This document shows positions 1 through 64,000 of a DNA stretch of 64,000 bases, piece after piece. The stretch is from positions 1-64,000 of IMG/VR virus record IMGVR_UViG_3300008108_000057. The stretch is one strand, 5' to 3'. A model generated the notes under the pieces. The model had not been told where the DNA came from. It ran no database searches and saw only the letters and a list, made by a program, of their open reading frames with translations. A program made the position numbers and the translations under genes. This DNA comes from a virus. Every line of letters starts with the position of its first letter. Position 1 is the first letter of the stretch.

Positions 1-684
1 GATACCTCTCCTAAAACAATAGGAATGGCTGAACGGTTCTATGCCTTTGTGGAGAACTGCTGCAAAGAATTTAAGATGGTCCTCTACATTGTAGGCAATC
101 ACGAACATTATAATGGTGACTTTAGTGAAACTTTGCCATTAATCCGCAAATACCTAAAGTTTGAAAATTTAGTCGTACTAGATAAAGAAAGTATCCGTAT
201 AGGCGATACAATTTTCTTTGGCGGTACATTGTGGACTGATATGAACAAAGAAGATCCTTTTACGTTCTATCGTGTACAACGTGGTATGAATGATTTTCGT
301 TTAGTGACCAATAAACAAGTTGGTGAGGACTGTAATTTCCTTCCACAAGATGCAGTAGAAGATCATAAATTGTTTTTGGCTAAACTAAAAACTTGTTTGA
401 CGTTGAATCCAGAAACTAAGTTTGTGGTTGTTGGTCATCATGCACCAACAAAAGAAAGTGTTAAGCCTAGATATAAAAAGGATCATGAAATCAATGGTGC
501 ATATTCAAGTGACCTAGTAGAATTCATACTTGATCACCGTAACATCAAACTGTGGACGCATGGTCATACCCATGATGAGTTTGATTACATGGTAGGCACT
601 ACCCGTATCGTTTGCAATCCTCGTGGCTATGATGGCTATGAAGATCGTGCCGATCAATTTAAACTCAAATATGTGGAGGTGTAG
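1..684 (+). CDS. Calcineurin-like metallophosphoesterase (5'-partial)
   Basis: GNHEHY, VVGHHAP, HGHTH and NPRGY motifs; frame open to the window edge. Confidence 0.85.
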   Translation, partial: DTSPKTIGMAERFYAFVENCCKEFKMVLYIVGNHEHYNGDFSETLPLIRKYLKFENLVVLDKESIRIGDTIFFGGTLWTDMNKEDPFTFYRVQRGMNDFRLVTNKQVGEDCNFLPQDAVEDHKLFLAKLKTCLTLNPETKFVVVGHHAPTKESVKPRYKKDHEINGAYSSDLVEFILDHRNIKLWTHGHTHDEFDYMVGTTRIVCNPRGYDGYEDRADQFKLKYVEV

Positions 685-685
685 T

Positions 686-907
686 ATGCGTGGTGAAATC
701 CTAAGAGCAAGTTTAATTCATTTTCAGAGCCATATTCAAAAACATCGTGTAAATGTTGAGGTAATGCTGCGTAATCCTACAGCATTACCAGAACATACTG
801 ATTTGATGGATGCAATTGAAAAAGAATTAGCATACATTGCCGAGTATCAAGATAAGATTGAGGCTTTGAAATTGTTTCCTGTCTTTGATGGAAAAGAACA
901 TGACTGA
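686..907 (+). CDS. Hypothetical phage protein
   Basis: GGAGG SD before ATG 686; tightly packed. Confidence 0.7.
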   Translation: MRGEILRASLIHFQSHIQKHRVNVEVMLRNPTALPEHTDLMDAIEKELAYIAEYQDKIEALKLFPVFDGKEHD

Positions 908-1112
908 AATAGTCAAAGACTCTCTGGTCGTTGATAGGTTCATTGAGCAACTAGGTGAGTATGCTATGCTTCAAAATCAATTCGGTGAGCATGAGCGTGG
1001 TATACTCATAAATAAGGCTGCTATTGTCATTAGACTGTTGACTCATCATTGCATGGCTTATGATATTGGCATCCCTGCTCAACAAATCAATGCCATCATA
1101 AATGGAAAATAG
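900..1112 (+). CDS. Hypothetical protein
   Basis: ORF overlapping the upstream stop; operon packing. Confidence 0.6.
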   Translation: MTEIVKDSLVVDRFIEQLGEYAMLQNQFGEHERGILINKAAIVIRLLTHHCMAYDIGIPAQQINAIINGK

Positions 1113-1236
1113 TTTAATCTACTTTGTCTTTTTTCTTTTCTTATTTTTTGCCATTCGTCTTGGTGATCCGTTTGGCTTTTTCTTGACAATAATTGGTTTC
1201 TTTGTTATGATGTATATTATGGAGAATAATGATTAA
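1102..1236 (+). CDS. Small hydrophobic (two-TM) protein, 44 aa, not in ORF track
   Basis: MENSLIYFVFFLFLFFAIRLGDPFGFFLTIIGFFVMMYIMENND*; fills the gap exactly, TAATG overlap with next gene. Confidence 0.6.
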   Translation: MENSLIYFVFFLFLFFAIRLGDPFGFFLTIIGFFVMMYIMENND

Positions 1237-1976
1237 TGCGTGTATATATTTCCAATTATCGTAATCACTGGTATTCACCATATACATGGATTGATTATGC
1301 TTTCTTTTGGACTGATTGGTCTAAATGCAGCCGTAATCGTAATATCATTATGGATGAAAAGTACATTGAACATCCCGAATGGGTGGATAAGATTGCTGAT
1401 TTCCTTACACCTATTTCCCGTGGTATTCAAACTGTCTTAGATAAGATACATCCTCCCATTAGATATGTTAAGATTGACCATTGGGATACATGGAGTATGG
1501 ATAGTACTCTCTCCAATATCATTCTTCCTATGCTGAAACAACTGCGTGATACCAAACATGGTTCACCTATAGTTGATGCTGAAGATGTACCAGAAGAACT
1601 ACGCATAGTTGGCTATGAAGGTGGATCATCACAATTTATATTAGAGTTTGAAAACCAAGAACAATATCAAAAAGACTCTTGGGATATCACCCATCGTCGT
1701 TGGGAATGGGTATTGAATGAAATGATTTTTGCCTTTGAGCATATCGTAGATGATTCATGGAAAGAATCATTTGCTTCTGGTGAAATCGATATGCTTTGGA
1801 TACCTGTTGATAAAGATGGTAACGAAGTACCTAAAGGCGAACACTCATACTACCAGATGGGTCATGGGCCAAAACATACCTATGTGTGTGACTATGAAGG
1901 TATGCAGAAGGTAGAGGACCGTGTACAGAATGGTCTAAGACTGTTTGGTAAATACTATAGTGGGCTGTGGGATTGA
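1236..1976 (+). CDS. Hypothetical phage protein
   Basis: 246-aa Trp-rich ORF ending GLRLFGKYYSGLWD. Confidence 0.75.
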   Translation: MRVYISNYRNHWYSPYTWIDYAFFWTDWSKCSRNRNIIMDEKYIEHPEWVDKIADFLTPISRGIQTVLDKIHPPIRYVKIDHWDTWSMDSTLSNIILPMLKQLRDTKHGSPIVDAEDVPEELRIVGYEGGSSQFILEFENQEQYQKDSWDITHRRWEWVLNEMIFAFEHIVDDSWKESFASGEIDMLWIPVDKDGNEVPKGEHSYYQMGHGPKHTYVCDYEGMQKVEDRVQNGLRLFGKYYSGLWD

Positions 1977-1978
1977 CA

Positions 1979-2218
1979 ATGAAGTATTATACCATCTGTT
2001 ATCCTGATGTGACCACTTTGGGTCATGAATATACCCATTGGGAAACACTATCGGAGCAAGAGATAATAGAACAGTATTGGGTGCATTGGTTTACAAAGAT
2101 GATTAACAATCAACAACCTACAGAAGAATTAACAACAGAAAGATGCATAGAGGATTGGTGTATTGTGCATTGGGCAGAACGAAACTACTGGAGAGAGATG
2201 AAGGACTGTATAGCATGA
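1979..2218 (+). CDS. Hypothetical protein
   Basis: ORF, packed; CIEDWCIVHWA motif. Confidence 0.65.
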   Translation: MKYYTICYPDVTTLGHEYTHWETLSEQEIIEQYWVHWFTKMINNQQPTEELTTERCIEDWCIVHWAERNYWREMKDCIA

Positions 2219-2457
2219 TATCCATTATTCATTACATTAGTGCCAAACGCAGATTAGAAGAAGCAGATAAAACATTCGCCATGTTAGATGGTGATGTATC
2301 GCCTATGATGCGGGCACAGAGAGATATGATTAAGTTTGAAGCAGAATATTACCAAGAAAGAGTTGGTAGATTGGCACTTTATGCATTAGGTGTTGCAATT
2401 GTTTCGTTAGTGTGTTATATTACATATGCTGTTTTTATTCATGTAGGAGTGTTATAA
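2215..2457 (+). CDS. Hypothetical membrane protein
   Basis: ATGA overlap; C-terminal TM helix. Confidence 0.65.
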   Translation: MISIIHYISAKRRLEEADKTFAMLDGDVSPMMRAQRDMIKFEAEYYQERVGRLALYALGVAIVSLVCYITYAVFIHVGVL

Positions 2458-2460
2458 ACT

Positions 2461-2718
2461 ATGAAAGTAATTGAATATTTGAAGAATCATCTAAACTATG
2501 TTATGATGGCTGTTGTTTTGATTGGTCTGGCATTTCTTTTGTTTTTGACTGCTAAAAGAAGTTTTGAAGAACTAAAGAACCCACCTGCACTTGCTGATGT
2601 AAAAGGTGTACAGAATCATTTAGTGTGGGATGTAAATGGTAACTGTTACTTTGTACGTCCACACAATGAATACACTAACTATCTTGTTGCTGTACCCGAT
2701 TGTAACAAAGTTCGCTAA
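2461..2718 (+). CDS. Hypothetical membrane-anchored protein
   Basis: AGGAG SD; N-terminal TM helix, two Cys. Confidence 0.65.
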   Translation: MKVIEYLKNHLNYVMMAVVLIGLAFLLFLTAKRSFEELKNPPALADVKGVQNHLVWDVNGNCYFVRPHNEYTNYLVAVPDCNKVR

Positions 2719-2727
2719 GGAGAAAAT

Positions 2728-2901
2728 GTGAAAGCTTATTCTGGTTTTAAAATGTCACAAGAAACAAAACGTATGCTCTCTGTAACGTCAAAAGAGAATC
2801 TTCCTTTCATGAAAAAACTTTTCATTGGGGCAGAGATTGCAGAAGCAAAAGCAAAGCAAGCAAAAATTAAAGATAATTCTAAACCCGATTTGGAGGCATA
2901 A
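2728..2901 (+). CDS. Hypothetical protein, 57 aa (GTG start), not in ORF track
   Basis: AAGGAG SD; MKAYSGFKMSQETKRML...PDLEA*; TAATG overlap with next gene. Confidence 0.6.
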   Translation: MKAYSGFKMSQETKRMLSVTSKENLPFMKKLFIGAEIAEAKAKQAKIKDNSKPDLEA

Positions 2902-3185
2902 TGGCTACATTTATTGAAGTTGATTCTGTAGAAAAAGGCTGTAAAGTAATCATCAATCTTGATGATATTATTGAGATTGCTCCACTTGCTGCTGGTGGTT
3001 GTGTATTGTTCTTTGCTGATTCTGCTGCTGTTAATGGTAAGTCTGCATATGCCGTAAAAGATAGTTATGAACAATTCAAACAATTTGCAATGCAAACAGT
3101 AACGGCAGAATCTATTTCTGCTCGTTTCCCAACCAAGAAAGAATCAAAAGAGAAAACCGATAAACTGGAGATCCCTAAGTTCTAA
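2901..3185 (+). CDS. Hypothetical protein
   Basis: GGAGG SD, 94-aa ORF. Confidence 0.7.
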   Translation: MATFIEVDSVEKGCKVIINLDDIIEIAPLAAGGCVLFFADSAAVNGKSAYAVKDSYEQFKQFAMQTVTAESISARFPTKKESKEKTDKLEIPKF

Positions 3186-3187
3186 TC

Positions 3188-3796
3188 ATGAACATCTTTT
3201 ATCTACATAATGATCCTGTGAAGTGTGCAGAGATGCACAACGACAAACATTGCATTAAAATGATTCTAGAATACTGTCAGCTACTCTCTACGGCTCACCG
3301 TATTCTAGATGGCACAGAAACTCAAGCCAAATCAAAAACTGGTCGTAATGTTAAGCGTTGGGTACTGAACAATGAGATGGAGAATGTCTACTACTCTGCT
3401 ACTCATATCAGTCACCCATCCGCTGTTTGGGCAAGACAATCGGCAGCAAACTATGATTGGCTTGTTCACTTGTTGATGGCTCTCTGTAAAGAATATACCT
3501 ATCGTTACGGTAAGGTGCATAAGTGTGAGCAGATAGGCCTAGTACAAGCATTGAGAATTCATCCTAAGAATATTCCCAATGATAGAGTATTTACTGAACC
3601 CACACCTGCTATGCCTGAAGATGTAAAAATTTCTGGTGATTCCATTGCTTCTTACAGAAATTATTACATAAATAATAAGACGCATCTTGCATCATGGAAA
3701 GGTAAAGTGAATTCAAGACCTATACCTAAATGGTATACTGAAGGTTGTCTCCAGAAAATGGTTGATATCAACCAAGAACTTGGGTTGTACGCTTAA
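3188..3796 (+). CDS. Pyrimidine-dimer DNA glycosylase (DenV/endonuclease V)-like protein
   Basis: MNIFYL...DKHCIKMILEYCQLLSTAH, HPSAVW, EYTYRYGKVH and PAMP...YRNYY motifs. Confidence 0.7.
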   Translation: MNIFYLHNDPVKCAEMHNDKHCIKMILEYCQLLSTAHRILDGTETQAKSKTGRNVKRWVLNNEMENVYYSATHISHPSAVWARQSAANYDWLVHLLMALCKEYTYRYGKVHKCEQIGLVQALRIHPKNIPNDRVFTEPTPAMPEDVKISGDSIASYRNYYINNKTHLASWKGKVNSRPIPKWYTEGCLQKMVDINQELGLYA

Positions 3797-3811
3797 AAAA
3801 AATTTCAAATT

Positions 3812-3829
3812 GTGACAGTTCCGTTACTT
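3812..3829 (-). promoter_or_regulatory. Putative Pho box (PhoB site) upstream of pstS
   Basis: Minus strand reads AAGTAAC-GGAA-CTGTCAC, 11-nt-period repeat resembling CTGTCAT-N4-CTGTCAC; 36 nt upstream of pstS ATG. Confidence 0.55.
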
Positions 3830-3865
3830 TTTGAGTGTTTAAGCAGTTCAACCAAAGGAGATAAC

Positions 3866-4897
3866 ATGAAATTCAAAAAAGTATTAGCAGCATCCTTCCT
3901 ATTTCTCTCTACGGTTGTATCAGCAGCAGAATTTACTGGTGCAGGTGCAACCTTTCCTTTCCCAATCTATGCTAAGTGGGCTGAAGCATACAAAGCACAA
4001 ACTGGCATTGGTCTAAACTATCAATCAATCGGTTCTGGTGGTGGTATTCGTCAAATCAAAGCCAAGACAGTTGACTTTGGCGCAAGTGATATGCCATTGA
4101 AGCAAGACGAATTAGATAAAGAAGGACTGATGCAGTTTCCTGCAATCATCGGTGGTGTTGTGCCTGTATTTAATCTAGATGGTATTGAATCGGGCAAACT
4201 AAAACTCACACCTGAGATTATTGCAAATATTCATTTAGGTAAAATTACAAAATGGAATGATAAAGCAATTGCAGAAATCAATCCTGGTGTTAATCTACCT
4301 GCAATGAATATTACTGTTGTGCATCGTGCAGATGGTTCAGGGACTACATTTATCTGGACAAACTTTTTAGGCAAAGCCAATGCAGAATTTGCCAAAGCAG
4401 TAGGTGAAGGTACAGCAGTTAAATGGCCAGTGGGTGTAGGCGGTAAAGGCAATGAAGGTGTTGCAGCACAAGTACAAAGACTGAAAGGTGCGTTTGGTTA
4501 TGTTGAATATGCATATGCAAAGAGAAATAAAATTCCTTATGCATCACTAAAAAATCGTGATGGTAATTTTGTATCACCTGATGATTCTACATTCAAAGCA
4601 GCAGCCGCAAATGCAGATTGGAAAAATGCACCAGGTATGTATTTGTTACTCACATGGCAAACAGGTAAGGATGCTTGGCCAGCAACAGGTGCAAGTTTCA
4701 TTCTTATGCACAAGCAACAAGCAGATACACTAACAGGTCGTGCAGTTCTCAAATTCTTTGATTGGTCATACAAGAATGGTGCTCAGATGGCAACTGAACT
4801 AGAATATGTTCATATGCCACAAGACGTAATCAAACTTGTACAAGACAACTGGCGTAAGGATCTAAAAGGTCCTGACGGTAACCCAATCTGGAAGTGA
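3866..4897 (+). CDS. pstS: Phosphate ABC transporter substrate-binding protein
   Basis: Signal peptide; TGAGATFP, YQSIGSGGG, DFGASD, HRADGSGTT; AAGGAG SD places start at 3866. Confidence 0.97.
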   Translation: MKFKKVLAASFLFLSTVVSAAEFTGAGATFPFPIYAKWAEAYKAQTGIGLNYQSIGSGGGIRQIKAKTVDFGASDMPLKQDELDKEGLMQFPAIIGGVVPVFNLDGIESGKLKLTPEIIANIHLGKITKWNDKAIAEINPGVNLPAMNITVVHRADGSGTTFIWTNFLGKANAEFAKAVGEGTAVKWPVGVGGKGNEGVAAQVQRLKGAFGYVEYAYAKRNKIPYASLKNRDGNFVSPDDSTFKAAAANADWKNAPGMYLLLTWQTGKDAWPATGASFILMHKQQADTLTGRAVLKFFDWSYKNGAQMATELEYVHMPQDVIKLVQDNWRKDLKGPDGNPIWK

Positions 4898-4904
4898 GGA
4901 CAAA

Positions 4905-6311
4905 ATGAAACTATTTAAAAAACTTTCTATCGTAGTTGCACTAGCCGCAGTAATTCCTGCATATGCTGATGAGTATAAAGAAACATTGAATATTCTCAGA
5001 GAGAAGAATGTAATCACTCAAAAAGAATATGAATCAAAACTCAAAGCATATGAAGAAAGAGAAGAAAACAAAAAGTTTGCAGAACAGCGAATTGACAAAG
5101 ACGTTAGCGATTCAGTCAAATATAGACAAGCCAGAGCAAACGATGGTTCAGTCACAGAAAATGGAATCGGACTTAAATCAAAAGATGGTAACAACACCAT
5201 TCAATTTACAGGTCGATTACATATGGACTATCGACAGTACACACCAAATTACGGTGTCGGTCAAACCACGGATTCGTATCAAAACGTAGCAGAGATGCGC
5301 CGTGGTAGATTTGGTGTTCGTGGACAATTCGCAAAAGACATCAAATATGAATTCTCTGGTAACTTTGGTAATGATGTCGGTGCAGCATCTTCATCAACCA
5401 CAATGGATGTTGCATGGGTAAACTATGCAGCCAATCCAGAACTACAATACCAATTCGGTTTATTCAAGATGCCATTCAGTCTTGAGCAACTGCAAAGTTC
5501 CAACAATCTTGATATGATGGAGCGTAGTTTGATTGGTCAAGTTGAAGGTGAATTTATTCCTGGTAAAGAAACTGGTTTTATGATTCACGGTATTCCTAAG
5601 CCTGGTTTGACATACGCTATTGCAGCAAGTCGTGGTCGTGCTAACAAAGACGCTGTGTCGGATGGATTTGATTATATTGGCCGTGTGACTACAAACATTG
5701 CTGAACTACAAGGTAGCAAAGCATATACACTACACTTAGGTGCTGCATATAGTACAGGTGAAATCAAAGGTGGTGTTGCACCAGCAAGTGGCAGAACAGA
5801 AGCACGTTCACAAAATGCTTGGTTCACTGGCTCTGCATTAGGTGGTGTAACTGAGAGAACCCGTCAAGGCCTTGAAGCAGCATTTGCATATAATGCTTTG
5901 AAAGTACAAGCAGAACAATTTAATTTCATATATGATCCTACAACAGGAAACAATCAAGAAATTAAAGGCTATTATGTTCTTGCAGCATACAATCTGACTG
6001 GTGAATCATATAACTACAAAGATGGTGTATTTGGTGCAATCAAACCTGCTAATCCTTTAGACAAAGGTGGTAAAGGTGCCGTGCAAGTCAATGTGCGTAT
6101 GAGTGAGTTTGATGCCAGCAATATCACAGTTGCTACTGGTAAATCAAATCGTGCTACTGCCATGACCTATGGTATCACATGGTTTGTTACCGATAATATG
6201 CGTTTCATGGTGAACTATGTTGACACTAAATTTGATGCACTTGTAGGTAGCTCAGGTAGCCGTGTGAATGGTGACCGTGCTATTATGTTTAGAAGCCAAC
6301 TAAACTTCTAA
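4905..6311 (+). CDS. Phosphate-selective porin (OprO/OprP family)
   Basis: Signal peptide, GRLHMDY, EMRRGRFG, FKMPFSLE, ERS motifs, C-terminal Phe; directly after pstS. Confidence 0.9.
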   Translation: MKLFKKLSIVVALAAVIPAYADEYKETLNILREKNVITQKEYESKLKAYEEREENKKFAEQRIDKDVSDSVKYRQARANDGSVTENGIGLKSKDGNNTIQFTGRLHMDYRQYTPNYGVGQTTDSYQNVAEMRRGRFGVRGQFAKDIKYEFSGNFGNDVGAASSSTTMDVAWVNYAANPELQYQFGLFKMPFSLEQLQSSNNLDMMERSLIGQVEGEFIPGKETGFMIHGIPKPGLTYAIAASRGRANKDAVSDGFDYIGRVTTNIAELQGSKAYTLHLGAAYSTGEIKGGVAPASGRTEARSQNAWFTGSALGGVTERTRQGLEAAFAYNALKVQAEQFNFIYDPTTGNNQEIKGYYVLAAYNLTGESYNYKDGVFGAIKPANPLDKGGKGAVQVNVRMSEFDASNITVATGKSNRATAMTYGITWFVTDNMRFMVNYVDTKFDALVGSSGSRVNGDRAIMFRSQLNF

Positions 6312-6366
6312 TTATATAAATCGGTCACAATGATAAGGTGACTCTGGACCCGTAACCAGAACTAAT

Positions 6367-7182
6367 ATGCAAAAAACATACCGTAGTATTTTTATATCCG
6401 ACGTTCATTTAGGAACGAAAGATTGTAAAGCCGGACATCTTAACAATTTTCTCAAGCATAATACATGTGAAACACTATATCTTGTGGGTGATATAATTGA
6501 TGCGTGGAAAATTAAACAGAATAAATGGCGTTGGAAACAAAGTCACACAAATGTGATTCGCAGAATATTAGGTCATGCTAAGAGAGACACTAGAGTAGTT
6601 TATGTATTGGGAAATCATGATGAGTTTCTCAGACCGTATTTACAATACAATTTAAATTTCGGAATGGTAGAAGTATACAATCAAATAGAACATATTGGTG
6701 CTGATGGTAAACATTATCTTGTGGTACATGGCGATTTGTTTGACGGTATTACAAGGCTAGCCCCTTGGCTTTCATTTTTAGGAGACAAAGCATATGACGC
6801 CGTTTTATCTTTCAATACTAGAATCAATAGCATCTTACATAGAATGGGCTTTGGTTATTTTAGTCTCAGTCGCTATCTTAAACACCGGGTAAAAAAAGCA
6901 GTAGACTTCATGTTTCAATTTGAAACAAATTTAACAGTATATTGTAAGAAAAAAGGATTTGATGGAGTAATTTGTGGGCATATTCATCATGCAGAGATAA
7001 AAGAAATTGATGGTGTTGTTTATATGAATGATGGTGATTGGGTTGAATCGTTGACTGCACTTGTTGAGCATCATGATGGCAGATGGGAAATAGTCACATG
7101 GACACAGGAGAGCGATAATGTGGTTGATGATATTGATAGCGGTACACATAAACAATCCAAAGGACATTCCAGGAAGAATTAA
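6367..7182 (+). CDS. LpxH-like / PlcP-like metallophosphoesterase (putative phospholipase C)
   Basis: ISDVHLG, LVGDIID, GNHDE, HGDLFD, CGHIH, NDGDWVES; GNHD type. Confidence 0.8.
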   Translation: MQKTYRSIFISDVHLGTKDCKAGHLNNFLKHNTCETLYLVGDIIDAWKIKQNKWRWKQSHTNVIRRILGHAKRDTRVVYVLGNHDEFLRPYLQYNLNFGMVEVYNQIEHIGADGKHYLVVHGDLFDGITRLAPWLSFLGDKAYDAVLSFNTRINSILHRMGFGYFSLSRYLKHRVKKAVDFMFQFETNLTVYCKKKGFDGVICGHIHHAEIKEIDGVVYMNDGDWVESLTALVEHHDGRWEIVTWTQESDNVVDDIDSGTHKQSKGHSRKN

Positions 7183-7288
7183 TTTGCAGTTTGAAACACA
7201 ACAACAATGTGAACAAACTTTACAGTCTATGACATACTGGTTGAAGTTTGATAATTTCAAAGTTGAAGGAAAGTGTGTAAAGAGATGA
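7118..7288 (+). CDS. Small secreted/membrane protein, 56 aa, not in ORF track
   Basis: AGGAG SD; MWLMILIAVHINNPKDIPG...CEQ...GKCVKR*; ATGA overlap with GT2. Confidence 0.6.
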   Translation: MWLMILIAVHINNPKDIPGRINLQFETQQQCEQTLQSMTYWLKFDNFKVEGKCVKR

Positions 7289-7995
7289 AACTAAGCGATA
7301 AAATTACTATTGTTATTCCTTGTAGGAACGAAGAAAATTATATAAATCATTTGCTTAATTCTTTACGTCAACAGAAGATAGGTGACACTAGAATTATTAT
7401 TGCCGATTGTTCAACAGATAACACTAGAGAAGTAATAAGAAATAATCGTGCTTTTTTGAATATTGAAATTATTGAAGGTGGTCCTGTTGCAACTGCAAGA
7501 AATAATGCAGCCAAACTAGTTACGACACCTTATATTCTATTCATAGATGCCGATGTAATATTCTTTGATAATTACACAATTCGTGATGCTGTTTTTGAGA
7601 TGGAACACAACAACTTAGATTTGATTGGAGCAAACATCAAGTGTTATGAAGATAATTGGAAAGCAGAACTTGGGTTTATGATTTTCAATAAGATCAATCA
7701 TATACTAAAACATTTCTCTCCTTTTGCTGTTGGTGCATTCATGTTAACTCGCAAGAGTAAGTTTGATGAGTTTGGTGGGTTTCAAGATAAGTTTTTAACG
7801 TCAGAAGATTACTTCCTTTCACGAATGTATGATCCCAAAAAGTTTAAAATAATAAATCACTATTTTGGCCAAGATGCTAGACGATTTAAAAAGATGGGTT
7901 ACTTTGGTATGGCTTGGTACCTCATCAAGAATTTTTGGAATAGAAACAATGAGAAATATTGGAAGAATTTAGATGCTAGTAAGTATTGGAACTAA
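7285..7995 (+). CDS. Glycosyltransferase family 2
   Basis: IVIPCRNEE, STDNT, ARN, FIDAD (DxD), SEDY. Confidence 0.9.
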   Translation: MKLSDKITIVIPCRNEENYINHLLNSLRQQKIGDTRIIIADCSTDNTREVIRNNRAFLNIEIIEGGPVATARNNAAKLVTTPYILFIDADVIFFDNYTIRDAVFEMEHNNLDLIGANIKCYEDNWKAELGFMIFNKINHILKHFSPFAVGAFMLTRKSKFDEFGGFQDKFLTSEDYFLSRMYDPKKFKIINHYFGQDARRFKKMGYFGMAWYLIKNFWNRNNEKYWKNLDASKYWN

Positions 7996-8001
7996 ATATA
8001 C

Positions 8002-8030
8002 TTGACTACTACGTTACAATCATATATAAT
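8002..8030 (+). promoter_or_regulatory. Sigma70-type early promoter
   Basis: TTGACT-17-TATAAT. Confidence 0.7.
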
Positions 8031-8055
8031 TATACTATATTTTATGGAAGATTGA

Positions 8056-8697
8056 ATGATGGAAAATATGCTGAATGTACAAAGTCTTTATCCTTCTAAT
8101 GTGTACTGGATACACAGCCCACAATATCTTGAGATAGCGAAAGAAGTTTCTTATGCCTATCTAGCAGAAACAAAAAAACAATCCACTTGTAATCCTGCAT
8201 ATCCTGTACACATGACAGAGTATATGGATGATTCTAGACTGTATCCAATGGTTGAATATATTTGTGGTACTGGACATAATATCTTAGAATCACAAGGTTA
8301 CAATATGGAAGGATGGGTCGTAACGTGTAGGGAGTTTTGGTGTCAAGAACACGAAAAATATTCTGGTCACGAAGAACATGTACATGGTTTTGGTAATCAA
8401 CTGACAGGAATATATTTCTTAGATGTACCAGAAAATTCTTGTAAGTTTTCTGTATATGATCCAAGACCAGCAAAACGTCAAATTAACATGCCTCCCAAAA
8501 ACGTGAATGAGTTGACCGATGCAAGCACCATTGCTTTTTTTGATCCAAAGCCAGGGATGTTATATTTCACTAATTCATGGTTGCCTCACGGATTTACTAG
8601 AAATGGAAATGACGATTCCTTCACATTTATTCATTTCAATCTAGGTGTAGGAAGAATTAAAAATTATAACCCACCATCCGAAACAATTATCATATGA
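8056..8697 (+). CDS. 2OG-Fe(II) oxygenase (TIGR02466-like)
   Basis: HEEHVH, GIYFL, DPRP, PKPG..FTNSWLPH. Confidence 0.8.
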   Translation: MMENMLNVQSLYPSNVYWIHSPQYLEIAKEVSYAYLAETKKQSTCNPAYPVHMTEYMDDSRLYPMVEYICGTGHNILESQGYNMEGWVVTCREFWCQEHEKYSGHEEHVHGFGNQLTGIYFLDVPENSCKFSVYDPRPAKRQINMPPKNVNELTDASTIAFFDPKPGMLYFTNSWLPHGFTRNGNDDSFTFIHFNLGVGRIKNYNPPSETIII

Positions 8698-8963
8698 ATA
8701 AATATAAGATACGATACAATCAAACAAGAGGTAATCCAGGTAGAGGCACACCTGATCATGTTTGGAGAGTATTTGAAAACAACAGAGAATATCTTTTTAA
8801 GAATGTGACCATCAATGTACCATGTAAAGGTGAATCTGAAGAAGATGGACAACATTGGAATATTGTGTGTCACGGTTACCTTCAAATAGATAGAGTAACC
8901 TCTACTGCGATTATTAATGACAAACCTAATGATATAACACTATGCCAACATACGAATTCTTGA
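8694..8963 (+). CDS. Hypothetical protein
   Basis: ORF with ATGA overlap. Confidence 0.65.
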   Translation: MNKYKIRYNQTRGNPGRGTPDHVWRVFENNREYLFKNVTINVPCKGESEEDGQHWNIVCHGYLQIDRVTSTAIINDKPNDITLCQHTNS

Positions 8964-9217
8964 ACAAAGAAACCAATGAAATTGAAGAACATACTATGAG
9001 AATATCACAGTATGATAAATTCAAAGAACAAAATCCCCACTTAGAAAGATACATAGACGAAGCACCCATCTTAGGTGATGGTATGCGTATGTCTGTTCCT
9101 GGTATTGGTCAACCCGATGCAAGATTTGAAAGAGAGATTATAGGTCGCATCAAAGAAAAAGTTCCACACAATACAGTAAAGCATGGTCACAAAACTAAAA
9201 TGCCTCGTGAATGGTAA
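8942..9217 (+). CDS. FmdB-like small protein (Cys-less variant)
   Basis: MPTYEF N-terminus; position before phoH typical of T4-like phages. Confidence 0.6.
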   Translation: MPTYEFLNKETNEIEEHTMRISQYDKFKEQNPHLERYIDEAPILGDGMRMSVPGIGQPDARFEREIIGRIKEKVPHNTVKHGHKTKMPREW

Positions 9218-9927
9218 AGGAGAAACAATTGGCACCAAGAAAAAGAACAGCAGCAGCAGAAGCCAAATCACAACATTTTTCACTTAAAAAAATAAAGCCT
9301 TTAACAGAGAATCAAGAAAGAACATTTGAAGCATATGAAGCAGGTAATCATTTAGTCTTATCAGGATCAGCAGGGTCAGGTAAATCTTTTCTTGCAATGT
9401 ATCTTGGTCTTAAAGATTTGTTAGACGATGCATCACATTACAACAGAATCATTATCATTCGTTCAGCAGTACCTTCAAGAGATTTAGGATTTGTACCAGG
9501 TACACTTGAAGAAAAAGCAAAGATATATCAAGAACCGTATCAGAACATCGTCAACGAATTGATTGGTCGAGGCGATGCATGGCACTTCTTAATACATAAA
9601 GGAATTGTAGAGTTTCAAACAACCAGCTTTCTAAGAGGTCTAACATTTAGAGATTGTATTATTGTGTTTGATGAATTTCAATCTGCTACATTTCATGAAA
9701 TCGACACAGTATTGACACGCATAGGAGAGAATTGTAGATTTATATTGTGTGGAGATTATAATCAAAATGACCTAAACAATAAGAAAGAGAAGTCTGGCTT
9801 GACGGATGCTGTCCGTATACTAAATAATATCAAAGACGTACATCATATCAAATTTGGATTAGAAGATATCGTCCGAAGTGGTTTCGTCAAAGAATATCTA
9901 ACAGTAAAAGAAAAGCTTGCTTTATAG
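9211..9927 (+). CDS. phoH: PhoH-family ATPase
   Basis: GSAGSGKS, GFVPG, FLRGLTF, DEFQ, LTRIG, GDYNQ, DIVRSG. Confidence 0.95.
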   Translation: MVKEKQLAPRKRTAAAEAKSQHFSLKKIKPLTENQERTFEAYEAGNHLVLSGSAGSGKSFLAMYLGLKDLLDDASHYNRIIIIRSAVPSRDLGFVPGTLEEKAKIYQEPYQNIVNELIGRGDAWHFLIHKGIVEFQTTSFLRGLTFRDCIIVFDEFQSATFHEIDTVLTRIGENCRFILCGDYNQNDLNNKKEKSGLTDAVRILNNIKDVHHIKFGLEDIVRSGFVKEYLTVKEKLAL

Positions 9928-9947
9928 ATTTACAACCTGAGGTAAAG

Positions 9948-10628
9948 ATGCCCATAACAGCCAATAATACGCAAATTACATTTAACGACAATACCAGACA
10001 AGTTACAGCATATCCAACTGCCGCTGTACAAAATCGTATAATGAGAGTGTATGAAGGACCATCTGTTACGGCCAATACTACTGGAACTTGGCCTAAACCT
10101 ACAGGGTTAAAAGGAATACAAGTGACCGTTGTTGGTGGTGGTAATCGAGGTGGTAGAGGTACCCCAGGAGTTCCTACTCCCTCAAACTTTAATCAGGCTT
10201 TTGGTGGTGGCGGCGCCGGAGGAACAGCAATAAGATATTATCCAGCACCATCAATACCCGGACCTCAACCATACAGAGCTGGAGGAGCCGCCAATACATC
10301 TTCCTTTGGTGTTGCTCCACTAACAGTTATTTCTGCAACTGCCGGTAACACCGGAACAGCTTTTTCGGGAGGTACTGGTGGTATCGGTACAAATGGAGAC
10401 ATTAATATTAGAGGTGGTTCAGGAGGAAGAGCAGCAAACCTCATATCAGGACTGTATAATGGAGGAGTTGGTGGAATGTCATCCTTAGGTGGTGGAGGTG
10501 CATCAGGTAGTGATGGAAACAAATACGGTGGAGGTGGTGGCGGTGCCTCTGGATGTGGCATACCAGGAATTCCTAATTCCTTCGGCCTCGGAGGTGTAGG
10601 TGTTGTTATAATTGAAGAATACTATTAA
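9948..10628 (+). CDS. Glycine-rich domain protein, paralog 1
   Basis: MPITANNTQITFND start; VTVVGGG; poly-Gly; GVVIIEEYY end. Confidence 0.8.
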   Translation: MPITANNTQITFNDNTRQVTAYPTAAVQNRIMRVYEGPSVTANTTGTWPKPTGLKGIQVTVVGGGNRGGRGTPGVPTPSNFNQAFGGGGAGGTAIRYYPAPSIPGPQPYRAGGAANTSSFGVAPLTVISATAGNTGTAFSGGTGGIGTNGDINIRGGSGGRAANLISGLYNGGVGGMSSLGGGGASGSDGNKYGGGGGGASGCGIPGIPNSFGLGGVGVVIIEEYY

Positions 10629-10676
10629 TATCAATAAAATAAATACGAAAACACTACTCGAAAAATAATATTAAAA

Positions 10677-11360
10677 ATGCCCATAACAGCCAATAATACA
10701 CAAATTACATTTAATGATGGTACGGTACAAACCGTGCCTTATTATGTCGGTGGTACTCCTAGAATGTTTAGCTATACTTCTGATACCACTTATACTAAAG
10801 CACCAGGTGTAAAGGCAATAAAAGTTACTGCGGTGGGCGCTGGCGGTCCTGGGAGAGGTAATATTGATGCGAATACATCAAGTGGAGGTGGTGGTGGAGG
10901 AGGTGCAGTTGTCATAATATATCCTGGCCCAAGCATAGTTGAACCTATATCAATTATTGTTAGTTCTTCAAATACAACCTTTGGTGGACCATCAACAGGA
11001 CCTGCATCGGCACAGTCAGTTCAGATTATAGCATATGCTGGTAGCGGTAATACACTTCCTGATGTAGCTAATAATCGATCTGGTGGAGCAGCAGGATATG
11101 GTTGCGTACCTATTGCTAATCCACTTAAGAGTTCAGCACTAACTATGTGGGGACAGGCGGGAGAATCAGGACGTAGTATATCAAGTAATGTAACAACTTG
11201 GTCTGGTATTGGAGGTAGCTCTATTTTAGGTGGTGGGGGTGCTATTGGATTACCAGGAACTGGTTACGGTGGAGGTGGTGGAGGTGCAAACACAGCCTCA
11301 CCTAATATTTCCGCAGGTTCGGGTGCACCGGGTATCGTCATAATTGAAGAATTTTTTTAA
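10677..11360 (+). CDS. Glycine-rich domain protein, paralog 2
   Basis: Same 14-aa N-terminus; GIVIIEEFF end; AATAAATA upstream. Confidence 0.8.
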   Translation: MPITANNTQITFNDGTVQTVPYYVGGTPRMFSYTSDTTYTKAPGVKAIKVTAVGAGGPGRGNIDANTSSGGGGGGGAVVIIYPGPSIVEPISIIVSSSNTTFGGPSTGPASAQSVQIIAYAGSGNTLPDVANNRSGGAAGYGCVPIANPLKSSALTMWGQAGESGRSISSNVTTWSGIGGSSILGGGGAIGLPGTGYGGGGGGANTASPNISAGSGAPGIVIIEEFF

Positions 11361-11371
11361 AGAGTTAAGAA

Positions 11372-12106
11372 ATGCCAATAACATTTAGCAATACTGAAAT
11401 TATATTTAATAATCAGCCTTGTGGACAAACAACAGCATATTGTAATCCAGTTGGTAGTAGTATAACAAGGTATTACACAGCATCAGGTCCAGGAACTTGG
11501 CCTAGACCTAATATAACAGGTGAGAATTCATTAAAGGCAATAAAGGTTACTGTAGTTGGTGCTGGTGGACCAAATGCCGTTCTTCCTGGACCAGGTGCAG
11601 AACAAGGTGCTGGTGGAGGTGCTGGTGGTGGGGCAGCAATTAAATATTATCCTGGTCCATCAATACCTGGTCCTCAACCTTATGTTGTTGGTACATCATT
11701 ACCTGGCCCAGGCGTGACGCAAGCAAATGGAACTTCTTCCTTTGGGGCAGCACCACTAACTGTTGTTTCAGCCACAGCAGGAGATTCGGGTTCTAGTATA
11801 TATGCCGGCATAAATGCAGGGTCTGGATCGGGAGGAGATGTCAATTTTACTGGTGGTGCAGGCACCCAGGGTCTTAGACAATTAACACCAATATCATTCA
11901 ACGCCGTTGGTGGTCAAGGAGGAAGTTCCATTTTTGGTGGAGGAGGCCGTTTTATTTCACCGGGAACTCCTGCACTTTCTACAGTTGCTTATGGTGCTGG
12001 TGGTCATGGTGGTGTTAACCCTGGTGGACCAGCCATTTCACCCACACCACCATCAGTTCTCGTTCGTGGTGGTGAAGGAATCGTTATAGTTGAAGAATTT
12101 TATTGA
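11372..12106 (+). CDS. Glycine-rich domain protein, paralog 3
   Basis: MPITFSNTEIIFN; YYPGPSIPGPQPY shared with paralog 1; GIVIVEEFY end. Confidence 0.8.
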   Translation: MPITFSNTEIIFNNQPCGQTTAYCNPVGSSITRYYTASGPGTWPRPNITGENSLKAIKVTVVGAGGPNAVLPGPGAEQGAGGGAGGGAAIKYYPGPSIPGPQPYVVGTSLPGPGVTQANGTSSFGAAPLTVVSATAGDSGSSIYAGINAGSGSGGDVNFTGGAGTQGLRQLTPISFNAVGGQGGSSIFGGGGRFISPGTPALSTVAYGAGGHGGVNPGGPAISPTPPSVLVRGGEGIVIVEEFY

Positions 12107-12129
12107 TTAAAAGTAAAAGGTGAATTAAT

Positions 12130-12723
12130 ATGAGTGCCCGTGAACATTTCAACAGACAAGGTGTTTTGCTTTTTAAAAACATAGTATCACCAGAAATATC
12201 AAAGTTTATGACTCATCTGCTGGCGGTAAAAGGTGCGATGGGAGTAGGTGGCGACGATCAAATACCAAACTCAAAAGCAGCAGGTCATGGTGAACTTGCC
12301 TGTGAAACTATTTTAGAAATGGTATGGCCAAGATTAGAGGAAGCGTTAGAGGAAGAACTCTTTCCCACATACTCGTATGCTCGTTTATATGGTAATGATG
12401 ATGAGTTAAAGATACATTCTGATAGACCTTCATGTGAAATATCTGTTACAATACAACTAGGTCGTTCCCATCATTATTCTTGGCCTATATACATGGCAGG
12501 TCACCGTTATGATTTAGCAGAAGGTGATGGTGTTGTATATAAAGGATGTGATCTATTGCATTGGAGAAAGCCATGTGATGGTCCAGAACATTATTATTCT
12601 GGACAAGTATTCTGTCATTTTGTTCGTGCTAATGGTCCATATGCTGAGTTTATTGGTGATAAGAGATGGAATGGACAACATCCTTTTGTAAGAGATCGTA
12701 TGATTGATATGTATAGAAAGTGA
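12130..12723 (+). CDS. 2OG-Fe(II) oxygenase
   Basis: PTYSYARLY, HSDRPSCEIS, GDGVVYKG..HWR, QVFCHFV. Confidence 0.8.
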   Translation: MSAREHFNRQGVLLFKNIVSPEISKFMTHLLAVKGAMGVGGDDQIPNSKAAGHGELACETILEMVWPRLEEALEEELFPTYSYARLYGNDDELKIHSDRPSCEISVTIQLGRSHHYSWPIYMAGHRYDLAEGDGVVYKGCDLLHWRKPCDGPEHYYSGQVFCHFVRANGPYAEFIGDKRWNGQHPFVRDRMIDMYRK

Positions 12724-12730
12724 GTTAATT

Positions 12731-13345
12731 ATGTCACAACAATTGATATTTCCTGTTGCACCATTCAATGCACCGGGGAAAGATGATATTTGTTATTGGG
12801 AAGGATTTCTATCTGATGATGAAATCAACTACATTCTTTCTCGTCCTGAGTGGCATGACCAACATGATGCTCAAATTGGCGCAGATGGTGTTGGACTAGT
12901 GGATAAAGAAAAACGTAGAACCAATGTTTCTTGGATGCGTGTTGATAGAAAAAATCATCACATTTGGGAAAAGATAACAGATGCAATTTGGTCTGCTAAT
13001 CGTCAATTCTTTCAATTTGATCTAACGGGTTGTTATGAACCAGCACAGCTAGGTGTATATACACAACATGATCAAGGACACTACGATTGGCATACTGATG
13101 CTAGTCTATGCAATTCAAATCATGTTTATAGAAAATTATCAATGTCATTGATGTTAAGTGATCCTTCTGAGTTCGAAGGAGGTGAATTACAAGTCAAATA
13201 TGGTAATGATGATATTAAACAATTGGAACAGAAAAAAGGTCGTGCATGGTTTTTTCCGTCATGGACATTACATCGTGTCACTCCAGTCACTAGAGGTATT
13301 CGCCGCTCACTAGTATTGTGGGTTGGTGGTCCAGGATTTAAATAA
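12731..13345 (+). CDS. 2OG-Fe(II) oxygenase (prolyl-hydroxylase/PKHD-like)
   Basis: YDWHTD, RKLS, FEGGEL, FPSWTLHRVTPVTRGIRRSLV. Confidence 0.9.
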   Translation: MSQQLIFPVAPFNAPGKDDICYWEGFLSDDEINYILSRPEWHDQHDAQIGADGVGLVDKEKRRTNVSWMRVDRKNHHIWEKITDAIWSANRQFFQFDLTGCYEPAQLGVYTQHDQGHYDWHTDASLCNSNHVYRKLSMSLMLSDPSEFEGGELQVKYGNDDIKQLEQKKGRAWFFPSWTLHRVTPVTRGIRRSLVLWVGGPGFK

Positions 13346-14007
13346 TGTTTAACTATTGCCCACCTAAAGAACTACAAGACCTACAATCAGAAACTTTTCC
13401 TGACGGTAAAAGATACTATAAGTTGCCAGATGGTACTAAGTTGCCATCTGTAACTACTGTTGTTGGATCCAAAAAGAAAAAAGCTATCATGGAATGGAGA
13501 GCAAGAGTCGGCGAAGAGGAAGCCAATCGTATCTCTAAACAAGCTACTTCCCGTGGCACTAATGTGCATACTATCTGTGAGAACTATCTAAATAATAAAC
13601 AGGATTATATGAAAGGTGTGATGCCTGATGCTGTTGAGTTTTTTCTCTCAATAAAACCCTATCTGAACAAGATAAACAACATTCATTATCAAGAGCAAGC
13701 GTTGTGGTCTAAAGCAATAGGTATGGCTGGTAGAGTAGATTGTATTGCAGAGTATGACGGAGTACTTTCTGTAATTGATTTTAAGACCTCTGCAAGACCA
13801 AAGAAAAGAGATGATGTATTAGATTATTTCTGGCAAACTACAGCATATGCTTTAATGTATGAAGAACTGATTGGTATCCCTATTGATAACCTGGTTGTTA
13901 TTATGGCAGTTAAAGATTCACCACCAATTATCTTCAAAGAGAGAACTGAGGATCACCTAAACGGTTTAGCAGAAGCCATCAAGTATTATCACCAGAATAA
14001 ACATTGA
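13345..14007 (+). CDS. PD-(D/E)xK exonuclease (T4-like)
   Basis: PSVTT, RGTNVH, AGRVDC, IDFKTS, Q..AYA. Confidence 0.85.
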   Translation: MFNYCPPKELQDLQSETFPDGKRYYKLPDGTKLPSVTTVVGSKKKKAIMEWRARVGEEEANRISKQATSRGTNVHTICENYLNNKQDYMKGVMPDAVEFFLSIKPYLNKINNIHYQEQALWSKAIGMAGRVDCIAEYDGVLSVIDFKTSARPKKRDDVLDYFWQTTAYALMYEELIGIPIDNLVVIMAVKDSPPIIFKERTEDHLNGLAEAIKYYHQNKH

Positions 14008-14032
14008 CATTTAATTAAGATTTTAGTATAGT
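14004..14032 (+). promoter_or_regulatory. Sigma70-type promoter
   Basis: TTGACA-17-TATAGT. Confidence 0.6.
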
Positions 14033-14038
14033 GACTAA

Positions 14039-14605
14039 ATGATAGATTATGTAAAAACTTATGATAACGTTCTATCGAAAGAAGAATGTGAACATATCAT
14101 AAAAAAATTTGAGTCTAATCTCACACATCAGGTAAGAAATTACCATGAAAACCATCATTCTTTTAAACAGATAAACATCAATCACCACATTGATGTTTGG
14201 GGTAGAGAGTTTGAAGTTCTCTTTGGAACAATGCATGAGTATCTAAAAAGATACAAATCGGATCTCAATATTGATGATGAGTCTTGGCCAAATGAAATGT
14301 TGTATGAGCAGTTAAGAATAAAAAGATATTTACCAAATACTGAAGATGAATTTAAATTTCATGTTGATTCTAAAGATTATCTTTCAGCAAGAAGATTTTT
14401 AGCTTATTTTTGGTACTTGAATGACGTTAATGAGGGTGGCGAAACAGTATTTCAATTAAACAGGGAAGTTTCTCCTAGTATAAAAGTTCAACCTAAAACA
14501 GGAAAGTTATTGATGTTTCCTCCTTTATGGACACATCCACACCTTGCTTTGCCTCCTGTTAGTGGACCTAAGTACATTGTTGGAGGATACTTACATTACG
14601 TATAG
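14039..14605 (+). CDS. 2OG-Fe(II) oxygenase
   Basis: FHVD, YLNDVNEGGET, FPPLWTHPH, KYI. Confidence 0.9.
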   Translation: MIDYVKTYDNVLSKEECEHIIKKFESNLTHQVRNYHENHHSFKQININHHIDVWGREFEVLFGTMHEYLKRYKSDLNIDDESWPNEMLYEQLRIKRYLPNTEDEFKFHVDSKDYLSARRFLAYFWYLNDVNEGGETVFQLNREVSPSIKVQPKTGKLLMFPPLWTHPHLALPPVSGPKYIVGGYLHYV

Positions 14606-14614
14606 GAGACAATC

Positions 14615-14704
14615 ATGGGACTAACCATGTTTTTTCTGCTTACCTTTGGTAATGCAGTAAATATCTATTTTGTTGATAAAGCAATAAATGACAGAAACAC
14701 ATAA
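14615..14704 (+). CDS. Possible 29-aa hydrophobic peptide
   Basis: TAGGAG SD; MGLTMFFLLTFGNAVNIYFVDKAINDRNT*. Confidence 0.35.
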   Translation: MGLTMFFLLTFGNAVNIYFVDKAINDRNT

Positions 14705-14897
14705 AAGAACCATAGCAAGAATGATCAGCTATAGAATTACAGCTTGGTTGTTCACTATATTTTACACTTACCTCTTTACAGGTAGTATAGCACAGGCCAC
14801 AGGATTTGCTACGATACTACATATTCTGTTGAGCTTGGACTATTATATACATGAAAGGATTTGGTTAAAAATAAAATGGGGCAAAACCGATAAATAA
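14688..14897 (+). CDS. DUF2061-like small membrane protein
   Basis: ETHKRTIARMISYR...YYIHERIW..IKWG. Confidence 0.75.
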   Translation: MTETHKRTIARMISYRITAWLFTIFYTYLFTGSIAQATGFATILHILLSLDYYIHERIWLKIKWGKTDK

Positions 14898-14902
14898 AAT
14901 AT

Positions 14903-14990
14903 CACACTATTCATCTAGAAGTGGCAAAGGCGACGAAGAAACTAAGATACCGCTGGTCGGTAACGTAGGTGAGAATCCTACATAGTGTGT
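14903..14990 (+). ncRNA. tRNA-like RNA (non-decoding)
   Basis: CACACTAT/ATAGTGTG acceptor-like stem, T-arm GTAGG-TGAGAAT-CCTAC, ATCT/AGAT D-stem with enlarged loop, stunted anticodon arm. Confidence 0.55.
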
Positions 14991-14991
14991 A

Positions 14992-15311
14992 CCGTATTGT
15001 TGTATGAAGTTGACTGAAAGGTGTTCTGGACGGCGGTTCGATTCCGCCCAGCTCCACCAGAAGTGTTGTTTAGGGTGATATGTAAGAGTTTAACAAGACT
15101 CTAAGGATTGGAATTCCCGACCTGTGAACAGCAGGACACTTCTGATGGGGCTGACCTGGTTTCGACAGGGCAATGAGTAAAGAGATGGACAACACGGTAG
15201 GCGATGACCGTAAATCAAGCAAATCTATAAACGCAAATGATGAGCGTTTCGCACTAGCCGCTTAAGCTAGTTGGGGTTTTACCAGTTGTCCTTATTACCC
15301 AATCAACTGGT
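14992..15311 (+). ncRNA. ssrA: Circularly permuted (two-piece) tmRNA
   Basis: T-arm GGCGGTTCGATTCCGCC plus CAGCTCCA-CCA (ends 15059) precedes GGGGCTGACCTGGTTTCGAC (starts 15147); G3:U70 pair; tag ORF ANDERFALAA* at 15233-15265. Confidence 0.93.
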
Positions 15312-15343
15312 TTGAGATTAATTTTTAAATACTTTAGATCACT

Positions 15344-16021
15344 ATGATACCATATAAATTTTTAGACATAGAAAACCATCTTGATATTACAAAACAACTT
15401 GAGTACCTAATGCTCAATGAGTTGTATTTGAATATTCGTCCTAACAATGATGTTCTTTTCACATTTCATCCAACACGACCAGGCCAAAGAAAGTATGATA
15501 TATTAGAACATGGTTTACTTTGGAATTATTTGAATCATGAAGAAGTATTTGAAAGATGTCCTGATTTAAAAGCAGCATTAGATAAACTAGGCGTTGAAGT
15601 CATTTCATGCTCGGTGCTTGTTATAACAGCAGGAGATGGTTCTGGGTTTCGCCTAGGCCTTCATTCTGATGCATCTATAAGTAAAATAGATTACAGAATT
15701 AATTGGCCAATATATCAATGTTTACCTGGTACTACTACAACGATGTACAAGATGAAACCTGATGCGGTTAATCTTTTAACCACTGGAGAAACTCCATATA
15801 AACCACCAAGCCAAGATGTTGTTTCTAAGAATGAAACTGGTATCTATAGAATGTGTGATGTAGAATCTGAAATCACCTCTTTTGTATTTGATCGTCCTCT
15901 ACTGTTCAAATATAACATTCCACATAGGGTATACGATACCGAACCTGGTATTCCATATCCAAGAATTTTACTTTCACTAGACTTCAATGACTGTGATATG
16001 GTAAGAGAGCTTTATCAGTAG
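15344..16021 (+). CDS. Hypothetical protein, possible cupin/2OG-oxygenase fold
   Basis: LHSD, RINWPI, PHRV, RILLS pattern. Confidence 0.55.
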   Translation: MIPYKFLDIENHLDITKQLEYLMLNELYLNIRPNNDVLFTFHPTRPGQRKYDILEHGLLWNYLNHEEVFERCPDLKAALDKLGVEVISCSVLVITAGDGSGFRLGLHSDASISKIDYRINWPIYQCLPGTTTTMYKMKPDAVNLLTTGETPYKPPSQDVVSKNETGIYRMCDVESEITSFVFDRPLLFKYNIPHRVYDTEPGIPYPRILLSLDFNDCDMVRELYQ

Positions 16022-16044
16022 ATGATTATCATGATTTTCACTAC

Positions 16045-16074
16045 TTGACAAATCCCATCTAGTCAATATATAAT
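16045..16074 (+). promoter_or_regulatory. Sigma70-type promoter for pqqA-rubrerythrin
   Basis: TTGACA-18-TATAAT. Confidence 0.7.
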
Positions 16075-16116
16075 CTTAGTCGTAACATTTTGTTGCGACA
16101 TTTTTAGGAGACTACT

Positions 16117-16191
16117 ATGACTTGGATGACACCACAAGCAAACGATATGCGTTTTGGTTTTGAAATCACAATGTATATTGCGAATCGATAA
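16117..16191 (+). CDS. pqqA: Pyrroloquinoline quinone precursor peptide (24 aa), not in ORF track
   Basis: MTWMTPQANDMRFGFEITMYIANR*; W..P..D.R.GFE-I-T-M-Y (ExxxY) signature; TAGGAG SD. Confidence 0.95.
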   Translation: MTWMTPQANDMRFGFEITMYIANR

Positions 16192-16203
16192 TTAGGAGAT
16201 ACT

Positions 16204-16638
16204 ATGAGCGTCAAAGGAACTAAAACTGAATTGAATTTGAAAGAAGCATTTGCAGGTGAATCACAAGCAAATCGCCGTTATCTATATTTTGCAAACATGG
16301 CTGACATTGAAGGATCACCAGAAGTTGCTGCCGTATTTCGTCACACAGCAGAAGGTGAAACTGGACATGCACACGGTCACATGGAATATTTGTTAAATGG
16401 TTCCGCTGGCGATCCTGCAACAGGTATGCAAGTAAATAATGTTGCAGAAGCACTTGAATCTGCCATTGAAGGTGAAACTCACGAATACACCGATATGTAT
16501 CCAGGTATGGCTAAGACTGCCCGTGAAGAAGGCTTTGATGAAATTGCAGATTGGTTCGAAACACTTGCAAAAGCAGAACGTTCTCATGCAGGTAAGTTCA
16601 AGAAAACTCTTGAGGCTTACAAAGCTGGACAACTATAA
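16204..16638 (+). CDS. Rubrerythrin (short form, no rubredoxin domain)
   Basis: [36 protein letters not shown] di-iron motifs. Confidence 0.93.
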
Positions 16639-16641
16639 ATA
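16634..16641 (+). promoter_or_regulatory. T4-type late promoter
   Basis: TATAAATA. Confidence 0.7.
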
Positions 16642-16725
16642 GTATTATACACTGGGTTTTGGTGGCATCACCCAGGAGCAATCCTAAAAAACCACCACTT
16701 ACACACAACACACAAGGAGAAAACT

Positions 16726-16998
16726 ATGAGTAATCTTACACCTTTTGAAATTCGTCTTGAACTTTTAAGAATGGCGAAAGAACTTTTGTTAGAGGAATAT
16801 CATTCTAACAAAGATCGACTTCAACAAGAATGGCATGTAAAGGTAGAGTCTGCAAAACTAAACGGACAACCAATACCTGATCATCCAGCATATCCAACAT
16901 ATCCCACAGAAAACGAAATTATTACCAAGGCACAGTCCTTGAACGGTTTTGTTTCAAACATCACAACAGAAAAGACTACTAGCAAAAAGTCTACCTGA
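16726..16998 (+). CDS. Hypothetical phage protein
   Basis: AAGGAG SD; TPFEIRLELLRMAK. Confidence 0.75.
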   Translation: MSNLTPFEIRLELLRMAKELLLEEYHSNKDRLQQEWHVKVESAKLNGQPIPDHPAYPTYPTENEIITKAQSLNGFVSNITTEKTTSKKST

Positions 16999-17007
16999 TC
17001 GGGACAA

Positions 17008-17025
17008 GAGAGGCTTCGGCCTCTC
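17008..17025 (+). other. C(UUCG)G tetraloop hairpin (intergenic RNA stability/processing element)
   Basis: GAGAGGC-TTCG-GCCTCTC, no U tract. Confidence 0.7.
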
Positions 17026-17046
17026 CCTAACTACTAAGGAGAAATA

Positions 17047-17586
17047 ATGCTTAAAGATAAGTTCACAAATATTTTTAGCGGAATAAGTTTTTTAATTGTA
17101 GCAACACTATTATCTCTGTCCGTATTTGCATATACAATACCAGATCAAGTTGCAAATGAAATTGAACGAGAAACTAAACAAGTCATGGCAAAAGACGTTG
17201 AGTGTCTTGCCAACAATATCTACTACGAAGCAGGTAGAGAATCCTTTGAAGGAAAACTTGCCGTAGCACAGGTTACCATCAATAGAACAAAGTCAAACAG
17301 ATATCCAAATACAATCTGTGGCGTTGTCTATCAAAAAGATAAAATCAATGGAAGAATGTTATGCCAATTTAGTTGGGTATGTGAAAAAGTTCACACAAAT
17401 AAAAACCAATACCTATGGGAAGAAGCACAATACATTGCCAGAAAAGCATTGACAGAACCTATTGCTCATGCTAAAATAGCAGCACATAACGTAATGTATT
17501 TTCATGGAGCCTACATCAATCCTGGTTGGAAAAAGAGTGGTGTGGTAATGCAAATTGGTAATCATATATTTTATACTAGAACATAA
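17047..17586 (+). CDS. Cell wall hydrolase, SleB/Hydrolase_2 family
   Basis: CLANNIYYEAGRE, AVAQVTINR, ICGVVYQ, CQFSW, IGNHIFY; N-terminal TM. Confidence 0.9.
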   Translation: MLKDKFTNIFSGISFLIVATLLSLSVFAYTIPDQVANEIERETKQVMAKDVECLANNIYYEAGRESFEGKLAVAQVTINRTKSNRYPNTICGVVYQKDKINGRMLCQFSWVCEKVHTNKNQYLWEEAQYIARKALTEPIAHAKIAAHNVMYFHGAYINPGWKKSGVVMQIGNHIFYTRT

Positions 17587-17807
17587 TGCCAACAAGAGAA
17601 GAAATAAAAACATTCAGTTTGATGATTGAAACTATGGCAGGAGAAATGAACTGTGACTTATTGGATGCAATTCTTCATCACTGTGAACAAACAGGTTTAG
17701 AGGTGGAGGTTGCATCCTCTCTTGTATCATCAGCACTCAAGTCAAAAATCAGAGAACAAGCCGAAAAGAACAATCAACTAAAGAAAATAAACAGACTACC
17801 TCTATGA
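17586..17807 (+). CDS. gp33: Late promoter transcription co-activator gp33
   Basis: Size, DAILHHCE..LEVE..LKSKIREQAE..N.LK; before gp59/gp32. Confidence 0.8.
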   Translation: MPTREEIKTFSLMIETMAGEMNCDLLDAILHHCEQTGLEVEVASSLVSSALKSKIREQAEKNNQLKKINRLPL

Positions 17808-18388
17808 GTGAAAATGGCGGATACGCCGTCTATATGATGTATCAGTCTTTAAGATTGCATTTTATATCTGACAGTTACGATTACTTCAAATATAACGGCA
17901 AAACAAATACAACAAAAGAATCTTTTCTTACTCACAAAAACAAATATTCTTTTTACAAATTATCCAGAAAATATTCATTAGAAGATTGTAGAGACTTTTT
18001 GGTATCTAACTTTGTTCGCCAAGACTTTCATTGGGTCGGTGAACTATTGACACCAGAAGCAGAAGATAATTACACAAATTGGTTAAAAACAAAACAGTCC
18101 TTGACATATACTTTTGAAAATGATATAACTTACTTGTTTGACCACCATAAAGATTTCATATCAGTCAAATCTGCATCACCAAAACTATATGACGAATTAC
18201 TCAGACATAAAGTGACTTTAGAAACTGTCGTGATACTTAATGACTTGATGAACTTTTTACCAATGTGGGAGAAAAAAATTGATGATGATATAATATGGCC
18301 AACTTGGAAAAGAAAGATAAAAAAATATACGCCGTTCGTTGTTTATGATAAAATAAAATTTCGTGATATTGTGAGGAAATACTTATGA
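17804..18388 (+). CDS. gp59: Helicase loader gp59
   Basis: LRLHF...YDYFKYNGK, FYKLSRKY, KYTPF. Confidence 0.85.
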   Translation: MSENGGYAVYMMYQSLRLHFISDSYDYFKYNGKTNTTKESFLTHKNKYSFYKLSRKYSLEDCRDFLVSNFVRQDFHWVGELLTPEAEDNYTNWLKTKQSLTYTFENDITYLFDHHKDFISVKSASPKLYDELLRHKVTLETVVILNDLMNFLPMWEKKIDDDIIWPTWKRKIKKYTPFVVYDKIKFRDIVRKYL

Positions 18389-18873
18389 AAACACTATACT
18401 TGGATATGGATGGAGTGTTGGCTAACTTTGAAAAACGATTTGAAGAACTTTTTAATAAATCTGCTAATAGGTCTAGAGAATTAAAAGAATTCAATTCAGA
18501 TTGGTCAACATTCATTGAAGGTGGTAACTTTGCAACACTTGAATGGTGGCCAGGTGCTCAAGAACTATTAGAGTTTGTTGATTCTATTCCTAACATCAAT
18601 ATTGAAATTCTAAGTTCAAGTGGTGGACCAAAATATCACAAAGAAGTAACAGAACAAAAACAGAAGTGGTTACAAGATCATGGCATCAAGTACAAGCAAA
18701 ACATTATTCCAGGTAGCAGATTGAAAGGTACTTATGCCAGAGGTGCCAGTACCATTCTTGTTGATGATACTGACTATGTTATAGAAGGTTTCATTGACAA
18801 TGGTGGTATCGGTATATTACATAGAGATTTAGGCAATACTAAGAGATTGATACTTGATGCTCTTGCAGTATGA
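18385..18873 (+). CDS. HAD-family 5'(3')-deoxyribonucleotidase-like protein
   Basis: LYLDMDGVL, ILSS, K..WL, ILVDD. Confidence 0.8.
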   Translation: MKTLYLDMDGVLANFEKRFEELFNKSANRSRELKEFNSDWSTFIEGGNFATLEWWPGAQELLEFVDSIPNINIEILSSSGGPKYHKEVTEQKQKWLQDHGIKYKQNIIPGSRLKGTYARGASTILVDDTDYVIEGFIDNGGIGILHRDLGNTKRLILDALAV

Positions 18874-18892
18874 CTAAATACTATGATATAAT
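18863..18892 (+). promoter_or_regulatory. Overlapping early (TTGCAG...TGnTATAAT) and late (CTAAATA) promoters of gp32
   Basis: Extended -10 at 18884-18892; CTAAATA at 18874-18880. Confidence 0.55.
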
Positions 18893-18943
18893 GAGCTGTA
18901 TGTGGACAAGTCGTTTATACTACGTTTATACTAGGAGATACTA

Positions 18944-19849
18944 ATGGATTTTTCAAAACTCAAAAAGAGTTCGTCTAACCTTGACAAACTCACCAAAGCA
19001 CTAGAAGCAGTCAACACTTCTTCCGATTCAAATTCCGATGACGATCATTACTGGAAACCTGAACTAGATAAGTCTGGTAATGGTTATGCAGTCATTCGTT
19101 TTCTTCCTGAACCACCACAAGATGAAGATGGACTCCCATGGGTCAAAATGTTCCGTCATGGCTTTCAAGGTCCTGGTGGTTGGCTGATTGATGATTGCCG
19201 TACTACACTCAATGAAAAGTGTCCTGTTTGTGAACACAATACACAATTGTGGAACTCAGGCATTGAAGCAAACAAAAAGATTGCCCGTGATCAAAAGCGT
19301 AAGCTAACTTATGTTTCAAACATCTATGTTGTTGAGGATCCTAAACGTCCTGAAAACAACGGCAAAGTTTTTCTATTTAAATATGGTAAGAGCATCTTTG
19401 ATAAAATCAATGGTGCAATGCATCCTGAGTTTGAAGATGAGAAGCCAATGAACCCATTTGACTTGTGGAAAGGTGCTAACTTCAAAGTCAAGATTCGTAA
19501 AGTCGATGGTTATCAAAACTATGATAAGTGTGAGTTTGATTCACCTGCACCTCTGCTAGATGACGATGATGCCCTAGAGAAAGTATGGAAGCAAGAATAC
19601 TCTCTCAAAGAGCTGATTGATCCTAGCAAGTTCAAATCATATGATGCTATCAAAGCACGCCTTGATAAAGTTCTGGGTCTAGCAGGAACTGCTGCACCAA
19701 GAACCACGGTTGAAGATAGTTCTCATATGTTTGAAACTGAAGTTGAGGAGAAGCCTGTTGCAAAGAAAGCTCCAGTGAAAACACCTTCAATCGATGAAGA
19801 TGAAGATGATGATATGAATTACTTTGCAAAGCTTGCAGCCGAAGATTAA
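18944..19849 (+). CDS. gp32: Single-stranded DNA-binding protein gp32
   Basis: WKPELDKSGNGYAVIRFLP, HGFQGPGGW, CPVCE, GANFKVKIR, acidic tail ending YFAKLAAED. Confidence 0.97.
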   Translation: MDFSKLKKSSSNLDKLTKALEAVNTSSDSNSDDDHYWKPELDKSGNGYAVIRFLPEPPQDEDGLPWVKMFRHGFQGPGGWLIDDCRTTLNEKCPVCEHNTQLWNSGIEANKKIARDQKRKLTYVSNIYVVEDPKRPENNGKVFLFKYGKSIFDKINGAMHPEFEDEKPMNPFDLWKGANFKVKIRKVDGYQNYDKCEFDSPAPLLDDDDALEKVWKQEYSLKELIDPSKFKSYDAIKARLDKVLGLAGTAAPRTTVEDSSHMFETEVEEKPVAKKAPVKTPSIDEDEDDDMNYFAKLAAED

Positions 19850-19871
19850 ACAGACTAGACGGTCTTGTTTA

Positions 19872-19894
19872 GCCCCGCCTAGTGCGGGGTTTTT
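19872..19894 (+). terminator. Rho-independent terminator between convergent blocks
   Basis: GCCCCGC-CTAGT-GCGGGGT followed by T run. Confidence 0.8.
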
Positions 19895-21461
19895 ACATCA
19901 CAGAACTTCTACGTTGAAGTTTGTTTATGATATTTCCAATTGCATCATCACGAACAGGTGCAGCACCAGTTGCAGTACCAGCATCTTGACCACCTAAATT
20001 TATTCCATTTGTTGAACTCTTATTGATTATCATAGGTGCCGACTGTGTAAAATCCATGATCTCAGATTCTAGCTGCATATTTTGATCAGTAGCAGTTGCA
20101 ACAGGAGGTGCTGAAGGAACATTAGGCATTGCTGTAGACATGTCTGATGATGCTGAACCTGGTGTTGTTGCTGTAGATGCTGCTGGAGTTGATGCATCAC
20201 CAGCAGAAGATGTAATTGAACCTGCTGGTGAAGCTTCAGCACCTTTTGATGCTCCTGAAGGTACTGGTGTTGCAGATGAAGCAGTTTGTCCACTCATCCC
20301 ACCTGATGTTGCTCCTGAAGGTACTGGTGTTGCAGATGCTTGTTTTTCTTTTCTCTTTTTTATTTCAGCTTCAATGGCATCTAATTTTGCTGATTTTTCT
20401 TTGATATATGGAGAAGGATTAGATTTTAATTGAAATCTAGGATTTCCATATTGAAGAATGTCCTCACGCAAAGCATTTAATTCGGTTAATGTGGCAGAAG
20501 CAATATTACCTTTTTTATCTTTATTAAATTTATCAATTATTTTTTTTCTTGCTGCTTCTTTTTCTGGACTTTCTTTCATTGATTCGTATTCTGCTTCACC
20601 ACCATAACCACCACCAGCAGCCTGACCAGAGGATAAAGCTTTTTGCTGCTGAATTCCTGTCTTATCTCTATTTAACCATAGATCATAGACATATGCACCC
20701 AAGGCCGCCACAGTCAAAAGACCCAACAAAGCTATACCAACGGGACTTAATAGAAAAGCTCCAAGTCTTGCAATTAAACTTAAAAATCCAGTACCGAATG
20801 ATGTCATTATTGTTTTAGCCAAATTAATGAATGGATCTAAAAATTTCATTAGGTTTGTAAACATATCTTTGATATTTCCAAACATACTTCTAATGAAGTC
20901 TAAAAGTCCACCACCTTCTTTCTTTTCAACTGGTGTTGCTTTAGGTCTTGCACTACTAGTAATTGCTGCTAATAATTCTTTGAAACGGCGTTCATCTTCT
21001 AATGATTGTTCCTCTCTAAAGTTTTTTTCTACTTCCCTTCTCTTTGTCTCATCATCAATATTCTTTTTAAGTAGATTATAAATTTTTGCAAATACATCAG
21101 CAACACCTTCACTTTGTTTGACTGGTTGTAAAGAACCTGGACTGACTCTTGCAAAGAATGGATCATATGCTGCTTCACGACCTGCACCCTTTCTTGCAAA
21201 GTATTGAATGTCATCTGCACTTCTTCCCATCATTCTACCAAGAATTGCTGTACCAAGTTTTGTTCTACCAACAAGCATACTTGCAATATTCAAAGGATCG
21301 AATGCTTCTCGTATTCGTGTTCTCTTTGCAGCAAATTTTTGTGATACCGCCTTACCGACTGAACCAAACCCTCCACCTTCAGCAATATTTCTTGCTATTA
21401 AATCGGTAAGTGATATCTGACCAGTTCGTCTGGCTTGTCTATAATCTTGTGCTGTCGCCAT
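19893..21461 (-). CDS. Tape-measure/hub-like (gp29-like) protein
   Basis: Helical, amphipathic/TM segment, Ser/Ala/Pro-rich tail; downstream of gp26/gp51. Confidence 0.55.
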   Translation of the reverse strand: MATAQDYRQARRTGQISLTDLIARNIAEGGGFGSVGKAVSQKFAAKRTRIREAFDPLNIASMLVGRTKLGTAILGRMMGRSADDIQYFARKGAGREAAYDPFFARVSPGSLQPVKQSEGVADVFAKIYNLLKKNIDDETKRREVEKNFREEQSLEDERRFKELLAAITSSARPKATPVEKKEGGGLLDFIRSMFGNIKDMFTNLMKFLDPFINLAKTIMTSFGTGFLSLIARLGAFLLSPVGIALLGLLTVAALGAYVYDLWLNRDKTGIQQQKALSSGQAAGGGYGGEAEYESMKESPEKEAARKKIIDKFNKDKKGNIASATLTELNALREDILQYGNPRFQLKSNPSPYIKEKSAKLDAIEAEIKKRKEKQASATPVPSGATSGGMSGQTASSATPVPSGASKGAEASPAGSITSSAGDASTPAASTATTPGSASSDMSTAMPNVPSAPPVATATDQNMQLESEIMDFTQSAPMIINKSSTNGINLGGQDAGTATGAAPVRDDAIGNIINKLQRRSSVM

Positions 21462-23014
21462 TATGTTGCTGCTCCTCGTGCAAAGGTTGATGCGTCTGAT
21501 CTAGGTACCGTCATAGTTTTTGAATTGTCTGCTGAAGCTACTACGTTATTGGTTTGATTTACCACGACAGGTCCTCCTGCTGCGGCCGCTTGTTGTTTTT
21601 TTAGGTCTTTGTTTTCTGTAGATGTTTCAGCTAATCTTTTACCAGATGAACTAGTTGAACCTTCTGGTAAATTAGAAGAATATTTCTCAACTTTAGATAA
21701 TAGTTCTGCACCATATCCTTTTGATAAATTTAATCCTCTTCCACCAATAGTTTGTGTTACTTCTCTATTTGCTTCAGATTGATTTTTAAATGAATTTATT
21801 TTATTTTTTCCTAATCCATCTCTGACAAAAACAATTGCAGCTCTAGCAGCAATCTGAGGATCGTTTAATTTTTCAGGATTACTTACCAAATCAATTCCAA
21901 GTTTTTTTCCTAACTCTCTATAATTATTTTTTCCGGTTACTTGTATAAATCCTCTACCAAGATATTTGAACCCATCACCTTCTTCCGTATTACCCATTGA
22001 TTTACCCATTTTAGTGTCTTTTCCATATACCATTTCGGCAAATTTATATGGGTCTTTCTTAATTTGATTTAATTCCTCATCAGAATATTTGTTTGCTCTT
22101 GCAGTAAATATTTCTCTAATTCTTTTATTACTAGTATTTGCATATGCCTTTAAATTCTCAGATTGAGGCACAAAATTAGATTCTTTTTGAATATTTGCTA
22201 AAATAGCCTTCTTTGCATATTCATTGGTTACTCCCAACTCATCTGCTTGAGCATTTACCATTCCAATTACTCCAGCAGCTCCAATTCCTATTTTTGCTGC
22301 TGTTGGTATTGCAGCACTGGGAACAGAAGAAGGTGCTGAGGGAGTAGGTCCTTTAGGCGCAGGTGTTGCTGAGGGAGTAGGTCCTTTAGGCGCAGGTGTT
22401 GCTGAGGGAGTAGGTCCTTTAGGTGCCGCTGCCGTTGGTGGTTGAGCACCAGGTGATGGTTTTGCACCTTTTGGGATTTCAGGTTTTTCTATTCCTTTTC
22501 CTTTAGGTGTTTCTTTTTTCAAATCTTGTATTTCTTTTTTTGTTTTGTCTGATTCTTTTTTAATTTTCTTAGTTTCTTTTTTCAGACCTTTTGGTTGTTT
22601 AGTTAAAGCCTCAATCAATTGTTGATTTCTTTTCTCTTTTACTTCATTGAAAGATTTTGCAAAGTTTTCTTCTATTTGAAGTTCTTTTTTCTTCTTTTCT
22701 TCGTTTCGTCTTATTAAACCATATAACTTACCAGCAATGTCTGTGATAGATTCGCCTTTCTGTGGAGGTACATCTGCTCTGGCAACTTTTGATACAAACT
22801 TAGGATCTTTTTTCTTGCTATCTTTTAATCCTTTTCTCATACCACCTTTTGTTCCAGCATAGTTATCGGTAGCAGATTTTTTTCTACCAAATATTCCCGA
22901 CACCAAATTAAAAGGATTGAGATTACTCATCAATCCTCTTGTATTGTTCTGCATTGTTTCTGATGGTTCTGGTCTGTTATTACCACCACCCAACAGACTT
23001 CCTAATATACTCAT
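21461..23014 (-). CDS. Tail-associated protein with GH19 lysozyme/chitinase-like domain
   Basis: KESNF, MGN..GDGFKYLGRGFIQVTGKNNY, DLVSNPE; Lys-rich coil and Pro-rich linker. Confidence 0.85.
   Translation of the reverse strand: MSILGSLLGGGNNRPEPSETMQNNTRGLMSNLNPFNLVSGIFGRKKSATDNYAGTKGGMRKGLKDSKKKDPKFVSKVARADVPPQKGESITDIAGKLYGLIRRNEEKKKKELQIEENFAKSFNEVKEKRNQQLIEALTKQPKGLKKETKKIKKESDKTKKEIQDLKKETPKGKGIEKPEIPKGAKPSPGAQPPTAAAPKGPTPSATPAPKGPTPSATPAPKGPTPSAPSSVPSAAIPTAAKIGIGAAGVIGMVNAQADELGVTNEYAKKAILANIQKESNFVPQSENLKAYANTSNKRIREIFTARANKYSDEELNQIKKDPYKFAEMVYGKDTKMGKSMGNTEEGDGFKYLGRGFIQVTGKNNYRELGKKLGIDLVSNPEKLNDPQIAARAAIVFVRDGLGKNKINSFKNQSEANREVTQTIGGRGLNLSKGYGAELLSKVEKYSSNLPEGSTSSSGKRLAETSTENKDLKKQQAAAAGGPVVVNQTNNVVASADNSKTMTVPRSDASTFARGAAT
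22334..22424 (-). repeat. 33-bp in-frame tandem repeat (about 2.7 copies; APKGPTPSATP)
   Basis: GCTGAGGGAGTAGGTCCTTTAGG at 22335, 22368, 22401. Confidence 0.9.
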
Positions 23015-23217
23015 CTACTTGTTCTCTGCGATTGTTTTTGTTTTATTTTTTCATTTTCTTCTTCCAAATAACGAATCAACATATTGACATAAACATCTCT
23101 CTCCCATGGCAGCATATTCTCAATTTCTGCAAGACTATATTTGTGGTGCTGTATTAAAGCAAAGTTAGTCTTGTAGTAGTTCTGCAATGTATCATGACGA
23201 AAACTTACACGAAAAAA
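23011..23217 (-). CDS. gp51: Baseplate hub assembly catalyst gp51-like frame (no ATG start; probably reached by -1 frameshift from gp26)
   Basis: FRVSFRHDTLQNYYKTNFALIQHHKYSLAEIENMLPWERDVYVNML...EEEN...*; ATGA overlap with next gene. Confidence 0.8.
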   Translation of the reverse strand, partial: FFRVSFRHDTLQNYYKTNFALIQHHKYSLAEIENMLPWERDVYVNMLIRYLEEENEKIKQKQSQRTSR

Positions 23218-23930
23218 TTGTTGAGTCCTTCAATCTCTAGTTTATGTTCGTAACCACATTTGTTACATGTAAAGTCAACAGTCTTTTCTAGTTTTGGTAA
23301 GTTATTGAAAAATTCTTCTAATCTACTGAATTGTTGTTGATTTAATGAATCTACAAACTCTAACAATTCTTTTGGATCTGCTTCTTTTGCATAATAGAAC
23401 TGTTCACCATCATGAATATATTCAATACTATCTGCAATCATTTTTAAAGCAAACTCAGAAATATCTGTAGTGTTCCTTGTTTCTTTTACAATAGAGAACT
23501 CAGGATACTTTAGTTTAACTGTTATATTCTCTGTCAGTTTAATCGTATCTGATATTCCTTCAGGTTTATCAACTTTAATATCCAATAGATTAATATTGAC
23601 TTCCATGATGTTGCCACATTCTTTTCCTTCAACTTCATTGTTACAGCGGTATTTGTTTTCTGCAATCTCACCCACAGACCTTGCTCTCAAGTTTAAAAAA
23701 TAAAACTCAATGTCTGTGATAGGAAGTTTGTCTATGTCAATATCTTCAGTCAAAGTACAATTGTGTAACACTTGACGAATATTCTGTTCTATAGCACTTT
23801 CATCACTTGCTTCAAGTGCCATTAGCAAGTTTCTTTGTTCTTTAACTAGAAATGGTCTGAAACGAATGTGTTTTCCAGACAAAGGCAAATCAAGTTCATA
23901 AATCGGTGTATCTATTTTTGGCAAAGCCAT
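23205..23930 (-). CDS. gp26: Baseplate hub assembly chaperone gp26
   Basis: MALPK, FRPFLVKE, LRARSVGE, CxxC, LEIEGLNNFF. Confidence 0.92.
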   Translation of the reverse strand: MALPKIDTPIYELDLPLSGKHIRFRPFLVKEQRNLLMALEASDESAIEQNIRQVLHNCTLTEDIDIDKLPITDIEFYFLNLRARSVGEIAENKYRCNNEVEGKECGNIMEVNINLLDIKVDKPEGISDTIKLTENITVKLKYPEFSIVKETRNTTDISEFALKMIADSIEYIHDGEQFYYAKEADPKELLEFVDSLNQQQFSRLEEFFNNLPKLEKTVDFTCNKCGYEHKLEIEGLNNFFV

Positions 23931-23949
23931 AACAATCTCCTATAATATA

Positions 23950-24639
23950 TTAAGTCTTAAATCCTTGAGCAACTGAAGTCATATCATAAATCTTCCCTGA
24001 TGTACTGCTATTGAAAGGATTGTATGAAGTTCCGCCAGCATATTTCGTTAACGCACTTGTTGCCATGTCAACAGCGGTTTCAACACCAGCATTAATAAGA
24101 TTCTCTGCAAATGCTGCAATAGAATTGTTTTCCCAAGTGTAATAAGCAAAAGTCACAGCAAGTTTATGATGTGAATTCTCATTACTCCAATCTAAATCCA
24201 ATTGATTAATTGAAATCGGAAAAGCATCAACTAAAGTAATTGAGTATGAAAGTTGATTTTTTACGTTATATTGATTTACAGTAATTGGTGTAACATAACT
24301 TTGTCTATAATTGAAGTCATATGTTGTTCTTGGATTGATTAGATTCATCCAAGCATCAAACAGTTTCTTTTCACTCATATCATCACTTACCATAAAAGTC
24401 ATTGTTGTATCATTGTAGGTTGTGAGATATGGAAGTTTTTCTGTTGGACCATAAATCTTTCTTTCTGCTGTTGCTAGTGTCTTGCTTGGCAACTCTGCAT
24501 TTTCACATCTTAATTTTATTTGCCTTCCCGTGTTTAAGTATGCCACAAGTTTAAGTGGAATTGCAATTTCCACATCAAATCTGGCTGGTCTGGCTAAGTC
24601 AGTTTTGAAACTTGCCTTAAATTCGTTTAATGATGGCAT
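23950..24639 (-). CDS. gp54: Baseplate tail-tube initiator gp54 (gp19-like fold)
   Basis: ARPARF, AELPSK, F..WM..I, DAFPISI, VTFAY. Confidence 0.75.
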   Translation of the reverse strand: MPSLNEFKASFKTDLARPARFDVEIAIPLKLVAYLNTGRQIKLRCENAELPSKTLATAERKIYGPTEKLPYLTTYNDTTMTFMVSDDMSEKKLFDAWMNLINPRTTYDFNYRQSYVTPITVNQYNVKNQLSYSITLVDAFPISINQLDLDWSNENSHHKLAVTFAYYTWENNSIAAFAENLINAGVETAVDMATSALTKYAGGTSYNPFNSSTSGKIYDMTSVAQGFKT

Positions 24640-25248
24640 TTATTTTTTCCTTATTTTTCTCATAGATTCTTTAAATACAGAACCCTTGTTTTGCTTTTGG
24701 AATCTTTCCACTGGCAAGAACAATGCAGATTCCCACTCTTTAGGAAATACTTTCAGAGGTCGTGTGGCCATATGCTCATAAAGATAGTGCTTCAGACAGG
24801 GTAGAAAGGCTCTGAAGCGTCTGGATGAGGCCAGCATATCGTAGGTCTTGTTTGTAATTCTGACCCTTTCTATGCCCTCTCCGTCATCGTCGGTAATGGC
24901 AAGTGGCATTAATGCATCCATTAGCATACCACGAACCATAGGTGGCAAATAATGAAAGTTGATTCCTAAGAAGCCTTCTGGCATCTTTTTCAATACCAAC
25001 ACTAATGGAAATATATCATAATAAGGTAAAACATCAGCATATTTTGGATCATAAGCAAAGAAGTATAAGTTTCCTAGTATGACCCTTGATTGTTTTCTTT
25101 GTTGCTCACGAATTATGTCTCTGGACATTCGTGAAGGATTACGAAGATTCCTTACTTGTTCCTGAAACCAACGAACACTTTGCCTTGACAATATTTCATA
25201 GTCAAGCATTGATCGTTCTTGTGCTAATTGAGTGAGTTTAGATTCCAT
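24640..25248 (-). CDS. gp2: DNA end protector gp2
   Basis: YDPK...LPYYDIFPLV, GINFHYLPP, KHYL, LPVERF. Confidence 0.9.
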   Translation of the reverse strand: MESKLTQLAQERSMLDYEILSRQSVRWFQEQVRNLRNPSRMSRDIIREQQRKQSRVILGNLYFFAYDPKYADVLPYYDIFPLVLVLKKMPEGFLGINFHYLPPMVRGMLMDALMPLAITDDDGEGIERVRITNKTYDMLASSRRFRAFLPCLKHYLYEHMATRPLKVFPKEWESALFLPVERFQKQNKGSVFKESMRKIRKK

Positions 25249-25260
25249 TGAATATTTATG

Positions 25261-25695
25261 TTAGATGCCAAGATGTTTTTCTGTGATTACTTTGAACTCC
25301 CAACCTCTATCTAAGCAATACTCTTGTGCTGCTTTCCACTTTGCTTGATTGATACCGTAAGTTGTCACCTCTTGTAAATACTGCTTGGTGAGTCGCTTTC
25401 TAGGTTTGGGTTCTTTAGTCTCTCTGTCGGGCTTCACTTCTATAATCATAGTCTTTGTTTTTCCGTCTTTGGTTTTGACTCTCACTAGAAAGTCGGGAAA
25501 GTAACGATGAAACCTACCGTCTACCGGCGATTTGTATGGTATAATGAGTTCTTCTGAACCCCATTGTAGAATATCATCATTCTTATCAAGCCAGTTCATC
25601 ACTCTACACTCCCATGATGACCTATAGATGATATTTTTATAATCTCCCATGTATTTTTGTGGGTTTGTGGGATTAAATCGTCCAGAGTATGCCAT
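25261..25695 (-). CDS. gp4: Head completion nuclease gp4
   Basis: NPQKYMGD..IIYRSSWE, RYFPDF, EVKP, NQAKWKAA. Confidence 0.95.
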   Translation of the reverse strand: MAYSGRFNPTNPQKYMGDYKNIIYRSSWECRVMNWLDKNDDILQWGSEELIIPYKSPVDGRFHRYFPDFLVRVKTKDGKTKTMIIEVKPDRETKEPKPRKRLTKQYLQEVTTYGINQAKWKAAQEYCLDRGWEFKVITEKHLGI

Positions 25696-25728
25696 ATAAA
25701 TACTTTCATTAATCTCTTATCTATTTAA
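25695..25728. promoter_or_regulatory. Divergent late promoters between gp4 and gp48
   Basis: TATAAATA (+) 25695-25702; TTAAATA (-) 25722-25728. Confidence 0.65.
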
Positions 25729-25733
25729 CACCC

Positions 25734-26867
25734 ATGGCTCTCTTAAATCAAATTGGTGGAATATCCACAGGTGGGTTAACTGGAGTTCTCAAAGGACCTC
25801 TAGACAGACTTTTTGGTAATAAAAATGTTCCTTTTAATTACAAATACCCTGCAAGTTTAGGTAATGAACCTTCAAGAATGCACATGGTGCAATTCACCAT
25901 ATTTAACATAATTCCTAAACAGTTTGACGTTTTAGGTACTATAGATTCAATAAGCCAAACAAAAAGAGCAGAAGTTGGTGGAAAGGCTCAAGCGGTAGCC
26001 GCAAAAAGTGCTGATGTAGCACAAAACCTACAATCTTACTTAAAACCAGACAGAAAGCAAGTAGCAACAACAATATCATTGTATATGCCCGATACTTTAT
26101 CAATGAACTATCATGCTGAATATAGTGAATTGTCTATTATGGATGCAACTAATAGTATGAATAGAGTTGCTGGAGCCATTGGTTCTTTAGCGGAAGATTT
26201 ACAAAAAGGTGGTGTTGGTGGAGATAATCTTAAAAATAGTATAGCTAAAAATGTTAATGCTTATGGTGCTGAAGCAGCACTCAGAGCAGTAGATGCAACT
26301 ACAGGAATGCAAACAACCACTCTTGGATTAAGAGCAATGGGATTAGCAATCAATCCTCAGCTTCAATTAGTTTATAAAGGTGTGGGATTTAGAACATTTA
26401 GCATGGAGTTTCTTTTCACTCCTAGCACAAAAGAGGAATCAGATCAAGTTTCTGCAATTATAAACTCTTTCATTTATGCAGCAGCACCAACGGTTCAAAC
26501 AGAAACGAACGGTATGTATTTTATTCCACCGTCAATATTCAATCTGAGTTTTAAGGTGGCTGAAACTGGACAATTTTCTAGCTTAACGAATATGTTACAA
26601 AAGGCGGGGAATAGTATTATTCCTGGAGTTCCATTAGGAACTTCATTAGCTAAGAGATTTGGTGCTGCATCTACTGGTGTTGAAAATGACAGACTATACA
26701 AAGTTGGTGATTGCGTATTAGAAGATATCTCAGTAGATTATGCACCAAACGGATGGGCAGCGTATTCTGGTGGTGCACCAGTTCAAACAAGACTAACTCT
26801 GTCATTCAAAGAAATGGATATTCTTGATAGAACTAGAATGAACACTTCAATAGACCAAATGAGATAA
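25734..26867 (+). CDS. gp48: Baseplate tail-tube cap gp48
   Basis: SLYMP, NPQLQLVYKGVGFRTF, CVL..ISVDYAP, LTLSFKE. Confidence 0.85.
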   Translation: MALLNQIGGISTGGLTGVLKGPLDRLFGNKNVPFNYKYPASLGNEPSRMHMVQFTIFNIIPKQFDVLGTIDSISQTKRAEVGGKAQAVAAKSADVAQNLQSYLKPDRKQVATTISLYMPDTLSMNYHAEYSELSIMDATNSMNRVAGAIGSLAEDLQKGGVGGDNLKNSIAKNVNAYGAEAALRAVDATTGMQTTTLGLRAMGLAINPQLQLVYKGVGFRTFSMEFLFTPSTKEESDQVSAIINSFIYAAAPTVQTETNGMYFIPPSIFNLSFKVAETGQFSSLTNMLQKAGNSIIPGVPLGTSLAKRFGAASTGVENDRLYKVGDCVLEDISVDYAPNGWAAYSGGAPVQTRLTLSFKEMDILDRTRMNTSIDQMR

Positions 26868-26871
26868 AGCA

Positions 26872-27507
26872 ATGAAATATTTCAGTAATTTTCCAAAACT
26901 TATTACTTCAGATGGTAAAGGAAATGTTAATCTATCAACAAATCTTTTAGCTAGAGTAAATTTAGTTCCAAGTTTATTAAAGAATCCTGCTCTTTACTAT
27001 AAGTACACTATGCAGGATGGTGATACACCAGAAATCATAGGATCAAAATATTATGATAATCCATACAGATATTGGATATTTTTGTATGGAAATAACGTAA
27101 TGGATCCTCAATGGGATCTTGCTCTATCAAATTTAAATTTTGATGCATATCTTCAAAACAAATATTATGATGCTGCAAACTCCAATAATCAAACAGTTAT
27201 TGCATATACAAAGTCAACTATCAAATATTATAAAAAAGTTGTGCATACATATGATTCTGGTACACAAACAGAAACTACGATGAAGTATAACGTAGATGCA
27301 CAAACATATGCTAATCTTCCTGTCAATCTAGTAACTACAAAATATTTTGATGAATTCAGTTATGTTACTGTGACTGAGACAAGAGAGGCACAAGACATTT
27401 ACGATTATGAACTACAAACAAATGAAGCAAAAAGAGAAGTGAATATTGTTAATAGACTATATGCTGGCCCAATGGAAGAAAGATTAAAATCATTATTGAG
27501 CACATAA
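26872..27507 (+). CDS. gp53: Baseplate wedge gp53
   Basis: YFSNFP, DGDTPE...YYDN..YW, YDYE..NEAKR. Confidence 0.9.
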   Translation: MKYFSNFPKLITSDGKGNVNLSTNLLARVNLVPSLLKNPALYYKYTMQDGDTPEIIGSKYYDNPYRYWIFLYGNNVMDPQWDLALSNLNFDAYLQNKYYDAANSNNQTVIAYTKSTIKYYKKVVHTYDSGTQTETTMKYNVDAQTYANLPVNLVTTKYFDEFSYVTVTETREAQDIYDYELQTNEAKREVNIVNRLYAGPMEERLKSLLST

Positions 27508-27508
27508 T

Positions 27509-28942
27509 ATGACAACAACATTAGTAGACAATACTACAGTTGGAGTAAATAGAGATTACTCCTCAGACAGTACAAAAAGTGGTATCAGAAATGCAAAAGA
27601 TTATAATCTGATAGCTTTAAATGTTTTGTCTGGCCAATTTATTACATTAGACTTGAAACCAATGTTAGTAGAACTATCTTATTTTGAAGATATCTACAGT
27701 AACTCTGTATCTGGTCAAATTTTAATAAGTGATGCTCAAGGTGTGATTGAAAAGATGGGTATGCATGGAAATGAATATATCCGCATGGCTTTTGGTAAAG
27801 ACGAAAATCCTAATATAAGAATCGATAAGATATTCAGAATATACAGTATAAGCAATAGACAGAAAACTACAGGATTTGATACAGAAAACTATGTAATACA
27901 TTTTTGTTCTGATGAATTAGTTTTGTCTGAACAATACAAGATAAGCAAATCATATAACGGTAAGAGTATATCTCAAATTGTAAATGATGTTCTTCTTACC
28001 TATTTAAGAGTACCAGAGAACAAATATGATGCTAGAAACATAGAACAGACAAAAGGTGTCTATAGCATCATAGTTCCAAATTTAAAACCATTTGAAGCTA
28101 TCAATATGGTTTCTTTGTATGCTCAAGCATCAAAGCAAATTGGTGCAGATATGCTTTTCTTTGAAAATGCAAAAGGATATAATTTCGCATCATTACAATC
28201 TTTGTTTCAAAAAGATCCTTATCATACATACGAATATCGTCCAAAGAATATTAGTATGGAAAACTATGATAAAAACATCAATCAAGAAATATTCAATGTT
28301 CTTGGATATGAAATATTGAATTCATTTAACGTAATTGAAGGAATTTCTTCTGGTACCTTTGCAAACAGATTACTTACAATAGATCCACTTCTTCGTAATT
28401 ATAAAGTAACAGATTTCAATTATCTTAAGTATCGTGAAAAATCAAAATCTTTAAATAAAAACCCTGTTGTCAATAATCTAAAAAATAGATTTGGTAGTGC
28501 TTTATATGAAACACCACAAGCTTGTTTCAAATTAGCAGGAACAAACAGTGGTTGGGAAAAAGTAGATTATATCAAAGCTAGACCAGGTTCTGTTACAAAA
28601 GATATATTCGTTGAGACATTCTTCTCACAAAGAAAATCTCAGATAAGTCTTGCTAATTACACCAGAGCAAAATTGTATATTGCTGGAGATCCTAATGTGA
28701 CTGTAGGTTCGACAATCAATTTTGATTTGTTATCACAAGACCCTGCTTCTACTAATGATCCAAAACAATTAGACCCATATTATTCTGGAAAATATCTAGT
28801 GACTGCGGTAAGACACATTATTCAAACTGCTGCATATAATACAATCATTGAAGTTGTAAAAGATAGTTTACCTCAAGCATATCTACAAGTTGATAATGAA
28901 AGACCTATAATTAAAAATACAGTAGCAGGAGTGAAAAAATAA
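27509..28942 (+). CDS. Baseplate hub protein (gp27-like)
   Basis: YFEDI, PNLKPFEAI, FFEN..G.NF, SGKYLVTAVRH; between gp53 and gp5. Confidence 0.7.
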   Translation: MTTTLVDNTTVGVNRDYSSDSTKSGIRNAKDYNLIALNVLSGQFITLDLKPMLVELSYFEDIYSNSVSGQILISDAQGVIEKMGMHGNEYIRMAFGKDENPNIRIDKIFRIYSISNRQKTTGFDTENYVIHFCSDELVLSEQYKISKSYNGKSISQIVNDVLLTYLRVPENKYDARNIEQTKGVYSIIVPNLKPFEAINMVSLYAQASKQIGADMLFFENAKGYNFASLQSLFQKDPYHTYEYRPKNISMENYDKNINQEIFNVLGYEILNSFNVIEGISSGTFANRLLTIDPLLRNYKVTDFNYLKYREKSKSLNKNPVVNNLKNRFGSALYETPQACFKLAGTNSGWEKVDYIKARPGSVTKDIFVETFFSQRKSQISLANYTRAKLYIAGDPNVTVGSTINFDLLSQDPASTNDPKQLDPYYSGKYLVTAVRHIIQTAAYNTIIEVVKDSLPQAYLQVDNERPIIKNTVAGVKK

Positions 28943-30570
28943 TGGATCAAACAACTGTCTTTACAGGAATGAATGGATTTGTTTGGTGGATAGGTGTTGT
29001 TGAAAATAGAAAAGATCCATTAAATGTTGGTCGTTGTCAAATTAGAGTGTTTGGTTGGCACACAGATGATAAGAATTTAATACCTACATCAGATTTACCT
29101 TGGGCCCAGCCAGTTCTTCCTGTAAATAATTCAAAAACATTTACAACTCCGATTGAAGGTGACTGGGTTATAGGATTTTTCTTTGATGGTCCTTTAGGTC
29201 AAGCACCCGTATACTTTGGTGTGTTGCCGGGTATTCCCACACCTTATGTGAATAATCCACAAAAAGGTTTTTCGGATCCAAGAACATCAGCAGAGTTACT
29301 AACTGCTCCTAACACTCCCATAGTTTCAACATTAAGTGATGGGTCAGGAACTGTTGTAAAAAATCAACCAGCAGTAAGAAACCCCAATCCTCTTACAGTT
29401 GGATATCCAAATACAAATCTTTTAGCGATTAATGATCCAAAAAATCCTCCACCTTCTATTGCATCAAGATACTTAGATTCTACTGAAGGTATATCTGGAC
29501 CAGATGCAAAAAGTGTCAATACAGCCATTGCTGGTGCAGCACAAGGTGCGGCTGCTGTTACACAAGGTCTTACTCAAGACTTAAAGAGCTTAGTGCCAAA
29601 TGCAAATTCTTTAGCAAACTCAATACAAGTTCCACCTGGTGGTCTATCAAAGTTATTAGGCCAAAGTCTCGACTTAGGGGCTGGACTTGTTGGGGGTGAT
29701 TCCGCAGCACAGAAAAAAATTCAAGAGGCTAAACAAAAACTAGCACAACAAGATGTTGATAGACAACTTAAAGATGCTTTGAAGGCATCACAAGAAGCAC
29801 AGAAAAAAGCAGCAGCATCATTGAATGAATCTTTAGATTCTTTAGGAGATAAAGCAAGTAAGATAGCAGGAAATATTTCCAATAAAATGTCAAACTTAAG
29901 TCCTGGAAAATTGACAACACAAACACCTGTCATATTAGATGTAGGTGATAAAGCAGCACTTACTGAAACTGGAATATCATTTGAACGAAGTTTGTATAAA
30001 AATACTAAAGATGAAAATTTAATATACGCCGGTAAAGATCCTGTTGTTTGGGATAGAACTAATCGTGAAAGATTGAGAAGAAAATTATCAAGTCTAGATG
30101 CAGCAGGATATCCAAGACCACCAGAAGATCCACCAAAAACTGTAAGTGCCACACCAAAGGCAAACTTGGGTGCAGTCGCACCAGGAACAGCAGTCAATGT
30201 TTATGCCCCCAATAAAATTCCTAATGAAGTTCCATTGGAAAAAGTAGGAAGCACACTAGAAAAGTCTACAGAGAATATGATCATGCTAACTAGTGAATAT
30301 ATCGATAAAGTAGCATCAAACTGCTATAGACTCGTAAACAACATGAATACAAATGTAGATTTACTTAACTTCAATCTTTATTATGAAAGAAGTTTAAAAA
30401 TAATTGCAAAGAAAATTGATCAAGTTGAAGAAGCATTGACTCAAGCTGGGAAAGATATTTCTCCCACAAAAGATTTAGAAAAAAAAGCAGATGGTCTGTT
30501 AGGAACTCAATCAGAGTTACAAAAATTGTATACTATTAAACGTAATGAATTAAAAACACAAGGATCATAA
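28942..30570 (+). CDS. gp5: gp5 N-terminal part (OB-fold) with long helical extension
   Basis: WWIGVVENRKDPLNVGRCQIRVFGWH, LPWA, GDWVIGFFFDG. Confidence 0.85.
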   Translation: MDQTTVFTGMNGFVWWIGVVENRKDPLNVGRCQIRVFGWHTDDKNLIPTSDLPWAQPVLPVNNSKTFTTPIEGDWVIGFFFDGPLGQAPVYFGVLPGIPTPYVNNPQKGFSDPRTSAELLTAPNTPIVSTLSDGSGTVVKNQPAVRNPNPLTVGYPNTNLLAINDPKNPPPSIASRYLDSTEGISGPDAKSVNTAIAGAAQGAAAVTQGLTQDLKSLVPNANSLANSIQVPPGGLSKLLGQSLDLGAGLVGGDSAAQKKIQEAKQKLAQQDVDRQLKDALKASQEAQKKAAASLNESLDSLGDKASKIAGNISNKMSNLSPGKLTTQTPVILDVGDKAALTETGISFERSLYKNTKDENLIYAGKDPVVWDRTNRERLRRKLSSLDAAGYPRPPEDPPKTVSATPKANLGAVAPGTAVNVYAPNKIPNEVPLEKVGSTLEKSTENMIMLTSEYIDKVASNCYRLVNNMNTNVDLLNFNLYYERSLKIIAKKIDQVEEALTQAGKDISPTKDLEKKADGLLGTQSELQKLYTIKRNELKTQGS

Positions 30571-30571
30571 A

Positions 30572-31333
30572 ATGGCGACAGAAGCAGATTTGGAAAAAGC
30601 AATAGATCAATCTGTTGCACAAACAAAAGCACTTGGTGAAATTCAACAAAATAAACCAAAGTATGAGCAAAAAGGCGATCAGCTTGAGGCCGTGGTAAAC
30701 CCAAACAATTCGTATGGTGAACCAAAAACTCCTTATGATTCAAAGTATCCATATAATCATTCTATAACATCCGAATCTGGTCACTCTATTGAACTAGATG
30801 ATACACCAGGTGCTGAAAGAGTAGCAATAACGCATAGATCAGGAACATTCTCAGAAATTCATCCAGATGGATCAAAAGTTGAGAAAATTTTCAATGATAA
30901 TGTACAGATTATTGTAAAAGATAATCAGGTGTATATTATGGGTAATGAACAAAAATCTACTCAAGGAAGTCTAAAATTATACATTAAAGGAAACGTGAAA
31001 GCACAAGTAGACGGTTCTGTAGAATTGGAGGTCAAAGGTAATTTTGCCATGAAAGTTGATGGTACGTTTAGTGCCATAGCAGATTCATTTAATTTTGTTG
31101 GTCCTATCAATCAAGTAGGAGATTTTGCTTCTACGGGGAATATCATTAACCAAGGTAATATTTCATCCGATAAAAATATTCAAGCAGAACTTGACTTTGT
31201 TGGACACAGAAATGTTATTGTAGATGGTTATGGAGATTATGGTGGAGATGTTACTGCCGGACCAGTAAGTTTACAGAATCATGTTCATATAAACGGTGGA
31301 GGAATAGGAAACAGCGGTCCACCTGCACAATAA
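30572..31333 (+). CDS. gp5 C-terminal part (beta-helix spike with HxH apex)
   Basis: YPYNH..SESGH..E.DDTPGAER...HRSGT; V.G repeats; SLQNHVH. Confidence 0.85.
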   Translation: MATEADLEKAIDQSVAQTKALGEIQQNKPKYEQKGDQLEAVVNPNNSYGEPKTPYDSKYPYNHSITSESGHSIELDDTPGAERVAITHRSGTFSEIHPDGSKVEKIFNDNVQIIVKDNQVYIMGNEQKSTQGSLKLYIKGNVKAQVDGSVELEVKGNFAMKVDGTFSAIADSFNFVGPINQVGDFASTGNIINQGNISSDKNIQAELDFVGHRNVIVDGYGDYGGDVTAGPVSLQNHVHINGGGIGNSGPPAQ

Positions 31334-31349
31334 CTATAATAAATAGAAG

Positions 31350-31745
31350 ATGGCTACCACACTACAAAAAATATATTCAGATTTGGATTTAACATTTGCA
31401 ATGAATCCTATAACCAAAGACGTTTCTTTGAGTTATGATGACACCGCAGTGATTCGTTCAGTCCGAAATCTACTGTTAACAAACTTTTATGAAAGACCAT
31501 TTCAGCCAGATTTAGGCTCAAATGTTAATGGTTATTTGTTTGAGCCAACAACAGTAATAACAGCTTCGGCACTAGAAACAGAAATAAAAAATACCATTTT
31601 AAATTATGAACCAAGAGTCAATTTAATTGATGTTAATGTGTTGTCGTTAGATGATCAGAATGCATTTTTTGTTGAACTACAATTCTTTGTTGGAAATAAC
31701 ACATTACCGTCATCTATTAATCTACTTCTTGAGAGGTCAAGATAA
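31350..31745 (+). CDS. gp25: Baseplate wedge gp25
   Basis: YSDLDL, SVRNLLLT..YERPFQP, YEPRV. Confidence 0.93.
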   Translation: MATTLQKIYSDLDLTFAMNPITKDVSLSYDDTAVIRSVRNLLLTNFYERPFQPDLGSNVNGYLFEPTTVITASALETEIKNTILNYEPRVNLIDVNVLSLDDQNAFFVELQFFVGNNTLPSSINLLLERSR

Positions 31746-33820
31746 TGGCAACAGCCAACTCAAGTATACAATTTGCAGATTTAGATTTTGCAGATATTAA
31801 ATCAAGTTTAATTACTTTCTTAAAGAGTCAAGATACATTTAAAGACTATAACTTTTCAGGTTCGGGTCTTTCTGTTCTATTAGATATTCTTGCGTACAAT
31901 ACACAATATAATGCATACTATCTGAATATGGTAGGAAACGAAATGTTTCTTGATACTGCACTACAGAGAAGTTCTGTTGTATCACAAGCAAAAGTTCTGA
32001 ATTACACCCCAAAATCTACGATTGCACCAGCCGCAACTATCAATTTGACATCGTATGGTGTTACGACAAGTTTATTGACTCTTCCAAAGTTTACGCAGTT
32101 TATCTCAGAAGCAATTGATGGTGTCAACTATATTTTTGTAAATGATGATTCATATACAGTTTCGGTTGTTTCAGGTGAAGCAAACTTTACTGATGTGACA
32201 TTAAAACAAGGAACTCCTGTAGACTATTCTTTTGTTGTTGACACCACATCAAATCCTGAATTGCTATTTGAAATTCCAGATGAAACGATAGATACAACAA
32301 CATTAAAAGTTACAGTAGAAGATTCCGGAACAAACTCATTTAGCACAATATATACGCAGGCAAGTGATGTATTATTACTAGACGGAACAAGCACAGTATA
32401 TTTCCTACAAGAAGGATTGAACGGAAATTATGAAATATACTTTGGTGATAATATCATAGGTAAGAAGTTAATTGATGGAAATATTGTTCGTCTAAGTTAT
32501 CTTTCAACCAACGGAACCGCAGCCGCTGGTGCTAATAGTTTCATTTTGCTTGATTCTCTCACAGGGTTTTCTAATACTTCTATATTTTCAATTACACCAG
32601 CAACAAATGGTGGAGAAAAAGAAAGTATTGATTCTATCAAGTTTCAAGCACCAAAGTCATACGCTGCACAAAATCGTGCAGTATCAAAAAATGATTATAT
32701 CACATTAATTCAACAGAATCAATTAGGATATGCTTTTGATGCTGTTAATGTTTGGGGAGGACAAGAAAATGATCCTCCTGTATATGGACAAGTATTTGTG
32801 TCAATTAAGCCTGTCGGTGCGTTTACATTTACCGATACGCAAAAAGAAAGAATTATAAAGGATGTAATTGAGCCAATTTCTATTTTAACTGTCGATCCTG
32901 TTTTGGTTGACCCAGATTATACTTATTTAAATATAACAGCAAATGCTCTTTATGATCCAAGAAAAACAAACTTAACAGCAGCACAAATTAAAGATAAAAT
33001 AAAAACTGCAATAGTAAGTGTAACCAACGATACACTAGATACTTTCAACTCAACATTCTTAGCTACTGATGTAAATGATGCGATTAAATCTTCAGATCCT
33101 TCTATCATAACAAATGAGTTGTCGCTAAGAGTTCAGAAAAAGTTTTATCCTACACTAACAGTTCCTACAAGTTATAAATTGTTTTTTGGCACAAAACTTC
33201 AAAAAGGAATGTTCCAAAGTGGGGTAACAAGTTTTCCAGCAATGGATTTTAGAGATCCAGAAAATGTTTCAAACATATTGAATAACGTTTATGTTGAAGA
33301 AACTCCATCTTCTACTGGTGGTGTTGAATCTATCTCTATTTTAAATCCTGGTATTAATTATCAAAGAGCACCTAAAGTTACTATCAATGGTGATGGTTCT
33401 GGAGCAACAGCAATTTCAGAAATTAATCCTAACGGTACAATCAAGACAATACGCATAACTGCAAAAGGAAATAATTACACTAGTGCTACTGTAGTTATAA
33501 CTCCTACTGAAGGAGACACCACAGGAGCTTTAGGTGTTGGTGTAGCAAATATTGAAGGAAGATATGGTACATTACAAACATACTATTATAACTCAAACGG
33601 CGTAAAGGTTATAATAGGAACAGTAGGAACTATTGACTATGAAACAGGAATAATAGATTTAAATGCATTTGCTCCTATTGGTGTGACAAATGATTTAGGA
33701 CAACTCACCATCAGTGCTACTCCAGTTTCTACAATTATTTCATCATCATATAATAGAATAATCACGGTGGATCCTTTTGATCCAAATGCTATTACCGTAA
33801 ATTTAACAGCTAAGTCATAA
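31745..33820 (+). CDS. gp6: Baseplate wedge gp6
   Basis: LDF..IK, DYNFSGSGLSVLLDILAYNT, QNRAVS..DY, VWGG. Confidence 0.95.
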   Translation: MATANSSIQFADLDFADIKSSLITFLKSQDTFKDYNFSGSGLSVLLDILAYNTQYNAYYLNMVGNEMFLDTALQRSSVVSQAKVLNYTPKSTIAPAATINLTSYGVTTSLLTLPKFTQFISEAIDGVNYIFVNDDSYTVSVVSGEANFTDVTLKQGTPVDYSFVVDTTSNPELLFEIPDETIDTTTLKVTVEDSGTNSFSTIYTQASDVLLLDGTSTVYFLQEGLNGNYEIYFGDNIIGKKLIDGNIVRLSYLSTNGTAAAGANSFILLDSLTGFSNTSIFSITPATNGGEKESIDSIKFQAPKSYAAQNRAVSKNDYITLIQQNQLGYAFDAVNVWGGQENDPPVYGQVFVSIKPVGAFTFTDTQKERIIKDVIEPISILTVDPVLVDPDYTYLNITANALYDPRKTNLTAAQIKDKIKTAIVSVTNDTLDTFNSTFLATDVNDAIKSSDPSIITNELSLRVQKKFYPTLTVPTSYKLFFGTKLQKGMFQSGVTSFPAMDFRDPENVSNILNNVYVEETPSSTGGVESISILNPGINYQRAPKVTINGDGSGATAISEINPNGTIKTIRITAKGNNYTSATVVITPTEGDTTGALGVGVANIEGRYGTLQTYYYNSNGVKVIIGTVGTIDYETGIIDLNAFAPIGVTNDLGQLTISATPVSTIISSSYNRIITVDPFDPNAITVNLTAKS

Positions 33821-33822
33821 TA

Positions 33823-36654
33823 ATGGCAACAGATAAAAAGACCTCGATATTAATACCATCGCAGCTCCCTGAGTTCATCAGGGACAATCCTGACTATTCT
33901 AAATTTGTTGAGTTTCTTAAAGCATACTATGAATGGATGGAACAGAACGGTCAAGCTTTGGATCGTTCAAAAAATCTATTGAGCTATAAAGATGTTGATG
34001 AAACGACAAATGAATTTATTGATTATTTTGTTAATGATTTTCTTCCGTATTTTCCAGAAGATGCATTAATAGACAAAAGAAAAGCAATAAAAATTGCTCG
34101 TCAATTATATAAAGCAAAAGGAACACCAGCATCGTATAGTTTTCTATTCAGAGTTCTCTATGATTCTGATTTTGAATATTTCAATACATATGATTCTGTT
34201 CTTAAAGCATCTGATGGTGCTTGGTATGTTGCGAAAAGTGTTCGTTTAGCTTCTGATGATCCAAACTTTCTTGGCACAAAAAATCTTAGATTATTTGGTG
34301 AAACATCAAAAACAATCGCTACAATTGAAAATGCTGTACTAGCAAATACAAGAACAGAAATTTATATATCAAATATCTCCAGACTCTTTCAGTCAGGAGA
34401 GTTTGCAAAAATTGTTGATGCGTTCAATCAACCAGTATTGTTTAATGGTGAAGTGCTTCGTGCTAAAATCATTGGACAAATTGGTCAAATAAGAATCAAT
34501 CCAAATTTTAGAGGACAGTTATATAAAGTTGGAGATCCTGTTGTTTTTGTTGGTGGATTAAATTCAAATACTGGAATCGGAGCAACAGCAACAGTTGGTT
34601 CTGTAACACTAGGAGCAATACAAAGAATTAGTGTACTAGATGGTGGATATGGTTATAATGCAAATGGTAATACAGACATCATTTTAACAAATGCTGAAGG
34701 AGCAGCAGCAGAACCAGCAGGATTTGATCCTGCACAAAAAACTTTAGCTAATGTACGTTTAATTATTCCTACTAGCATTACTTTTTCTGCTAATGTACCT
34801 ATAGGAAACGCAGTATATTCATTCATCAGCGTAAATTCTACTGCTAATGCTAATACAACTATAGCAAATGCATTTTCAAACACAGTATCATTTTTAGCTT
34901 ATCCTATAAGTTCTGTTTCTGTTCTAAATGGTGGTGGAGGAATTAGTGCAGAAAATCAAATTGGTGTAGCAGCTATATCAACATACCCAACAAACTATAC
35001 TTCTGCACCTGGAAATTTAGGTGCATTAGGAATATTAGGTCCTATACAAATAGCACATGGTGGCACGGGTTATGTTATCAATGATGTTATTACCATTACA
35101 GGAGGTTCTGGTTATGGTGCATTTGCAAATGTAACCAACGTAGCTGCAAATGGACAAATTACTTCAGTAGATTATGTTTCTGCTGACGGTAACTATCCTT
35201 ATGGTGGAATGGGTTATAGTCTTGAAGCGTTACCTACACTTAACGTGGTATCAACTGGAGGAACTAGTGCTAACTTGTATGTTGATGGTATTTTAGGTAG
35301 AGGAGCTGATTTCGGATTAACAACTGATCGTATTGGAGCAATCACTACAATCAATACGATTAATCCAGGAGAAGATTATGTTTCTGCACCATCACTTTCT
35401 TTAAGAGTGCAAGACATTATCGTTTCAAATGTAGATTTAAATCTAATAGTTCAAACAGGAAATACAATTTTTCAAGGAGCTAATATAAACGTTGCAACTT
35501 ATGTTGCTCGTATTGATTCTTTTAGCATACTTGAACCTAATTTAAATGAAGAACTATCAAAATTTAGAGTTAGAGTATATAATTATAGCACAACACCAAA
35601 TCCTGCTTTACAATTAAAAATATCAAATCAGGACATGGTCTTAAATATTGATAATAATAATTATCCAGCAAATTATTTCTTTGCTGGAAGTCCTCAATTT
35701 ACAAGTGGAATTAGAACGTATGGTGATGGAACAGCAAAAGCAGATGCTTCATTCCTAAATGGATTAACATTCAGTCAAGGACAATACCTAGATACTAGAG
35801 GTCAGCCAAGTGCATTTAGTATTCTACAAGATGAAGATCATAATCAATTTACGTATCAAATCACTGTAGAAAAAGAAATAGCGAAATACAGAGAAACTTT
35901 ACTTAACTTGCTTCACCCGTCTGGAACTAAACTTCGTGGAAGATATGCACTCAAGTCTAATAACGAACTTGATTTGGATACAACTACATCAGCGTTCCAA
36001 GCAAAAACTTTATATTTCTACACACAAGTAGCGGCCGCTAATGCTGCAATCAGAACAGATTTTGCAAATTTAAGCAGTAATACAATTAGCTTCTATAATT
36101 TGGGTAGCGGAGTCAACATTGCAGACTTCATTTTTGCAAACAGCACGATATCATTGTCACCAACAAATGGACCAAATGTTCACTCTGAAATTACTTCAAT
36201 TAATCCAGCAACGAACACCATTACCATAGCAGCAAATACGTGGTTGACATTCCCAAATGTAGCGAATATTTCTGCGGTTTCTTCATGCACCACAATAAAT
36301 ATAGTATCACTAACTGGCACTTACAATATCATTAATAATGGTATTTACAGCAATACTGCGTATCCTTTAAAAGACATTGTATATGTAGGAGATCAGGTAA
36401 GAGTAAACGGTGCCATAAGAACAGTTTCATCTATAAACTACGAAACTGGTAATATTGTTCTTTCTTCTGCGGTCACAGCAAACGCTGGTGCAAATCTAAG
36501 TGTGTTGAGAACTTTCTCTGCTGGTGGAACTCTTGGAAATCAAGGCCAAGTAGTTATCTATGGACCAATAGGAGTACAATATAATCCAGAACTCATTACT
36601 GAATCTGGACAAACAATTACAACGGAAGACGATAGAATCATCTTATTAGGATAA
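33823..36654 (+). CDS. gp7: Baseplate wedge initiator gp7-like
   Basis: QLPEFIR..F.EFLKAYYEW, Y.AKGT..S, LLHPSG. Confidence 0.8.
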   Translation: MATDKKTSILIPSQLPEFIRDNPDYSKFVEFLKAYYEWMEQNGQALDRSKNLLSYKDVDETTNEFIDYFVNDFLPYFPEDALIDKRKAIKIARQLYKAKGTPASYSFLFRVLYDSDFEYFNTYDSVLKASDGAWYVAKSVRLASDDPNFLGTKNLRLFGETSKTIATIENAVLANTRTEIYISNISRLFQSGEFAKIVDAFNQPVLFNGEVLRAKIIGQIGQIRINPNFRGQLYKVGDPVVFVGGLNSNTGIGATATVGSVTLGAIQRISVLDGGYGYNANGNTDIILTNAEGAAAEPAGFDPAQKTLANVRLIIPTSITFSANVPIGNAVYSFISVNSTANANTTIANAFSNTVSFLAYPISSVSVLNGGGGISAENQIGVAAISTYPTNYTSAPGNLGALGILGPIQIAHGGTGYVINDVITITGGSGYGAFANVTNVAANGQITSVDYVSADGNYPYGGMGYSLEALPTLNVVSTGGTSANLYVDGILGRGADFGLTTDRIGAITTINTINPGEDYVSAPSLSLRVQDIIVSNVDLNLIVQTGNTIFQGANINVATYVARIDSFSILEPNLNEELSKFRVRVYNYSTTPNPALQLKISNQDMVLNIDNNNYPANYFFAGSPQFTSGIRTYGDGTAKADASFLNGLTFSQGQYLDTRGQPSAFSILQDEDHNQFTYQITVEKEIAKYRETLLNLLHPSGTKLRGRYALKSNNELDLDTTTSAFQAKTLYFYTQVAAANAAIRTDFANLSSNTISFYNLGSGVNIADFIFANSTISLSPTNGPNVHSEITSINPATNTITIAANTWLTFPNVANISAVSSCTTINIVSLTGTYNIINNGIYSNTAYPLKDIVYVGDQVRVNGAIRTVSSINYETGNIVLSSAVTANAGANLSVLRTFSAGGTLGNQGQVVIYGPIGVQYNPELITESGQTITTEDDRIILLG

Positions 36655-36657
36655 AAC

Positions 36658-38412
36658 ATGTCAACAGTAAAAATTTCGCAGCTACCAAATATTCCTGGTG
36701 GGTTAAATGCAAATACTTCAAACAGTCTATTTCTTGGGGTAGATATTCCCACAGGAATCACTGGTAAATTTACTGCAACTCAACTAGCAGATAGACTTTA
36801 TGCAAATAACATTCTAAACGTTGGAGATAATCCTATTGTTCTTCCTGATGTTGTTGCACAGTTTGCAGGAGATTCTGAAGCATATCTACAAGTTAATCTA
36901 TTGAATAGTGTAGCAAATGGTTCAGCAGATTATGTTGCAACTGCCGATGTTGGTACAGATACTACCCATTACATAGATTTAGGTATCAATAACTCAAATT
37001 ATGGTACAAGTGCATTAGATGGATATTTGGTAGTTGCTGGTGACGGAACAGGTGATCCTGGTGGTAATCTGATGCTTGGTTCTATTACATCAGGTAAACA
37101 AATTGAGTTTATTATTGGTGGATTTGAACAAGCTAACGTTGTTGCAAGAATGATTGATGATACTGGTTTTAGATTGGTGAAAAAACCTATCATTTTTGCT
37201 GACGGAACATCTCAAAATACCGCAGCAGCATCAGCAAGCTTTTCACAAGAAGCTTTTGCTACAGCAAATGTAGCAGCAGCAAATACAGTTGCCATCAATA
37301 CACTAGCAACAGCAGCGTACGGTAGAGCAAATACTGCTTCAGGTAATACTGTGGCGTTGCAAGCACAAATGTCCACAACGAATACCAATATTGCTTCAGT
37401 AAATACATTTGCTCAAGCGGCATTCAGCAAAGCAAACAATGCATTAGCAAACACCTCAGGAACATTTGCTGGAGATTTAACTGTCACTGGAAATGTTACA
37501 GTTCTAGGAACAACAAGTTCTACAGGTCCCATCACAACAGGTAATCTAATTGTAAGTGGTACTTCAACACTTACAGGCAACGTGTCAATGATTGCAAACA
37601 CCTACATGACGGGTGCTGTAACTGTCAACAGCACCATGGTTCTTGCAAACAGCAACTTTAGTGCAACAGAGGCTGCCTTTAGAATTACAGCAGCAGGAAG
37701 TTCACAAATTCCAACGCAGTCCGGTACAATGATGCAAATAACCGGTAAAGCAAACACGCCTACTAGAATACTTGTTGATTCTTTTGGTACTTCAAATGCA
37801 GCATATTCTATCATTGCTGGTAGAAGTGCCAGGGGTACGGTAAATGCGCCAACACCAACACAGAACAATGATATTCTGTTGCGTATTGCTGGCAACTCCT
37901 ATGGTACTACAGGATATGCACCATTCGGTGCAGCAAGAATTGATTTTGTTGCTACCGAAAATCAAACAGATACCGCACGTGGTTCCAGAATTTTATTCTA
38001 CAATACTCCAAATGGTTCAAATGTTGTTAATCAAATCGCTTCATTTAATGCCGATTCTGTTTATTTCACTGGTACTGTAGCACCACAAAAAGGATTCATT
38101 TATACACCGACGATGTTACAAGGTGCTCAGACAGCCTTTACAATTGATTTTTCAACAACATCATTGATTAAAGCAGAATTGGTTGCGGATTTAACTATCA
38201 CACTTTCAAATTATGTTTATGGTAAAGTAGTTGAGGTTTGGTTAACCAATACTAGCGGTAATCAGAGAACAGTTACTCATGGTTGTACAGCACTAAATTC
38301 TACTATCAATTCTACAACATTTAATATGTCGGCAACCAGTTCTGCATACTTGAGGTACTTTAGTATTGATGGAGATCAGGCAAACACATTCGTATCAGTT
38401 CAACACGCTTAA
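36658..38412 (+). CDS. Fibre/baseplate appendage protein
   Basis: KISQLP N-terminus, Ala/Asn/Thr coiled repeats, beta-helix-like repeats. Confidence 0.65.
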   Translation: MSTVKISQLPNIPGGLNANTSNSLFLGVDIPTGITGKFTATQLADRLYANNILNVGDNPIVLPDVVAQFAGDSEAYLQVNLLNSVANGSADYVATADVGTDTTHYIDLGINNSNYGTSALDGYLVVAGDGTGDPGGNLMLGSITSGKQIEFIIGGFEQANVVARMIDDTGFRLVKKPIIFADGTSQNTAAASASFSQEAFATANVAAANTVAINTLATAAYGRANTASGNTVALQAQMSTTNTNIASVNTFAQAAFSKANNALANTSGTFAGDLTVTGNVTVLGTTSSTGPITTGNLIVSGTSTLTGNVSMIANTYMTGAVTVNSTMVLANSNFSATEAAFRITAAGSSQIPTQSGTMMQITGKANTPTRILVDSFGTSNAAYSIIAGRSARGTVNAPTPTQNNDILLRIAGNSYGTTGYAPFGAARIDFVATENQTDTARGSRILFYNTPNGSNVVNQIASFNADSVYFTGTVAPQKGFIYTPTMLQGAQTAFTIDFSTTSLIKAELVADLTITLSNYVYGKVVEVWLTNTSGNQRTVTHGCTALNSTINSTTFNMSATSSAYLRYFSIDGDQANTFVSVQHA

Positions 38413-38422
38413 TAAATAGACC

Positions 38423-39805
38423 ATGGCAAATCAAAATATAATCACATACGGTGCAAGGCTAACAGGAGTCAGAGAGCAATACTATTCTCCTGTTTCTCAG
38501 ATACTTGCTACAGACACTTTTGTGGAAACTTTTTATTGCTTTTTAGCAAAAGTTGATCCTTGGCCCAATGAAAATGTTCCTCCTATACCAACTCAAGATC
38601 AAAAAAGTCTAAAGAAAATATATAAAAATATTTTTGTTGCTAAAAAAGTAGGAACGAATAATATTTCTCCAGTAGTTGAACGAATTGATTGGGTAGCAGG
38701 AGAAACATACGATTATTATCGTGATGATGTTGATATGCTTGAGATAGATCAAAATGGATTCTTAGTAAGAAAATTTTATATCAAGAATCGTTTTGATCAA
38801 GTATTTAAATGTCTTTGGAATAATAATGATGGTGTTGTTTCAGATGAACCTTACTTTCAACCAGGTACATACACATCAAACAATTTGTATCTAGGTACTG
38901 ACGGTTACAAGTGGAAATACATGTACACCGTTGATATTGGTGCAAAACTGAAGTTTATGGATACCGTTTGGATTCCTATTCCTATTGGTAGACCAGGACC
39001 AACATCATTATATTCTCCACCATGGCAAACAACTCCTGCAGGTTCGGGAAATATTGATGTGATTAATGTTCTTGATGGTGGTTCAGGATATAATCCAGCA
39101 AACAATCCAATCACAATAACAGTTACAGGTGATGGAACAGGTGCAACAGGAACAGCAACCGTAGTCAGTAATGTCATTACTAATATTGTGGTGACTAATC
39201 CTGGTGGTAATTACACTTATTCTAATGTAACCATAACTTCAAGTCAAGGTTCTGGTGCAGCAGCTATAGCTCCTGTTTCCCCTATATCAGGACATGGAAC
39301 AGATCCAATATCAGAGTTAGGATGTTCCCGTGTAATGTTTACTATAGAATTTGATGGAAATGAAAATGGATTAATTCCTACAGATATAGATTTTCGTCAA
39401 ATTGGACTTGTAGTAAATCCATATTCACAAGGAAGTTATCCTGATGTTGCAAATTCCGAAATATTCAAAACAACCACTGATTTAGTTTTGGTAAGTGGAC
39501 TTGGAACATATCTAGCCGATGAAACTGTATATCAAGGATCTAGCTTATCAACAGCAACATTTACTGCAACAGTTTTAAGTTTTGATGATGCAACCGGTGT
39601 GCTTAGGTTGATAAATACAGTAGGAACACCAGTACCTAACTCTACAATTTTTGGAAATACGTCTGGTACCGCAAGAACAACTTTAACAATAAGTAATCCA
39701 GATTATGATATTTTTTCAGGACACATAATTTTTGTTGAGAATAGAAGCTCAATTCAAAGAAGTGTCGATGGAATAGAACAATTACGATTTGTATTAGGAT
39801 ATTAA
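38423..39805 (+). CDS. gp8: Baseplate wedge gp8
   Basis: RIDW..G..YD.Y, VFKCL.N, DGYKWKYMY, FRQIGL..NP, ENR..I.R. Confidence 0.9.
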   Translation: MANQNIITYGARLTGVREQYYSPVSQILATDTFVETFYCFLAKVDPWPNENVPPIPTQDQKSLKKIYKNIFVAKKVGTNNISPVVERIDWVAGETYDYYRDDVDMLEIDQNGFLVRKFYIKNRFDQVFKCLWNNNDGVVSDEPYFQPGTYTSNNLYLGTDGYKWKYMYTVDIGAKLKFMDTVWIPIPIGRPGPTSLYSPPWQTTPAGSGNIDVINVLDGGSGYNPANNPITITVTGDGTGATGTATVVSNVITNIVVTNPGGNYTYSNVTITSSQGSGAAAIAPVSPISGHGTDPISELGCSRVMFTIEFDGNENGLIPTDIDFRQIGLVVNPYSQGSYPDVANSEIFKTTTDLVLVSGLGTYLADETVYQGSSLSTATFTATVLSFDDATGVLRLINTVGTPVPNSTIFGNTSGTARTTLTISNPDYDIFSGHIIFVENRSSIQRSVDGIEQLRFVLGY

Positions 39806-39814
39806 GGAAAAAAA

Positions 39815-42800
39815 ATGGCCCTAAATTTTAATGTTGACCCATATTATGATGATTTTGATCCATCAAAGAATTTTCATAGAATACTTTTCAAACCAGGATA
39901 TGCTGTACAAGCAAGAGAACTAACACAATCTCAAACTATTCTGCAAAATCAAATTAGTAATTTTGCTGATGCCATTTTTAGTCAAAATACTCCAGTCTCT
40001 GGTGGAAGAGTTTCACTTAACTTTGCAGCTATAGGAAATATTGGAGCTTATTACGTAAAGCTACAAACTCAATTTTCTGGTGTTGAAATTGACGTTAATA
40101 ATTTTCTAAACAAAGATATTCAAGATGTAAATGGAATTGTTCAAGCAAGAGTTATTGCTGTAGCAGAAGGAACTTTAATTGATCCTCCTACTCTTGTTGT
40201 AACCTACTATACTGGAGCTAAATTTAAGGACGCATCTACAATTATTTGTACCGATGGATCAAATTTTTCTGCCACTACTATAGGCACAAATACATCGGCT
40301 GAAACATGCACAGGTGCATCTTCAACAGTATCAATTTCAGAGGGTATTTTTTACATCATTAATGGTTATAACACTTCAAATGTTCAGAACCCAGATGGAA
40401 CATATAACAGATATTCAATTGGTAATTTTGTAAGTGTTTTACCTCAGACAATTATTCTTGACAAGTATGCTAGTAATCCAAGTGGTCGTGTAGGACTTTC
40501 AATTACAGAAACAATTGTAGATTATATTGATGATACTTCACTTTTAGATCCTGCTGTAGGAGCATCAAATTATCAAGCACCTGGTGCAGACAGATATAAA
40601 ATTTCATTGGAATTAGTTGTATTACCTCTCACACCAGGAAATGATGATCAATTTATTGAACTTGTCAGACTTGAAAATGGTAAAATTCTAAAACAAGTTG
40701 ACGGAACAGTATATTCAGTTATTAATGATTATATTTCAAAACGCACATACGAAACAGATGGTGATTTCATCGTTAATGAGTTTAGTTTTACACCAACTGC
40801 AAATACTGTAAATCCGGATCTTTATGATTTAAAAATTAGTAAAGGATTAGCATATATTCGTGGGTACAGAGTAGAAAATCAGTCAGACATAACATTCTCT
40901 ACCCCTAGAGCAAGATCAAATAACATTATTAATAACAATCAAGTTTATGTTGATTATGGTTCTTATGTGTTAGCAAATAATGTTTCTGGTACCTTTGATA
41001 TTACTACAATGCCAAAGATTGATTTGCATTGTGTAGCAAATTCAAATATTGTTTCAACAAACTCAGTAACATATTCTGCTACTTTAATTGGTTCTGCATT
41101 CTTAAGAAATATTGATTATGAAAGTAGTGTATCAGATTCAGATACATCGTCATATTCATACAAAATGTATATTACTGATGTAAGTGCAAATACTTTAAGT
41201 GGTACAGCATTAGCAGCAGGGTCATCCCCAACAACAATTCAATTTAATGACACTAATGGAAAATTCTCTGCTGTAGCAAACGCATATTTTGGTGTTAAAA
41301 TTTCCGCATTAACTTCTGGTTATACTGATGTTAGAGAAATTGTATCGTATGATGGAACAACAAAAACAGCAACGGTCGATTCACCATTCACATTAAATCC
41401 TACAAATTCTACTCAATTTAATTTACTGTTTTCAACAACAGATATTGAGTCTTTGATTAATGTGCCAAATGGTCCTGCAACACCTACCGTTAGAACTGCA
41501 TCGGCTAACATACCGAATGCAGGAAAATTTAACGGATTGTTTACTGGTGATACAATATTATATAATCCTACTCAAGCGGAACTGCTGTTCACTGTTGGTT
41601 ATCCATACGTATCAAATATTTCTGATAGTAGCTATATTTCACAAAAAGTTTTCAGATCAAAATCTTTCACCAGCTCAGGTGGAAATTTTGTAATGACTCT
41701 ATCGCTTCCTGTTAATACTGCAAATATCAAATTTATTGGAACAGGAACATTATCGTCAGATGCCATTAAACAAAACTTTACTGTAGTTAATAAGGCAAAT
41801 AATAGACAAATTCTAGATTTTGTATCTGCTGGAAATACTGTTGTTATTTCTTCCGACCAAAAAACAGCAACATTCACAACACCTGTTTATGGTACAACAA
41901 CAGTAGATGTTATTGCTGGAGTTTCTGTAGGAAATGCTGATAACTCAACGTTAGTCTTAAAGGCAAAAAATCTTGTAGTAGGAAATACTCAGATAGTGAG
42001 TTATGCTGGTCCTACAGCGATTGTTGATGCTAATACCTATCTTGATCTGACAAATGGACAAATTTATATTAAAGAATCTGCGGTAGGAAAAACAACATCA
42101 TTATATGTTTCTGATGTTAAGAAAATTAGAAAAATTATTAGTACAAAATCGTCAGTAACAGTACCAACAACATCAATGTTGTCTGATTCTTCATATGATG
42201 TAACTAGTTTGTTCTTGCTAGACAATGGACAAAGAGATAACTATTATGATTTTTCTGCTGTTAGATTGAAACCTGGAGCTTCTAGACCACTAGGAAATCT
42301 ATTGGTTATTTTTGATTACTATGCACATACTGGAGGAGATGGATACTTTGATGTAAATTCTTATCTAACCCCAATATCTTCTTCACCAGATCAATATAGA
42401 GAAATTGGTCAATATACAAGTAAAGCGGGTATCAACTACAGACTTACTGACAGTTTAGATTTTAGACCAGTTAGACAGGCACCATCTGGTAGTGTTTCTT
42501 CGGTTCCATTTACTTTGGAATATACTGGGAATCCATCTGCACCAGACGATAGTGGTATCTTAATTCCTCAAAACCTAAGTTACTTTACACATGATTATGC
42601 ATACTACTTAGGAAGAAAAGATAAACTTGTCATAACAAAAGATAATACAATTGATATTATTCTAGGAACACCTTCTGTTAATCCTACATTCCCGGCTGAA
42701 CCTGACGGAGCACTATTGCTTGCAAAGATGACTCTTGATCCATATACAGGTTATATTCCAGGTGAAGATTCGACAACACAACAGACAAATTATAGTATAG

Positions 42801-45800
42801 AAAGAGTACAACATAAAAATTGGATCAAACGAGATATTACTGATTTACAGGATCGTGTTAACAATCTCGAATACTATACTGCATTAAGTTTGCTCGAACA
42901 AAATGCACAGTCACTACAAATTCCAGATTCAAATGGTTTGAACAGATTTAAGAATGGTATTCTTGTAGATGACTTTTCTTCATATGCAACAGCAGATACA
43001 CGACTATCTGAAGGATTTAATGCTAAAATTGATATTGCGAAGAAACAATTGACACCTAGAAGTATTGTAGATAATTTAGCACTAAAAAATCCTATAGTTC
43101 TAAATTCATTGGGAACAATAAAACAGACAAATTCGTTTTATGTTCATACTATTGCCGGTAGTACAAATATATACACTCTACCCTACACAACCAAATTTAT
43201 TACTGGACAAACACTAGCAAGTAGCGTAGTATCTGTAAATCCATTTGGTGTTATCAGAAATGAAGGATCTATGCAATTATGTCCTCCTATGGATAATTGG
43301 GTAGATAATCAACAAGCACCTGATATTCTAGTAGTGGATCCAAGACTACAATTATTTCAAGCTAGTGGAACAAATCTCATTCAAAATGCTGGTAACTGGC
43401 AAACAATTCCAGGAACAACAAGCCAAACTCTTGCTGGTACTTCCACAGCCGTAACCACTACTGGAAACATACAAACAACTACGACAACACAAACATTTAA
43501 TGTATTTGGTAATCAAATACAAAATGTTATTAATTCGGGATATTCTGCAATTAATTCAACTATTGGATTAAACAATGGTTATATAACAAATATTGGGATA
43601 CTTGGATACATTCGTCCACAAAGAGTCCGCTTTAGAGCATCAGGATTACTAGCTAATGCTAAATTAAAAGCATTCTTTGATGGAGTAGATGTATCTAATG
43701 ACATTGTAAGTCCTAACATTATTAGAGTAGATAATGTATCTGGAGTTTTCAGAGAAGATGATATTGTAGGTTTCGAGATAGCTAATGTGTTTTATCCTGT
43801 AGGAAGAGTGTTGGGAGTAACACAGGTACCAGGAGCATCAACATCTTATAATTTGGCTATATTTGATATTGATGGTGCACCAGAATACCTAGCGGCAGCT
43901 ACGCTAAGAAATGCTAGATTCGATGAAAATGGAGTTTATGTTTCAGGATCTACTACCGCTAGTGGACAACTATCATCTGGAGTTTCACCACTAAACGTGT
44001 CTGGAACAATTAGAGGTCCTGCAGGATCACTTATTACAAATGCAAATACAAATGCGAACTTAATTTTTAGATCCACAAAGACTGATGCTACTTGGGGCGA
44101 CTTCTTAAAAATAAATGGTATGTGGGCAACTGGTAATAATATTACCGCATATCGTAGTTGGGATGCAACATATACTTTCACAGCAAACACTGGTGGTAAC
44201 TATGTTATAGCTGCTAGTTCTTGGAGAGACACTACAGCACCATTTGTGAATAGAACAGCAACAATTACTATTGACGGAACTGTTCAAATAAGTGCTACTG
44301 AATTGTATAATGCGACTCCAACGGGAACTGTCAGTAAGACAATCTCGTTGACACCTGGAAATCACACAATAAGAATAACAGCAAATGGTTCTGGTACACC
44401 ACTTGCCACAGTAGCAACTCAATCTGGCCTTGCATGTATTATAACAGAACCAGTAGGAACACCAGGAAGAAACATTGTATTCAATGCTTTATATCCACCT
44501 TCAGTAGATTATCCAAGCGGAACTCAAATAATCTTGCCTCTAGGAGGAGCATACTTTGATGGATTTACAAGAGTTTCTTTGGCCGCAGGAGCAAGTGAAC
44601 AAGATGATTTTTATATTGGTTCAACTATAACCATAACTACAAAATATCTGTACACTTATCTGTCTGATGGTAGCACACTACAAATTCCTGTTCCATTTAC
44701 ATCTGGAGGCGCAGGAGATGGAGGAATTACTGTAGGAAGCAGAACTTATGTTGGACCTGATGGAAGAACTGGATATGTTCTACAAAGCATAGAAACATAC
44801 ACCGCAAATATCATAGATTATGATGGTCAATTAAGAATTGCGACTTTAGATACACCAGTCAATCTATCATTAGGAGATAATCAATTATTTGGAAACATTA
44901 ATTCCACATACAGTATTAAAGGTAACCTTGTTAGTTTAGAAGAAGCAATTATAGATGGCACTACAGTACCAACTTTCTCTAGTGATGCTCAAGGTAATGT
45001 AACTGGTTTATTTGAGATTCGTCCAAATAGATTCAGAACTGGTGAAAGACTCTTTAGACTTGATAACAGAACTATATCTAATGATCCTCTAACTGCTACA
45101 TGTTATGCAGAAGCAACATTTACTGCCTCTGGATTATCATCTTCTAGACAAAAATTAGAATTTGCTCCGTCAGTTGATGCTGGTGGTAAAACTTTTATAC
45201 AAACCAATCAGAGAAGTGGTGCTTTCATAGGTACTGCGACACAAACAACTGTCACTCAGCAAGTAATAGCAGAACAAGGATTTAGAGGTTGTTGTTTCAT
45301 TGCTGGAACAAAGATTACCATGGCTGATGGTTCTATCAAAAATATTGAAGATGTTCAAATCGGTGATGAGTTGATTGGTAAAGATGGTTCTGTTAATACA
45401 GTGCTTGAGTATGTCAGACCTGTATTGGGAGAAAGAACACTAATCTCTCTAAATGATAGCACTCCTTTCATAACCAATGATCATCCAGTCTACATGAAAG
45501 ATGGCACATGGAAATCTTTTGATCCAGTTGCGACAAAATTAAAGTATAAAAAACTTTCTGACTGGAACATAGGTAAGTTGGAAGTTGGTGATGTCATTGA
45601 AACTGTAGACGGTGTAGGATTTAAAATTGAAACTATGTCTGAACATTCTGACAGAGATGATCTTCAAGTTTATAACTTCTCATTAAATGGAAACCACACC
45701 TATATTGCTAATAATCTAGTTGTTCACAACAAGTGTTTTGTTGCTGGTACTGAAGTTCTTATGAAGGACAACACTTGGAAGAATATAGAAGATGTAGAGT

Positions 45801-48800
45801 TGAATGATGTATTAATTGGTGAAAGTGGATCAGAAAACAGAGTAAGAGAATTCCATAGACCAACTCTAGGACTTATGGATCATATATTACCTCATAAACT
45901 GAGATTAGCATCAATTAACAATTCTGATTTTTCTGTATCTGAAGATCACATGATTAAAACAACTTCAGGTTGGAGAACACCGACAGTAGAGATGTGTAAG
46001 ATTCTACATGCCAAGACTTTAGAGATTGAGAATATTGACATTACTCAATTACAACTTGGCGACGATATCATATGCTCCGATGGCTCGCTACTAAGAGTTG
46101 AAAGCATTGAATTTAAAGAAGATGCTCCAGAAATACAATTGTATAACTTTAGATTGTACGGAAACAAAACATACCATGTACGTATGAAAGGTAGTGATAA
46201 GTTTATCTTAGTGCATAACAAGTGCTTTACTTCAGGCACAGAAGTCCTCATGAAGGACAACACTTGGAAGAACATTGAAGATGTTGAAATAAATGATGTA
46301 TTAATTGGTGAAAACGGATCTGAAAATAGAGTAAGAGAATTCCACAGACCAACTCTGGGACTCAATGATCACATCTTACCACATAAACTAAGACTGGCAT
46401 CAATTAATGAATCAAACTTCTCTGTCTCAGAAGATCATATGATCAAAACAACCTCTGGTTGGAGAACACCTACAGTAGAAATGTGTAAGATTCTTCATGC
46501 TAAGACTCTAAAAGGAGACAACATTGATATTTCTCAACTGCAAATTGGTGATGAAATTATATGTTCTGATGGCTCACTACTAAAAGTAGAAACTATTGAA
46601 TTTAAAGAAGATGTTCCAGAACTGCAACTCTACAATTTCAAACTATATGGAAACAAAACATACCATGTACGTATGAAAGGTGCAGAGAAGTTCATGCTAG
46701 TGCATAACAAGTGCTTTACTTCAGGCACAGAAGTATTGATGCATGATGGCTCTTGGAAAAATATTGAAGAAGTCGAACTTGGAGATATACTACTTGGTGA
46801 AGATGGTGCTGAAAATATGGTTAAAGAGTTTCATAGACCTGTACTAGGACTCAATGATCACATCTTACCACATAATCTAAGACTGGCATCTATTAATAAC
46901 TCAGAGTTTTCCGTGTCTGAAGATCACATGATCAAAACAACTTCAGGTTGGAGAACACCTACAGTAGAAATGTGTAAGATTCTACACGCTGAAACCTTGA
47001 AGAATGAAAATATAGACATTACTCAATTACAGCTTGGAGATGAAATCATATGCTCTGATGGCTCATTGTTAACAGTAGACAGCATTGAATTCAAAGAAGA
47101 TGCTCCGGATCTACAACTTTATAACTTCAAACTACATGGAAACAAAACATATCATGTACGTTTGAAAGGTAGTGACAAGTTTATCTTAGTACACAATAAA
47201 GATCCTCTTGCTCAAACGTTCGCTGTTCCTAAAGACAATTATCCAAATGGAGCATTCTTACGTTCAGTTAAGTTGTTCTTCCAATCAAAACCAACTGGAC
47301 CTAATGCTCCTGATGTTGAAGTGTATGTTGTTGGAACGACAAATGGTTACCCTAATGGAAAAAATTTAGATTATTCTGTAGCTAGAGTGAAGGCTCAAGA
47401 TATTAAAATTTCAAATAATCCACATTGGCTTGATCCAGAAACAGCAACGGAATTCGTATTTCCTGCTCCTGTTTACATTCAAAATAGTATTTTTTATGCC
47501 TTTGTTGTATTTTCGCATAGTCCTGACTACACAGTATACTTTGGACAACAAAACGCTGTTGCCGTGCCTTCTACAACAAAAGCATTGCCAACCGATCCTA
47601 ATCCTGCTAACCCAGGGAAAATTGGAGCAACTCCATATGTTGGTGGATTATTCGAATCCCAAAACGCTGTCACCTGGCAAGTTGATCAAACTAAACAAAT
47701 GATGTTTGTAATTGATCAATGTGTATTCACCACATCAGACTCAAAAACTTTGGAATTCTCTTTACCTTCTGGTTTACCATTTAGAGCAATTGATGTTCTC
47801 AACGATATTGTTCATACAACCAGTCCGGCTAGCATCAATAATACTTATGGTAACTTTGCACAAAAGGTACCAGTTATGCGTTCTGATGCAGTAAACGTCA
47901 CTACAACAGATTTTATTCCAACAGGAGCAGTAATTAAGTACACCGCAAGTGCAACATTAAATGATGGTGCAAATACTGTTGTTGGACAGTTCCCTGTGTT
48001 CCCAGGAAGACTTGGATCACCAACATATGATGATGTTGATTATGATGATGGAAGAGGACCAAGAGCGTTGCTTAGAGATGCAAATAACTCATTTAGACTT
48101 TTTGCAACCATGGCAACAGCAGATTCTAACACATCTCCAATTATCGCAGATGATGGTGTAAGTCTGTATAACATTAGATATGTGATTAACAATCTTGAAC
48201 TGTCTAACAGCATGATTGAAATTGTAGATGGAGGAACAGGGTATCATCCAGCAAACGTAGTTGCTACTGTAAGTCCACCTGATATTGGTAGTGATGCTGC
48301 AACATGTGGAGTTGTTCTAACTTCAAATGTAATTACCAATGTGTATTTGACAACCTTTGGTTCTGGGTATGTTAAAACTCCTACAATCACAATTACTGGA
48401 GCGAATACAACTCCTGCTACCGTTCTTATTCGTGGAGAGACTTCATCTGGTGGAGGTAATTTAACAACCGCAAGATACTTGACAAAAGTAGTAAAATTAA
48501 CTCCAGACAATGAATCTGGTGATTTAAGAGTATTCTATACAGCATACAAACCTCTAGGAACAGAAATCTATGTGTATTATAAGATTCTGAATTCGGACGA
48601 TACGGATGTAATTGATGATAAAGAATGGCAATTAATGACTCAGACAAGTACAATATCATATTCACTATCAAAACAAAATCTAATTGAATATGAATGTGCT
48701 CCTGGTGTCAATAATTTAGCAGATAACTTTATTTCATATACAAAAGGAACCGAAACTTACAATTCATTTAATCAGTTCCAAATCAAGTTTGTTATGACAA

Positions 48801-48874
48801 CAGAAGATACAACAAATATACCTTTTGTGACTGACATACGAGCATTAGCTTTACCATCTGGAACAGGATTGTAA
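39815..48874 (+). CDS. Giant VrlC/DUF4815-like virion protein (3019 aa) containing four tandem Hint domains
   Basis: PYYDDFD..KNFHRILFKPG.AVQARELTQ.Q; LEYYT.LSLLE; RFKNG..VD.F; DPLAQTF; IRALAL end. Confidence 0.9.
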   Translation: MALNFNVDPYYDDFDPSKNFHRILFKPGYAVQARELTQSQTILQNQISNFADAIFSQNTPVSGGRVSLNFAAIGNIGAYYVKLQTQFSGVEIDVNNFLNKDIQDVNGIVQARVIAVAEGTLIDPPTLVVTYYTGAKFKDASTIICTDGSNFSATTIGTNTSAETCTGASSTVSISEGIFYIINGYNTSNVQNPDGTYNRYSIGNFVSVLPQTIILDKYASNPSGRVGLSITETIVDYIDDTSLLDPAVGASNYQAPGADRYKISLELVVLPLTPGNDDQFIELVRLENGKILKQVDGTVYSVINDYISKRTYETDGDFIVNEFSFTPTANTVNPDLYDLKISKGLAYIRGYRVENQSDITFSTPRARSNNIINNNQVYVDYGSYVLANNVSGTFDITTMPKIDLHCVANSNIVSTNSVTYSATLIGSAFLRNIDYESSVSDSDTSSYSYKMYITDVSANTLSGTALAAGSSPTTIQFNDTNGKFSAVANAYFGVKISALTSGYTDVREIVSYDGTTKTATVDSPFTLNPTNSTQFNLLFSTTDIESLINVPNGPATPTVRTASANIPNAGKFNGLFTGDTILYNPTQAELLFTVGYPYVSNISDSSYISQKVFRSKSFTSSGGNFVMTLSLPVNTANIKFIGTGTLSSDAIKQNFTVVNKANNRQILDFVSAGNTVVISSDQKTATFTTPVYGTTTVDVIAGVSVGNADNSTLVLKAKNLVVGNTQIVSYAGPTAIVDANTYLDLTNGQIYIKESAVGKTTSLYVSDVKKIRKIISTKSSVTVPTTSMLSDSSYDVTSLFLLDNGQRDNYYDFSAVRLKPGASRPLGNLLVIFDYYAHTGGDGYFDVNSYLTPISSSPDQYREIGQYTSKAGINYRLTDSLDFRPVRQAPSGSVSSVPFTLEYTGNPSAPDDSGILIPQNLSYFTHDYAYYLGRKDKLVITKDNTIDIILGTPSVNPTFPAEPDGALLLAKMTLDPYTGYIPGEDSTTQQTNYSIERVQHKNWIKRDITDLQDRVNNLEYYTALSLLEQNAQSLQIPDSNGLNRFKNGILVDDFSSYATADTRLSEGFNAKIDIAKKQLTPRSIVDNLALKNPIVLNSLGTIKQTNSFYVHTIAGSTNIYTLPYTTKFITGQTLASSVVSVNPFGVIRNEGSMQLCPPMDNWVDNQQAPDILVVDPRLQLFQASGTNLIQNAGNWQTIPGTTSQTLAGTSTAVTTTGNIQTTTTTQTFNVFGNQIQNVINSGYSAINSTIGLNNGYITNIGILGYIRPQRVRFRASGLLANAKLKAFFDGVDVSNDIVSPNIIRVDNVSGVFREDDIVGFEIANVFYPVGRVLGVTQVPGASTSYNLAIFDIDGAPEYLAAATLRNARFDENGVYVSGSTTASGQLSSGVSPLNVSGTIRGPAGSLITNANTNANLIFRSTKTDATWGDFLKINGMWATGNNITAYRSWDATYTFTANTGGNYVIAASSWRDTTAPFVNRTATITIDGTVQISATELYNATPTGTVSKTISLTPGNHTIRITANGSGTPLATVATQSGLACIITEPVGTPGRNIVFNALYPPSVDYPSGTQIILPLGGAYFDGFTRVSLAAGASEQDDFYIGSTITITTKYLYTYLSDGSTLQIPVPFTSGGAGDGGITVGSRTYVGPDGRTGYVLQSIETYTANIIDYDGQLRIATLDTPVNLSLGDNQLFGNINSTYSIKGNLVSLEEAIIDGTTVPTFSSDAQGNVTGLFEIRPNRFRTGERLFRLDNRTISNDPLTATCYAEATFTASGLSSSRQKLEFAPSVDAGGKTFIQTNQRSGAFIGTATQTTVTQQVIAEQGFRGCCFIAGTKITMADGSIKNIEDVQIGDELIGKDGSVNTVLEYVRPVLGERTLISLNDSTPFITNDHPVYMKDGTWKSFDPVATKLKYKKLSDWNIGKLEVGDVIETVDGVGFKIETMSEHSDRDDLQVYNFSLNGNHTYIANNLVVHNKCFVAGTEVLMKDNTWKNIEDVELNDVLIGESGSENRVREFHRPTLGLMDHILPHKLRLASINNSDFSVSEDHMIKTTSGWRTPTVEMCKILHAKTLEIENIDITQLQLGDDIICSDGSLLRVESIEFKEDAPEIQLYNFRLYGNKTYHVRMKGSDKFILVHNKCFTSGTEVLMKDNTWKNIEDVEINDVLIGENGSENRVREFHRPTLGLNDHILPHKLRLASINESNFSVSEDHMIKTTSGWRTPTVEMCKILHAKTLKGDNIDISQLQIGDEIICSDGSLLKVETIEFKEDVPELQLYNFKLYGNKTYHVRMKGAEKFMLVHNKCFTSGTEVLMHDGSWKNIEEVELGDILLGEDGAENMVKEFHRPVLGLNDHILPHNLRLASINNSEFSVSEDHMIKTTSGWRTPTVEMCKILHAETLKNENIDITQLQLGDEIICSDGSLLTVDSIEFKEDAPDLQLYNFKLHGNKTYHVRLKGSDKFILVHNKDPLAQTFAVPKDNYPNGAFLRSVKLFFQSKPTGPNAPDVEVYVVGTTNGYPNGKNLDYSVARVKAQDIKISNNPHWLDPETATEFVFPAPVYIQNSIFYAFVVFSHSPDYTVYFGQQNAVAVPSTTKALPTDPNPANPGKIGATPYVGGLFESQNAVTWQVDQTKQMMFVIDQCVFTTSDSKTLEFSLPSGLPFRAIDVLNDIVHTTSPASINNTYGNFAQKVPVMRSDAVNVTTTDFIPTGAVIKYTASATLNDGANTVVGQFPVFPGRLGSPTYDDVDYDDGRGPRALLRDANNSFRLFATMATADSNTSPIIADDGVSLYNIRYVINNLELSNSMIEIVDGGTGYHPANVVATVSPPDIGSDAATCGVVLTSNVITNVYLTTFGSGYVKTPTITITGANTTPATVLIRGETSSGGGNLTTARYLTKVVKLTPDNESGDLRVFYTAYKPLGTEIYVYYKILNSDDTDVIDDKEWQLMTQTSTISYSLSKQNLIEYECAPGVNNLADNFISYTKGTETYNSFNQFQIKFVMTTEDTTNIPFVTDIRALALPSGTGL
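45293..45730 (+). other. Hint (intein/BIL-like) domain 1, 146 aa
   Basis: CFIAGTKI...IEDVQIGD; block B TNDH; YNF...VVHN; +1 Lys. Confidence 0.93.
45734..46219 (+). other. Hint domain 2, 162 aa
   Basis: CFVAGTEV...SEDH...YNF...LVHN; +1 Lys. Confidence 0.93.
46223..46708 (+). other. Hint domain 3, 162 aa
   Basis: CFTSGTEV...SEDH...LVHN; +1 Lys; 489-bp period. Confidence 0.93.
46712..47197 (+). other. Hint domain 4, 162 aa
   Basis: CFTSGTEV...SEDH...LVHN followed by K-DPLAQTF. Confidence 0.93.
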
Positions 48875-48875
48875 A

Positions 48876-49097
48876 ATGGCACTAGTTAAAGTTACTGGAT
48901 CAGAGTTTGTGAGAGACACTAATAATATGGCTCTCATAAACACGGATAATACTGCAAGAAATGAGTATTATGCTAAAATTCGTATGTTAAAGACACATAA
49001 AGATGAAATAAATACAGTTAAGGAAGAAATTGCTGGCATCAAAGAAGATATGAACGAAATAAAAGCTTTGATGTTAAAACTATTAGAAAAAGGCTAA
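48876..49097 (+). CDS. Small coiled-coil virion-associated protein
   Basis: V.G..FVRD...ALINTD; heptad C-terminus. Confidence 0.7.
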   Translation: MALVKVTGSEFVRDTNNMALINTDNTARNEYYAKIRMLKTHKDEINTVKEEIAGIKEDMNEIKALMLKLLEKG

Positions 49098-49098
49098 A

Positions 49099-51774
49099 AT
49101 GGCTAATACAGTTACTTTATTGAGCTATGCCAATACTTTTGGCGATTGGGTAGTTACTACAAATAAACTCATACAAGAAAATAATGATCTTGCTGCGAAC
49201 AATTATGTAAAATCAACAGGAACTTTATTTCTTAGTTCTCCCACTCTTGGTCTCCAAGTAGCAAACAATGCTGTTGTTCAAGGACAACTTCAAGTTTCTG
49301 GTATTGGTTCATCTGCCTATATTCAAAAAAATATTCAGGTTGATGGTTCAATCATAGGAGCATCAAACAATTACTTTATTGCAAATGATGCTAACACAAT
49401 ACTTAATATTACTCAGTCTGGTTCAGGACTTGTATTAAGAATTAATCCTCAACCAGGAGGAATGGGTACAGCAGGTGCAAACTCAACTGTAATTGATGGC
49501 AACGGTAACGTGTATATTGGTTCAGCATTTGCAGGACCATTCAAACTAAATGTTGCTAATGGTAATGTTAATTTCTCGAATAATCTAATAGTTGGTCGTA
49601 CTGTTAATTCGCCTATAATAGTAGGAGCAAATAATGTTATTGGTGATGTAGTATCAGGAAATACTAGAGTAATATCTCCTGTCGTTATAGGTACCACATC
49701 TGTCACAAGTAATTTTATTACAGCAAACACGCAGATTAATACACCTACGGTTGTAGCTTCAAGTAATGTTATTAGTAGTATAATATCAGCAAATACTAGA
49801 GTAATATCTCCTGTCGTTATAGGTACCACATCTGTCACTAGTAATTTAATTACAGCAAATGTATTAGCAACGACACCAGAATTAATAGTAACATCAAAGA
49901 TAGATGCAAACCAAGCATTTATATATGCTGATAGAACTGTTTCGAATACTGTAGTAGTTCAAGGAACTTTCTTCATTAATGGTGATACTGCATATAACTC
50001 ACCTACCTTTACAATTAATTCCGCAGAAATTATTGCTTCAAATGGAAGCTTTATTAATGCTAGAGGACCATTATCAAATGCTGAAATAAAATGGAATGAG
50101 ATTAATGATTGGTGGGAGCTTAAAGATGTAAATAATCCTATTAGCTATTCTAAAATACTAACAGCAAACTTAATTAGTGATTCCACCGTATTACCAAGTT
50201 CTAATAATATTGCAAGTTCTGTAACAGTAAATTACTTACAGAATGTGTCAAACACACAAAATGTTTGGATCAATAATACTAATACCTTTGCTTCTATGGG
50301 TGCATTTACTGCTAACCAAGCATGGGTAGGTGCTAATACTGCTAATGGTAACATAATAGCATTGCAGTCACAAATGTTTACTGTAAATGCTAATGTTACT
50401 GCTACCAATAGCCTAACTCAAGCAGCATTTAATAGAGCAAACAATGGTGTTTTCAATGGAACGACTGGTGCTGCTACTGGTTCTGTTGGAGTTATTTCAT
50501 TCAGCAGTAATAATGGTGTTACAATATACGGTTCATCAAACGTACTTAATATTAGCACATCACAAGATTTAAGAAGTACAGCAAGCCCAACATTCGATAG
50601 TTTAACTTTAACCAATCCACTTGCGATTTCACAAGGTGGTACTGGATCAACATCAGCAGCATCAGCACTTACTGCACTTCTTCCGACAGGAACAACTGCT
50701 GGATATATTCTGACTACTGGTGGTCCAGGAAGTTTCTATTGGGCAGCAGGTGGCGGAGGTGGTGGAGGTGGAACCACTCCAGGAACAACGATTAGCTCCT
50801 CTCGTCTATCATATATTGCAAATGGTGTAACCTCAGCATACACGACACCAACGTATATACCGGGAGCGGCTCAATTAAGAGTGTATTTTGATGGTGTTAG
50901 ACAGTTTGCCGCAGGCTATACAGAAACAAGTAACACTAGCGTTACGTTTACAACTCCTGTAACAAGTGGAATTAATATTCTTTTTGAAGTTGATGGATAT
51001 ATCAATAACCCATATTATGCGAACAATATTGCATACACAATTAATTCAGATATCTCACCGACAGCGAATAGTATTCAATTAGCCATTGATGGATTAACAT
51101 CTAAACTAACAACTTATTATGCTAACACGAATGGTGGAACTCAAACATTCACTAATGTTGTACTTGCACCAACACCTACAATTAATAGTCCTTCTGGTAA
51201 TACACAAATAGCTACAACTGCATTTGTCAATAATAAAGCAAACTCAGGTGTAACATTTACTGCAAGCATTACTGGTTCTGCTGGCTCTGTTGCTAATACA
51301 GGTATTGTAGGATTAATTACAAATGCACAATTAGCAGGACCCATCGGTATGACAGTAACCGATGACACATCAAGTTCAAGCACCAGTTATATTACATTTA
51401 CTCAACAAACTTCTGGTACAAGTTTCAGTTCTAATGTTTCAAGCACCAAATTGACGTTTGTTCCATCAACTGGAACATTGTCTGCTACTATAATGACAGC
51501 AACATCAGATAAAAATCTGAAAGAAAATATTGTAGGAATTTCTGATGCGTTGAATACTGTCATGCGATTGAAAGGTGTTGAGTATAACTGGAAAGATACT
51601 GGAGAAAAAGGTATGGGTCTAGTTGCTCAAGAGGTTGAAGAAATTCTTCCTTATCTTGTTTCAGAAAACGAAAATGGAAAATCAGTCATGTATCAAAATA
51701 TGATTGGATTGTTAGTTGAAGCTATCAAAGAATTAAAGCAAGAAATAAACACACTCAAAGGTGATAATAAATGA
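49099..51774 (+). CDS. Tail fibre with C-terminal peptidase S74 chaperone
   Basis: NTF.DW..TN N-terminus; TSDKNLKENI, G.VAQEVE..LP, LVEAIKEL; 132-bp internal duplication near 49660/49792. Confidence 0.85.
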   Translation: MANTVTLLSYANTFGDWVVTTNKLIQENNDLAANNYVKSTGTLFLSSPTLGLQVANNAVVQGQLQVSGIGSSAYIQKNIQVDGSIIGASNNYFIANDANTILNITQSGSGLVLRINPQPGGMGTAGANSTVIDGNGNVYIGSAFAGPFKLNVANGNVNFSNNLIVGRTVNSPIIVGANNVIGDVVSGNTRVISPVVIGTTSVTSNFITANTQINTPTVVASSNVISSIISANTRVISPVVIGTTSVTSNLITANVLATTPELIVTSKIDANQAFIYADRTVSNTVVVQGTFFINGDTAYNSPTFTINSAEIIASNGSFINARGPLSNAEIKWNEINDWWELKDVNNPISYSKILTANLISDSTVLPSSNNIASSVTVNYLQNVSNTQNVWINNTNTFASMGAFTANQAWVGANTANGNIIALQSQMFTVNANVTATNSLTQAAFNRANNGVFNGTTGAATGSVGVISFSSNNGVTIYGSSNVLNISTSQDLRSTASPTFDSLTLTNPLAISQGGTGSTSAASALTALLPTGTTAGYILTTGGPGSFYWAAGGGGGGGGTTPGTTISSSRLSYIANGVTSAYTTPTYIPGAAQLRVYFDGVRQFAAGYTETSNTSVTFTTPVTSGINILFEVDGYINNPYYANNIAYTINSDISPTANSIQLAIDGLTSKLTTYYANTNGGTQTFTNVVLAPTPTINSPSGNTQIATTAFVNNKANSGVTFTASITGSAGSVANTGIVGLITNAQLAGPIGMTVTDDTSSSSTSYITFTQQTSGTSFSSNVSSTKLTFVPSTGTLSATIMTATSDKNLKENIVGISDALNTVMRLKGVEYNWKDTGEKGMGLVAQEVEEILPYLVSENENGKSVMYQNMIGLLVEAIKELKQEINTLKGDNK

Positions 51775-52790
51775 CAACGAAAGTAACAAGTTTAGTATTA
51801 GCTAATACTGCCGTTACACCTGGAACTTATGGTAGTACAACACAAATTCCTACATTTGCTGTAGACGGTCAAGGTAGAATTACTTCAGCAGCAAATGCTG
51901 CTATATTATTTGGTACTATGGCAACTCAAAATTCAAGTAATGTCAATATTACTGGTGGTTCGGTAACTGGTATTACTGATCTTGCTGTTGCGGATGGTGG
52001 TACTGGAGCATCTGACGCTGCAACAGCTAGAACTAATTTGGGTCTAGGTACTGTTGCGGTTGAAAATACTGTTCCTGTAGCCAAAGGTGGTACTGGTGCT
52101 ACTGATGCTGGAACAGCTAGAACTAATTTGGGTCTAGGTAGCGTTGCAGTTGAGAACACTGTTCCTGTAGCCAAAGGTGGTACAGGAGCTACTGATGCTG
52201 GAGGTGCGAGAAGCAACTTAGGCTTGGGTACTATGAGTACTCAAAATAGTACAGGAGTAAGTATCACAGGAGGTGCAATAGCATCACTTAGTACTTTTTC
52301 AACCAGTGGTTTCTCTGATGCAAACTTGTATGGATCGGTTTCGATATATGGTGGAACAACAGGAGAATATGAAACATTTGCGTCAACTACAAGTATGTTT
52401 TCTAGTAGTCCAGCGGCAGATGTGGATTTAGGTTCATACATACTCTCTAGTTCCTTTTCTTATACAGTGTTGAGAATCAAAACTCAGGGAATATATATTC
52501 CAAATGCTTTTAATCCGGTCAATCCACTCCCATCAAGACTTTATAAAGACTTTTCTGTTGGAATATGGTATAATCAAAGTACAGGTGTTTATACAGTAGA
52601 TTTTGGTACAAACCTAGTTGCTTTTAATAGCGATGGCACCAACTTTGCTGCGGGCGCCTGGAATTCTGGTAGAGCCGCTATAGTAGGTGCTGGAACAACT
52701 TCTCTTGTGTATAGATTTACAAATAGAGCATCACCAGCAGCAGATTCGTCAACTTATTTCTATACTTTATTCGAGATAACAAAATGGTAA
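51771..52790 (+). CDS. Fibre-like protein with GGTGA..ARTNLGL repeats
   Basis: 30-aa (90-bp) repeats; C-terminal domain paralogous to 53080..53805. Confidence 0.75.
   Translation: MTTKVTSLVLANTAVTPGTYGSTTQIPTFAVDGQGRITSAANAAILFGTMATQNSSNVNITGGSVTGITDLAVADGGTGASDAATARTNLGLGTVAVENTVPVAKGGTGATDAGTARTNLGLGSVAVENTVPVAKGGTGATDAGGARSNLGLGTMSTQNSTGVSITGGAIASLSTFSTSGFSDANLYGSVSIYGGTTGEYETFASTTSMFSSSPAADVDLGSYILSSSFSYTVLRIKTQGIYIPNAFNPVNPLPSRLYKDFSVGIWYNQSTGVYTVDFGTNLVAFNSDGTNFAAGAWNSGRAAIVGAGTTSLVYRFTNRASPAADSSTYFYTLFEITKW
51996..52230 (+). repeat. 90-bp in-frame tandem repeat (about 2.6 copies)
   Basis: GGTGGTAC at 51996, 52086, 52176. Confidence 0.85.
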
Positions 52791-53071
52791 ATAACAATAT
52801 TTTACAAGCAAACGGTATGTCAATATATCAGCATACCTATAAAAATTATCAATTACATATACTTGTTGATCATAACAGTAAATCAGTTCAGGTACAAATT
52901 ATAAATCCTCAGAACTCTGGCCATTGTGTGTTAAACAAGGTTGATATTGATGAACAAGTTGACTTAAATGATCAAGCATCTGCGATTGCAGCTATTGTAT
53001 CATGGAGTGAACTTGATGATAAAATTTTTAGGGCACAAAAAATCTTTGAAGATTGTCCTGTAGAAGAATAA
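52784..53071 (+). CDS. Hypothetical protein
   Basis: ORF between the two paralogous fibre genes. Confidence 0.6.
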   Translation: MVNNNILQANGMSIYQHTYKNYQLHILVDHNSKSVQVQIINPQNSGHCVLNKVDIDEQVDLNDQASAIAAIVSWSELDDKIFRAQKIFEDCPVEE

Positions 53072-53079
53072 ATTAAAAA

Positions 53080-53805
53080 ATGATAACAAGAGTTAGAAGT
53101 TCTACGTTAGCTAATACTGCGGTTACAGTAGGATCTTATGGTGGTGCGTCACAAATTCCTTCGTTTACTGTAGATCAACAAGGTAGAATTACTTCAGCAA
53201 CAAATAATGCTGTAGGCACCGTGCAGATTTCTGGTGGTGGTACTGGTGCTACTGATGCGCCGACAGCTAGAACCAATTTAGGCTTAGGTACTATAAGTAC
53301 CCAATCAGCAGCTTCAGTGAATATTACAGGTGGTAACATATCTGGTCTTGCTACTTTTCAGCTTGGTACAACCGCTGCCGGAAAATTATATCAAGACATG
53401 TTTAATGCCAGTTTTACTGAGGCAACAGCAACTCAAGATATTGATATATGGCCGTATTTAATCAATAGTTCTGCATCATATAACTTTGTAAGAGTAAAAG
53501 TTCATGGAGCATATTGGCCTACTAGTAATCCAGTAACTCCAGCTCAATCAAGACTTTATAAAGAATGGCTAGTTGGAATATGGTACAACGATAGCACAGG
53601 TCTTTATACAGTAGAAGGTGGTTCATTAACAGCTAGTTTCAATTCAGATGGTACTAACTTTCCTGCTGGTGTATTTAATGGAGGTAAAGCTTTTATAGCA
53701 GGTACTGGTACATCTTCTGTTGCAATTAGACTTGGAAATAGAACCTCACCAGCGGTAGGTTCGTTTGCTTATTTTAACGTTTTGCTAGAAGTGATGAGTT
53801 GGTAA
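53080..53805 (+). CDS. Fibre-like protein, paralog of 51771..52790
   Basis: Shared LANTAVT.G.YG...QIP.F.VD.QGRITSA and SRLYK...VGIWYN.STG.YTV. Confidence 0.75.
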   Translation: MITRVRSSTLANTAVTVGSYGGASQIPSFTVDQQGRITSATNNAVGTVQISGGGTGATDAPTARTNLGLGTISTQSAASVNITGGNISGLATFQLGTTAAGKLYQDMFNASFTEATATQDIDIWPYLINSSASYNFVRVKVHGAYWPTSNPVTPAQSRLYKEWLVGIWYNDSTGLYTVEGGSLTASFNSDGTNFPAGVFNGGKAFIAGTGTSSVAIRLGNRTSPAVGSFAYFNVLLEVMSW

Positions 53806-53840
53806 TTATATTTTATAAATTAAAAACATAGAGGAAAAAT

Positions 53841-54188
53841 ATGCCTGCAGGTTATCAAGATTTATTTCTAGAACAAGGTACAACATTTACTACGCAGATG
53901 ACTCTTGCTGATGATACTGGTGCACCTTATAATCTTACAGGCTTTACAGTAAGAAGTCAAGCAAGAAATTCTTATTATTCGTCAAATGTAGCAATTAATT
54001 TTACTGCAACTGTATATAGTGCAAACTCTGGTGTTATTCAATTGTCTGCAAACTCGGCAACAACGTCAAATGTTTCCACTATGCAAAAACTAGTATATGA
54101 TGTAATTATTACTGAAACATCAACAGGATCAGTTACTAGAGTTCTTGAAGGTCAAATATTTGTTTCACCATCTGTAACAAGAAACTAA
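53841..54188 (+). CDS. Small virion adaptor-like protein
   Basis: L.LEQG.TF, YNLTG, YDV.I, RVLEG.I.VSP.VT. Confidence 0.7.
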   Translation: MPAGYQDLFLEQGTTFTTQMTLADDTGAPYNLTGFTVRSQARNSYYSSNVAINFTATVYSANSGVIQLSANSATTSNVSTMQKLVYDVIITETSTGSVTRVLEGQIFVSPSVTRN

Positions 54189-54189
54189 A

Positions 54190-54453
54190 ATGCCAAATGT
54201 AATTGTTAATCCCGTACAGCAGATTAGTGTTAGAGTTAATCAAGGAAACCAGCAAACGGTTTACAGCACGGCATCATTTGTTGGGGCGAGTGATGCTGCG
54301 GCTCAAGCGAATACCGCTTTAGCATTAGCTCAAGCAGCCTATAACACAGCAAATACTAAAGTAAGTAAGTCTGGTGATACAATGACAGGTAATCTCGTAT
54401 TTGCTAATTCAGCCACAATTAGTGCAGTTATTGACGGTGGCATATTTACATAA
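54190..54453 (+). CDS. Small structural protein ending DGGIFT
   Basis: VSKSGDTMTGNL fibre motif. Confidence 0.65.
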   Translation: MPNVIVNPVQQISVRVNQGNQQTVYSTASFVGASDAAAQANTALALAQAAYNTANTKVSKSGDTMTGNLVFANSATISAVIDGGIFT

Positions 54454-54483
54454 ATAAAAAGATAACAATAATAAGGACGTAAC

Positions 54484-56658
54484 ATGGCCTCTAATACCGA
54501 AATTCTCATTAAACGCTCGTTCTCTACGGCATCTCCGGCGAACTTGGCGGCAGGTGAATTAGCCTATTCTTACACCTCTAATAATCTGTTTATCGGTACG
54601 GCAGATGGTACAAATGCATTACAGATTGGTGGATTTAAAAATTTCACTAATATCACTCCCGGAGAATACGGTTCCACCACAGCAATTCCAGTCCTGCGTA
54701 TCTCGGCAAATGGTTTAGTTACCAATGTAACTACCTCTGCAATTGCAAGTACGCTTAATATTTCTGGTGATACTGGAACTGATGGAATTAATCTACTTAC
54801 AGAAACTCTTGCCTTTGCTGGAGGAGACGGTTTAACATCAGCAGTCACAGCAAATACAGTAACGTTTAATGTAGATAATACTGTTTTCCGTGCAAATACT
54901 CCTATTGTTACACAGTACATTGATTCTAGCGTTCAAATCGCAGGGAACTTAACAGTTCTTGGCACAGAAACCGTCATCAATGTTGATACTATTAAAGTTG
55001 ATGACCCATTAATTCAACTTGCTGCAAACAATACTTCTGACGTAGTTGATATTGGTTTTATTGGTCACTACTATGATGGGGTACAGAGACATACTGGTTT
55101 CTATCGTCATGCACAAGACAAACAATACTATCTGTTCAATAACTATACGACAGAACCAACATCAAACGTTATTACGCCGTTCTCTGATAGCTTTGTACTA
55201 GCAACATTAAGAGCAAACTTAACTGCAAATACGTCTAACGTACTAAATGTTCTAACACTTCAGTCCGGCTCTCAGTTGTATGCAAATGGTTCTTCATATT
55301 TTGCAAATGCTCCATATTTCGATGCGGGAGCAATATTAGATGATAACCTAGTTATCAACTCAGCGAAGCGTTTACGACTAAAGAATAACGATAACTCCGC
55401 AATAGTTGATATTTACAACGATGGTGGTGCTAATACAAATCTTCTATATGTCAATAGTGATATAGAAACATCAAGAAATCTATATGTCGCCAATCGTATC
55501 TACGGCAATCTAAGTAATAACACTCTCTACTTAGTACCAAGTGCCAACTATGCACCCGAAGTAAACGATCAATACATTATTGTTGATCCAACAGCACCAA
55601 ATCACATACACCTTCGTGCTGGTGGTGCAATAGATTCTTCTAATGCTGAATTGTTCTTAGGTGGTGAAAATACTAATGTTCAAGTGAGTGATAATGCCAA
55701 AGAAACATATATTACTGCAAATTCTCATTATTGGACATTTAGCAATGATGCTAAACTAATATTACCTAACGGTGGTGAAATTTATGGTGTTACTGGAACT
55801 ATATTTGTTGACTCCATACAAACAACATTTAGTGGTAATACAACTGCTAACGGTACTGTAACAGTTGGTACGAATCTTTTTGTACCTAATTTACCAAATA
55901 GTGCAACAGCAAATCTAGTTTACTATGATGCTGCAAATGGAAGATTTAGCTATGCAAGCGATAATGCACTAACCCCAACATCGATTGCTAATGGTGCATT
56001 CTCACTATCAATTCAAAGTACAGATGGATTATTAGTACATAATGGTGCAGGGTTACAGTTAGCTAATGGTGCAATCATCAAAGATACTGCGGGTGACGCA
56101 GTTGCCTTTGGACAGAATGCTGGTACAATAACTCAAGGATTACAAGCAGTTGCAATTGGTGATTCTGCTGGTTATAATAATCAAGGTGCATATGGTGTTG
56201 CAATTGGTTATGGTGCTGGTAACGTTAATCAAGGTCAAACTGCTGTTGCTATTGGTATCAATGCCGGTATAACCAATCAAGGTGCTTATGGTATTGCGAT
56301 TGGTAATTCTTCTGGTGGGGGACAAGGACAATACGCTATTGCATTAGGTTATGATAGTGGAGGACAACAAGGTGCATCTTCTATTGCTATCGGTGAACAA
56401 GCTGCTAAAGGTAATACAAGTGCAGCCGGAATCAATTCTATCTCAATAGGTAAATTTGCTGGCTTTGAAACTGCTGCTGCTGGTAGTATTATTTTGAATG
56501 CTTCTGGATCAAATCTAAGTTCTACAGTAGCAGGATTCTTTGTTAATCCAGTTCGTTATACAGAAACACAAGATGCTACTTATGATGGACTTGCATTCTA
56601 TAATTCAAATACAAAAGAGATTCGTTACTCATATGTTCTCGATGGAGGCAGCTTCTAA
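54484..56658 (+). CDS. Tail fibre / adhesin-like protein
   Basis: IKRS...P..L.AGELAYS N-terminus; YadA-like AVAIG..AG repeats; DGGSF end. Confidence 0.8.
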   Translation: MASNTEILIKRSFSTASPANLAAGELAYSYTSNNLFIGTADGTNALQIGGFKNFTNITPGEYGSTTAIPVLRISANGLVTNVTTSAIASTLNISGDTGTDGINLLTETLAFAGGDGLTSAVTANTVTFNVDNTVFRANTPIVTQYIDSSVQIAGNLTVLGTETVINVDTIKVDDPLIQLAANNTSDVVDIGFIGHYYDGVQRHTGFYRHAQDKQYYLFNNYTTEPTSNVITPFSDSFVLATLRANLTANTSNVLNVLTLQSGSQLYANGSSYFANAPYFDAGAILDDNLVINSAKRLRLKNNDNSAIVDIYNDGGANTNLLYVNSDIETSRNLYVANRIYGNLSNNTLYLVPSANYAPEVNDQYIIVDPTAPNHIHLRAGGAIDSSNAELFLGGENTNVQVSDNAKETYITANSHYWTFSNDAKLILPNGGEIYGVTGTIFVDSIQTTFSGNTTANGTVTVGTNLFVPNLPNSATANLVYYDAANGRFSYASDNALTPTSIANGAFSLSIQSTDGLLVHNGAGLQLANGAIIKDTAGDAVAFGQNAGTITQGLQAVAIGDSAGYNNQGAYGVAIGYGAGNVNQGQTAVAIGINAGITNQGAYGIAIGNSSGGGQGQYAIALGYDSGGQQGASSIAIGEQAAKGNTSAAGINSISIGKFAGFETAAAGSIILNASGSNLSSTVAGFFVNPVRYTETQDATYDGLAFYNSNTKEIRYSYVLDGGSF

Positions 56659-56699
56659 ATACAATGATTATATAATTTTCTAAATGATAGGAGTTTGAA

Positions 56700-57278
56700 A
56701 TGAGTCAGGAAAAGTATATTGAATATTATGTGGATGTAATGTCTAAGACCTTGCAAGATAGCATCGTCAAAAGCATTTCTCTACAGGCAAATTTAAAATT
56801 AACTGAAAATATTATTAAGGAGTTGCAAACAAAAGTTGAAGAATTAACTATTTCTGTTGAATCTTCAAAAAAAGAATTAGAAAATACAAAAGCAGATAAA
56901 AATGCTAATGATAACACTAAAATTCAGCAACTTCAAAATGCAAATAATGAATTAAATAATACGATTAATAATTTAAAAAATCAAATAACTGATCTTTCAA
57001 TTATTAAGTCTGAGTATGAAAATGTAAAGCATCAGTTACAACATATTGATACATTTACAAATGAATTGAATAAGACCCGTGAAGAATTGACAAGTGTGCA
57101 TGGAAAATATGGTTCTGAAATTAAAGAACTAAATGACCAAATTGACTATTTAAAATTAACTCCTGCCAAAAGAAAAAAAATTGATGAGGCTAAGGCCGCA
57201 CAAACAGTAGTTGTTAGTGCAGAATTGGAAGAATTAGTAGTATCGGACGAAATCATCAAGGACGGCGGAAGTTTTTAA
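56700..57278 (+). CDS. Coiled-coil protein ending DGGSF
   Basis: Heptad pattern; AGGAG SD. Confidence 0.7.
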   Translation: MSQEKYIEYYVDVMSKTLQDSIVKSISLQANLKLTENIIKELQTKVEELTISVESSKKELENTKADKNANDNTKIQQLQNANNELNNTINNLKNQITDLSIIKSEYENVKHQLQHIDTFTNELNKTREELTSVHGKYGSEIKELNDQIDYLKLTPAKRKKIDEAKAAQTVVVSAELEELVVSDEIIKDGGSF

Positions 57279-57281
57279 TAA

Positions 57282-60200
57282 ATGTCAAATACAACAATAC
57301 AGTTAAGAAAATCAGGACAAACAGGTAATACGCCAGCTAACCTAGCACATGGTGAGTTGGCGATTAACTATGCTGACGGTAAACTGTTCTATAAGAATGG
57401 TGTTGGTATTAAGTCAATTGAAAACCAAAAAACGTTTTCAACGATTAATGCTAACAACTCTCTTATCATTGCTACAACACCAACAGATATCTTAAATATT
57501 GTTCCAGGCAATAATGTTACGATATCAACAAATACAATTTCCAAGACAGTCACAATTAACTCTACTGCAACTGGTGGTGTAGAAGATACTGTTGCTAGAG
57601 AATTAGCACAAGGCGCATTTACTGCTGCAAATACCGCAGGGTCAAATACTGTATATCTACAAGCAGTTAACGATTCACAAAATACCAACATTACTGCGGT
57701 TAATACTTTTTCTAGCTCCGCATTTGATTCTGCAAATGCAGGAGTAAATCTAGCAACCGCTTCTTATGCTCAAGCCAATAATGCTTCAGGTAACACCGTA
57801 GCATTACAGGCACAGATGACAACAACTAACACTAACGTTACTAGTGTTAATACATTTGCACAGTCAGGATTTAACTCAGCAAATGCAGGAGTTACTCTAG
57901 CGGCAGCAGCATATAACCAAGCCAATACCGCATCAAGTAATACAGTATACTTACAATCAATCAATGATTTACAGAATACTAATATCACTTCTGTAAATAC
58001 TTTTACTGGTTCTGCATTTAACTCAGCAAACGCTGGAGTAGCATTAGCTACCTCCGCATATGGTAAAGCTAACGCTGAAGGTGAAATTAATAATACGCAG
58101 AATACTTGGATTGCAAATACTAATACTTTTGCACAAGCGGCATATAATTTTGCAAACACACGTTTCAGTTCATCTGGTGGTACAATTTCAGGCAACGTAA
58201 CAATTCAAAATGATTTGAGTGTTTTGGGTAATGTTAATTTTATCGGAAATGTTACTTCTGTAACTGTTACAGGTAACAGTGGTCAGTTTTTCGGTTATGC
58301 ATCAAATGGACTGCAAATCACGATGGTTATTCACAGATAAACATTCAAAATATTAATAGTGGACTTGATGCATCTAGTGATTTGGTTGCAACTGCTGATA
58401 ATGGTACTGAAGATGATACATATATTGCCGCAGGTATCGGTAGTAGTCAACATAGTGTTTCAGACTATACTTTGGTTGGACCAAACGATGGATACCTTTA
58501 TGTGTCAGGTAACACAACTACTGGTGGTGGTGATCTTGTAATAGGTACATTTTTACCCCAAAATGATGTAATAATTGCCGCAGGCGGCATGAATACAGAA
58601 AATGAACAGATGCGTATCATCGGTTCAAGCAACACAATTAGTATTCGTTCTAATGTAAATTCAAGTTTAGCTAAAAGTGTACTTCTAGGACCCATTGCAA
58701 ATCTTCATATCACTGGAGGAAGTACAGGTCAATTATTATCTACTGATGGTTCTGGAAATTTAAGTTTTATCAATTCTCCAGCAGACTTAGCTTCTGCTGC
58801 TTATGCTCAAGCTAATAATGCATCAAGTAATACTGTAGCTATACAGGCAGTTAATGATCTACAGAATACTAATATTACTTCAGTAAACACTTTTGCTGCA
58901 TCAGCATTTAATAGTGCTAATGCTGGAGTTACTCTAGCAACTGCTGCTTTTGAGGTAGCAAATACCGCAGCAGGTAATACTGTGGCTCTACAGTCACAGA
59001 TGACTACCACAAATACTAATATTACATCAGTAAACACATTTGCTGGTTCTGCTTTTAATTCTGCTAATGCAGGAGTAACTTTAGCAACGGCTGCCTTTGA
59101 AGCAGCAAACACCGCAGCAGGTAATACTGTTTACCTACAAACAGTTAATAACCTACAAAATACAAATATTACTGCTGTTAATACGTTTGCTCAAGCAGCT
59201 TATGATAAGGCGAATACTGGAGGTGGTGGAAGTGATACTGTAGCATTCGCTGCTTATGCTCAAGCTAATAATGCATCAAGTAATACTGTAGCCTTGCAAG
59301 CAGTTAATGATCTACAGAATACCAATATTACTTCAGTCAATACATTTACTCAGGCAGCATATAACTCAGCAAATGCAGGAGTAACTTTAGCAACGGCTGC
59401 CTTTGAAGCAGCAAACACCGCAGGATCAAATACTGTATACTTACAAGCAGTTAATGATCTACAGAATACCAATATTACTAGTGTTAATACCTTTGCTCAA
59501 GCAGGATTCAACAAAGCAAATGATGCAGTACAAACAGGGTTCACAACAATATCTGCAAATGCTGTTTCAATTACACCAGCAAATAATGCAGACACCTTAA
59601 CAATTAATCCTGGTACCAATATAACAATATCTGCATGTACCACTACAAAAACAATTACAATTAATTCGACAGCAAGTGGTGGTGGAGGTGGAAGTACAAC
59701 ATTAATATCTGACGTTAGGTCTTTTATTGCCAATAGTGGACAAACAGTATTTACTGTTCCTACATATGTTGTAGGAGAAAATAGAATTAGAGTATTTGTT
59801 AACGGTGTAAGACAAAATAATGTTGTCGATTATGCTGAAACTAATCCAACAACTATAACTTTAAATCCTGCGGCTGACGCAGGTGATAATGTTGTTTTTG
59901 AAGTTACTGCCTTTGATGGAGCATTAACTCCAAACCAAAACACTTGGATTAATAATACTGATACTTTTGCTAAAATGGCTGCCTTTACTGCCAATGCAGC
60001 ATATAATACAGCAAACACTCCACCAACTAGAGGAATAACAACAGACGCTAGTTATTATCCAGTTTTTGTTGACGCTAATAATTCTACCGCATTAGTTGAA
60101 TCACTTCATACCAACTTAAATTTAAATTATAATCCTTCCACTTCATTACTATTTGTATCTTCTGCTAACATATTATCTTTAGGTGTTGGAACAGCACCAT

Positions 60201-60595
60201 CTCCAACTGGTGGTGATATTCGTGCATCCAACAATATTACTGCATTCTTCTCTGATGAAAGATTGAAAATAAACATCAAACCTATTGATAATGCATTAGA
60301 AAAGATACAAGAAATTTCTGGTGTATACTATAATACAAATGAATTGGCTAGAACATACGGTTATACTGACACATCCGAACATGTCGGTGTTATAGCACAA
60401 CAAATTCAAAGTGTGTTACCACACGCTGTTAAGCCTGCTCCATTCGACACAGACTTTGATAAAAATGGAAATATATTTTCGAAATCTGGAGAAAATTATC
60501 TAACTGTACAGTATGAAAAATTAATTCCTCTCTTAATTCAAGCAATTAAAGAACAGCAAGAACAGATTGATGAGTTGAAACGAAATGCTAAATAA
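57282..60595 (+). pseudogene. Long fibre gene with peptidase S74 chaperone, interrupted by a frameshift near 58310
   Basis: Frame 1 (57282-58340) and frame 2 (open from 58277) share the same ~47-aa NTNITSVNTF repeats; frame 2 lacks SD/ATG; ends FSDERLK...LIQAIKEQ. Confidence 0.7.
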
Positions 60596-60641
60596 TTTTT
60601 CAAATTGTCGGAATTTTTTTATGGTAGGATAAGGAGTACAA

Positions 60642-61601
60642 ATGCCAATCCCTGGCCCAGGTCAATCGTTACCAATAACTACAATTGCTACTGAGTTTGG
60701 TGGCACGGTACCGCATGAAATTAGTGAATATTATCGTGGGGGTGCTTTAGTACCTAATTCTCCCGGTACTGCTACTATTCCTACGAGCGGAACAATAGCA
60801 TATTCAGATTTTTATAATACTTCAGCTACAACAAGAGTTGCAATACCTTTAGTGATTTCAGCGTCAACCGACAACTATAATGTATATACGAGTCGTGGAC
60901 CAACTTATAATCCTGGTAATTCTGATATTACAGTCACAATAAATCCAGGAGTAACTGTAGGAAGCTCAAGCACTCCTGCTTATGCATTTTCGGTGCCTTC
61001 AGAATTTTCTCCTGCTGACACTATAACTGTCATCAATAATGGTCTAATTCAAGGTAAAGGAGGAGCTGGTGGTCGTGGTACTGGCTCAAGCTCAACGTCC
61101 TGTGCCGGTGCTGTTGGTGGTAATGCAATATTTGTTAATAGACCAACAGTTATTACTAATAATGGTACTGTTGCAGCTGGAGGTGGCGGAGGTGGCGGAG
61201 GAGGAGCGAACTTCGTTCCTAGACCGGCCAAGTCAGGAGGACCAAGATATGCACTTGGTGGTGGCGGTGGCGGAGGAGCAAGTGCACCACCATCAGCAGG
61301 TGGTCCTCTAGGTCCTGGCCCATTTCCAGGAACGTCAGCAACGGTAGGTGGTCCAGGTACCAGTCCTGCTGGTGGTACTGGTGGTACTGGAGGAACAAGT
61401 CTTCCAGGGGTTGCAATTGGAGGTGCAGGTGGAGCTGGTGGTGGTAGAGGTGCTGCCGGTACTGCTGGCACAAACCGAACGTATGCACCAAACCCAGCCT
61501 TAGGCCTCGGCGGCGCAGGAGGAGCGGCTGGAAATTATATCGTAGGTAATCCATTCGTAACTTGGCCAGTAACAGGTACCCGACAAGGTGGCGTAGCCTA
61601 A
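60642..61601 (+). CDS. Glycine-rich fibre-tip/adhesin protein (gp38-like)
   Basis: I..EFGG..P..ISEYYRGG..VP..IP.SG.I..SDFY N-terminus; IN.G.I.G.GG; poly-Gly; follows an S74 fibre. Confidence 0.7.
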   Translation: MPIPGPGQSLPITTIATEFGGTVPHEISEYYRGGALVPNSPGTATIPTSGTIAYSDFYNTSATTRVAIPLVISASTDNYNVYTSRGPTYNPGNSDITVTINPGVTVGSSSTPAYAFSVPSEFSPADTITVINNGLIQGKGGAGGRGTGSSSTSCAGAVGGNAIFVNRPTVITNNGTVAAGGGGGGGGGANFVPRPAKSGGPRYALGGGGGGGASAPPSAGGPLGPGPFPGTSATVGGPGTSPAGGTGGTGGTSLPGVAIGGAGGAGGGRGAAGTAGTNRTYAPNPALGLGGAGGAAGNYIVGNPFVTWPVTGTRQGGVA

Positions 61602-61618
61602 TAAAAAAAAGGATTTAT

Positions 61619-61960
61619 ATGAACACACTTTATATGAAAATACATCAATTTGAAGAACAGAGTCATTCTTTGATAGTATCATTTGCCTCAGATACGACAG
61701 AACATCAAGATCCGGATAAATATCCAGCATATGCTTATCAGCCGCTACATATGTGGCCAGGCGTAAATGACCCAGAAGAAATAAAAAAACGAATTGCAAT
61801 TTCTGGAATGTATCACGCCGAGCAGCAAGAGCGTGAAGAAAAATTTGTTGCAGATTCAGCAAAAATACAACAGTATAAAGACATGATTGGACAGGTATCT
61901 TCATATTCTATAGAAGATTTGGCACCAACTACTCCTCCCGAATTTGTTATAGAGGTGTGA
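61619..61960 (+). CDS. Hypothetical protein
   Basis: AAGGA SD, ORF. Confidence 0.65.
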   Translation: MNTLYMKIHQFEEQSHSLIVSFASDTTEHQDPDKYPAYAYQPLHMWPGVNDPEEIKKRIAISGMYHAEQQEREEKFVADSAKIQQYKDMIGQVSSYSIEDLAPTTPPEFVIEV

Positions 61961-61961
61961 A

Positions 61962-62480
61962 ATGTTTAAATTCCCACCTAAGGTATTAAAGGCATTTGAT
62001 ATACTGGTAGTTAAAACTGAAGTTTTTTCTGGCGCCATATTAACTGTAGAGCCTATATTAGATGGTGTTTTCACAGTTGGATCCAGCTTTGATTATGTTT
62101 GGATGATAAGTAAAGGACGCCTGGTATGTACAGAGACAACTACGGGTGAAGTTGTTGAATTGAGAAAAGGTGAATCTACTCTAACAAAATCTTTTTCAAA
62201 AGGAGAGTGGAGAATGCAGGTTATGGAAGATACAGAAAGTCTATGTGTTAGTCCTTTTTTGAATGAATCAACGTCACAGATAACAGACAAAGTTGCTCCT
62301 TTTGCTATACTTTCTGGACAAAATAAAGCCATATCAAAAGATTCAAAGTTATTTTTAGGATCAGGTTCTTTGCAGATTGATGATCGTACTTTTAATTCTC
62401 CTGCACAAATTCGTTTTTCTAAAGGAAATAAGATAGTTCATGCAAATGAAGATTCTTTTGGGTTTTTTATTTTAACATAA
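61962..62480 (+). CDS. Hypothetical protein (cupin-like beta pattern)
   Basis: GAGGTG SD, 172-aa ORF. Confidence 0.6.
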   Translation: MFKFPPKVLKAFDILVVKTEVFSGAILTVEPILDGVFTVGSSFDYVWMISKGRLVCTETTTGEVVELRKGESTLTKSFSKGEWRMQVMEDTESLCVSPFLNESTSQITDKVAPFAILSGQNKAISKDSKLFLGSGSLQIDDRTFNSPAQIRFSKGNKIVHANEDSFGFFILT

Positions 62481-62517
62481 ATATAATAATCTAGAGAACT
62501 CCAACTATAATAAAAAA

Positions 62518-63297
62518 ATGGCCCAAATAACTAACAGACAAGAATTTAAAGACTATTGCCTTCGTCGTTTAGGGTTTCCTGTAATTGATATTAATATCGA
62601 TGACGAGCAGATAGAGGACAGAATTGACGATGCCATGCAATACTGGCAAGACTATCATTTCGACGGCCTACAAAAAGTCTACTATATCAAAGCAGTAACA
62701 CAACAAGATATCAATCAGCGTTATATTGATATGCGTCCATCTGTCACAAAAGATGCATCAAACAATTCTTTAAATATTGTTGGTGTAACTAGAATCTTTC
62801 CTATTCAAGACTCTCAGGCAACAATCAATATGTTTGACCTGCGTTATCAGTTACGTTTAAATGAATTGTATGACTTCACTTCAGCATCTTATATCAATTA
62901 CACATTGACAATGCAACATCTGCGTTCACTGGAAATATTATTTACTGGTGAAGTACCTATTCGTTTTCAGAGACATATGCATAAATTGTTTATTGATTGG
63001 GCATGGGGTGCTTCTGAGGCTCCTGTTGGTACTATAGTTGTTGCTGAGTGTTATGCATTAATTAATCCAGATGTTTATCATGCTGTCTGGGATGATCGTT
63101 GGCTCAAACGATATGCTACAGCACTCATCAAACGCAATTGGGGAGACAACCTCAAAAAGTTTCAAGGCGTTCAATTGTTAGGTGGTGTTACACTAAACGG
63201 TGACAAAATCTACGAAGATGCAGTTGACGAAATCAAACAACTGGAACAAGAAATGGAAAGCAATTACGGCGCACCGCTAGAGTGGTTCATGAACTAA
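62518..63297 (+). CDS. gp13: Neck protein gp13
   Basis: YCLRRLGFPVIDIN, YHFDG, WLKRYATALIK..WG.NL.KF.G.QL.GGVTLNG. Confidence 0.95.
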   Translation: MAQITNRQEFKDYCLRRLGFPVIDINIDDEQIEDRIDDAMQYWQDYHFDGLQKVYYIKAVTQQDINQRYIDMRPSVTKDASNNSLNIVGVTRIFPIQDSQATINMFDLRYQLRLNELYDFTSASYINYTLTMQHLRSLEILFTGEVPIRFQRHMHKLFIDWAWGASEAPVGTIVVAECYALINPDVYHAVWDDRWLKRYATALIKRNWGDNLKKFQGVQLLGGVTLNGDKIYEDAVDEIKQLEQEMESNYGAPLEWFMN

Positions 63298-63298
63298 G

Positions 63299-64000
63299 AT
63301 GCCAACTAACCATTATTTTAATAACTATAATGCCAAATACACTGAACAACGTTTAGTGGAAGATTTGATTGTTGAATCCATAAAAATAATGGGTGTGACT
63401 TGTTATTATATTCCGACCACTTACAATAATCCAACAGATTTTATATATGGTGAAGATCCTCTGAAAAAGTTTACAACAGCATATCCTATTGAGTTATATC
63501 CAAAAGATGTTATGGATTATAAAGGAGATAAAGATTTCTTTAGTAAGTTTGGTCTTGAGATTAGAAACCATATAACTGTAGTAATGTCAAAAAGAAGTTT
63601 CTCTCAAAGAGTTCCTGTAGATCCTGATTATGGTAGACCAAAAGACGGAGACTTAATTTATATTCCTCCTCTTAATGGTGTAGGTGAACTATATGAGATT
63701 AAGTTCGTTAATCAAGATATGGACATGGCTATGCTTGGTCGTAGAGTTCCATATTTTTATGAATTAGAATTGGAGAAATTCAAGTATTCACATGAAACAA
63801 TTGATACTGGTATACCTGATATTGATATCGTTCAACAAAAAGATGCTTACGCACAAAGATTTACGTTAACTGGAGTTTCAGGTGTTTTTGCTATAGGAGA
63901 AACTATTTTTATTAGTCCAGATATTACTTTAGCAAATGCAACTACAACAGGTATCATTGCAGCTTATGATTCTGCAACTGCAAACTTAGATATTAATACA
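63299..64000 (+). CDS. gp14: Neck protein gp14 (3'-partial)
   Basis: MPTNHYF, EQRLVEDLIVESIKIMG, SKFGLEIR, RPKDGDLIY, FKYSHE. Confidence 0.92.
   Translation, partial: MPTNHYFNNYNAKYTEQRLVEDLIVESIKIMGVTCYYIPTTYNNPTDFIYGEDPLKKFTTAYPIELYPKDVMDYKGDKDFFSKFGLEIRNHITVVMSKRSFSQRVPVDPDYGRPKDGDLIYIPPLNGVGELYEIKFVNQDMDMAMLGRRVPYFYELELEKFKYSHETIDTGIPDIDIVQQKDAYAQRFTLTGVSGVFAIGETIFISPDITLANATTTGIIAAYDSATANLDINT

What the first reader, a model, noticed from the sequence alone, without database searches (positions are those of the whole stretch)
3812..7995. Phage-borne phosphate-starvation cassette: Pho box, pstS, OprO/P porin, PlcP-like phospholipase and glycosyltransferase
Seen: contiguous co-oriented pstS, phosphate porin, LpxH-like GNHD metallophosphoesterase, a 56-aa ORF and a GT2, preceded by a Pho-box-like repeat. 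Established: cyanophages carry Pho-regulated pstS/phoA. In heterotrophic bacteria PlcP (an LpxH-like Mn phosphoesterase with GNHD, versus GNRD in E. coli-type LpxH) strips phospholipid head groups under P limitation, and neighbouring glycosyltransferases turn the diacylglycerol into P-free glycolipids. Inference: the phage may both boost Pi import and mine host membrane phospholipids for phosphate while patching the membrane with glycolipid, i.e. virus-driven lipid remodelling. Caveat: characterised PlcP partners such as Agt are GT4, whereas this is GT2.
Basis: partly seen in the sequence, partly recalled or inferred. Interest (0 to 1): 0.82.

Follow-up and report, generated by a model that had tools for sequence, protein, structure and literature searches.

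The report
Phage phosphate-starvation and lipid-swap cassette
A large freshwater phage carries, behind a phosphate-starvation control site, genes for phosphate capture plus a true relative of the bacterial enzyme PlcP that strips phosphate head groups from membrane lipids and a sugar-adding enzyme, and the cassette also holds a small, previously undescribed folded RNA.

Summary
Window 3811-7995 holds, co-oriented: a degenerate Pho box, pstS, an OprO/P porin, a metallophosphoesterase, a conserved 56-aa ORF and a 236-aa GT2.

The phosphoesterase is a PlcP, not LpxH. It is 53% identical to P. aeruginosa PlcP (PA3219) and 47% to S. meliloti SMc00171, against 22-29% to five true LpxH. A maximum-likelihood tree puts it inside the PlcP clade (100/100). 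It fails both NCBIfam LpxH cut-offs.

In 80 related viral contigs plcP and the small ORF are always linked. The slot behind them holds either this GT2 (39 loci) or an Agt-like GT4 (32 loci), never both. Relatives carry canonical Pho boxes before pstS and plcP.

A new point: a ~47-nt two-hairpin RNA (6314-6365) sits between porin and plcP. It shows strong covariation and a loop-loop tertiary pair, has no Rfam match, occurs once in the 163-kb genome, and in relatives punctuates the same cassette.

Phage plcP appeared in no paper I could search. This scan has already reported the cassette on at least seven other phage genomes, but not the RNA. No expression or enzyme data exist.

The parts
3811..3827 (+). 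Degenerate Pho box (TGTGAC-N5-CGTTAC, half-sites 11 bp apart). A TTTAAG -10-like hexamer follows 10 nt downstream.
   Evidence: Sequence. The same element sits at the same place in L097, L078, L083 and L092, and directly before plcP in L090. Other relatives have canonical boxes plus TAAATA.
3866..4897 (+). pstS, periplasmic phosphate-binding protein with an N-terminal signal peptide.
   Evidence: NCBIfam NF008171 at 432 bits (cut-off 339) and TIGR00975 at 379 bits. Hydrophobic N-terminus.
4905..6311 (+). OprO/OprP-family phosphate-selective outer-membrane porin with a signal peptide.
   Evidence: Pfam PF07396 at 153 bits. ESM Atlas nearest clusters are all OprO/OprP. Signal-like N-terminus.
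6314..6365 (+). Structured RNA motif. P1 is 6324-6328 with 6338-6342; P2 is 6343-6347 with 6356-6360; the tertiary pair is G6337-C6350. The plcP ATG follows 6 nt after P2 with no Shine-Dalgarno sequence.
   Evidence: Covariance model R1 scores 67 bits and finds a single copy in the 163-kb genome. Covariation is shown. No Rfam match at E<=5. The MFE fold gives the same two hairpins.
6367..7182 (+). plcP: PlcP-family Mn-dependent metallophosphoesterase (phospholipase C type), with ligands D12, H14, D42, N83, H121, H205, H207 and GNHD at 82-85.
   Evidence: blastp and alignment, tree, invariant columns, LpxH-like fold, and failed LpxH cut-offs.
7118..7288 (+). Conserved 56-aa ORF of unknown function that overlaps the variable 3' tail of plcP. 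It has a hydrophobic N-terminus (MWLMILIAVH) and two conserved Cys.
   Evidence: Present in 75 of 75 viral loci with enough sequence. 64 distinct sequences were aligned. No Pfam or NCBIfam hit. Not seen next to cellular plcP.
7285..7995 (+). GT2 (GT-A fold) glycosyltransferase of 236 aa, with a DAD motif, a basic-aromatic C-terminal helix and no TM segment.
   Evidence: Pfam PF00535 at 81 bits and PF13506 (GT21) at 31.8 bits, cut-off 21.7. AF2 model pLDDT 94.9. Foldseek matches GT-A enzymes. It shares its slot with Agt-like GT4.
8056..8697 (+). 2OG-Fe(II) oxygenase (TIGR02466-like) behind a strong sigma-70-like promoter at 8002-8030. A neighbour of the cassette, and also next to plcP in Pelagibacter phage Mosig.
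   Evidence: Pfam PF13759, promoter scan, Mosig annotation.
9211..9927 (+). phoH, the common phage Pho-regulon marker gene.
   Evidence: Pfam PF02562 at 168 bits.

Best explanation
This is a Pho-regulated accessory operon of a T4-like freshwater phage whose host is probably a betaproteobacterium. When the infected cell is phosphate-starved, host PhoB is expected to drive transcription from the Pho box. PstS and an OprO/P porin are exported and raise phosphate capture. The PlcP-type enzyme cleaves the phospho-head groups from host glycerophospholipids, giving diacylglycerol plus phospho-alcohols, which host phosphatases can turn into phosphate for phage DNA synthesis. The glycosyltransferase then converts the diacylglycerol into phosphorus-free glycolipid, so the membrane holds until lysis. 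A conserved 56-aa protein always accompanies PlcP and is probably its partner or regulator. A small structured RNA is co-transcribed between porin and plcP and probably acts after transcription, on processing, stability or translation, or as a small RNA. Shown here: gene identities, PlcP family membership, linkage, and Pho boxes in relatives. Inferred: enzyme activities, the GT2's acceptor, PhoB control in the real host, and what the small ORF and the RNA do.
For: PstS and the porin pass curated thresholds. The enzyme is 53% identical to PA3219 (5e-90) and 47% to SMc00171 (1e-82), both genetically characterised PlcPs identified by their gene neighbours, but only 22-29% identical to five LpxH. 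In the tree the LpxH and PlcP clades each have 100/100 support, and the window lies in a phage-only subclade inside PlcP. Ralstonia carries both paralogues, and the phage enzyme matches the PlcP one. Homologues occur in Chloroflexota and in Alphaproteobacteria whose genomes have no LpxH above cut-off. Thirteen cellular homologues, plus P. aeruginosa and Parabacteroides, have an Agt-like or other GT directly downstream. Of the 80 viral loci, 39 have the GT2 and 32 an Agt1-like GT4 (37-43% identity) in the same slot, and none has both. Canonical Pho boxes are more than 100-fold enriched before plcP and pstS in relatives. The GT2 has a basic-aromatic terminal helix suited to a membrane interface.
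Against: The window's own Pho box is degenerate, and plcP here has no box of its own. The GT2 has no characterised close relative. Its fold matches are generic GT-A enzymes, the best TM-score being a polyprenyl-phosphate mannosyltransferase, and none of the 68 cellular plcP loci has this GT2 next door. The lid region of the PlcP model, where substrate would bind, is of low confidence. The host is not identified.
Confidence: 0.6

Rival explanations
1. The phosphoesterase is a lipid A enzyme (LpxH or an LpxH2-like paralogue), as databases annotate it, and the phage alters lipid A or LPS synthesis.
For: JGI and GenBank name the homologues LpxH. All 25 best Foldseek hits are LpxH structures.
Against: It scores 40 bits against a cut-off of 134, and 29 against 190, on the two LpxH equivalog models. 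It has GNHD instead of GNRD and a different lid sequence. The tree separates it from LpxH with 100/100 support. Homologues exist in lipid A-free Chloroflexota.
Confidence: 0.03
2. PlcP is real, but the GT2 does not use diacylglycerol. It would glycosylate another acceptor (polyprenyl phosphate, LPS core, a protein or a small molecule), so the phage degrades phospholipid without rebuilding glycolipid, or relies on a host Agt.
For: The best structural match by TM-score is a polyprenyl-phosphate mannosyltransferase, and the other matches act on teichoic acid or polysaccharide. The best NCBIfam match is far below its cut-off. No cellular plcP neighbour is this GT2.
Against: It alternates, never co-occurring, with a bona fide Agt-like GT4 in exactly the same slot in 71 of 75 loci. 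It passes the Pfam GT21 threshold, the family of the processive diacylglycerol glycosyltransferases that Sebastian et al. report next to plcP. No flippase or other Gtr-type partner lies nearby.
Confidence: 0.25
3. The lipid module serves infection mechanics rather than phosphorus economy. Changing the host envelope would block superinfection, change receptor display or prepare lysis.
For: Papers link PlcP-dependent lipid renovation to altered phage adsorption and membrane properties (PMC9804370 and PMC9938194).
Against: The module is physically and, in relatives, regulatorily joined to pstS and the porin behind Pho boxes, with phoH nearby. This fits phosphorus supply better.
Confidence: 0.1
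4. The conserved element at 6314-6365 is not a functional RNA. It would be a DNA-level junction or protein-binding palindrome left by cassette shuffling.
For: It lies at cassette boundaries: after porin, pstS or the GT gene. The thermodynamic z-score is only -1.1.
Against: P1 keeps pairing through five pair types while its sequence changes. A fifth P2 pair has four types. A loop-loop pair switches G-C (34) to A-U (33) with no unpaired case in 68 sequences. Every copy is on the coding strand. A palindromic operator would conserve sequence, not complementarity.
Confidence: 0.1

Closest known systems
Bacterial PlcP-Agt lipid-renovation operon (S. meliloti SMc00171; Phaeobacter MED193; SAR11 HTCC7211; P. 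aeruginosa PA3219-PA3218; B. cenocepacia BCAL2364-2366)
   Same: A PlcP-family enzyme (47-53% identity) is followed by a glycosyltransferase under Pho-box control. Relatives of this phage even carry an Agt orthologue in the same position.
   Different: It is encoded by a virus and fused into one operon with pstS and a porin. It adds an obligatory small ORF not seen next to cellular plcP. Here the partner is a 236-aa GT2, not a GT4. A structured RNA is embedded in the operon.
Pho-regulated pstS/phoA/phoH auxiliary genes of cyanophages and pelagiphages
   Same: Phage-borne pstS and phoH with a Pho box, in a T4-like (Kyanoviridae-like) genome. Pelagibacter phage Mosig and Synechococcus phage S-SRM01 also carry the phosphoesterase, annotated as LpxH.
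   Different: This cassette adds an outer-membrane porin and a lipid module. The host is probably a freshwater betaproteobacterium (beta-type tmRNA).
Phage-encoded oprP in freshwater amoC-phages (bioRxiv 10.64898/2026.06.18.733297)
   Same: Large freshwater phages carry a host-like phosphate-selective porin gene.
   Different: This phage has no amoC. That preprint does not mention pstS, lpxH/plcP, phospholipid or glycosyltransferase in its text.
LpxH (UDP-2,3-diacylglucosamine diphosphatase)
   Same: Same calcineurin-like fold with a helical lid, and the same metal ligands.
   Different: 22-29% identity; GNHD instead of GNRD; a different lid; a separate clade; fails the family cut-offs.
3'-UTR-derived and intercistronic small RNAs; small self-cleaving ribozymes placed between phage genes
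   Same: A compact, conserved RNA that starts just after a stop codon and is followed by a terminator, a tRNA gene or the next start codon.
   Different: It matches none of the 4227 Rfam families and has no hammerhead, twister or pistol core. Whether it acts in cis or in trans, or cleaves itself, is untested.

Membership tests
PlcP (lipid-remodelling phospholipase C) | Sequence closer to characterised PlcP than to LpxH (Sebastian et al. used BLASTP E<1e-40 to MED193 PlcP). | tested here: met
   E = 5e-90 to PA3219 and 1e-82 to SMc00171, against 1e-3 to 1e-6 to five LpxH. MED193 PlcP itself could not be fetched.
PlcP (lipid-remodelling phospholipase C) | Falls inside the clade bounded by characterised PlcPs when rooted with LpxH. 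| tested here: met
   The PlcP clade (100/100) holds SMc00171, PA3219 and all phage rows.
PlcP (lipid-remodelling phospholipase C) | Complete dinuclear metal site with the GNHD signature. | tested here: met
   D12, H14, D42, N83-H84-D85, H121, H205 and H207 are invariant in 20 sequences.
PlcP (lipid-remodelling phospholipase C) | Genomic link to a non-phosphorus-lipid synthesis gene and a Pho box. | tested here: met
   A GT2 or Agt-like GT4 lies downstream in 71 of 75 viral loci. Pho boxes occur in relatives, and a degenerate one lies before the operon here.
PlcP (lipid-remodelling phospholipase C) | Hydrolyses PC, PE or PG to diacylglycerol. | not testable with these tools
   Needs an enzyme assay or complementation.
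LpxH | Score above the NCBIfam equivalog cut-offs (NF003743 at 134 bits; TIGR01854 at 190 bits). | tested here: not met
   40.3 and 28.9 bits.
LpxH | GNRD motif and the LpxH lid sequence. | tested here: not met
   GNHD, and a PlcP-type lid.
Agt (GT4 diacylglycerol glycosyltransferase) | Homology to characterised Agt. | tested here: not met
   No Agt-like match in the window or in the whole 163-kb genome. The gene here is a GT2.
GT2/GT21 GT-A glycosyltransferases | GT-A fold with a DXD motif, and a Pfam score above threshold. | tested here: met
   PF00535 at 81 bits and PF13506 at 31.8 bits (cut-off 21.7). DAD at residues 88-90. Model pLDDT 94.9 with GT-A matches.
GT2/GT21 GT-A glycosyltransferases | Diacylglycerol as acceptor, as in Pgt or cyanobacterial MgdA. 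| not testable with these tools
   There is only indirect support, from slot sharing with Agt-like genes.
OprO/OprP porin | Pfam Porin_O_P above threshold, plus a signal peptide. | tested here: met
   153 bits against 20.9. Hydrophobic N-terminus ending AYA-D.
PstS | NCBIfam equivalog above cut-off. | tested here: met
   432 bits against 339.
Any Rfam RNA family (for 6314-6365) | A covariance-model match. | tested here: not met
   No match at E<=5 in 3000-16000. The only real hits there are tmRNA.

The most novel reading that the evidence does not exclude
The 47-nt two-hairpin RNA with a loop-loop tertiary pair is a new class of sensing or catalytic RNA: a very small riboswitch-like element or a self-cleaving RNA. 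On this reading it is wired into phage phosphate-starvation operons and decides, after transcription, how much PlcP is made or where the polycistronic message is cut. It follows stop codons, precedes terminators, a tRNA gene or an SD-less start codon, and has invariant unpaired nucleotides, as ligand-binding or catalytic cores do.
Probability: 0.15. Interest if true: 0.9.

Novelty: new variant of a known kind. Interest (0 to 1): 0.72.

Why it matters
Lipid renovation through PlcP is a major way in which bacteria cut their phosphorus quota. If phages carry and run it, membrane phospholipid becomes a phosphorus reserve that viruses tap for their DNA. That would change host lipid composition, phosphorus budgets and burst sizes in phosphate-poor lakes. 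The gene is very common: at least 593 IMG/VR contigs and thousands of metagenome proteins. Surveys file it as the lipid A gene lpxH, so its role is being misread. The obligatory small ORF and the alternation between GT2 and GT4 give testable handles on how PlcP is partnered. The cassette-linked RNA is a compact new structured RNA with clear covariation, a good candidate for a new regulatory or catalytic RNA class.

Tried and rejected
- **Naming relatives through the genome search:** family and genus names are not shown for genomes reached through loci, so I could not pick Sinorhizobium, Phaeobacter or SAR11 directly. Chromosomes mislabelled as plasmids in PLSDB gave PA3219 and SMc00171 instead.
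- **Split-RBS idea:** I considered that AAGGUGA in the 3' arm of P1 is a Shine-Dalgarno sequence brought near the AUG by P2. I rejected it because P1 variants (ACGAC, GUGCU) keep the pairing but lose the SD.
- **Guanidine-II-like reading:** I considered ACGR loops and a loop 1 ACGA: loop 2 UCGU kiss. I rejected it because the CG of loop 1 is not conserved.
- **Genome-wide repeat:** the RNA is not a PeSL-like repeat, since there is only one copy in 163 kb.
- **Host-derived element:** the RNA was not found in 150 sampled Burkholderiales genomes, although the filters were strict.
- **amoC-phage:** this is not one, as it has no amoC.


Full report
**What the window is.**
The window is the first 64 kb of a 163,380-bp IMG/VR virus record estimated 98% complete. 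It has about 36% G+C. Its gene content and nearest named relatives are T4-like/Kyanoviridae. It encodes a two-piece beta-type tmRNA at 14946-15328 (Rfam RF01850, 158 bits against a gathering score of 84). Together with an E. coli-type PstS and an OprO/P porin, this points to a betaproteobacterial host. The best 'cellular' matches to the cassette are short contigs in two lake MAGs of unrelated phyla, and they nest among the phage sequences. I read them as binned phage DNA.

**The observation.**
The region holds six co-oriented, tightly packed ORFs.
- pstS starts at ATG 3866, not GTG 3812. AAGGAG lies 8 nt upstream, and it passes the PstS equivalog model (432 bits, cut-off 339).
- ORF 4905-6311 is an OprO/OprP porin (Pfam 153 bits).
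- Both proteins have signal-peptide-like N-termini.
- ORF 6367-7182 is a calcineurin-like phosphoesterase.
- ORF 7118-7288 is the 56-aa ORF.
- The GT2 most likely starts at ATG 7285, giving 236 aa as in all database copies.
- phoH lies 1.2 kb further on.

**Is the phosphoesterase PlcP or LpxH?**
Databases call the homologues LpxH, but the evidence points to PlcP.
- It scores only 40 and 29 bits on the two NCBIfam LpxH equivalogs, whose cut-offs are 134 and 190.
- PLSDB holds some chromosomes labelled as plasmids, and this gave two characterised PlcPs by context. The P. aeruginosa gene lies upstream of a GT1-family gene and cyaB, which identifies it as PA3219-PA3218-PA3217 (Jones et al., PMC8528852). 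The S. meliloti gene lies next to sinR/sinI, which identifies it as SMc00171.
- The window protein is 53% (5e-90) and 47% (1e-82) identical to these two. It is 22-29% identical (1e-3 to 1e-6) to LpxH of E. coli, Ralstonia, Neisseria, Acinetobacter and Legionella.
- One Ralstonia record carries both paralogues, and the phage protein matches the non-LpxH one (52%).
- The alignment shows group-specific signatures: GNHD against GNRD, CGHIH against HGHTHRP, GDWVES, and a different lid. All metal ligands are kept.
- In an ML tree of 71 sequences (LG+C20) the LpxH and PlcP clades are each supported 100/100. SMc00171 and PA3219 bracket the phage sequences, and the window sits in a phage-only clade of 26 rows (99/100).
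- Homologues at 42-47% occur in SAR202/Dehalococcoidia. By general knowledge these lack lipid A; I did not test that here.
- Five homologue-bearing cellular genomes have no LpxH above cut-off.
- 145 of 401 sampled alphaproteobacterial genomes have a homologue.
- The AF2 model (pLDDT 76, lid poorly defined) matches LpxH structures first, as expected for the shared fold.

**Linkage.**
At least 593 IMG/VR contigs encode a 78-91% identical protein, and 80 were fetched.
- All 75 loci with enough downstream sequence have the small ORF. It starts at a fixed distance and overlaps the variable tail of plcP by 59-134 nt.
- Its 64 distinct sequences share a hydrophobic N-terminus (MWLMILIAVH), a P-x-D-x-PG turn and two Cys, so it is a real gene.
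- It is absent next to the 68 cellular homologues.
- The next slot holds the GT2 in 39 loci and an Agt1-like GT4 in 32 loci (37-43% identical to P. aeruginosa Agt1, E 1e-61 to 1e-76). None has both, and 4 have neither.
- Thirteen cellular loci (Rhodobiaceae, Parvibaculales, SAR202, Verrucomicrobiota) have the Agt-like gene right after the PlcP homologue. Parabacteroides has another GT there.
- pstS-porin lies upstream in 13-20 loci, and downstream in three.
- This phage has no Agt-like gene anywhere in its genome.

**The GT2.**
It is a confident GT-A model (pLDDT 94.9) with a DAD motif. Its terminal helix (RRFKKMGYFGMAWYLIKNFW) is basic and aromatic, and there is no TM segment. Structural matches are generic (TarS, TarP, K4CP). 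The best TM-score (0.72) is to a polyprenyl-phosphate mannosyltransferase. It passes the Pfam GT21 threshold. By my own knowledge of the literature, not tested here, GT21 includes the processive diacylglycerol glycosyltransferase. Sebastian et al. describe processive diacylglycerol glycosyltransferases next to plcP as their types 3 and 5 (PMC4796936). The context of its 40-47% relatives could not be read. The claim that it glycosylates diacylglycerol therefore rests on the slot it shares with Agt. I put it at roughly 55-60%.

**Pho control.**
The window's element TGTGAC-N5-CGTTAC (3811-3827) is weak by itself. It recurs at the same place in close relatives, and in L090, which lacks pstS-porin, it lies directly before plcP. 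More distant relatives have textbook boxes, for example CTGTAAC-aata-CTGTAAC, followed 10-12 nt later by TAAATA. The strict pattern occurs 57 times in 1.79 Mb of both strands, and about 40 of those sites lie in the short regions before plcP (29 of 67) or pstS (11 of 17). PhoB binding itself is untested.

**An unexpected RNA.**
In the window and in 26 of the 80 loci, plcP is preceded not by a Pho box but by a conserved ~47-nt element.
- A pattern scan and a covariance model found 68 distinct copies.
- The 12 proposed pairs are 92.8% paired, with a covariation score of 0.441 against 0.161 in shuffles (0 of 500) and at most 0.128 when partners are slid.
- P1 pair 12-30 shows five pair types. A fifth P2 pair shows four. 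A loop 1-loop 2 pair is G-C in 34 sequences, A-U in 33 and G-U in one, and is never unpaired.
- Unpaired AAUCG, GAU and CGUAA are nearly invariant.
- No Rfam family matches.
- The phage genome has exactly one copy. Of the 80 loci, 51 have one copy each, always on the coding strand.
- The motif starts 0-16 nt after the stop codon of porin, pstS, GT2 or Agt. It is followed by the plcP start codon (27 cases, no SD) or by an intrinsic terminator (about 25 cases). Some copies follow a Pho-box/TAAATA promoter directly and end in a terminator, like a stand-alone small-RNA gene. Two lie 8 nt before a tRNA-Pro gene.
- It was not found in 150 sampled Burkholderiales genomes.

I conclude that it is a functional RNA tied to the Pho cassette. 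Whether it is a processed small RNA, a protein-binding or stability element, a ribozyme or a sensor is open.

**Known or new.**
I found no paper linking PlcP to a phage. Papers that list lpxH among viral auxiliary genes exist. Phage oprP is reported in a 2026 preprint on amoC-phages, but this phage has no amoC. This scan has already reported the same cassette on at least seven other phage genomes with the same reading. None of those notes mentions this RNA. One describes a different plcP leader (e1-5931524).

**Limits.**

Noticed in passing
window 14946-15328 (+): The phage encodes a two-piece (permuted) betaproteobacterial-type tmRNA: Rfam RF01850 at 158 bits, and ARAGORN gives the tag ANDERFALAA. 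This is a clue to the host and a possible way for the phage to handle stalled ribosomes.
   Followed up: partly
L128 and L138, about 50 nt upstream of plcP: A third, different conserved leader: a long hairpin, GCAAGGTG...CACCTTGC, replaces both the Pho box and the two-hairpin motif.
   Followed up: no
Many loci, e.g. L103, L106, L122, just upstream of plcP: In Pho-box-type promoters the TAAATA hexamer ends only 4-6 nt before the ATG. The plcP mRNA may therefore be leaderless in those phages.
   Followed up: no
L192:3407-3459 and L201:11877-11929: The two-hairpin RNA motif lies 8 nt upstream of a tRNA-Pro(UGG) gene, which suggests co-transcription and processing.
   Followed up: no
L003 (Haliscomenobacter MAG), L004 (Polynucleobacter MAG), L005: Contigs carrying plcP and the GT2 in MAGs of unrelated phyla nest inside the phage clade. 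These are probably phage contigs binned into bacterial MAGs.
   Followed up: partly
window 39815-48874 (+): A single 3019-aa ORF lies in the structural region.
   Followed up: no
L283 (Mitsuaria sp. 7): The cellular PlcP homologue sits beside ppk1 and ppx (polyphosphate kinase and exopolyphosphatase), another phosphorus-linked context.
   Followed up: no
window 8002-8030 (+): A near-consensus sigma-70 promoter (TTGACT-17-TATAAT) lies before the 2OG-Fe(II) oxygenase gene. That gene also neighbours plcP in Pelagibacter phage Mosig.
   Followed up: no

What the first reader, a model, noticed from the sequence alone, without database searches (positions are those of the whole stretch)
45293..47200. 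Head-to-tail array of four Hint (intein-like) domains, each followed by one Lys, inside a giant virion protein
Seen: residues ~1827-2461 of the 3019-aa protein read GFRGC|CFIAGT...HN-K-CFVAGT...HN-K-CFTSGT...HN-K-CFTSGT...HN-K-DPLAQTF. These are four complete mini-Hint domains (146, 162, 162, 162 aa). Each keeps Cys1, the block-B His (TNDH/SEDH) and the terminal His-Asn; none has a homing endonuclease, and only a single Lys separates them. The array sits just before the conserved DPLAQ(T/S)F motif. Established: canonical inteins need Cys/Ser/Thr at +1. A-type BIL domains lack it and can cleave or splice by aminolysis, but normally occur singly or separated by other domains. Inference: this may be a poly-Hint processing cassette that (a) releases the ~558-aa C-terminal domain, (b) splices stepwise leaving GFRGC-K(n)-DPLAQ, or (c) uses the invariant Lys as acceptor for the Cys1 thioester to form isopeptide cross-links in the baseplate. 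Four of four +1 Lys, including after the divergent copy 1, suggests Lys is part of the functional unit. I do not know of a described zero-extein poly-Hint array in a phage structural protein.
Basis: partly seen in the sequence, partly recalled or inferred. Interest (0 to 1): 0.92.

Follow-up and report, generated by a model that had tools for sequence, protein, structure and literature searches.

The report
Stacked self-cutting domains in phage baseplate
A freshwater phage carries four intein-like self-cutting domains, stacked head to tail and each followed by one lysine, in a flexible linker of its large baseplate protein; such stacks turn out to be a widespread, mobile, apparently undescribed family that may splice proteins through a basic residue rather than the usual Cys/Ser/Thr.

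Summary
The array is real: four intact Hint domains (146/162/162/162 aa), each followed by Lys, under strong purifying selection (dN/dS 0.04-0.11) and not an assembly artefact. They resemble type A bacterial intein-like (BIL) domains. The host is a VrlC/DUF4815 baseplate protein, probably a homolog of the phage 812 tripod. The same site holds 0-4 Hints in relatives, and arrays of up to 7 occur in other phage and bacterial proteins. The window's cassette arrived horizontally (Hints about 80% identical to those in hosts only 30-35% identical) and then expanded locally. The +1 residue is selected (Lys 349, Arg 50 of 458 units; many bacterial proteins end Hint-Lys-stop), so it belongs to the unit. 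It is not invariant Lys, which weakens a general isopeptide cross-link model. Relatives naturally split into two genes at this site, so a cut is tolerated. Most likely each unit excises itself in turn, giving ligated and cleaved chains, and the array is a tolerated mobile element. The chemistry is untested; Lys side-chain (isopeptide) splicing remains a real rival. I found no description of such arrays; the scan earlier noted single terminal Hints on phage fibre proteins in another genome.

The parts
39815..48874 (+). Host gene: 3019-aa VrlC/DUF4815 baseplate protein (phrog_358), probable homolog of the phage 812 tripod protein; follows gp6-, gp7- and gp8-like wedge genes and precedes tail-fibre genes
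45263..45292 (+). About 10 extra N-extein residues ending Gly-Cys (residue -1 = Cys1826); the linker is 9-13 aa longer than in the nearest Hint-free alleles
45293..45730 (+). Hint 1, 146-aa type, usually first in arrays; 78-84% identical to first Hints of distant DUF4815 hosts; keeps the block-F His
45731..45733 (+). +1 Lys of Hint 1 (AAG), also residue -1 of Hint 2
45734..46219 (+). Hint 2, 162-aa type; internal copy, dN/dS 0.07 against its ortholog in L018
46220..46222 (+). +1 Lys of Hint 2 (AAG)
46223..46708 (+). Hint 3, 162-aa type; no counterpart in the three-copy allele; AlphaFold model pLDDT 97.5, best match BIL structures
46709..46711 (+). +1 Lys of Hint 3 (AAG)
46712..47197 (+). Hint 4, 162-aa type, last unit
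47198..47200 (+). +1 Lys of Hint 4 (AAA); the nearest Hint-free alleles have Arg at this position
47201..48874 (+). C-terminal 557-aa part starting at the DPLAQ motif; beta-sandwich region matching the 812 DUF4815 chain from about residue 792; a separate gene in some relatives

Best explanation
The array is a mobile cassette of type A BIL-like Hint domains from a large clade whose unit is Cys...His-Asn plus a basic +1 residue. SHOWN by sequence: a two-unit cassette (146-aa type plus 162-aa type) entered this lineage horizontally at the equivalent DPLAQ linker of the baseplate protein, and the 162-aa unit then multiplied locally. Copy number varies, every copy keeps its catalytic residues under purifying selection, and the site is a variable linker where the chain can be broken. 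INFERRED chemistry: each Hint forms a Cys1 thioester with the residue before it and cyclises its terminal Asn. The basic +1 residue, held near the active site by its charge, accepts the upstream chain through its freed alpha-amine. The N-terminal part is thus handed from unit to unit, leaving a short Lys run before DPLAQ; any failed step gives a two-chain protein that still assembles. INFERRED genetics: with no endonuclease, spread and expansion go by homologous recombination, through the conserved host flanks and between Hint copies. The array is tolerated rather than required.
For: All 66 internal copies in tight arrays keep Cys1, block-B His and His-Asn. dN/dS is 0.04-0.11 for the window's Hints against 0.17-0.31 for host flanks, 0.07 for an orthologous internal pair, and mostly 0.04-0.18 among internal copies elsewhere. 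A simple cut-out at the two outer ends would leave internal copies free to decay. +1 is K or R in 155 of 156 units in DUF4815 hosts, and K and R mix within single arrays; R has 9 parsimony changes, so charge rather than an epsilon-amine is what is kept. The eight Hint-free alleles closest to Hint-bearing ones have K/R before DP, resembling the spliced product (only two clades). Window Hints are 76-84% identical to Hints in hosts 30-35% identical, while hosts 63-67% identical have none; copies 2-4 form one clade with the sister phage's copies, SH-aLRT 96 (host tree). The site is low-confidence and variable (residues 180-229 before DP, pLDDT 26-37), and genes are naturally split there. Type A BILs are reported to cleave mainly and to splice in some cases (PMC7664689, PMC5874633).
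Against: No activity was measured. Known type A BILs mostly cleave, so four serial ligations would give a low yield unless this clade is far more efficient. A single terminal Lys before the stop (14 of 27 short tails in cellular genomes) is hard to explain by alpha-amine attack after release, since a free lysine could diffuse away; this favours side-chain attack. Conservation of internal copies could partly reflect selection for folding or positional turnover, and decayed copies could fall below my detection threshold. A third Hint-bearing clade has nearest empty alleles with Trp/Tyr before DP. Copies 2-4 lack the block-F His, although that column is variable in the family.
Confidence: 0.45

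Rival explanations
1. Lysine side-chain splicing. The +1 Lys epsilon-amine plays the part of the Cys/Ser/Thr nucleophile of class 1 inteins: it attacks the Cys1 thioester before Asn cyclisation, giving a stable isopeptide. The array would leave an epsilon-linked oligolysine junction, and terminal Hint-Lys-stop domains would cap a protein with Lys. Arg variants would be cleavage-only forms tolerated where a break is harmless.
For: +1 Lys is kept even with no C-extein: K in 82 of 87 cellular units, 14 ending in a single Lys. Several terminal Hints lacking +1 Lys have a Lys 2-4 residues later at the very end. Arg is concentrated in the split-tolerant DUF4815 hosts (38/156) and rare elsewhere (12/302; 1/87 in cells). 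The top fold match, Tetrahymena BIL2, is reported to form Lys isopeptides (PMC8616854).
Against: In DUF4815 hosts the only tolerated substitute is Arg (155/156 K or R), whose guanidinium is a poor acyl acceptor (general chemistry), so positive charge alone is under selection. K and R units alternate in one array. The paper excerpt does not say that the BIL2 acceptor Lys is at +1.
Confidence: 0.25
2. Cleavage-only maturation cassette. The Hints cut the baseplate protein into an N-terminal part and the C-terminal leg/anchor part, mimicking the two-gene form; the basic +1 residue only helps catalyse scission, and extra copies are redundant.
For: Two-gene forms split exactly at this motif exist, some with Hint followed by an S74 chaperone or other terminal modules. 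BILs predominantly cleave. In phage 812 the leg domains move 88 A on contraction (PMC13433997), so this region is mobile.
Against: It does not explain why internal copies stay intact and under strong selection. More than 200 Hint-free relatives lack any such cutter, so the cut is not required.
Confidence: 0.2
3. The Cys1 thioester is captured in trans, cross-linking baseplate subunits or attaching the virion covalently to the host surface.
For: Precedent for trans acceptors in BIL2 and Hedgehog. Some related arrays end in a Hedgehog-like Hint plus helical tail.
Against: Presence is patchy, with most close relatives lacking any Hint. Copy number varies, Arg substitutes for Lys, and no Hedgehog-like terminal module is present in this protein.
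Confidence: 0.06
4. The domains are inactive passengers, or the array is an assembly artefact.
For: Block-F His is lost in copies 2-4. No single contig of the laid runs spans the array.
Against: Copies differ at about 20% of bases, mostly synonymously. All copies are present in independent runs. Catalytic residues are intact, and homologous arrays occur in many contigs.
Confidence: 0.04

Closest known systems
Type A bacterial intein-like (BIL) domains, e.g. Clostridium thermocellum BIL4 (PDB 2LWY; Pfam PT-HINT)
   Same: Hint fold, Cys1, block-B His, terminal His-Asn, no C/S/T at +1, no endonuclease, variable insertion region; best sequence hit (E 4.6e-15) and among the top fold hits (TM 0.65-0.75).
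   Different: Here +1 is a conserved basic residue, the units are stacked with one-residue linkers, and the host is a phage baseplate protein. None of this appears in the papers I could read.
Tetrahymena BUBL locus, BIL2 (PDB 6Y75, 6TMM)
   Same: Top fold match (E 2e-7, TM about 0.70); repeated BILs in one polyprotein; reported Lys isopeptide formation (PMC8616854).
   Different: BUBL alternates BILs with ubiquitin-like domains that are the cargo; here nothing lies between the Hints but one Lys.
Class 1 mini-inteins (e.g. phage gp41-1)
   Same: Fold and N-terminal catalytic residues; horizontal spread to the equivalent site of distant homologs.
   Different: No C/S/T at +1, block-F Asp replaced by Asn, insertion in a variable linker with extra flanking residues, tandem copies.
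Hedgehog Hog domain (Hint plus sterol-recognition region)
   Same: Hint-driven thioester; related arrays end in a Hint lacking His-Asn followed by a helical tail.
   Different: Absent from the window's protein; all four units here end in His-Asn.
VrlC / DUF4815 baseplate protein; phage 812 tripod (PDB 9EUF chain, 1152 aa)
   Same: Host protein family. The C-terminal part matches the 812 DUF4815 chain by profile (E 3.4e-17) and fold (E about 1e-9).
   Different: The host here is much longer and carries the array. No cultured phage has a close Hint of this clade (best 31% over full length). That the 9EUF DUF4815 chain is the tripod is my inference, from its size, copy number and the shared Cwp84-like fold.

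Membership tests
Type A BIL domain | Hint fold with Cys1 and block-B His | tested here: met
Type A BIL domain | C-terminal His-Asn | tested here: met
   all four copies
Type A BIL domain | No Cys/Ser/Thr at +1 | tested here: met
   Lys in all four; about 6% of clade members do have C/S/T
Type A BIL domain | No homing endonuclease | tested here: met
   146-162 aa units, no endonuclease hit
Type A BIL domain | Located in a hypervariable region of the host protein | tested here: met
   variable linker before DPLAQ, though the host family itself is conserved
Type A BIL domain | Nearest solved relatives are type A BILs rather than inteins | tested here: met
   2LWY, 6Y75 and 6TMM rank first by profile and by fold
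Type A BIL domain | Autocleavage and some splicing activity | not testable with these tools
   only purifying selection and intact catalytic residues
Class 1 intein | Cys/Ser/Thr at +1 | tested here: not met
   Lys
Class 1 intein | Precise insertion: excision restores the empty allele | tested here: not met
   the linker would stay 9-13 aa longer than the nearest empty alleles, although the basic residue before DP is shared
BUBL polyprotein | BILs alternate with ubiquitin-like domains | tested here: not met
   one Lys between units
BUBL polyprotein | Lys epsilon-isopeptide product | not testable with these tools
   indirect evidence both ways
Hedgehog Hog domain | Terminal Hint without His-Asn plus adduct-binding helices | tested here: not met
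   absent in the window; such a module ends related arrays
VrlC/DUF4815 baseplate protein (host) | DUF4815/phrog_358 match, baseplate gene context, similarity to the 812 chain | tested here: met

The most novel reading that the evidence does not exclude
This clade of Hints performs lysine-dependent protein splicing. The +1 Lys side chain replaces Cys/Ser/Thr as the branch nucleophile, so stacked units excise in series and leave a genetically encoded epsilon-linked oligolysine junction in a virion protein, and Hint-Lys-stop domains in many bacteria cap proteins with an isopeptide lysine. This would be a new splicing class and a self-stacking mobile protein element that spreads without an endonuclease.
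Probability: 0.25. Interest if true: 0.85.

Novelty: new variant of a known kind. Interest (0 to 1): 0.62.

Why it matters
Efficient protein splicing is thought to need Cys, Ser or Thr after the intein, and BIL domains that lack it are regarded mainly as cutters of unclear purpose. Here a large natural family keeps Lys/Arg at that position, stacks up to seven units with almost no spacer and keeps every internal unit active, which suggests efficient serial processing by another route. The array gives a small, directly testable substrate for how BILs ligate and whether they can use Lys. It also shows an endonuclease-free element moving between distant phage structural genes. A Lys/Arg-accepting splicing domain would be useful for protein ligation. 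For the phage itself the array is probably dispensable.

Tried and rejected
Assembly artefact: rejected. Invariant Lys: rejected, Arg is a recurrent substitute. A simple crossover chimera explaining the three-copy allele: not seen; its copies match window copies 2 and 4 along their length, so copy 3 was gained or lost as a unit. Another Hint elsewhere in the 163-kb genome as a local donor: none. A conserved acidic partner specific to K/R units: no clear column. K/R before DP as a strict target requirement: holds for two clades, not for a third, and the enrichment disappears at a looser identity cut-off. Cultured phage with this array: none. Literature: ten searches found no description of such arrays; the primary BIL paper I tried was not held, so prior description elsewhere is not excluded. 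No RNA holder was listed, and the one raw-read run had almost no coverage. A genome scan with the broad alignment failed for lack of a conserved stretch and was rerun with a narrower one. No complex prediction was run.
Full report
Observation. The window is the first 64 kb of a 163-kb, 98% complete virus record; runs holding it are freshwater or lake metagenomes and some labelled fungus metagenome. ORF 39815-48874 encodes 3019 aa. Four Hint domains of 146, 162, 162 and 162 aa run from 45293 to 47197, each starting with Cys, ending His-Asn and followed by one Lys; 557 aa follow. Pfam Hint-clan models hit every copy. Copies 2-4 differ at about 20% of bases, mostly third positions, and pieces of all four copies occur in three other runs, so the array is real. 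No long read was available.

Host protein. It matches DUF4815 and phrog_358 and lies after gp6-, gp7- and gp8-like wedge genes. Cultured homologs are annotated VrlC or adsorption-associated tail protein, and VrlC is a baseplate-located virion protein (PMC4621102). A profile of Hint-free relatives matches the 1152-aa DUF4815 chain of the phage 812 baseplate, with the DP motif near residue 792, and a predicted model matches the same chain and Cwp84. PMC13433997 describes a trimeric tripod protein whose leg domain resembles Cwp84 and moves 88 A on contraction. I infer that this chain is the tripod and that the array sits at or near the start of the leg beta-sandwich. In the model the 50 residues before DP have pLDDT 26-37; they vary in length and sequence among relatives. 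Low confidence there could also reflect folding that needs the trimer.

What the domains are. An AlphaFold model of copy 3 (pLDDT 97.5) matches best the BIL2 domain of Tetrahymena BUBL and C. thermocellum BIL4, ahead of true inteins; a profile search gives the same two first. They meet every sequence criterion of type A BILs and fail the +1 criterion of class 1 inteins. Copies 2-4 have Lys where copy 1 has the block-F His; that column is His in fewer than half of the family, so I do not read it as inactivation.

Distribution. Among DUF4815 proteins found through the Hint, 15 have one, 13 two, 8 three and 3 four units at this site, while 118 and 96 relatives found through the flank have none. 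The same Hint types occur in another phage protein from a tail-fibre region (six units plus a terminal Hint of a different type), in large Bacteroidetes proteins with short Lys-Gly-Ser linkers, and in many other proteins with up to seven units and linkers of 0-30 residues. Relatives occur in Alphaproteobacteria, CPR bacteria, Chloroflexi and others. No cultured phage has a close relative.

Origin of this array. Window Hint 1 is 78-84% and Hints 2-4 are 76-82% identical to Hints in hosts whose C-terminal domain is only 30-35% identical, whereas the nearest hosts (63-67%) have no Hint. Copies 2-4 form one clade with the two 162-aa copies of the sister phage (SH-aLRT 96). The simplest history is transfer of a two-unit cassette, like that of L019 or P0014, into the equivalent site, then local multiplication. 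The direction is inferred from the Hint-free neighbourhood of the window's host and was not tested with a rooted test. The sister allele matches copies 1, 2 and 4 and lacks copy 3. Recombination as the means of spread is inference from the absence of an endonuclease.

The +1 residue. With a profile that omits the +1 column, 458 distinct units give K 349, R 50, C 12, S 8 and few others. In DUF4815 hosts the count is K 117, R 38, C 1; in cellular genomes K 82 of 87, with 14 proteins ending in that single Lys. The sequences are related and the seeds came from this clade, so these are not independent counts. Arg shows 9 parsimony changes against about 40 for shuffled labels, and K and R occur in the same array in 22 proteins. 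So a basic +1 residue is selected and travels with the Hint, but Lys is not invariant. The eight empty alleles closest to Hint-bearing ones have K/R before DP, but they belong to two clades and a third clade has Trp/Tyr.

Is ligation needed, and does it happen? It is not needed: several phages split the gene exactly here, with a second gene starting 6-14 residues before the motif behind a ribosome-binding site, and others split it about 165-180 residues upstream. In the split forms the first gene ends in Hint(s) plus a short tail, an S74 chaperone or another terminal module. Yet every unit seems to have to work: 66 of 66 internal copies keep all four catalytic residues, and dN/dS is 0.04-0.11 in the window's Hints against 0.17-0.31 in the host flanks, including 0.07 for an internal orthologous pair (other internal copies). 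Cutting only at the outer ends would not require this, whereas serial hand-over of the N-terminal chain through each +1 residue would. Detection bias against decayed copies and selection for folding are caveats.

Mechanism. Shown: anatomy, selection, mobility, split tolerance and the basic +1 residue. Inferred: Cys1 thioester formation and Asn cyclisation in each unit (established Hint chemistry), acceptance of the upstream chain by the +1 residue, and a mixture of ligated and cleaved product. I give 0.45 to ligation through the freed alpha-amine with charge-assisted retention, because Arg substitutes freely. I give 0.25 to Lys side-chain isopeptide splicing, because Hint-Lys-stop proteins are common, Arg is enriched only in the split-tolerant host, and BIL2 is reported to make such bonds (PMC8616854). 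Cleavage only gets 0.2, since BILs mostly cleave (PMC7664689); trans cross-linking 0.06; inactive or artefact 0.04.

Novelty. The domain type is known. The conserved basic +1 residue, single-residue stacking and carriage in a phage baseplate protein were not found in ten literature searches; the primary BIL paper I tried was not held. An earlier scan note described single terminal Hints on phage fibre proteins in another genome, and the only sequence look-alikes with Hints were this same stretch. Verdict: real, a new variant of a known kind, probably dispensable for the phage but biochemically intriguing and easy to test; interest 0.62.

Noticed in passing
window:14967-15356 (+): Phage-encoded tmRNA with tag ANDERFALAA. 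From memory this tag is typical of Betaproteobacteria, a possible host hint.
   Followed up: no
window:4905-6311 (+): Gene for a phosphate-selective porin O/P family protein (Pfam PF07396, E 1e-44) in a phage genome.
   Followed up: no
P0001:1608-1828, P0008:2177-2397, L084:4436-5131, L026: Arrays often end in a different Hint-like domain without His-Asn, followed by a conserved helical tail, reminiscent of the Hedgehog Hog domain; only weak Pfam Hint hits. It may attach an unknown adduct.
   Followed up: partly
L065:4775, L069:4742, L094:4502, L084:5125, L096:4776; L001 and L100-L123: DUF4815 genes are naturally split at two linkers: at the DPLAQ motif and about 165-180 aa upstream; Hint arrays occur at both.
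   Followed up: yes
P0293, P0314, P0318: Arrays with zero-residue linkers in which Cys1 (or Ser1) of the next Hint is the +1 residue, which could splice canonically.
   Followed up: no
L188-L266: Many 300-500 aa proteins of Alphaproteobacteria, Chloroflexi and CPR bacteria end in Hint-Lys-stop; host proteins not identified.
   Followed up: partly
P0064-P0100: Large surface-like proteins (PF09479) ending in two Hints joined by a short Cys-rich linker, the last without His-Asn.
   Followed up: no
window:45290-45295: Residue -1 of first Hints in DUF4815 hosts is often Cys, giving adjacent Cys-Cys pairs; redox control of the first unit is conceivable.
   Followed up: no
L073:4001-4460: Hint interrupted by a frameshift in a DUF4815 gene; real or sequencing error not determined.
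   Followed up: no
window:58820-59508 and 51996-52202: 147-bp and 90-bp tandem repeats in tail-fibre genes.
   Followed up: no
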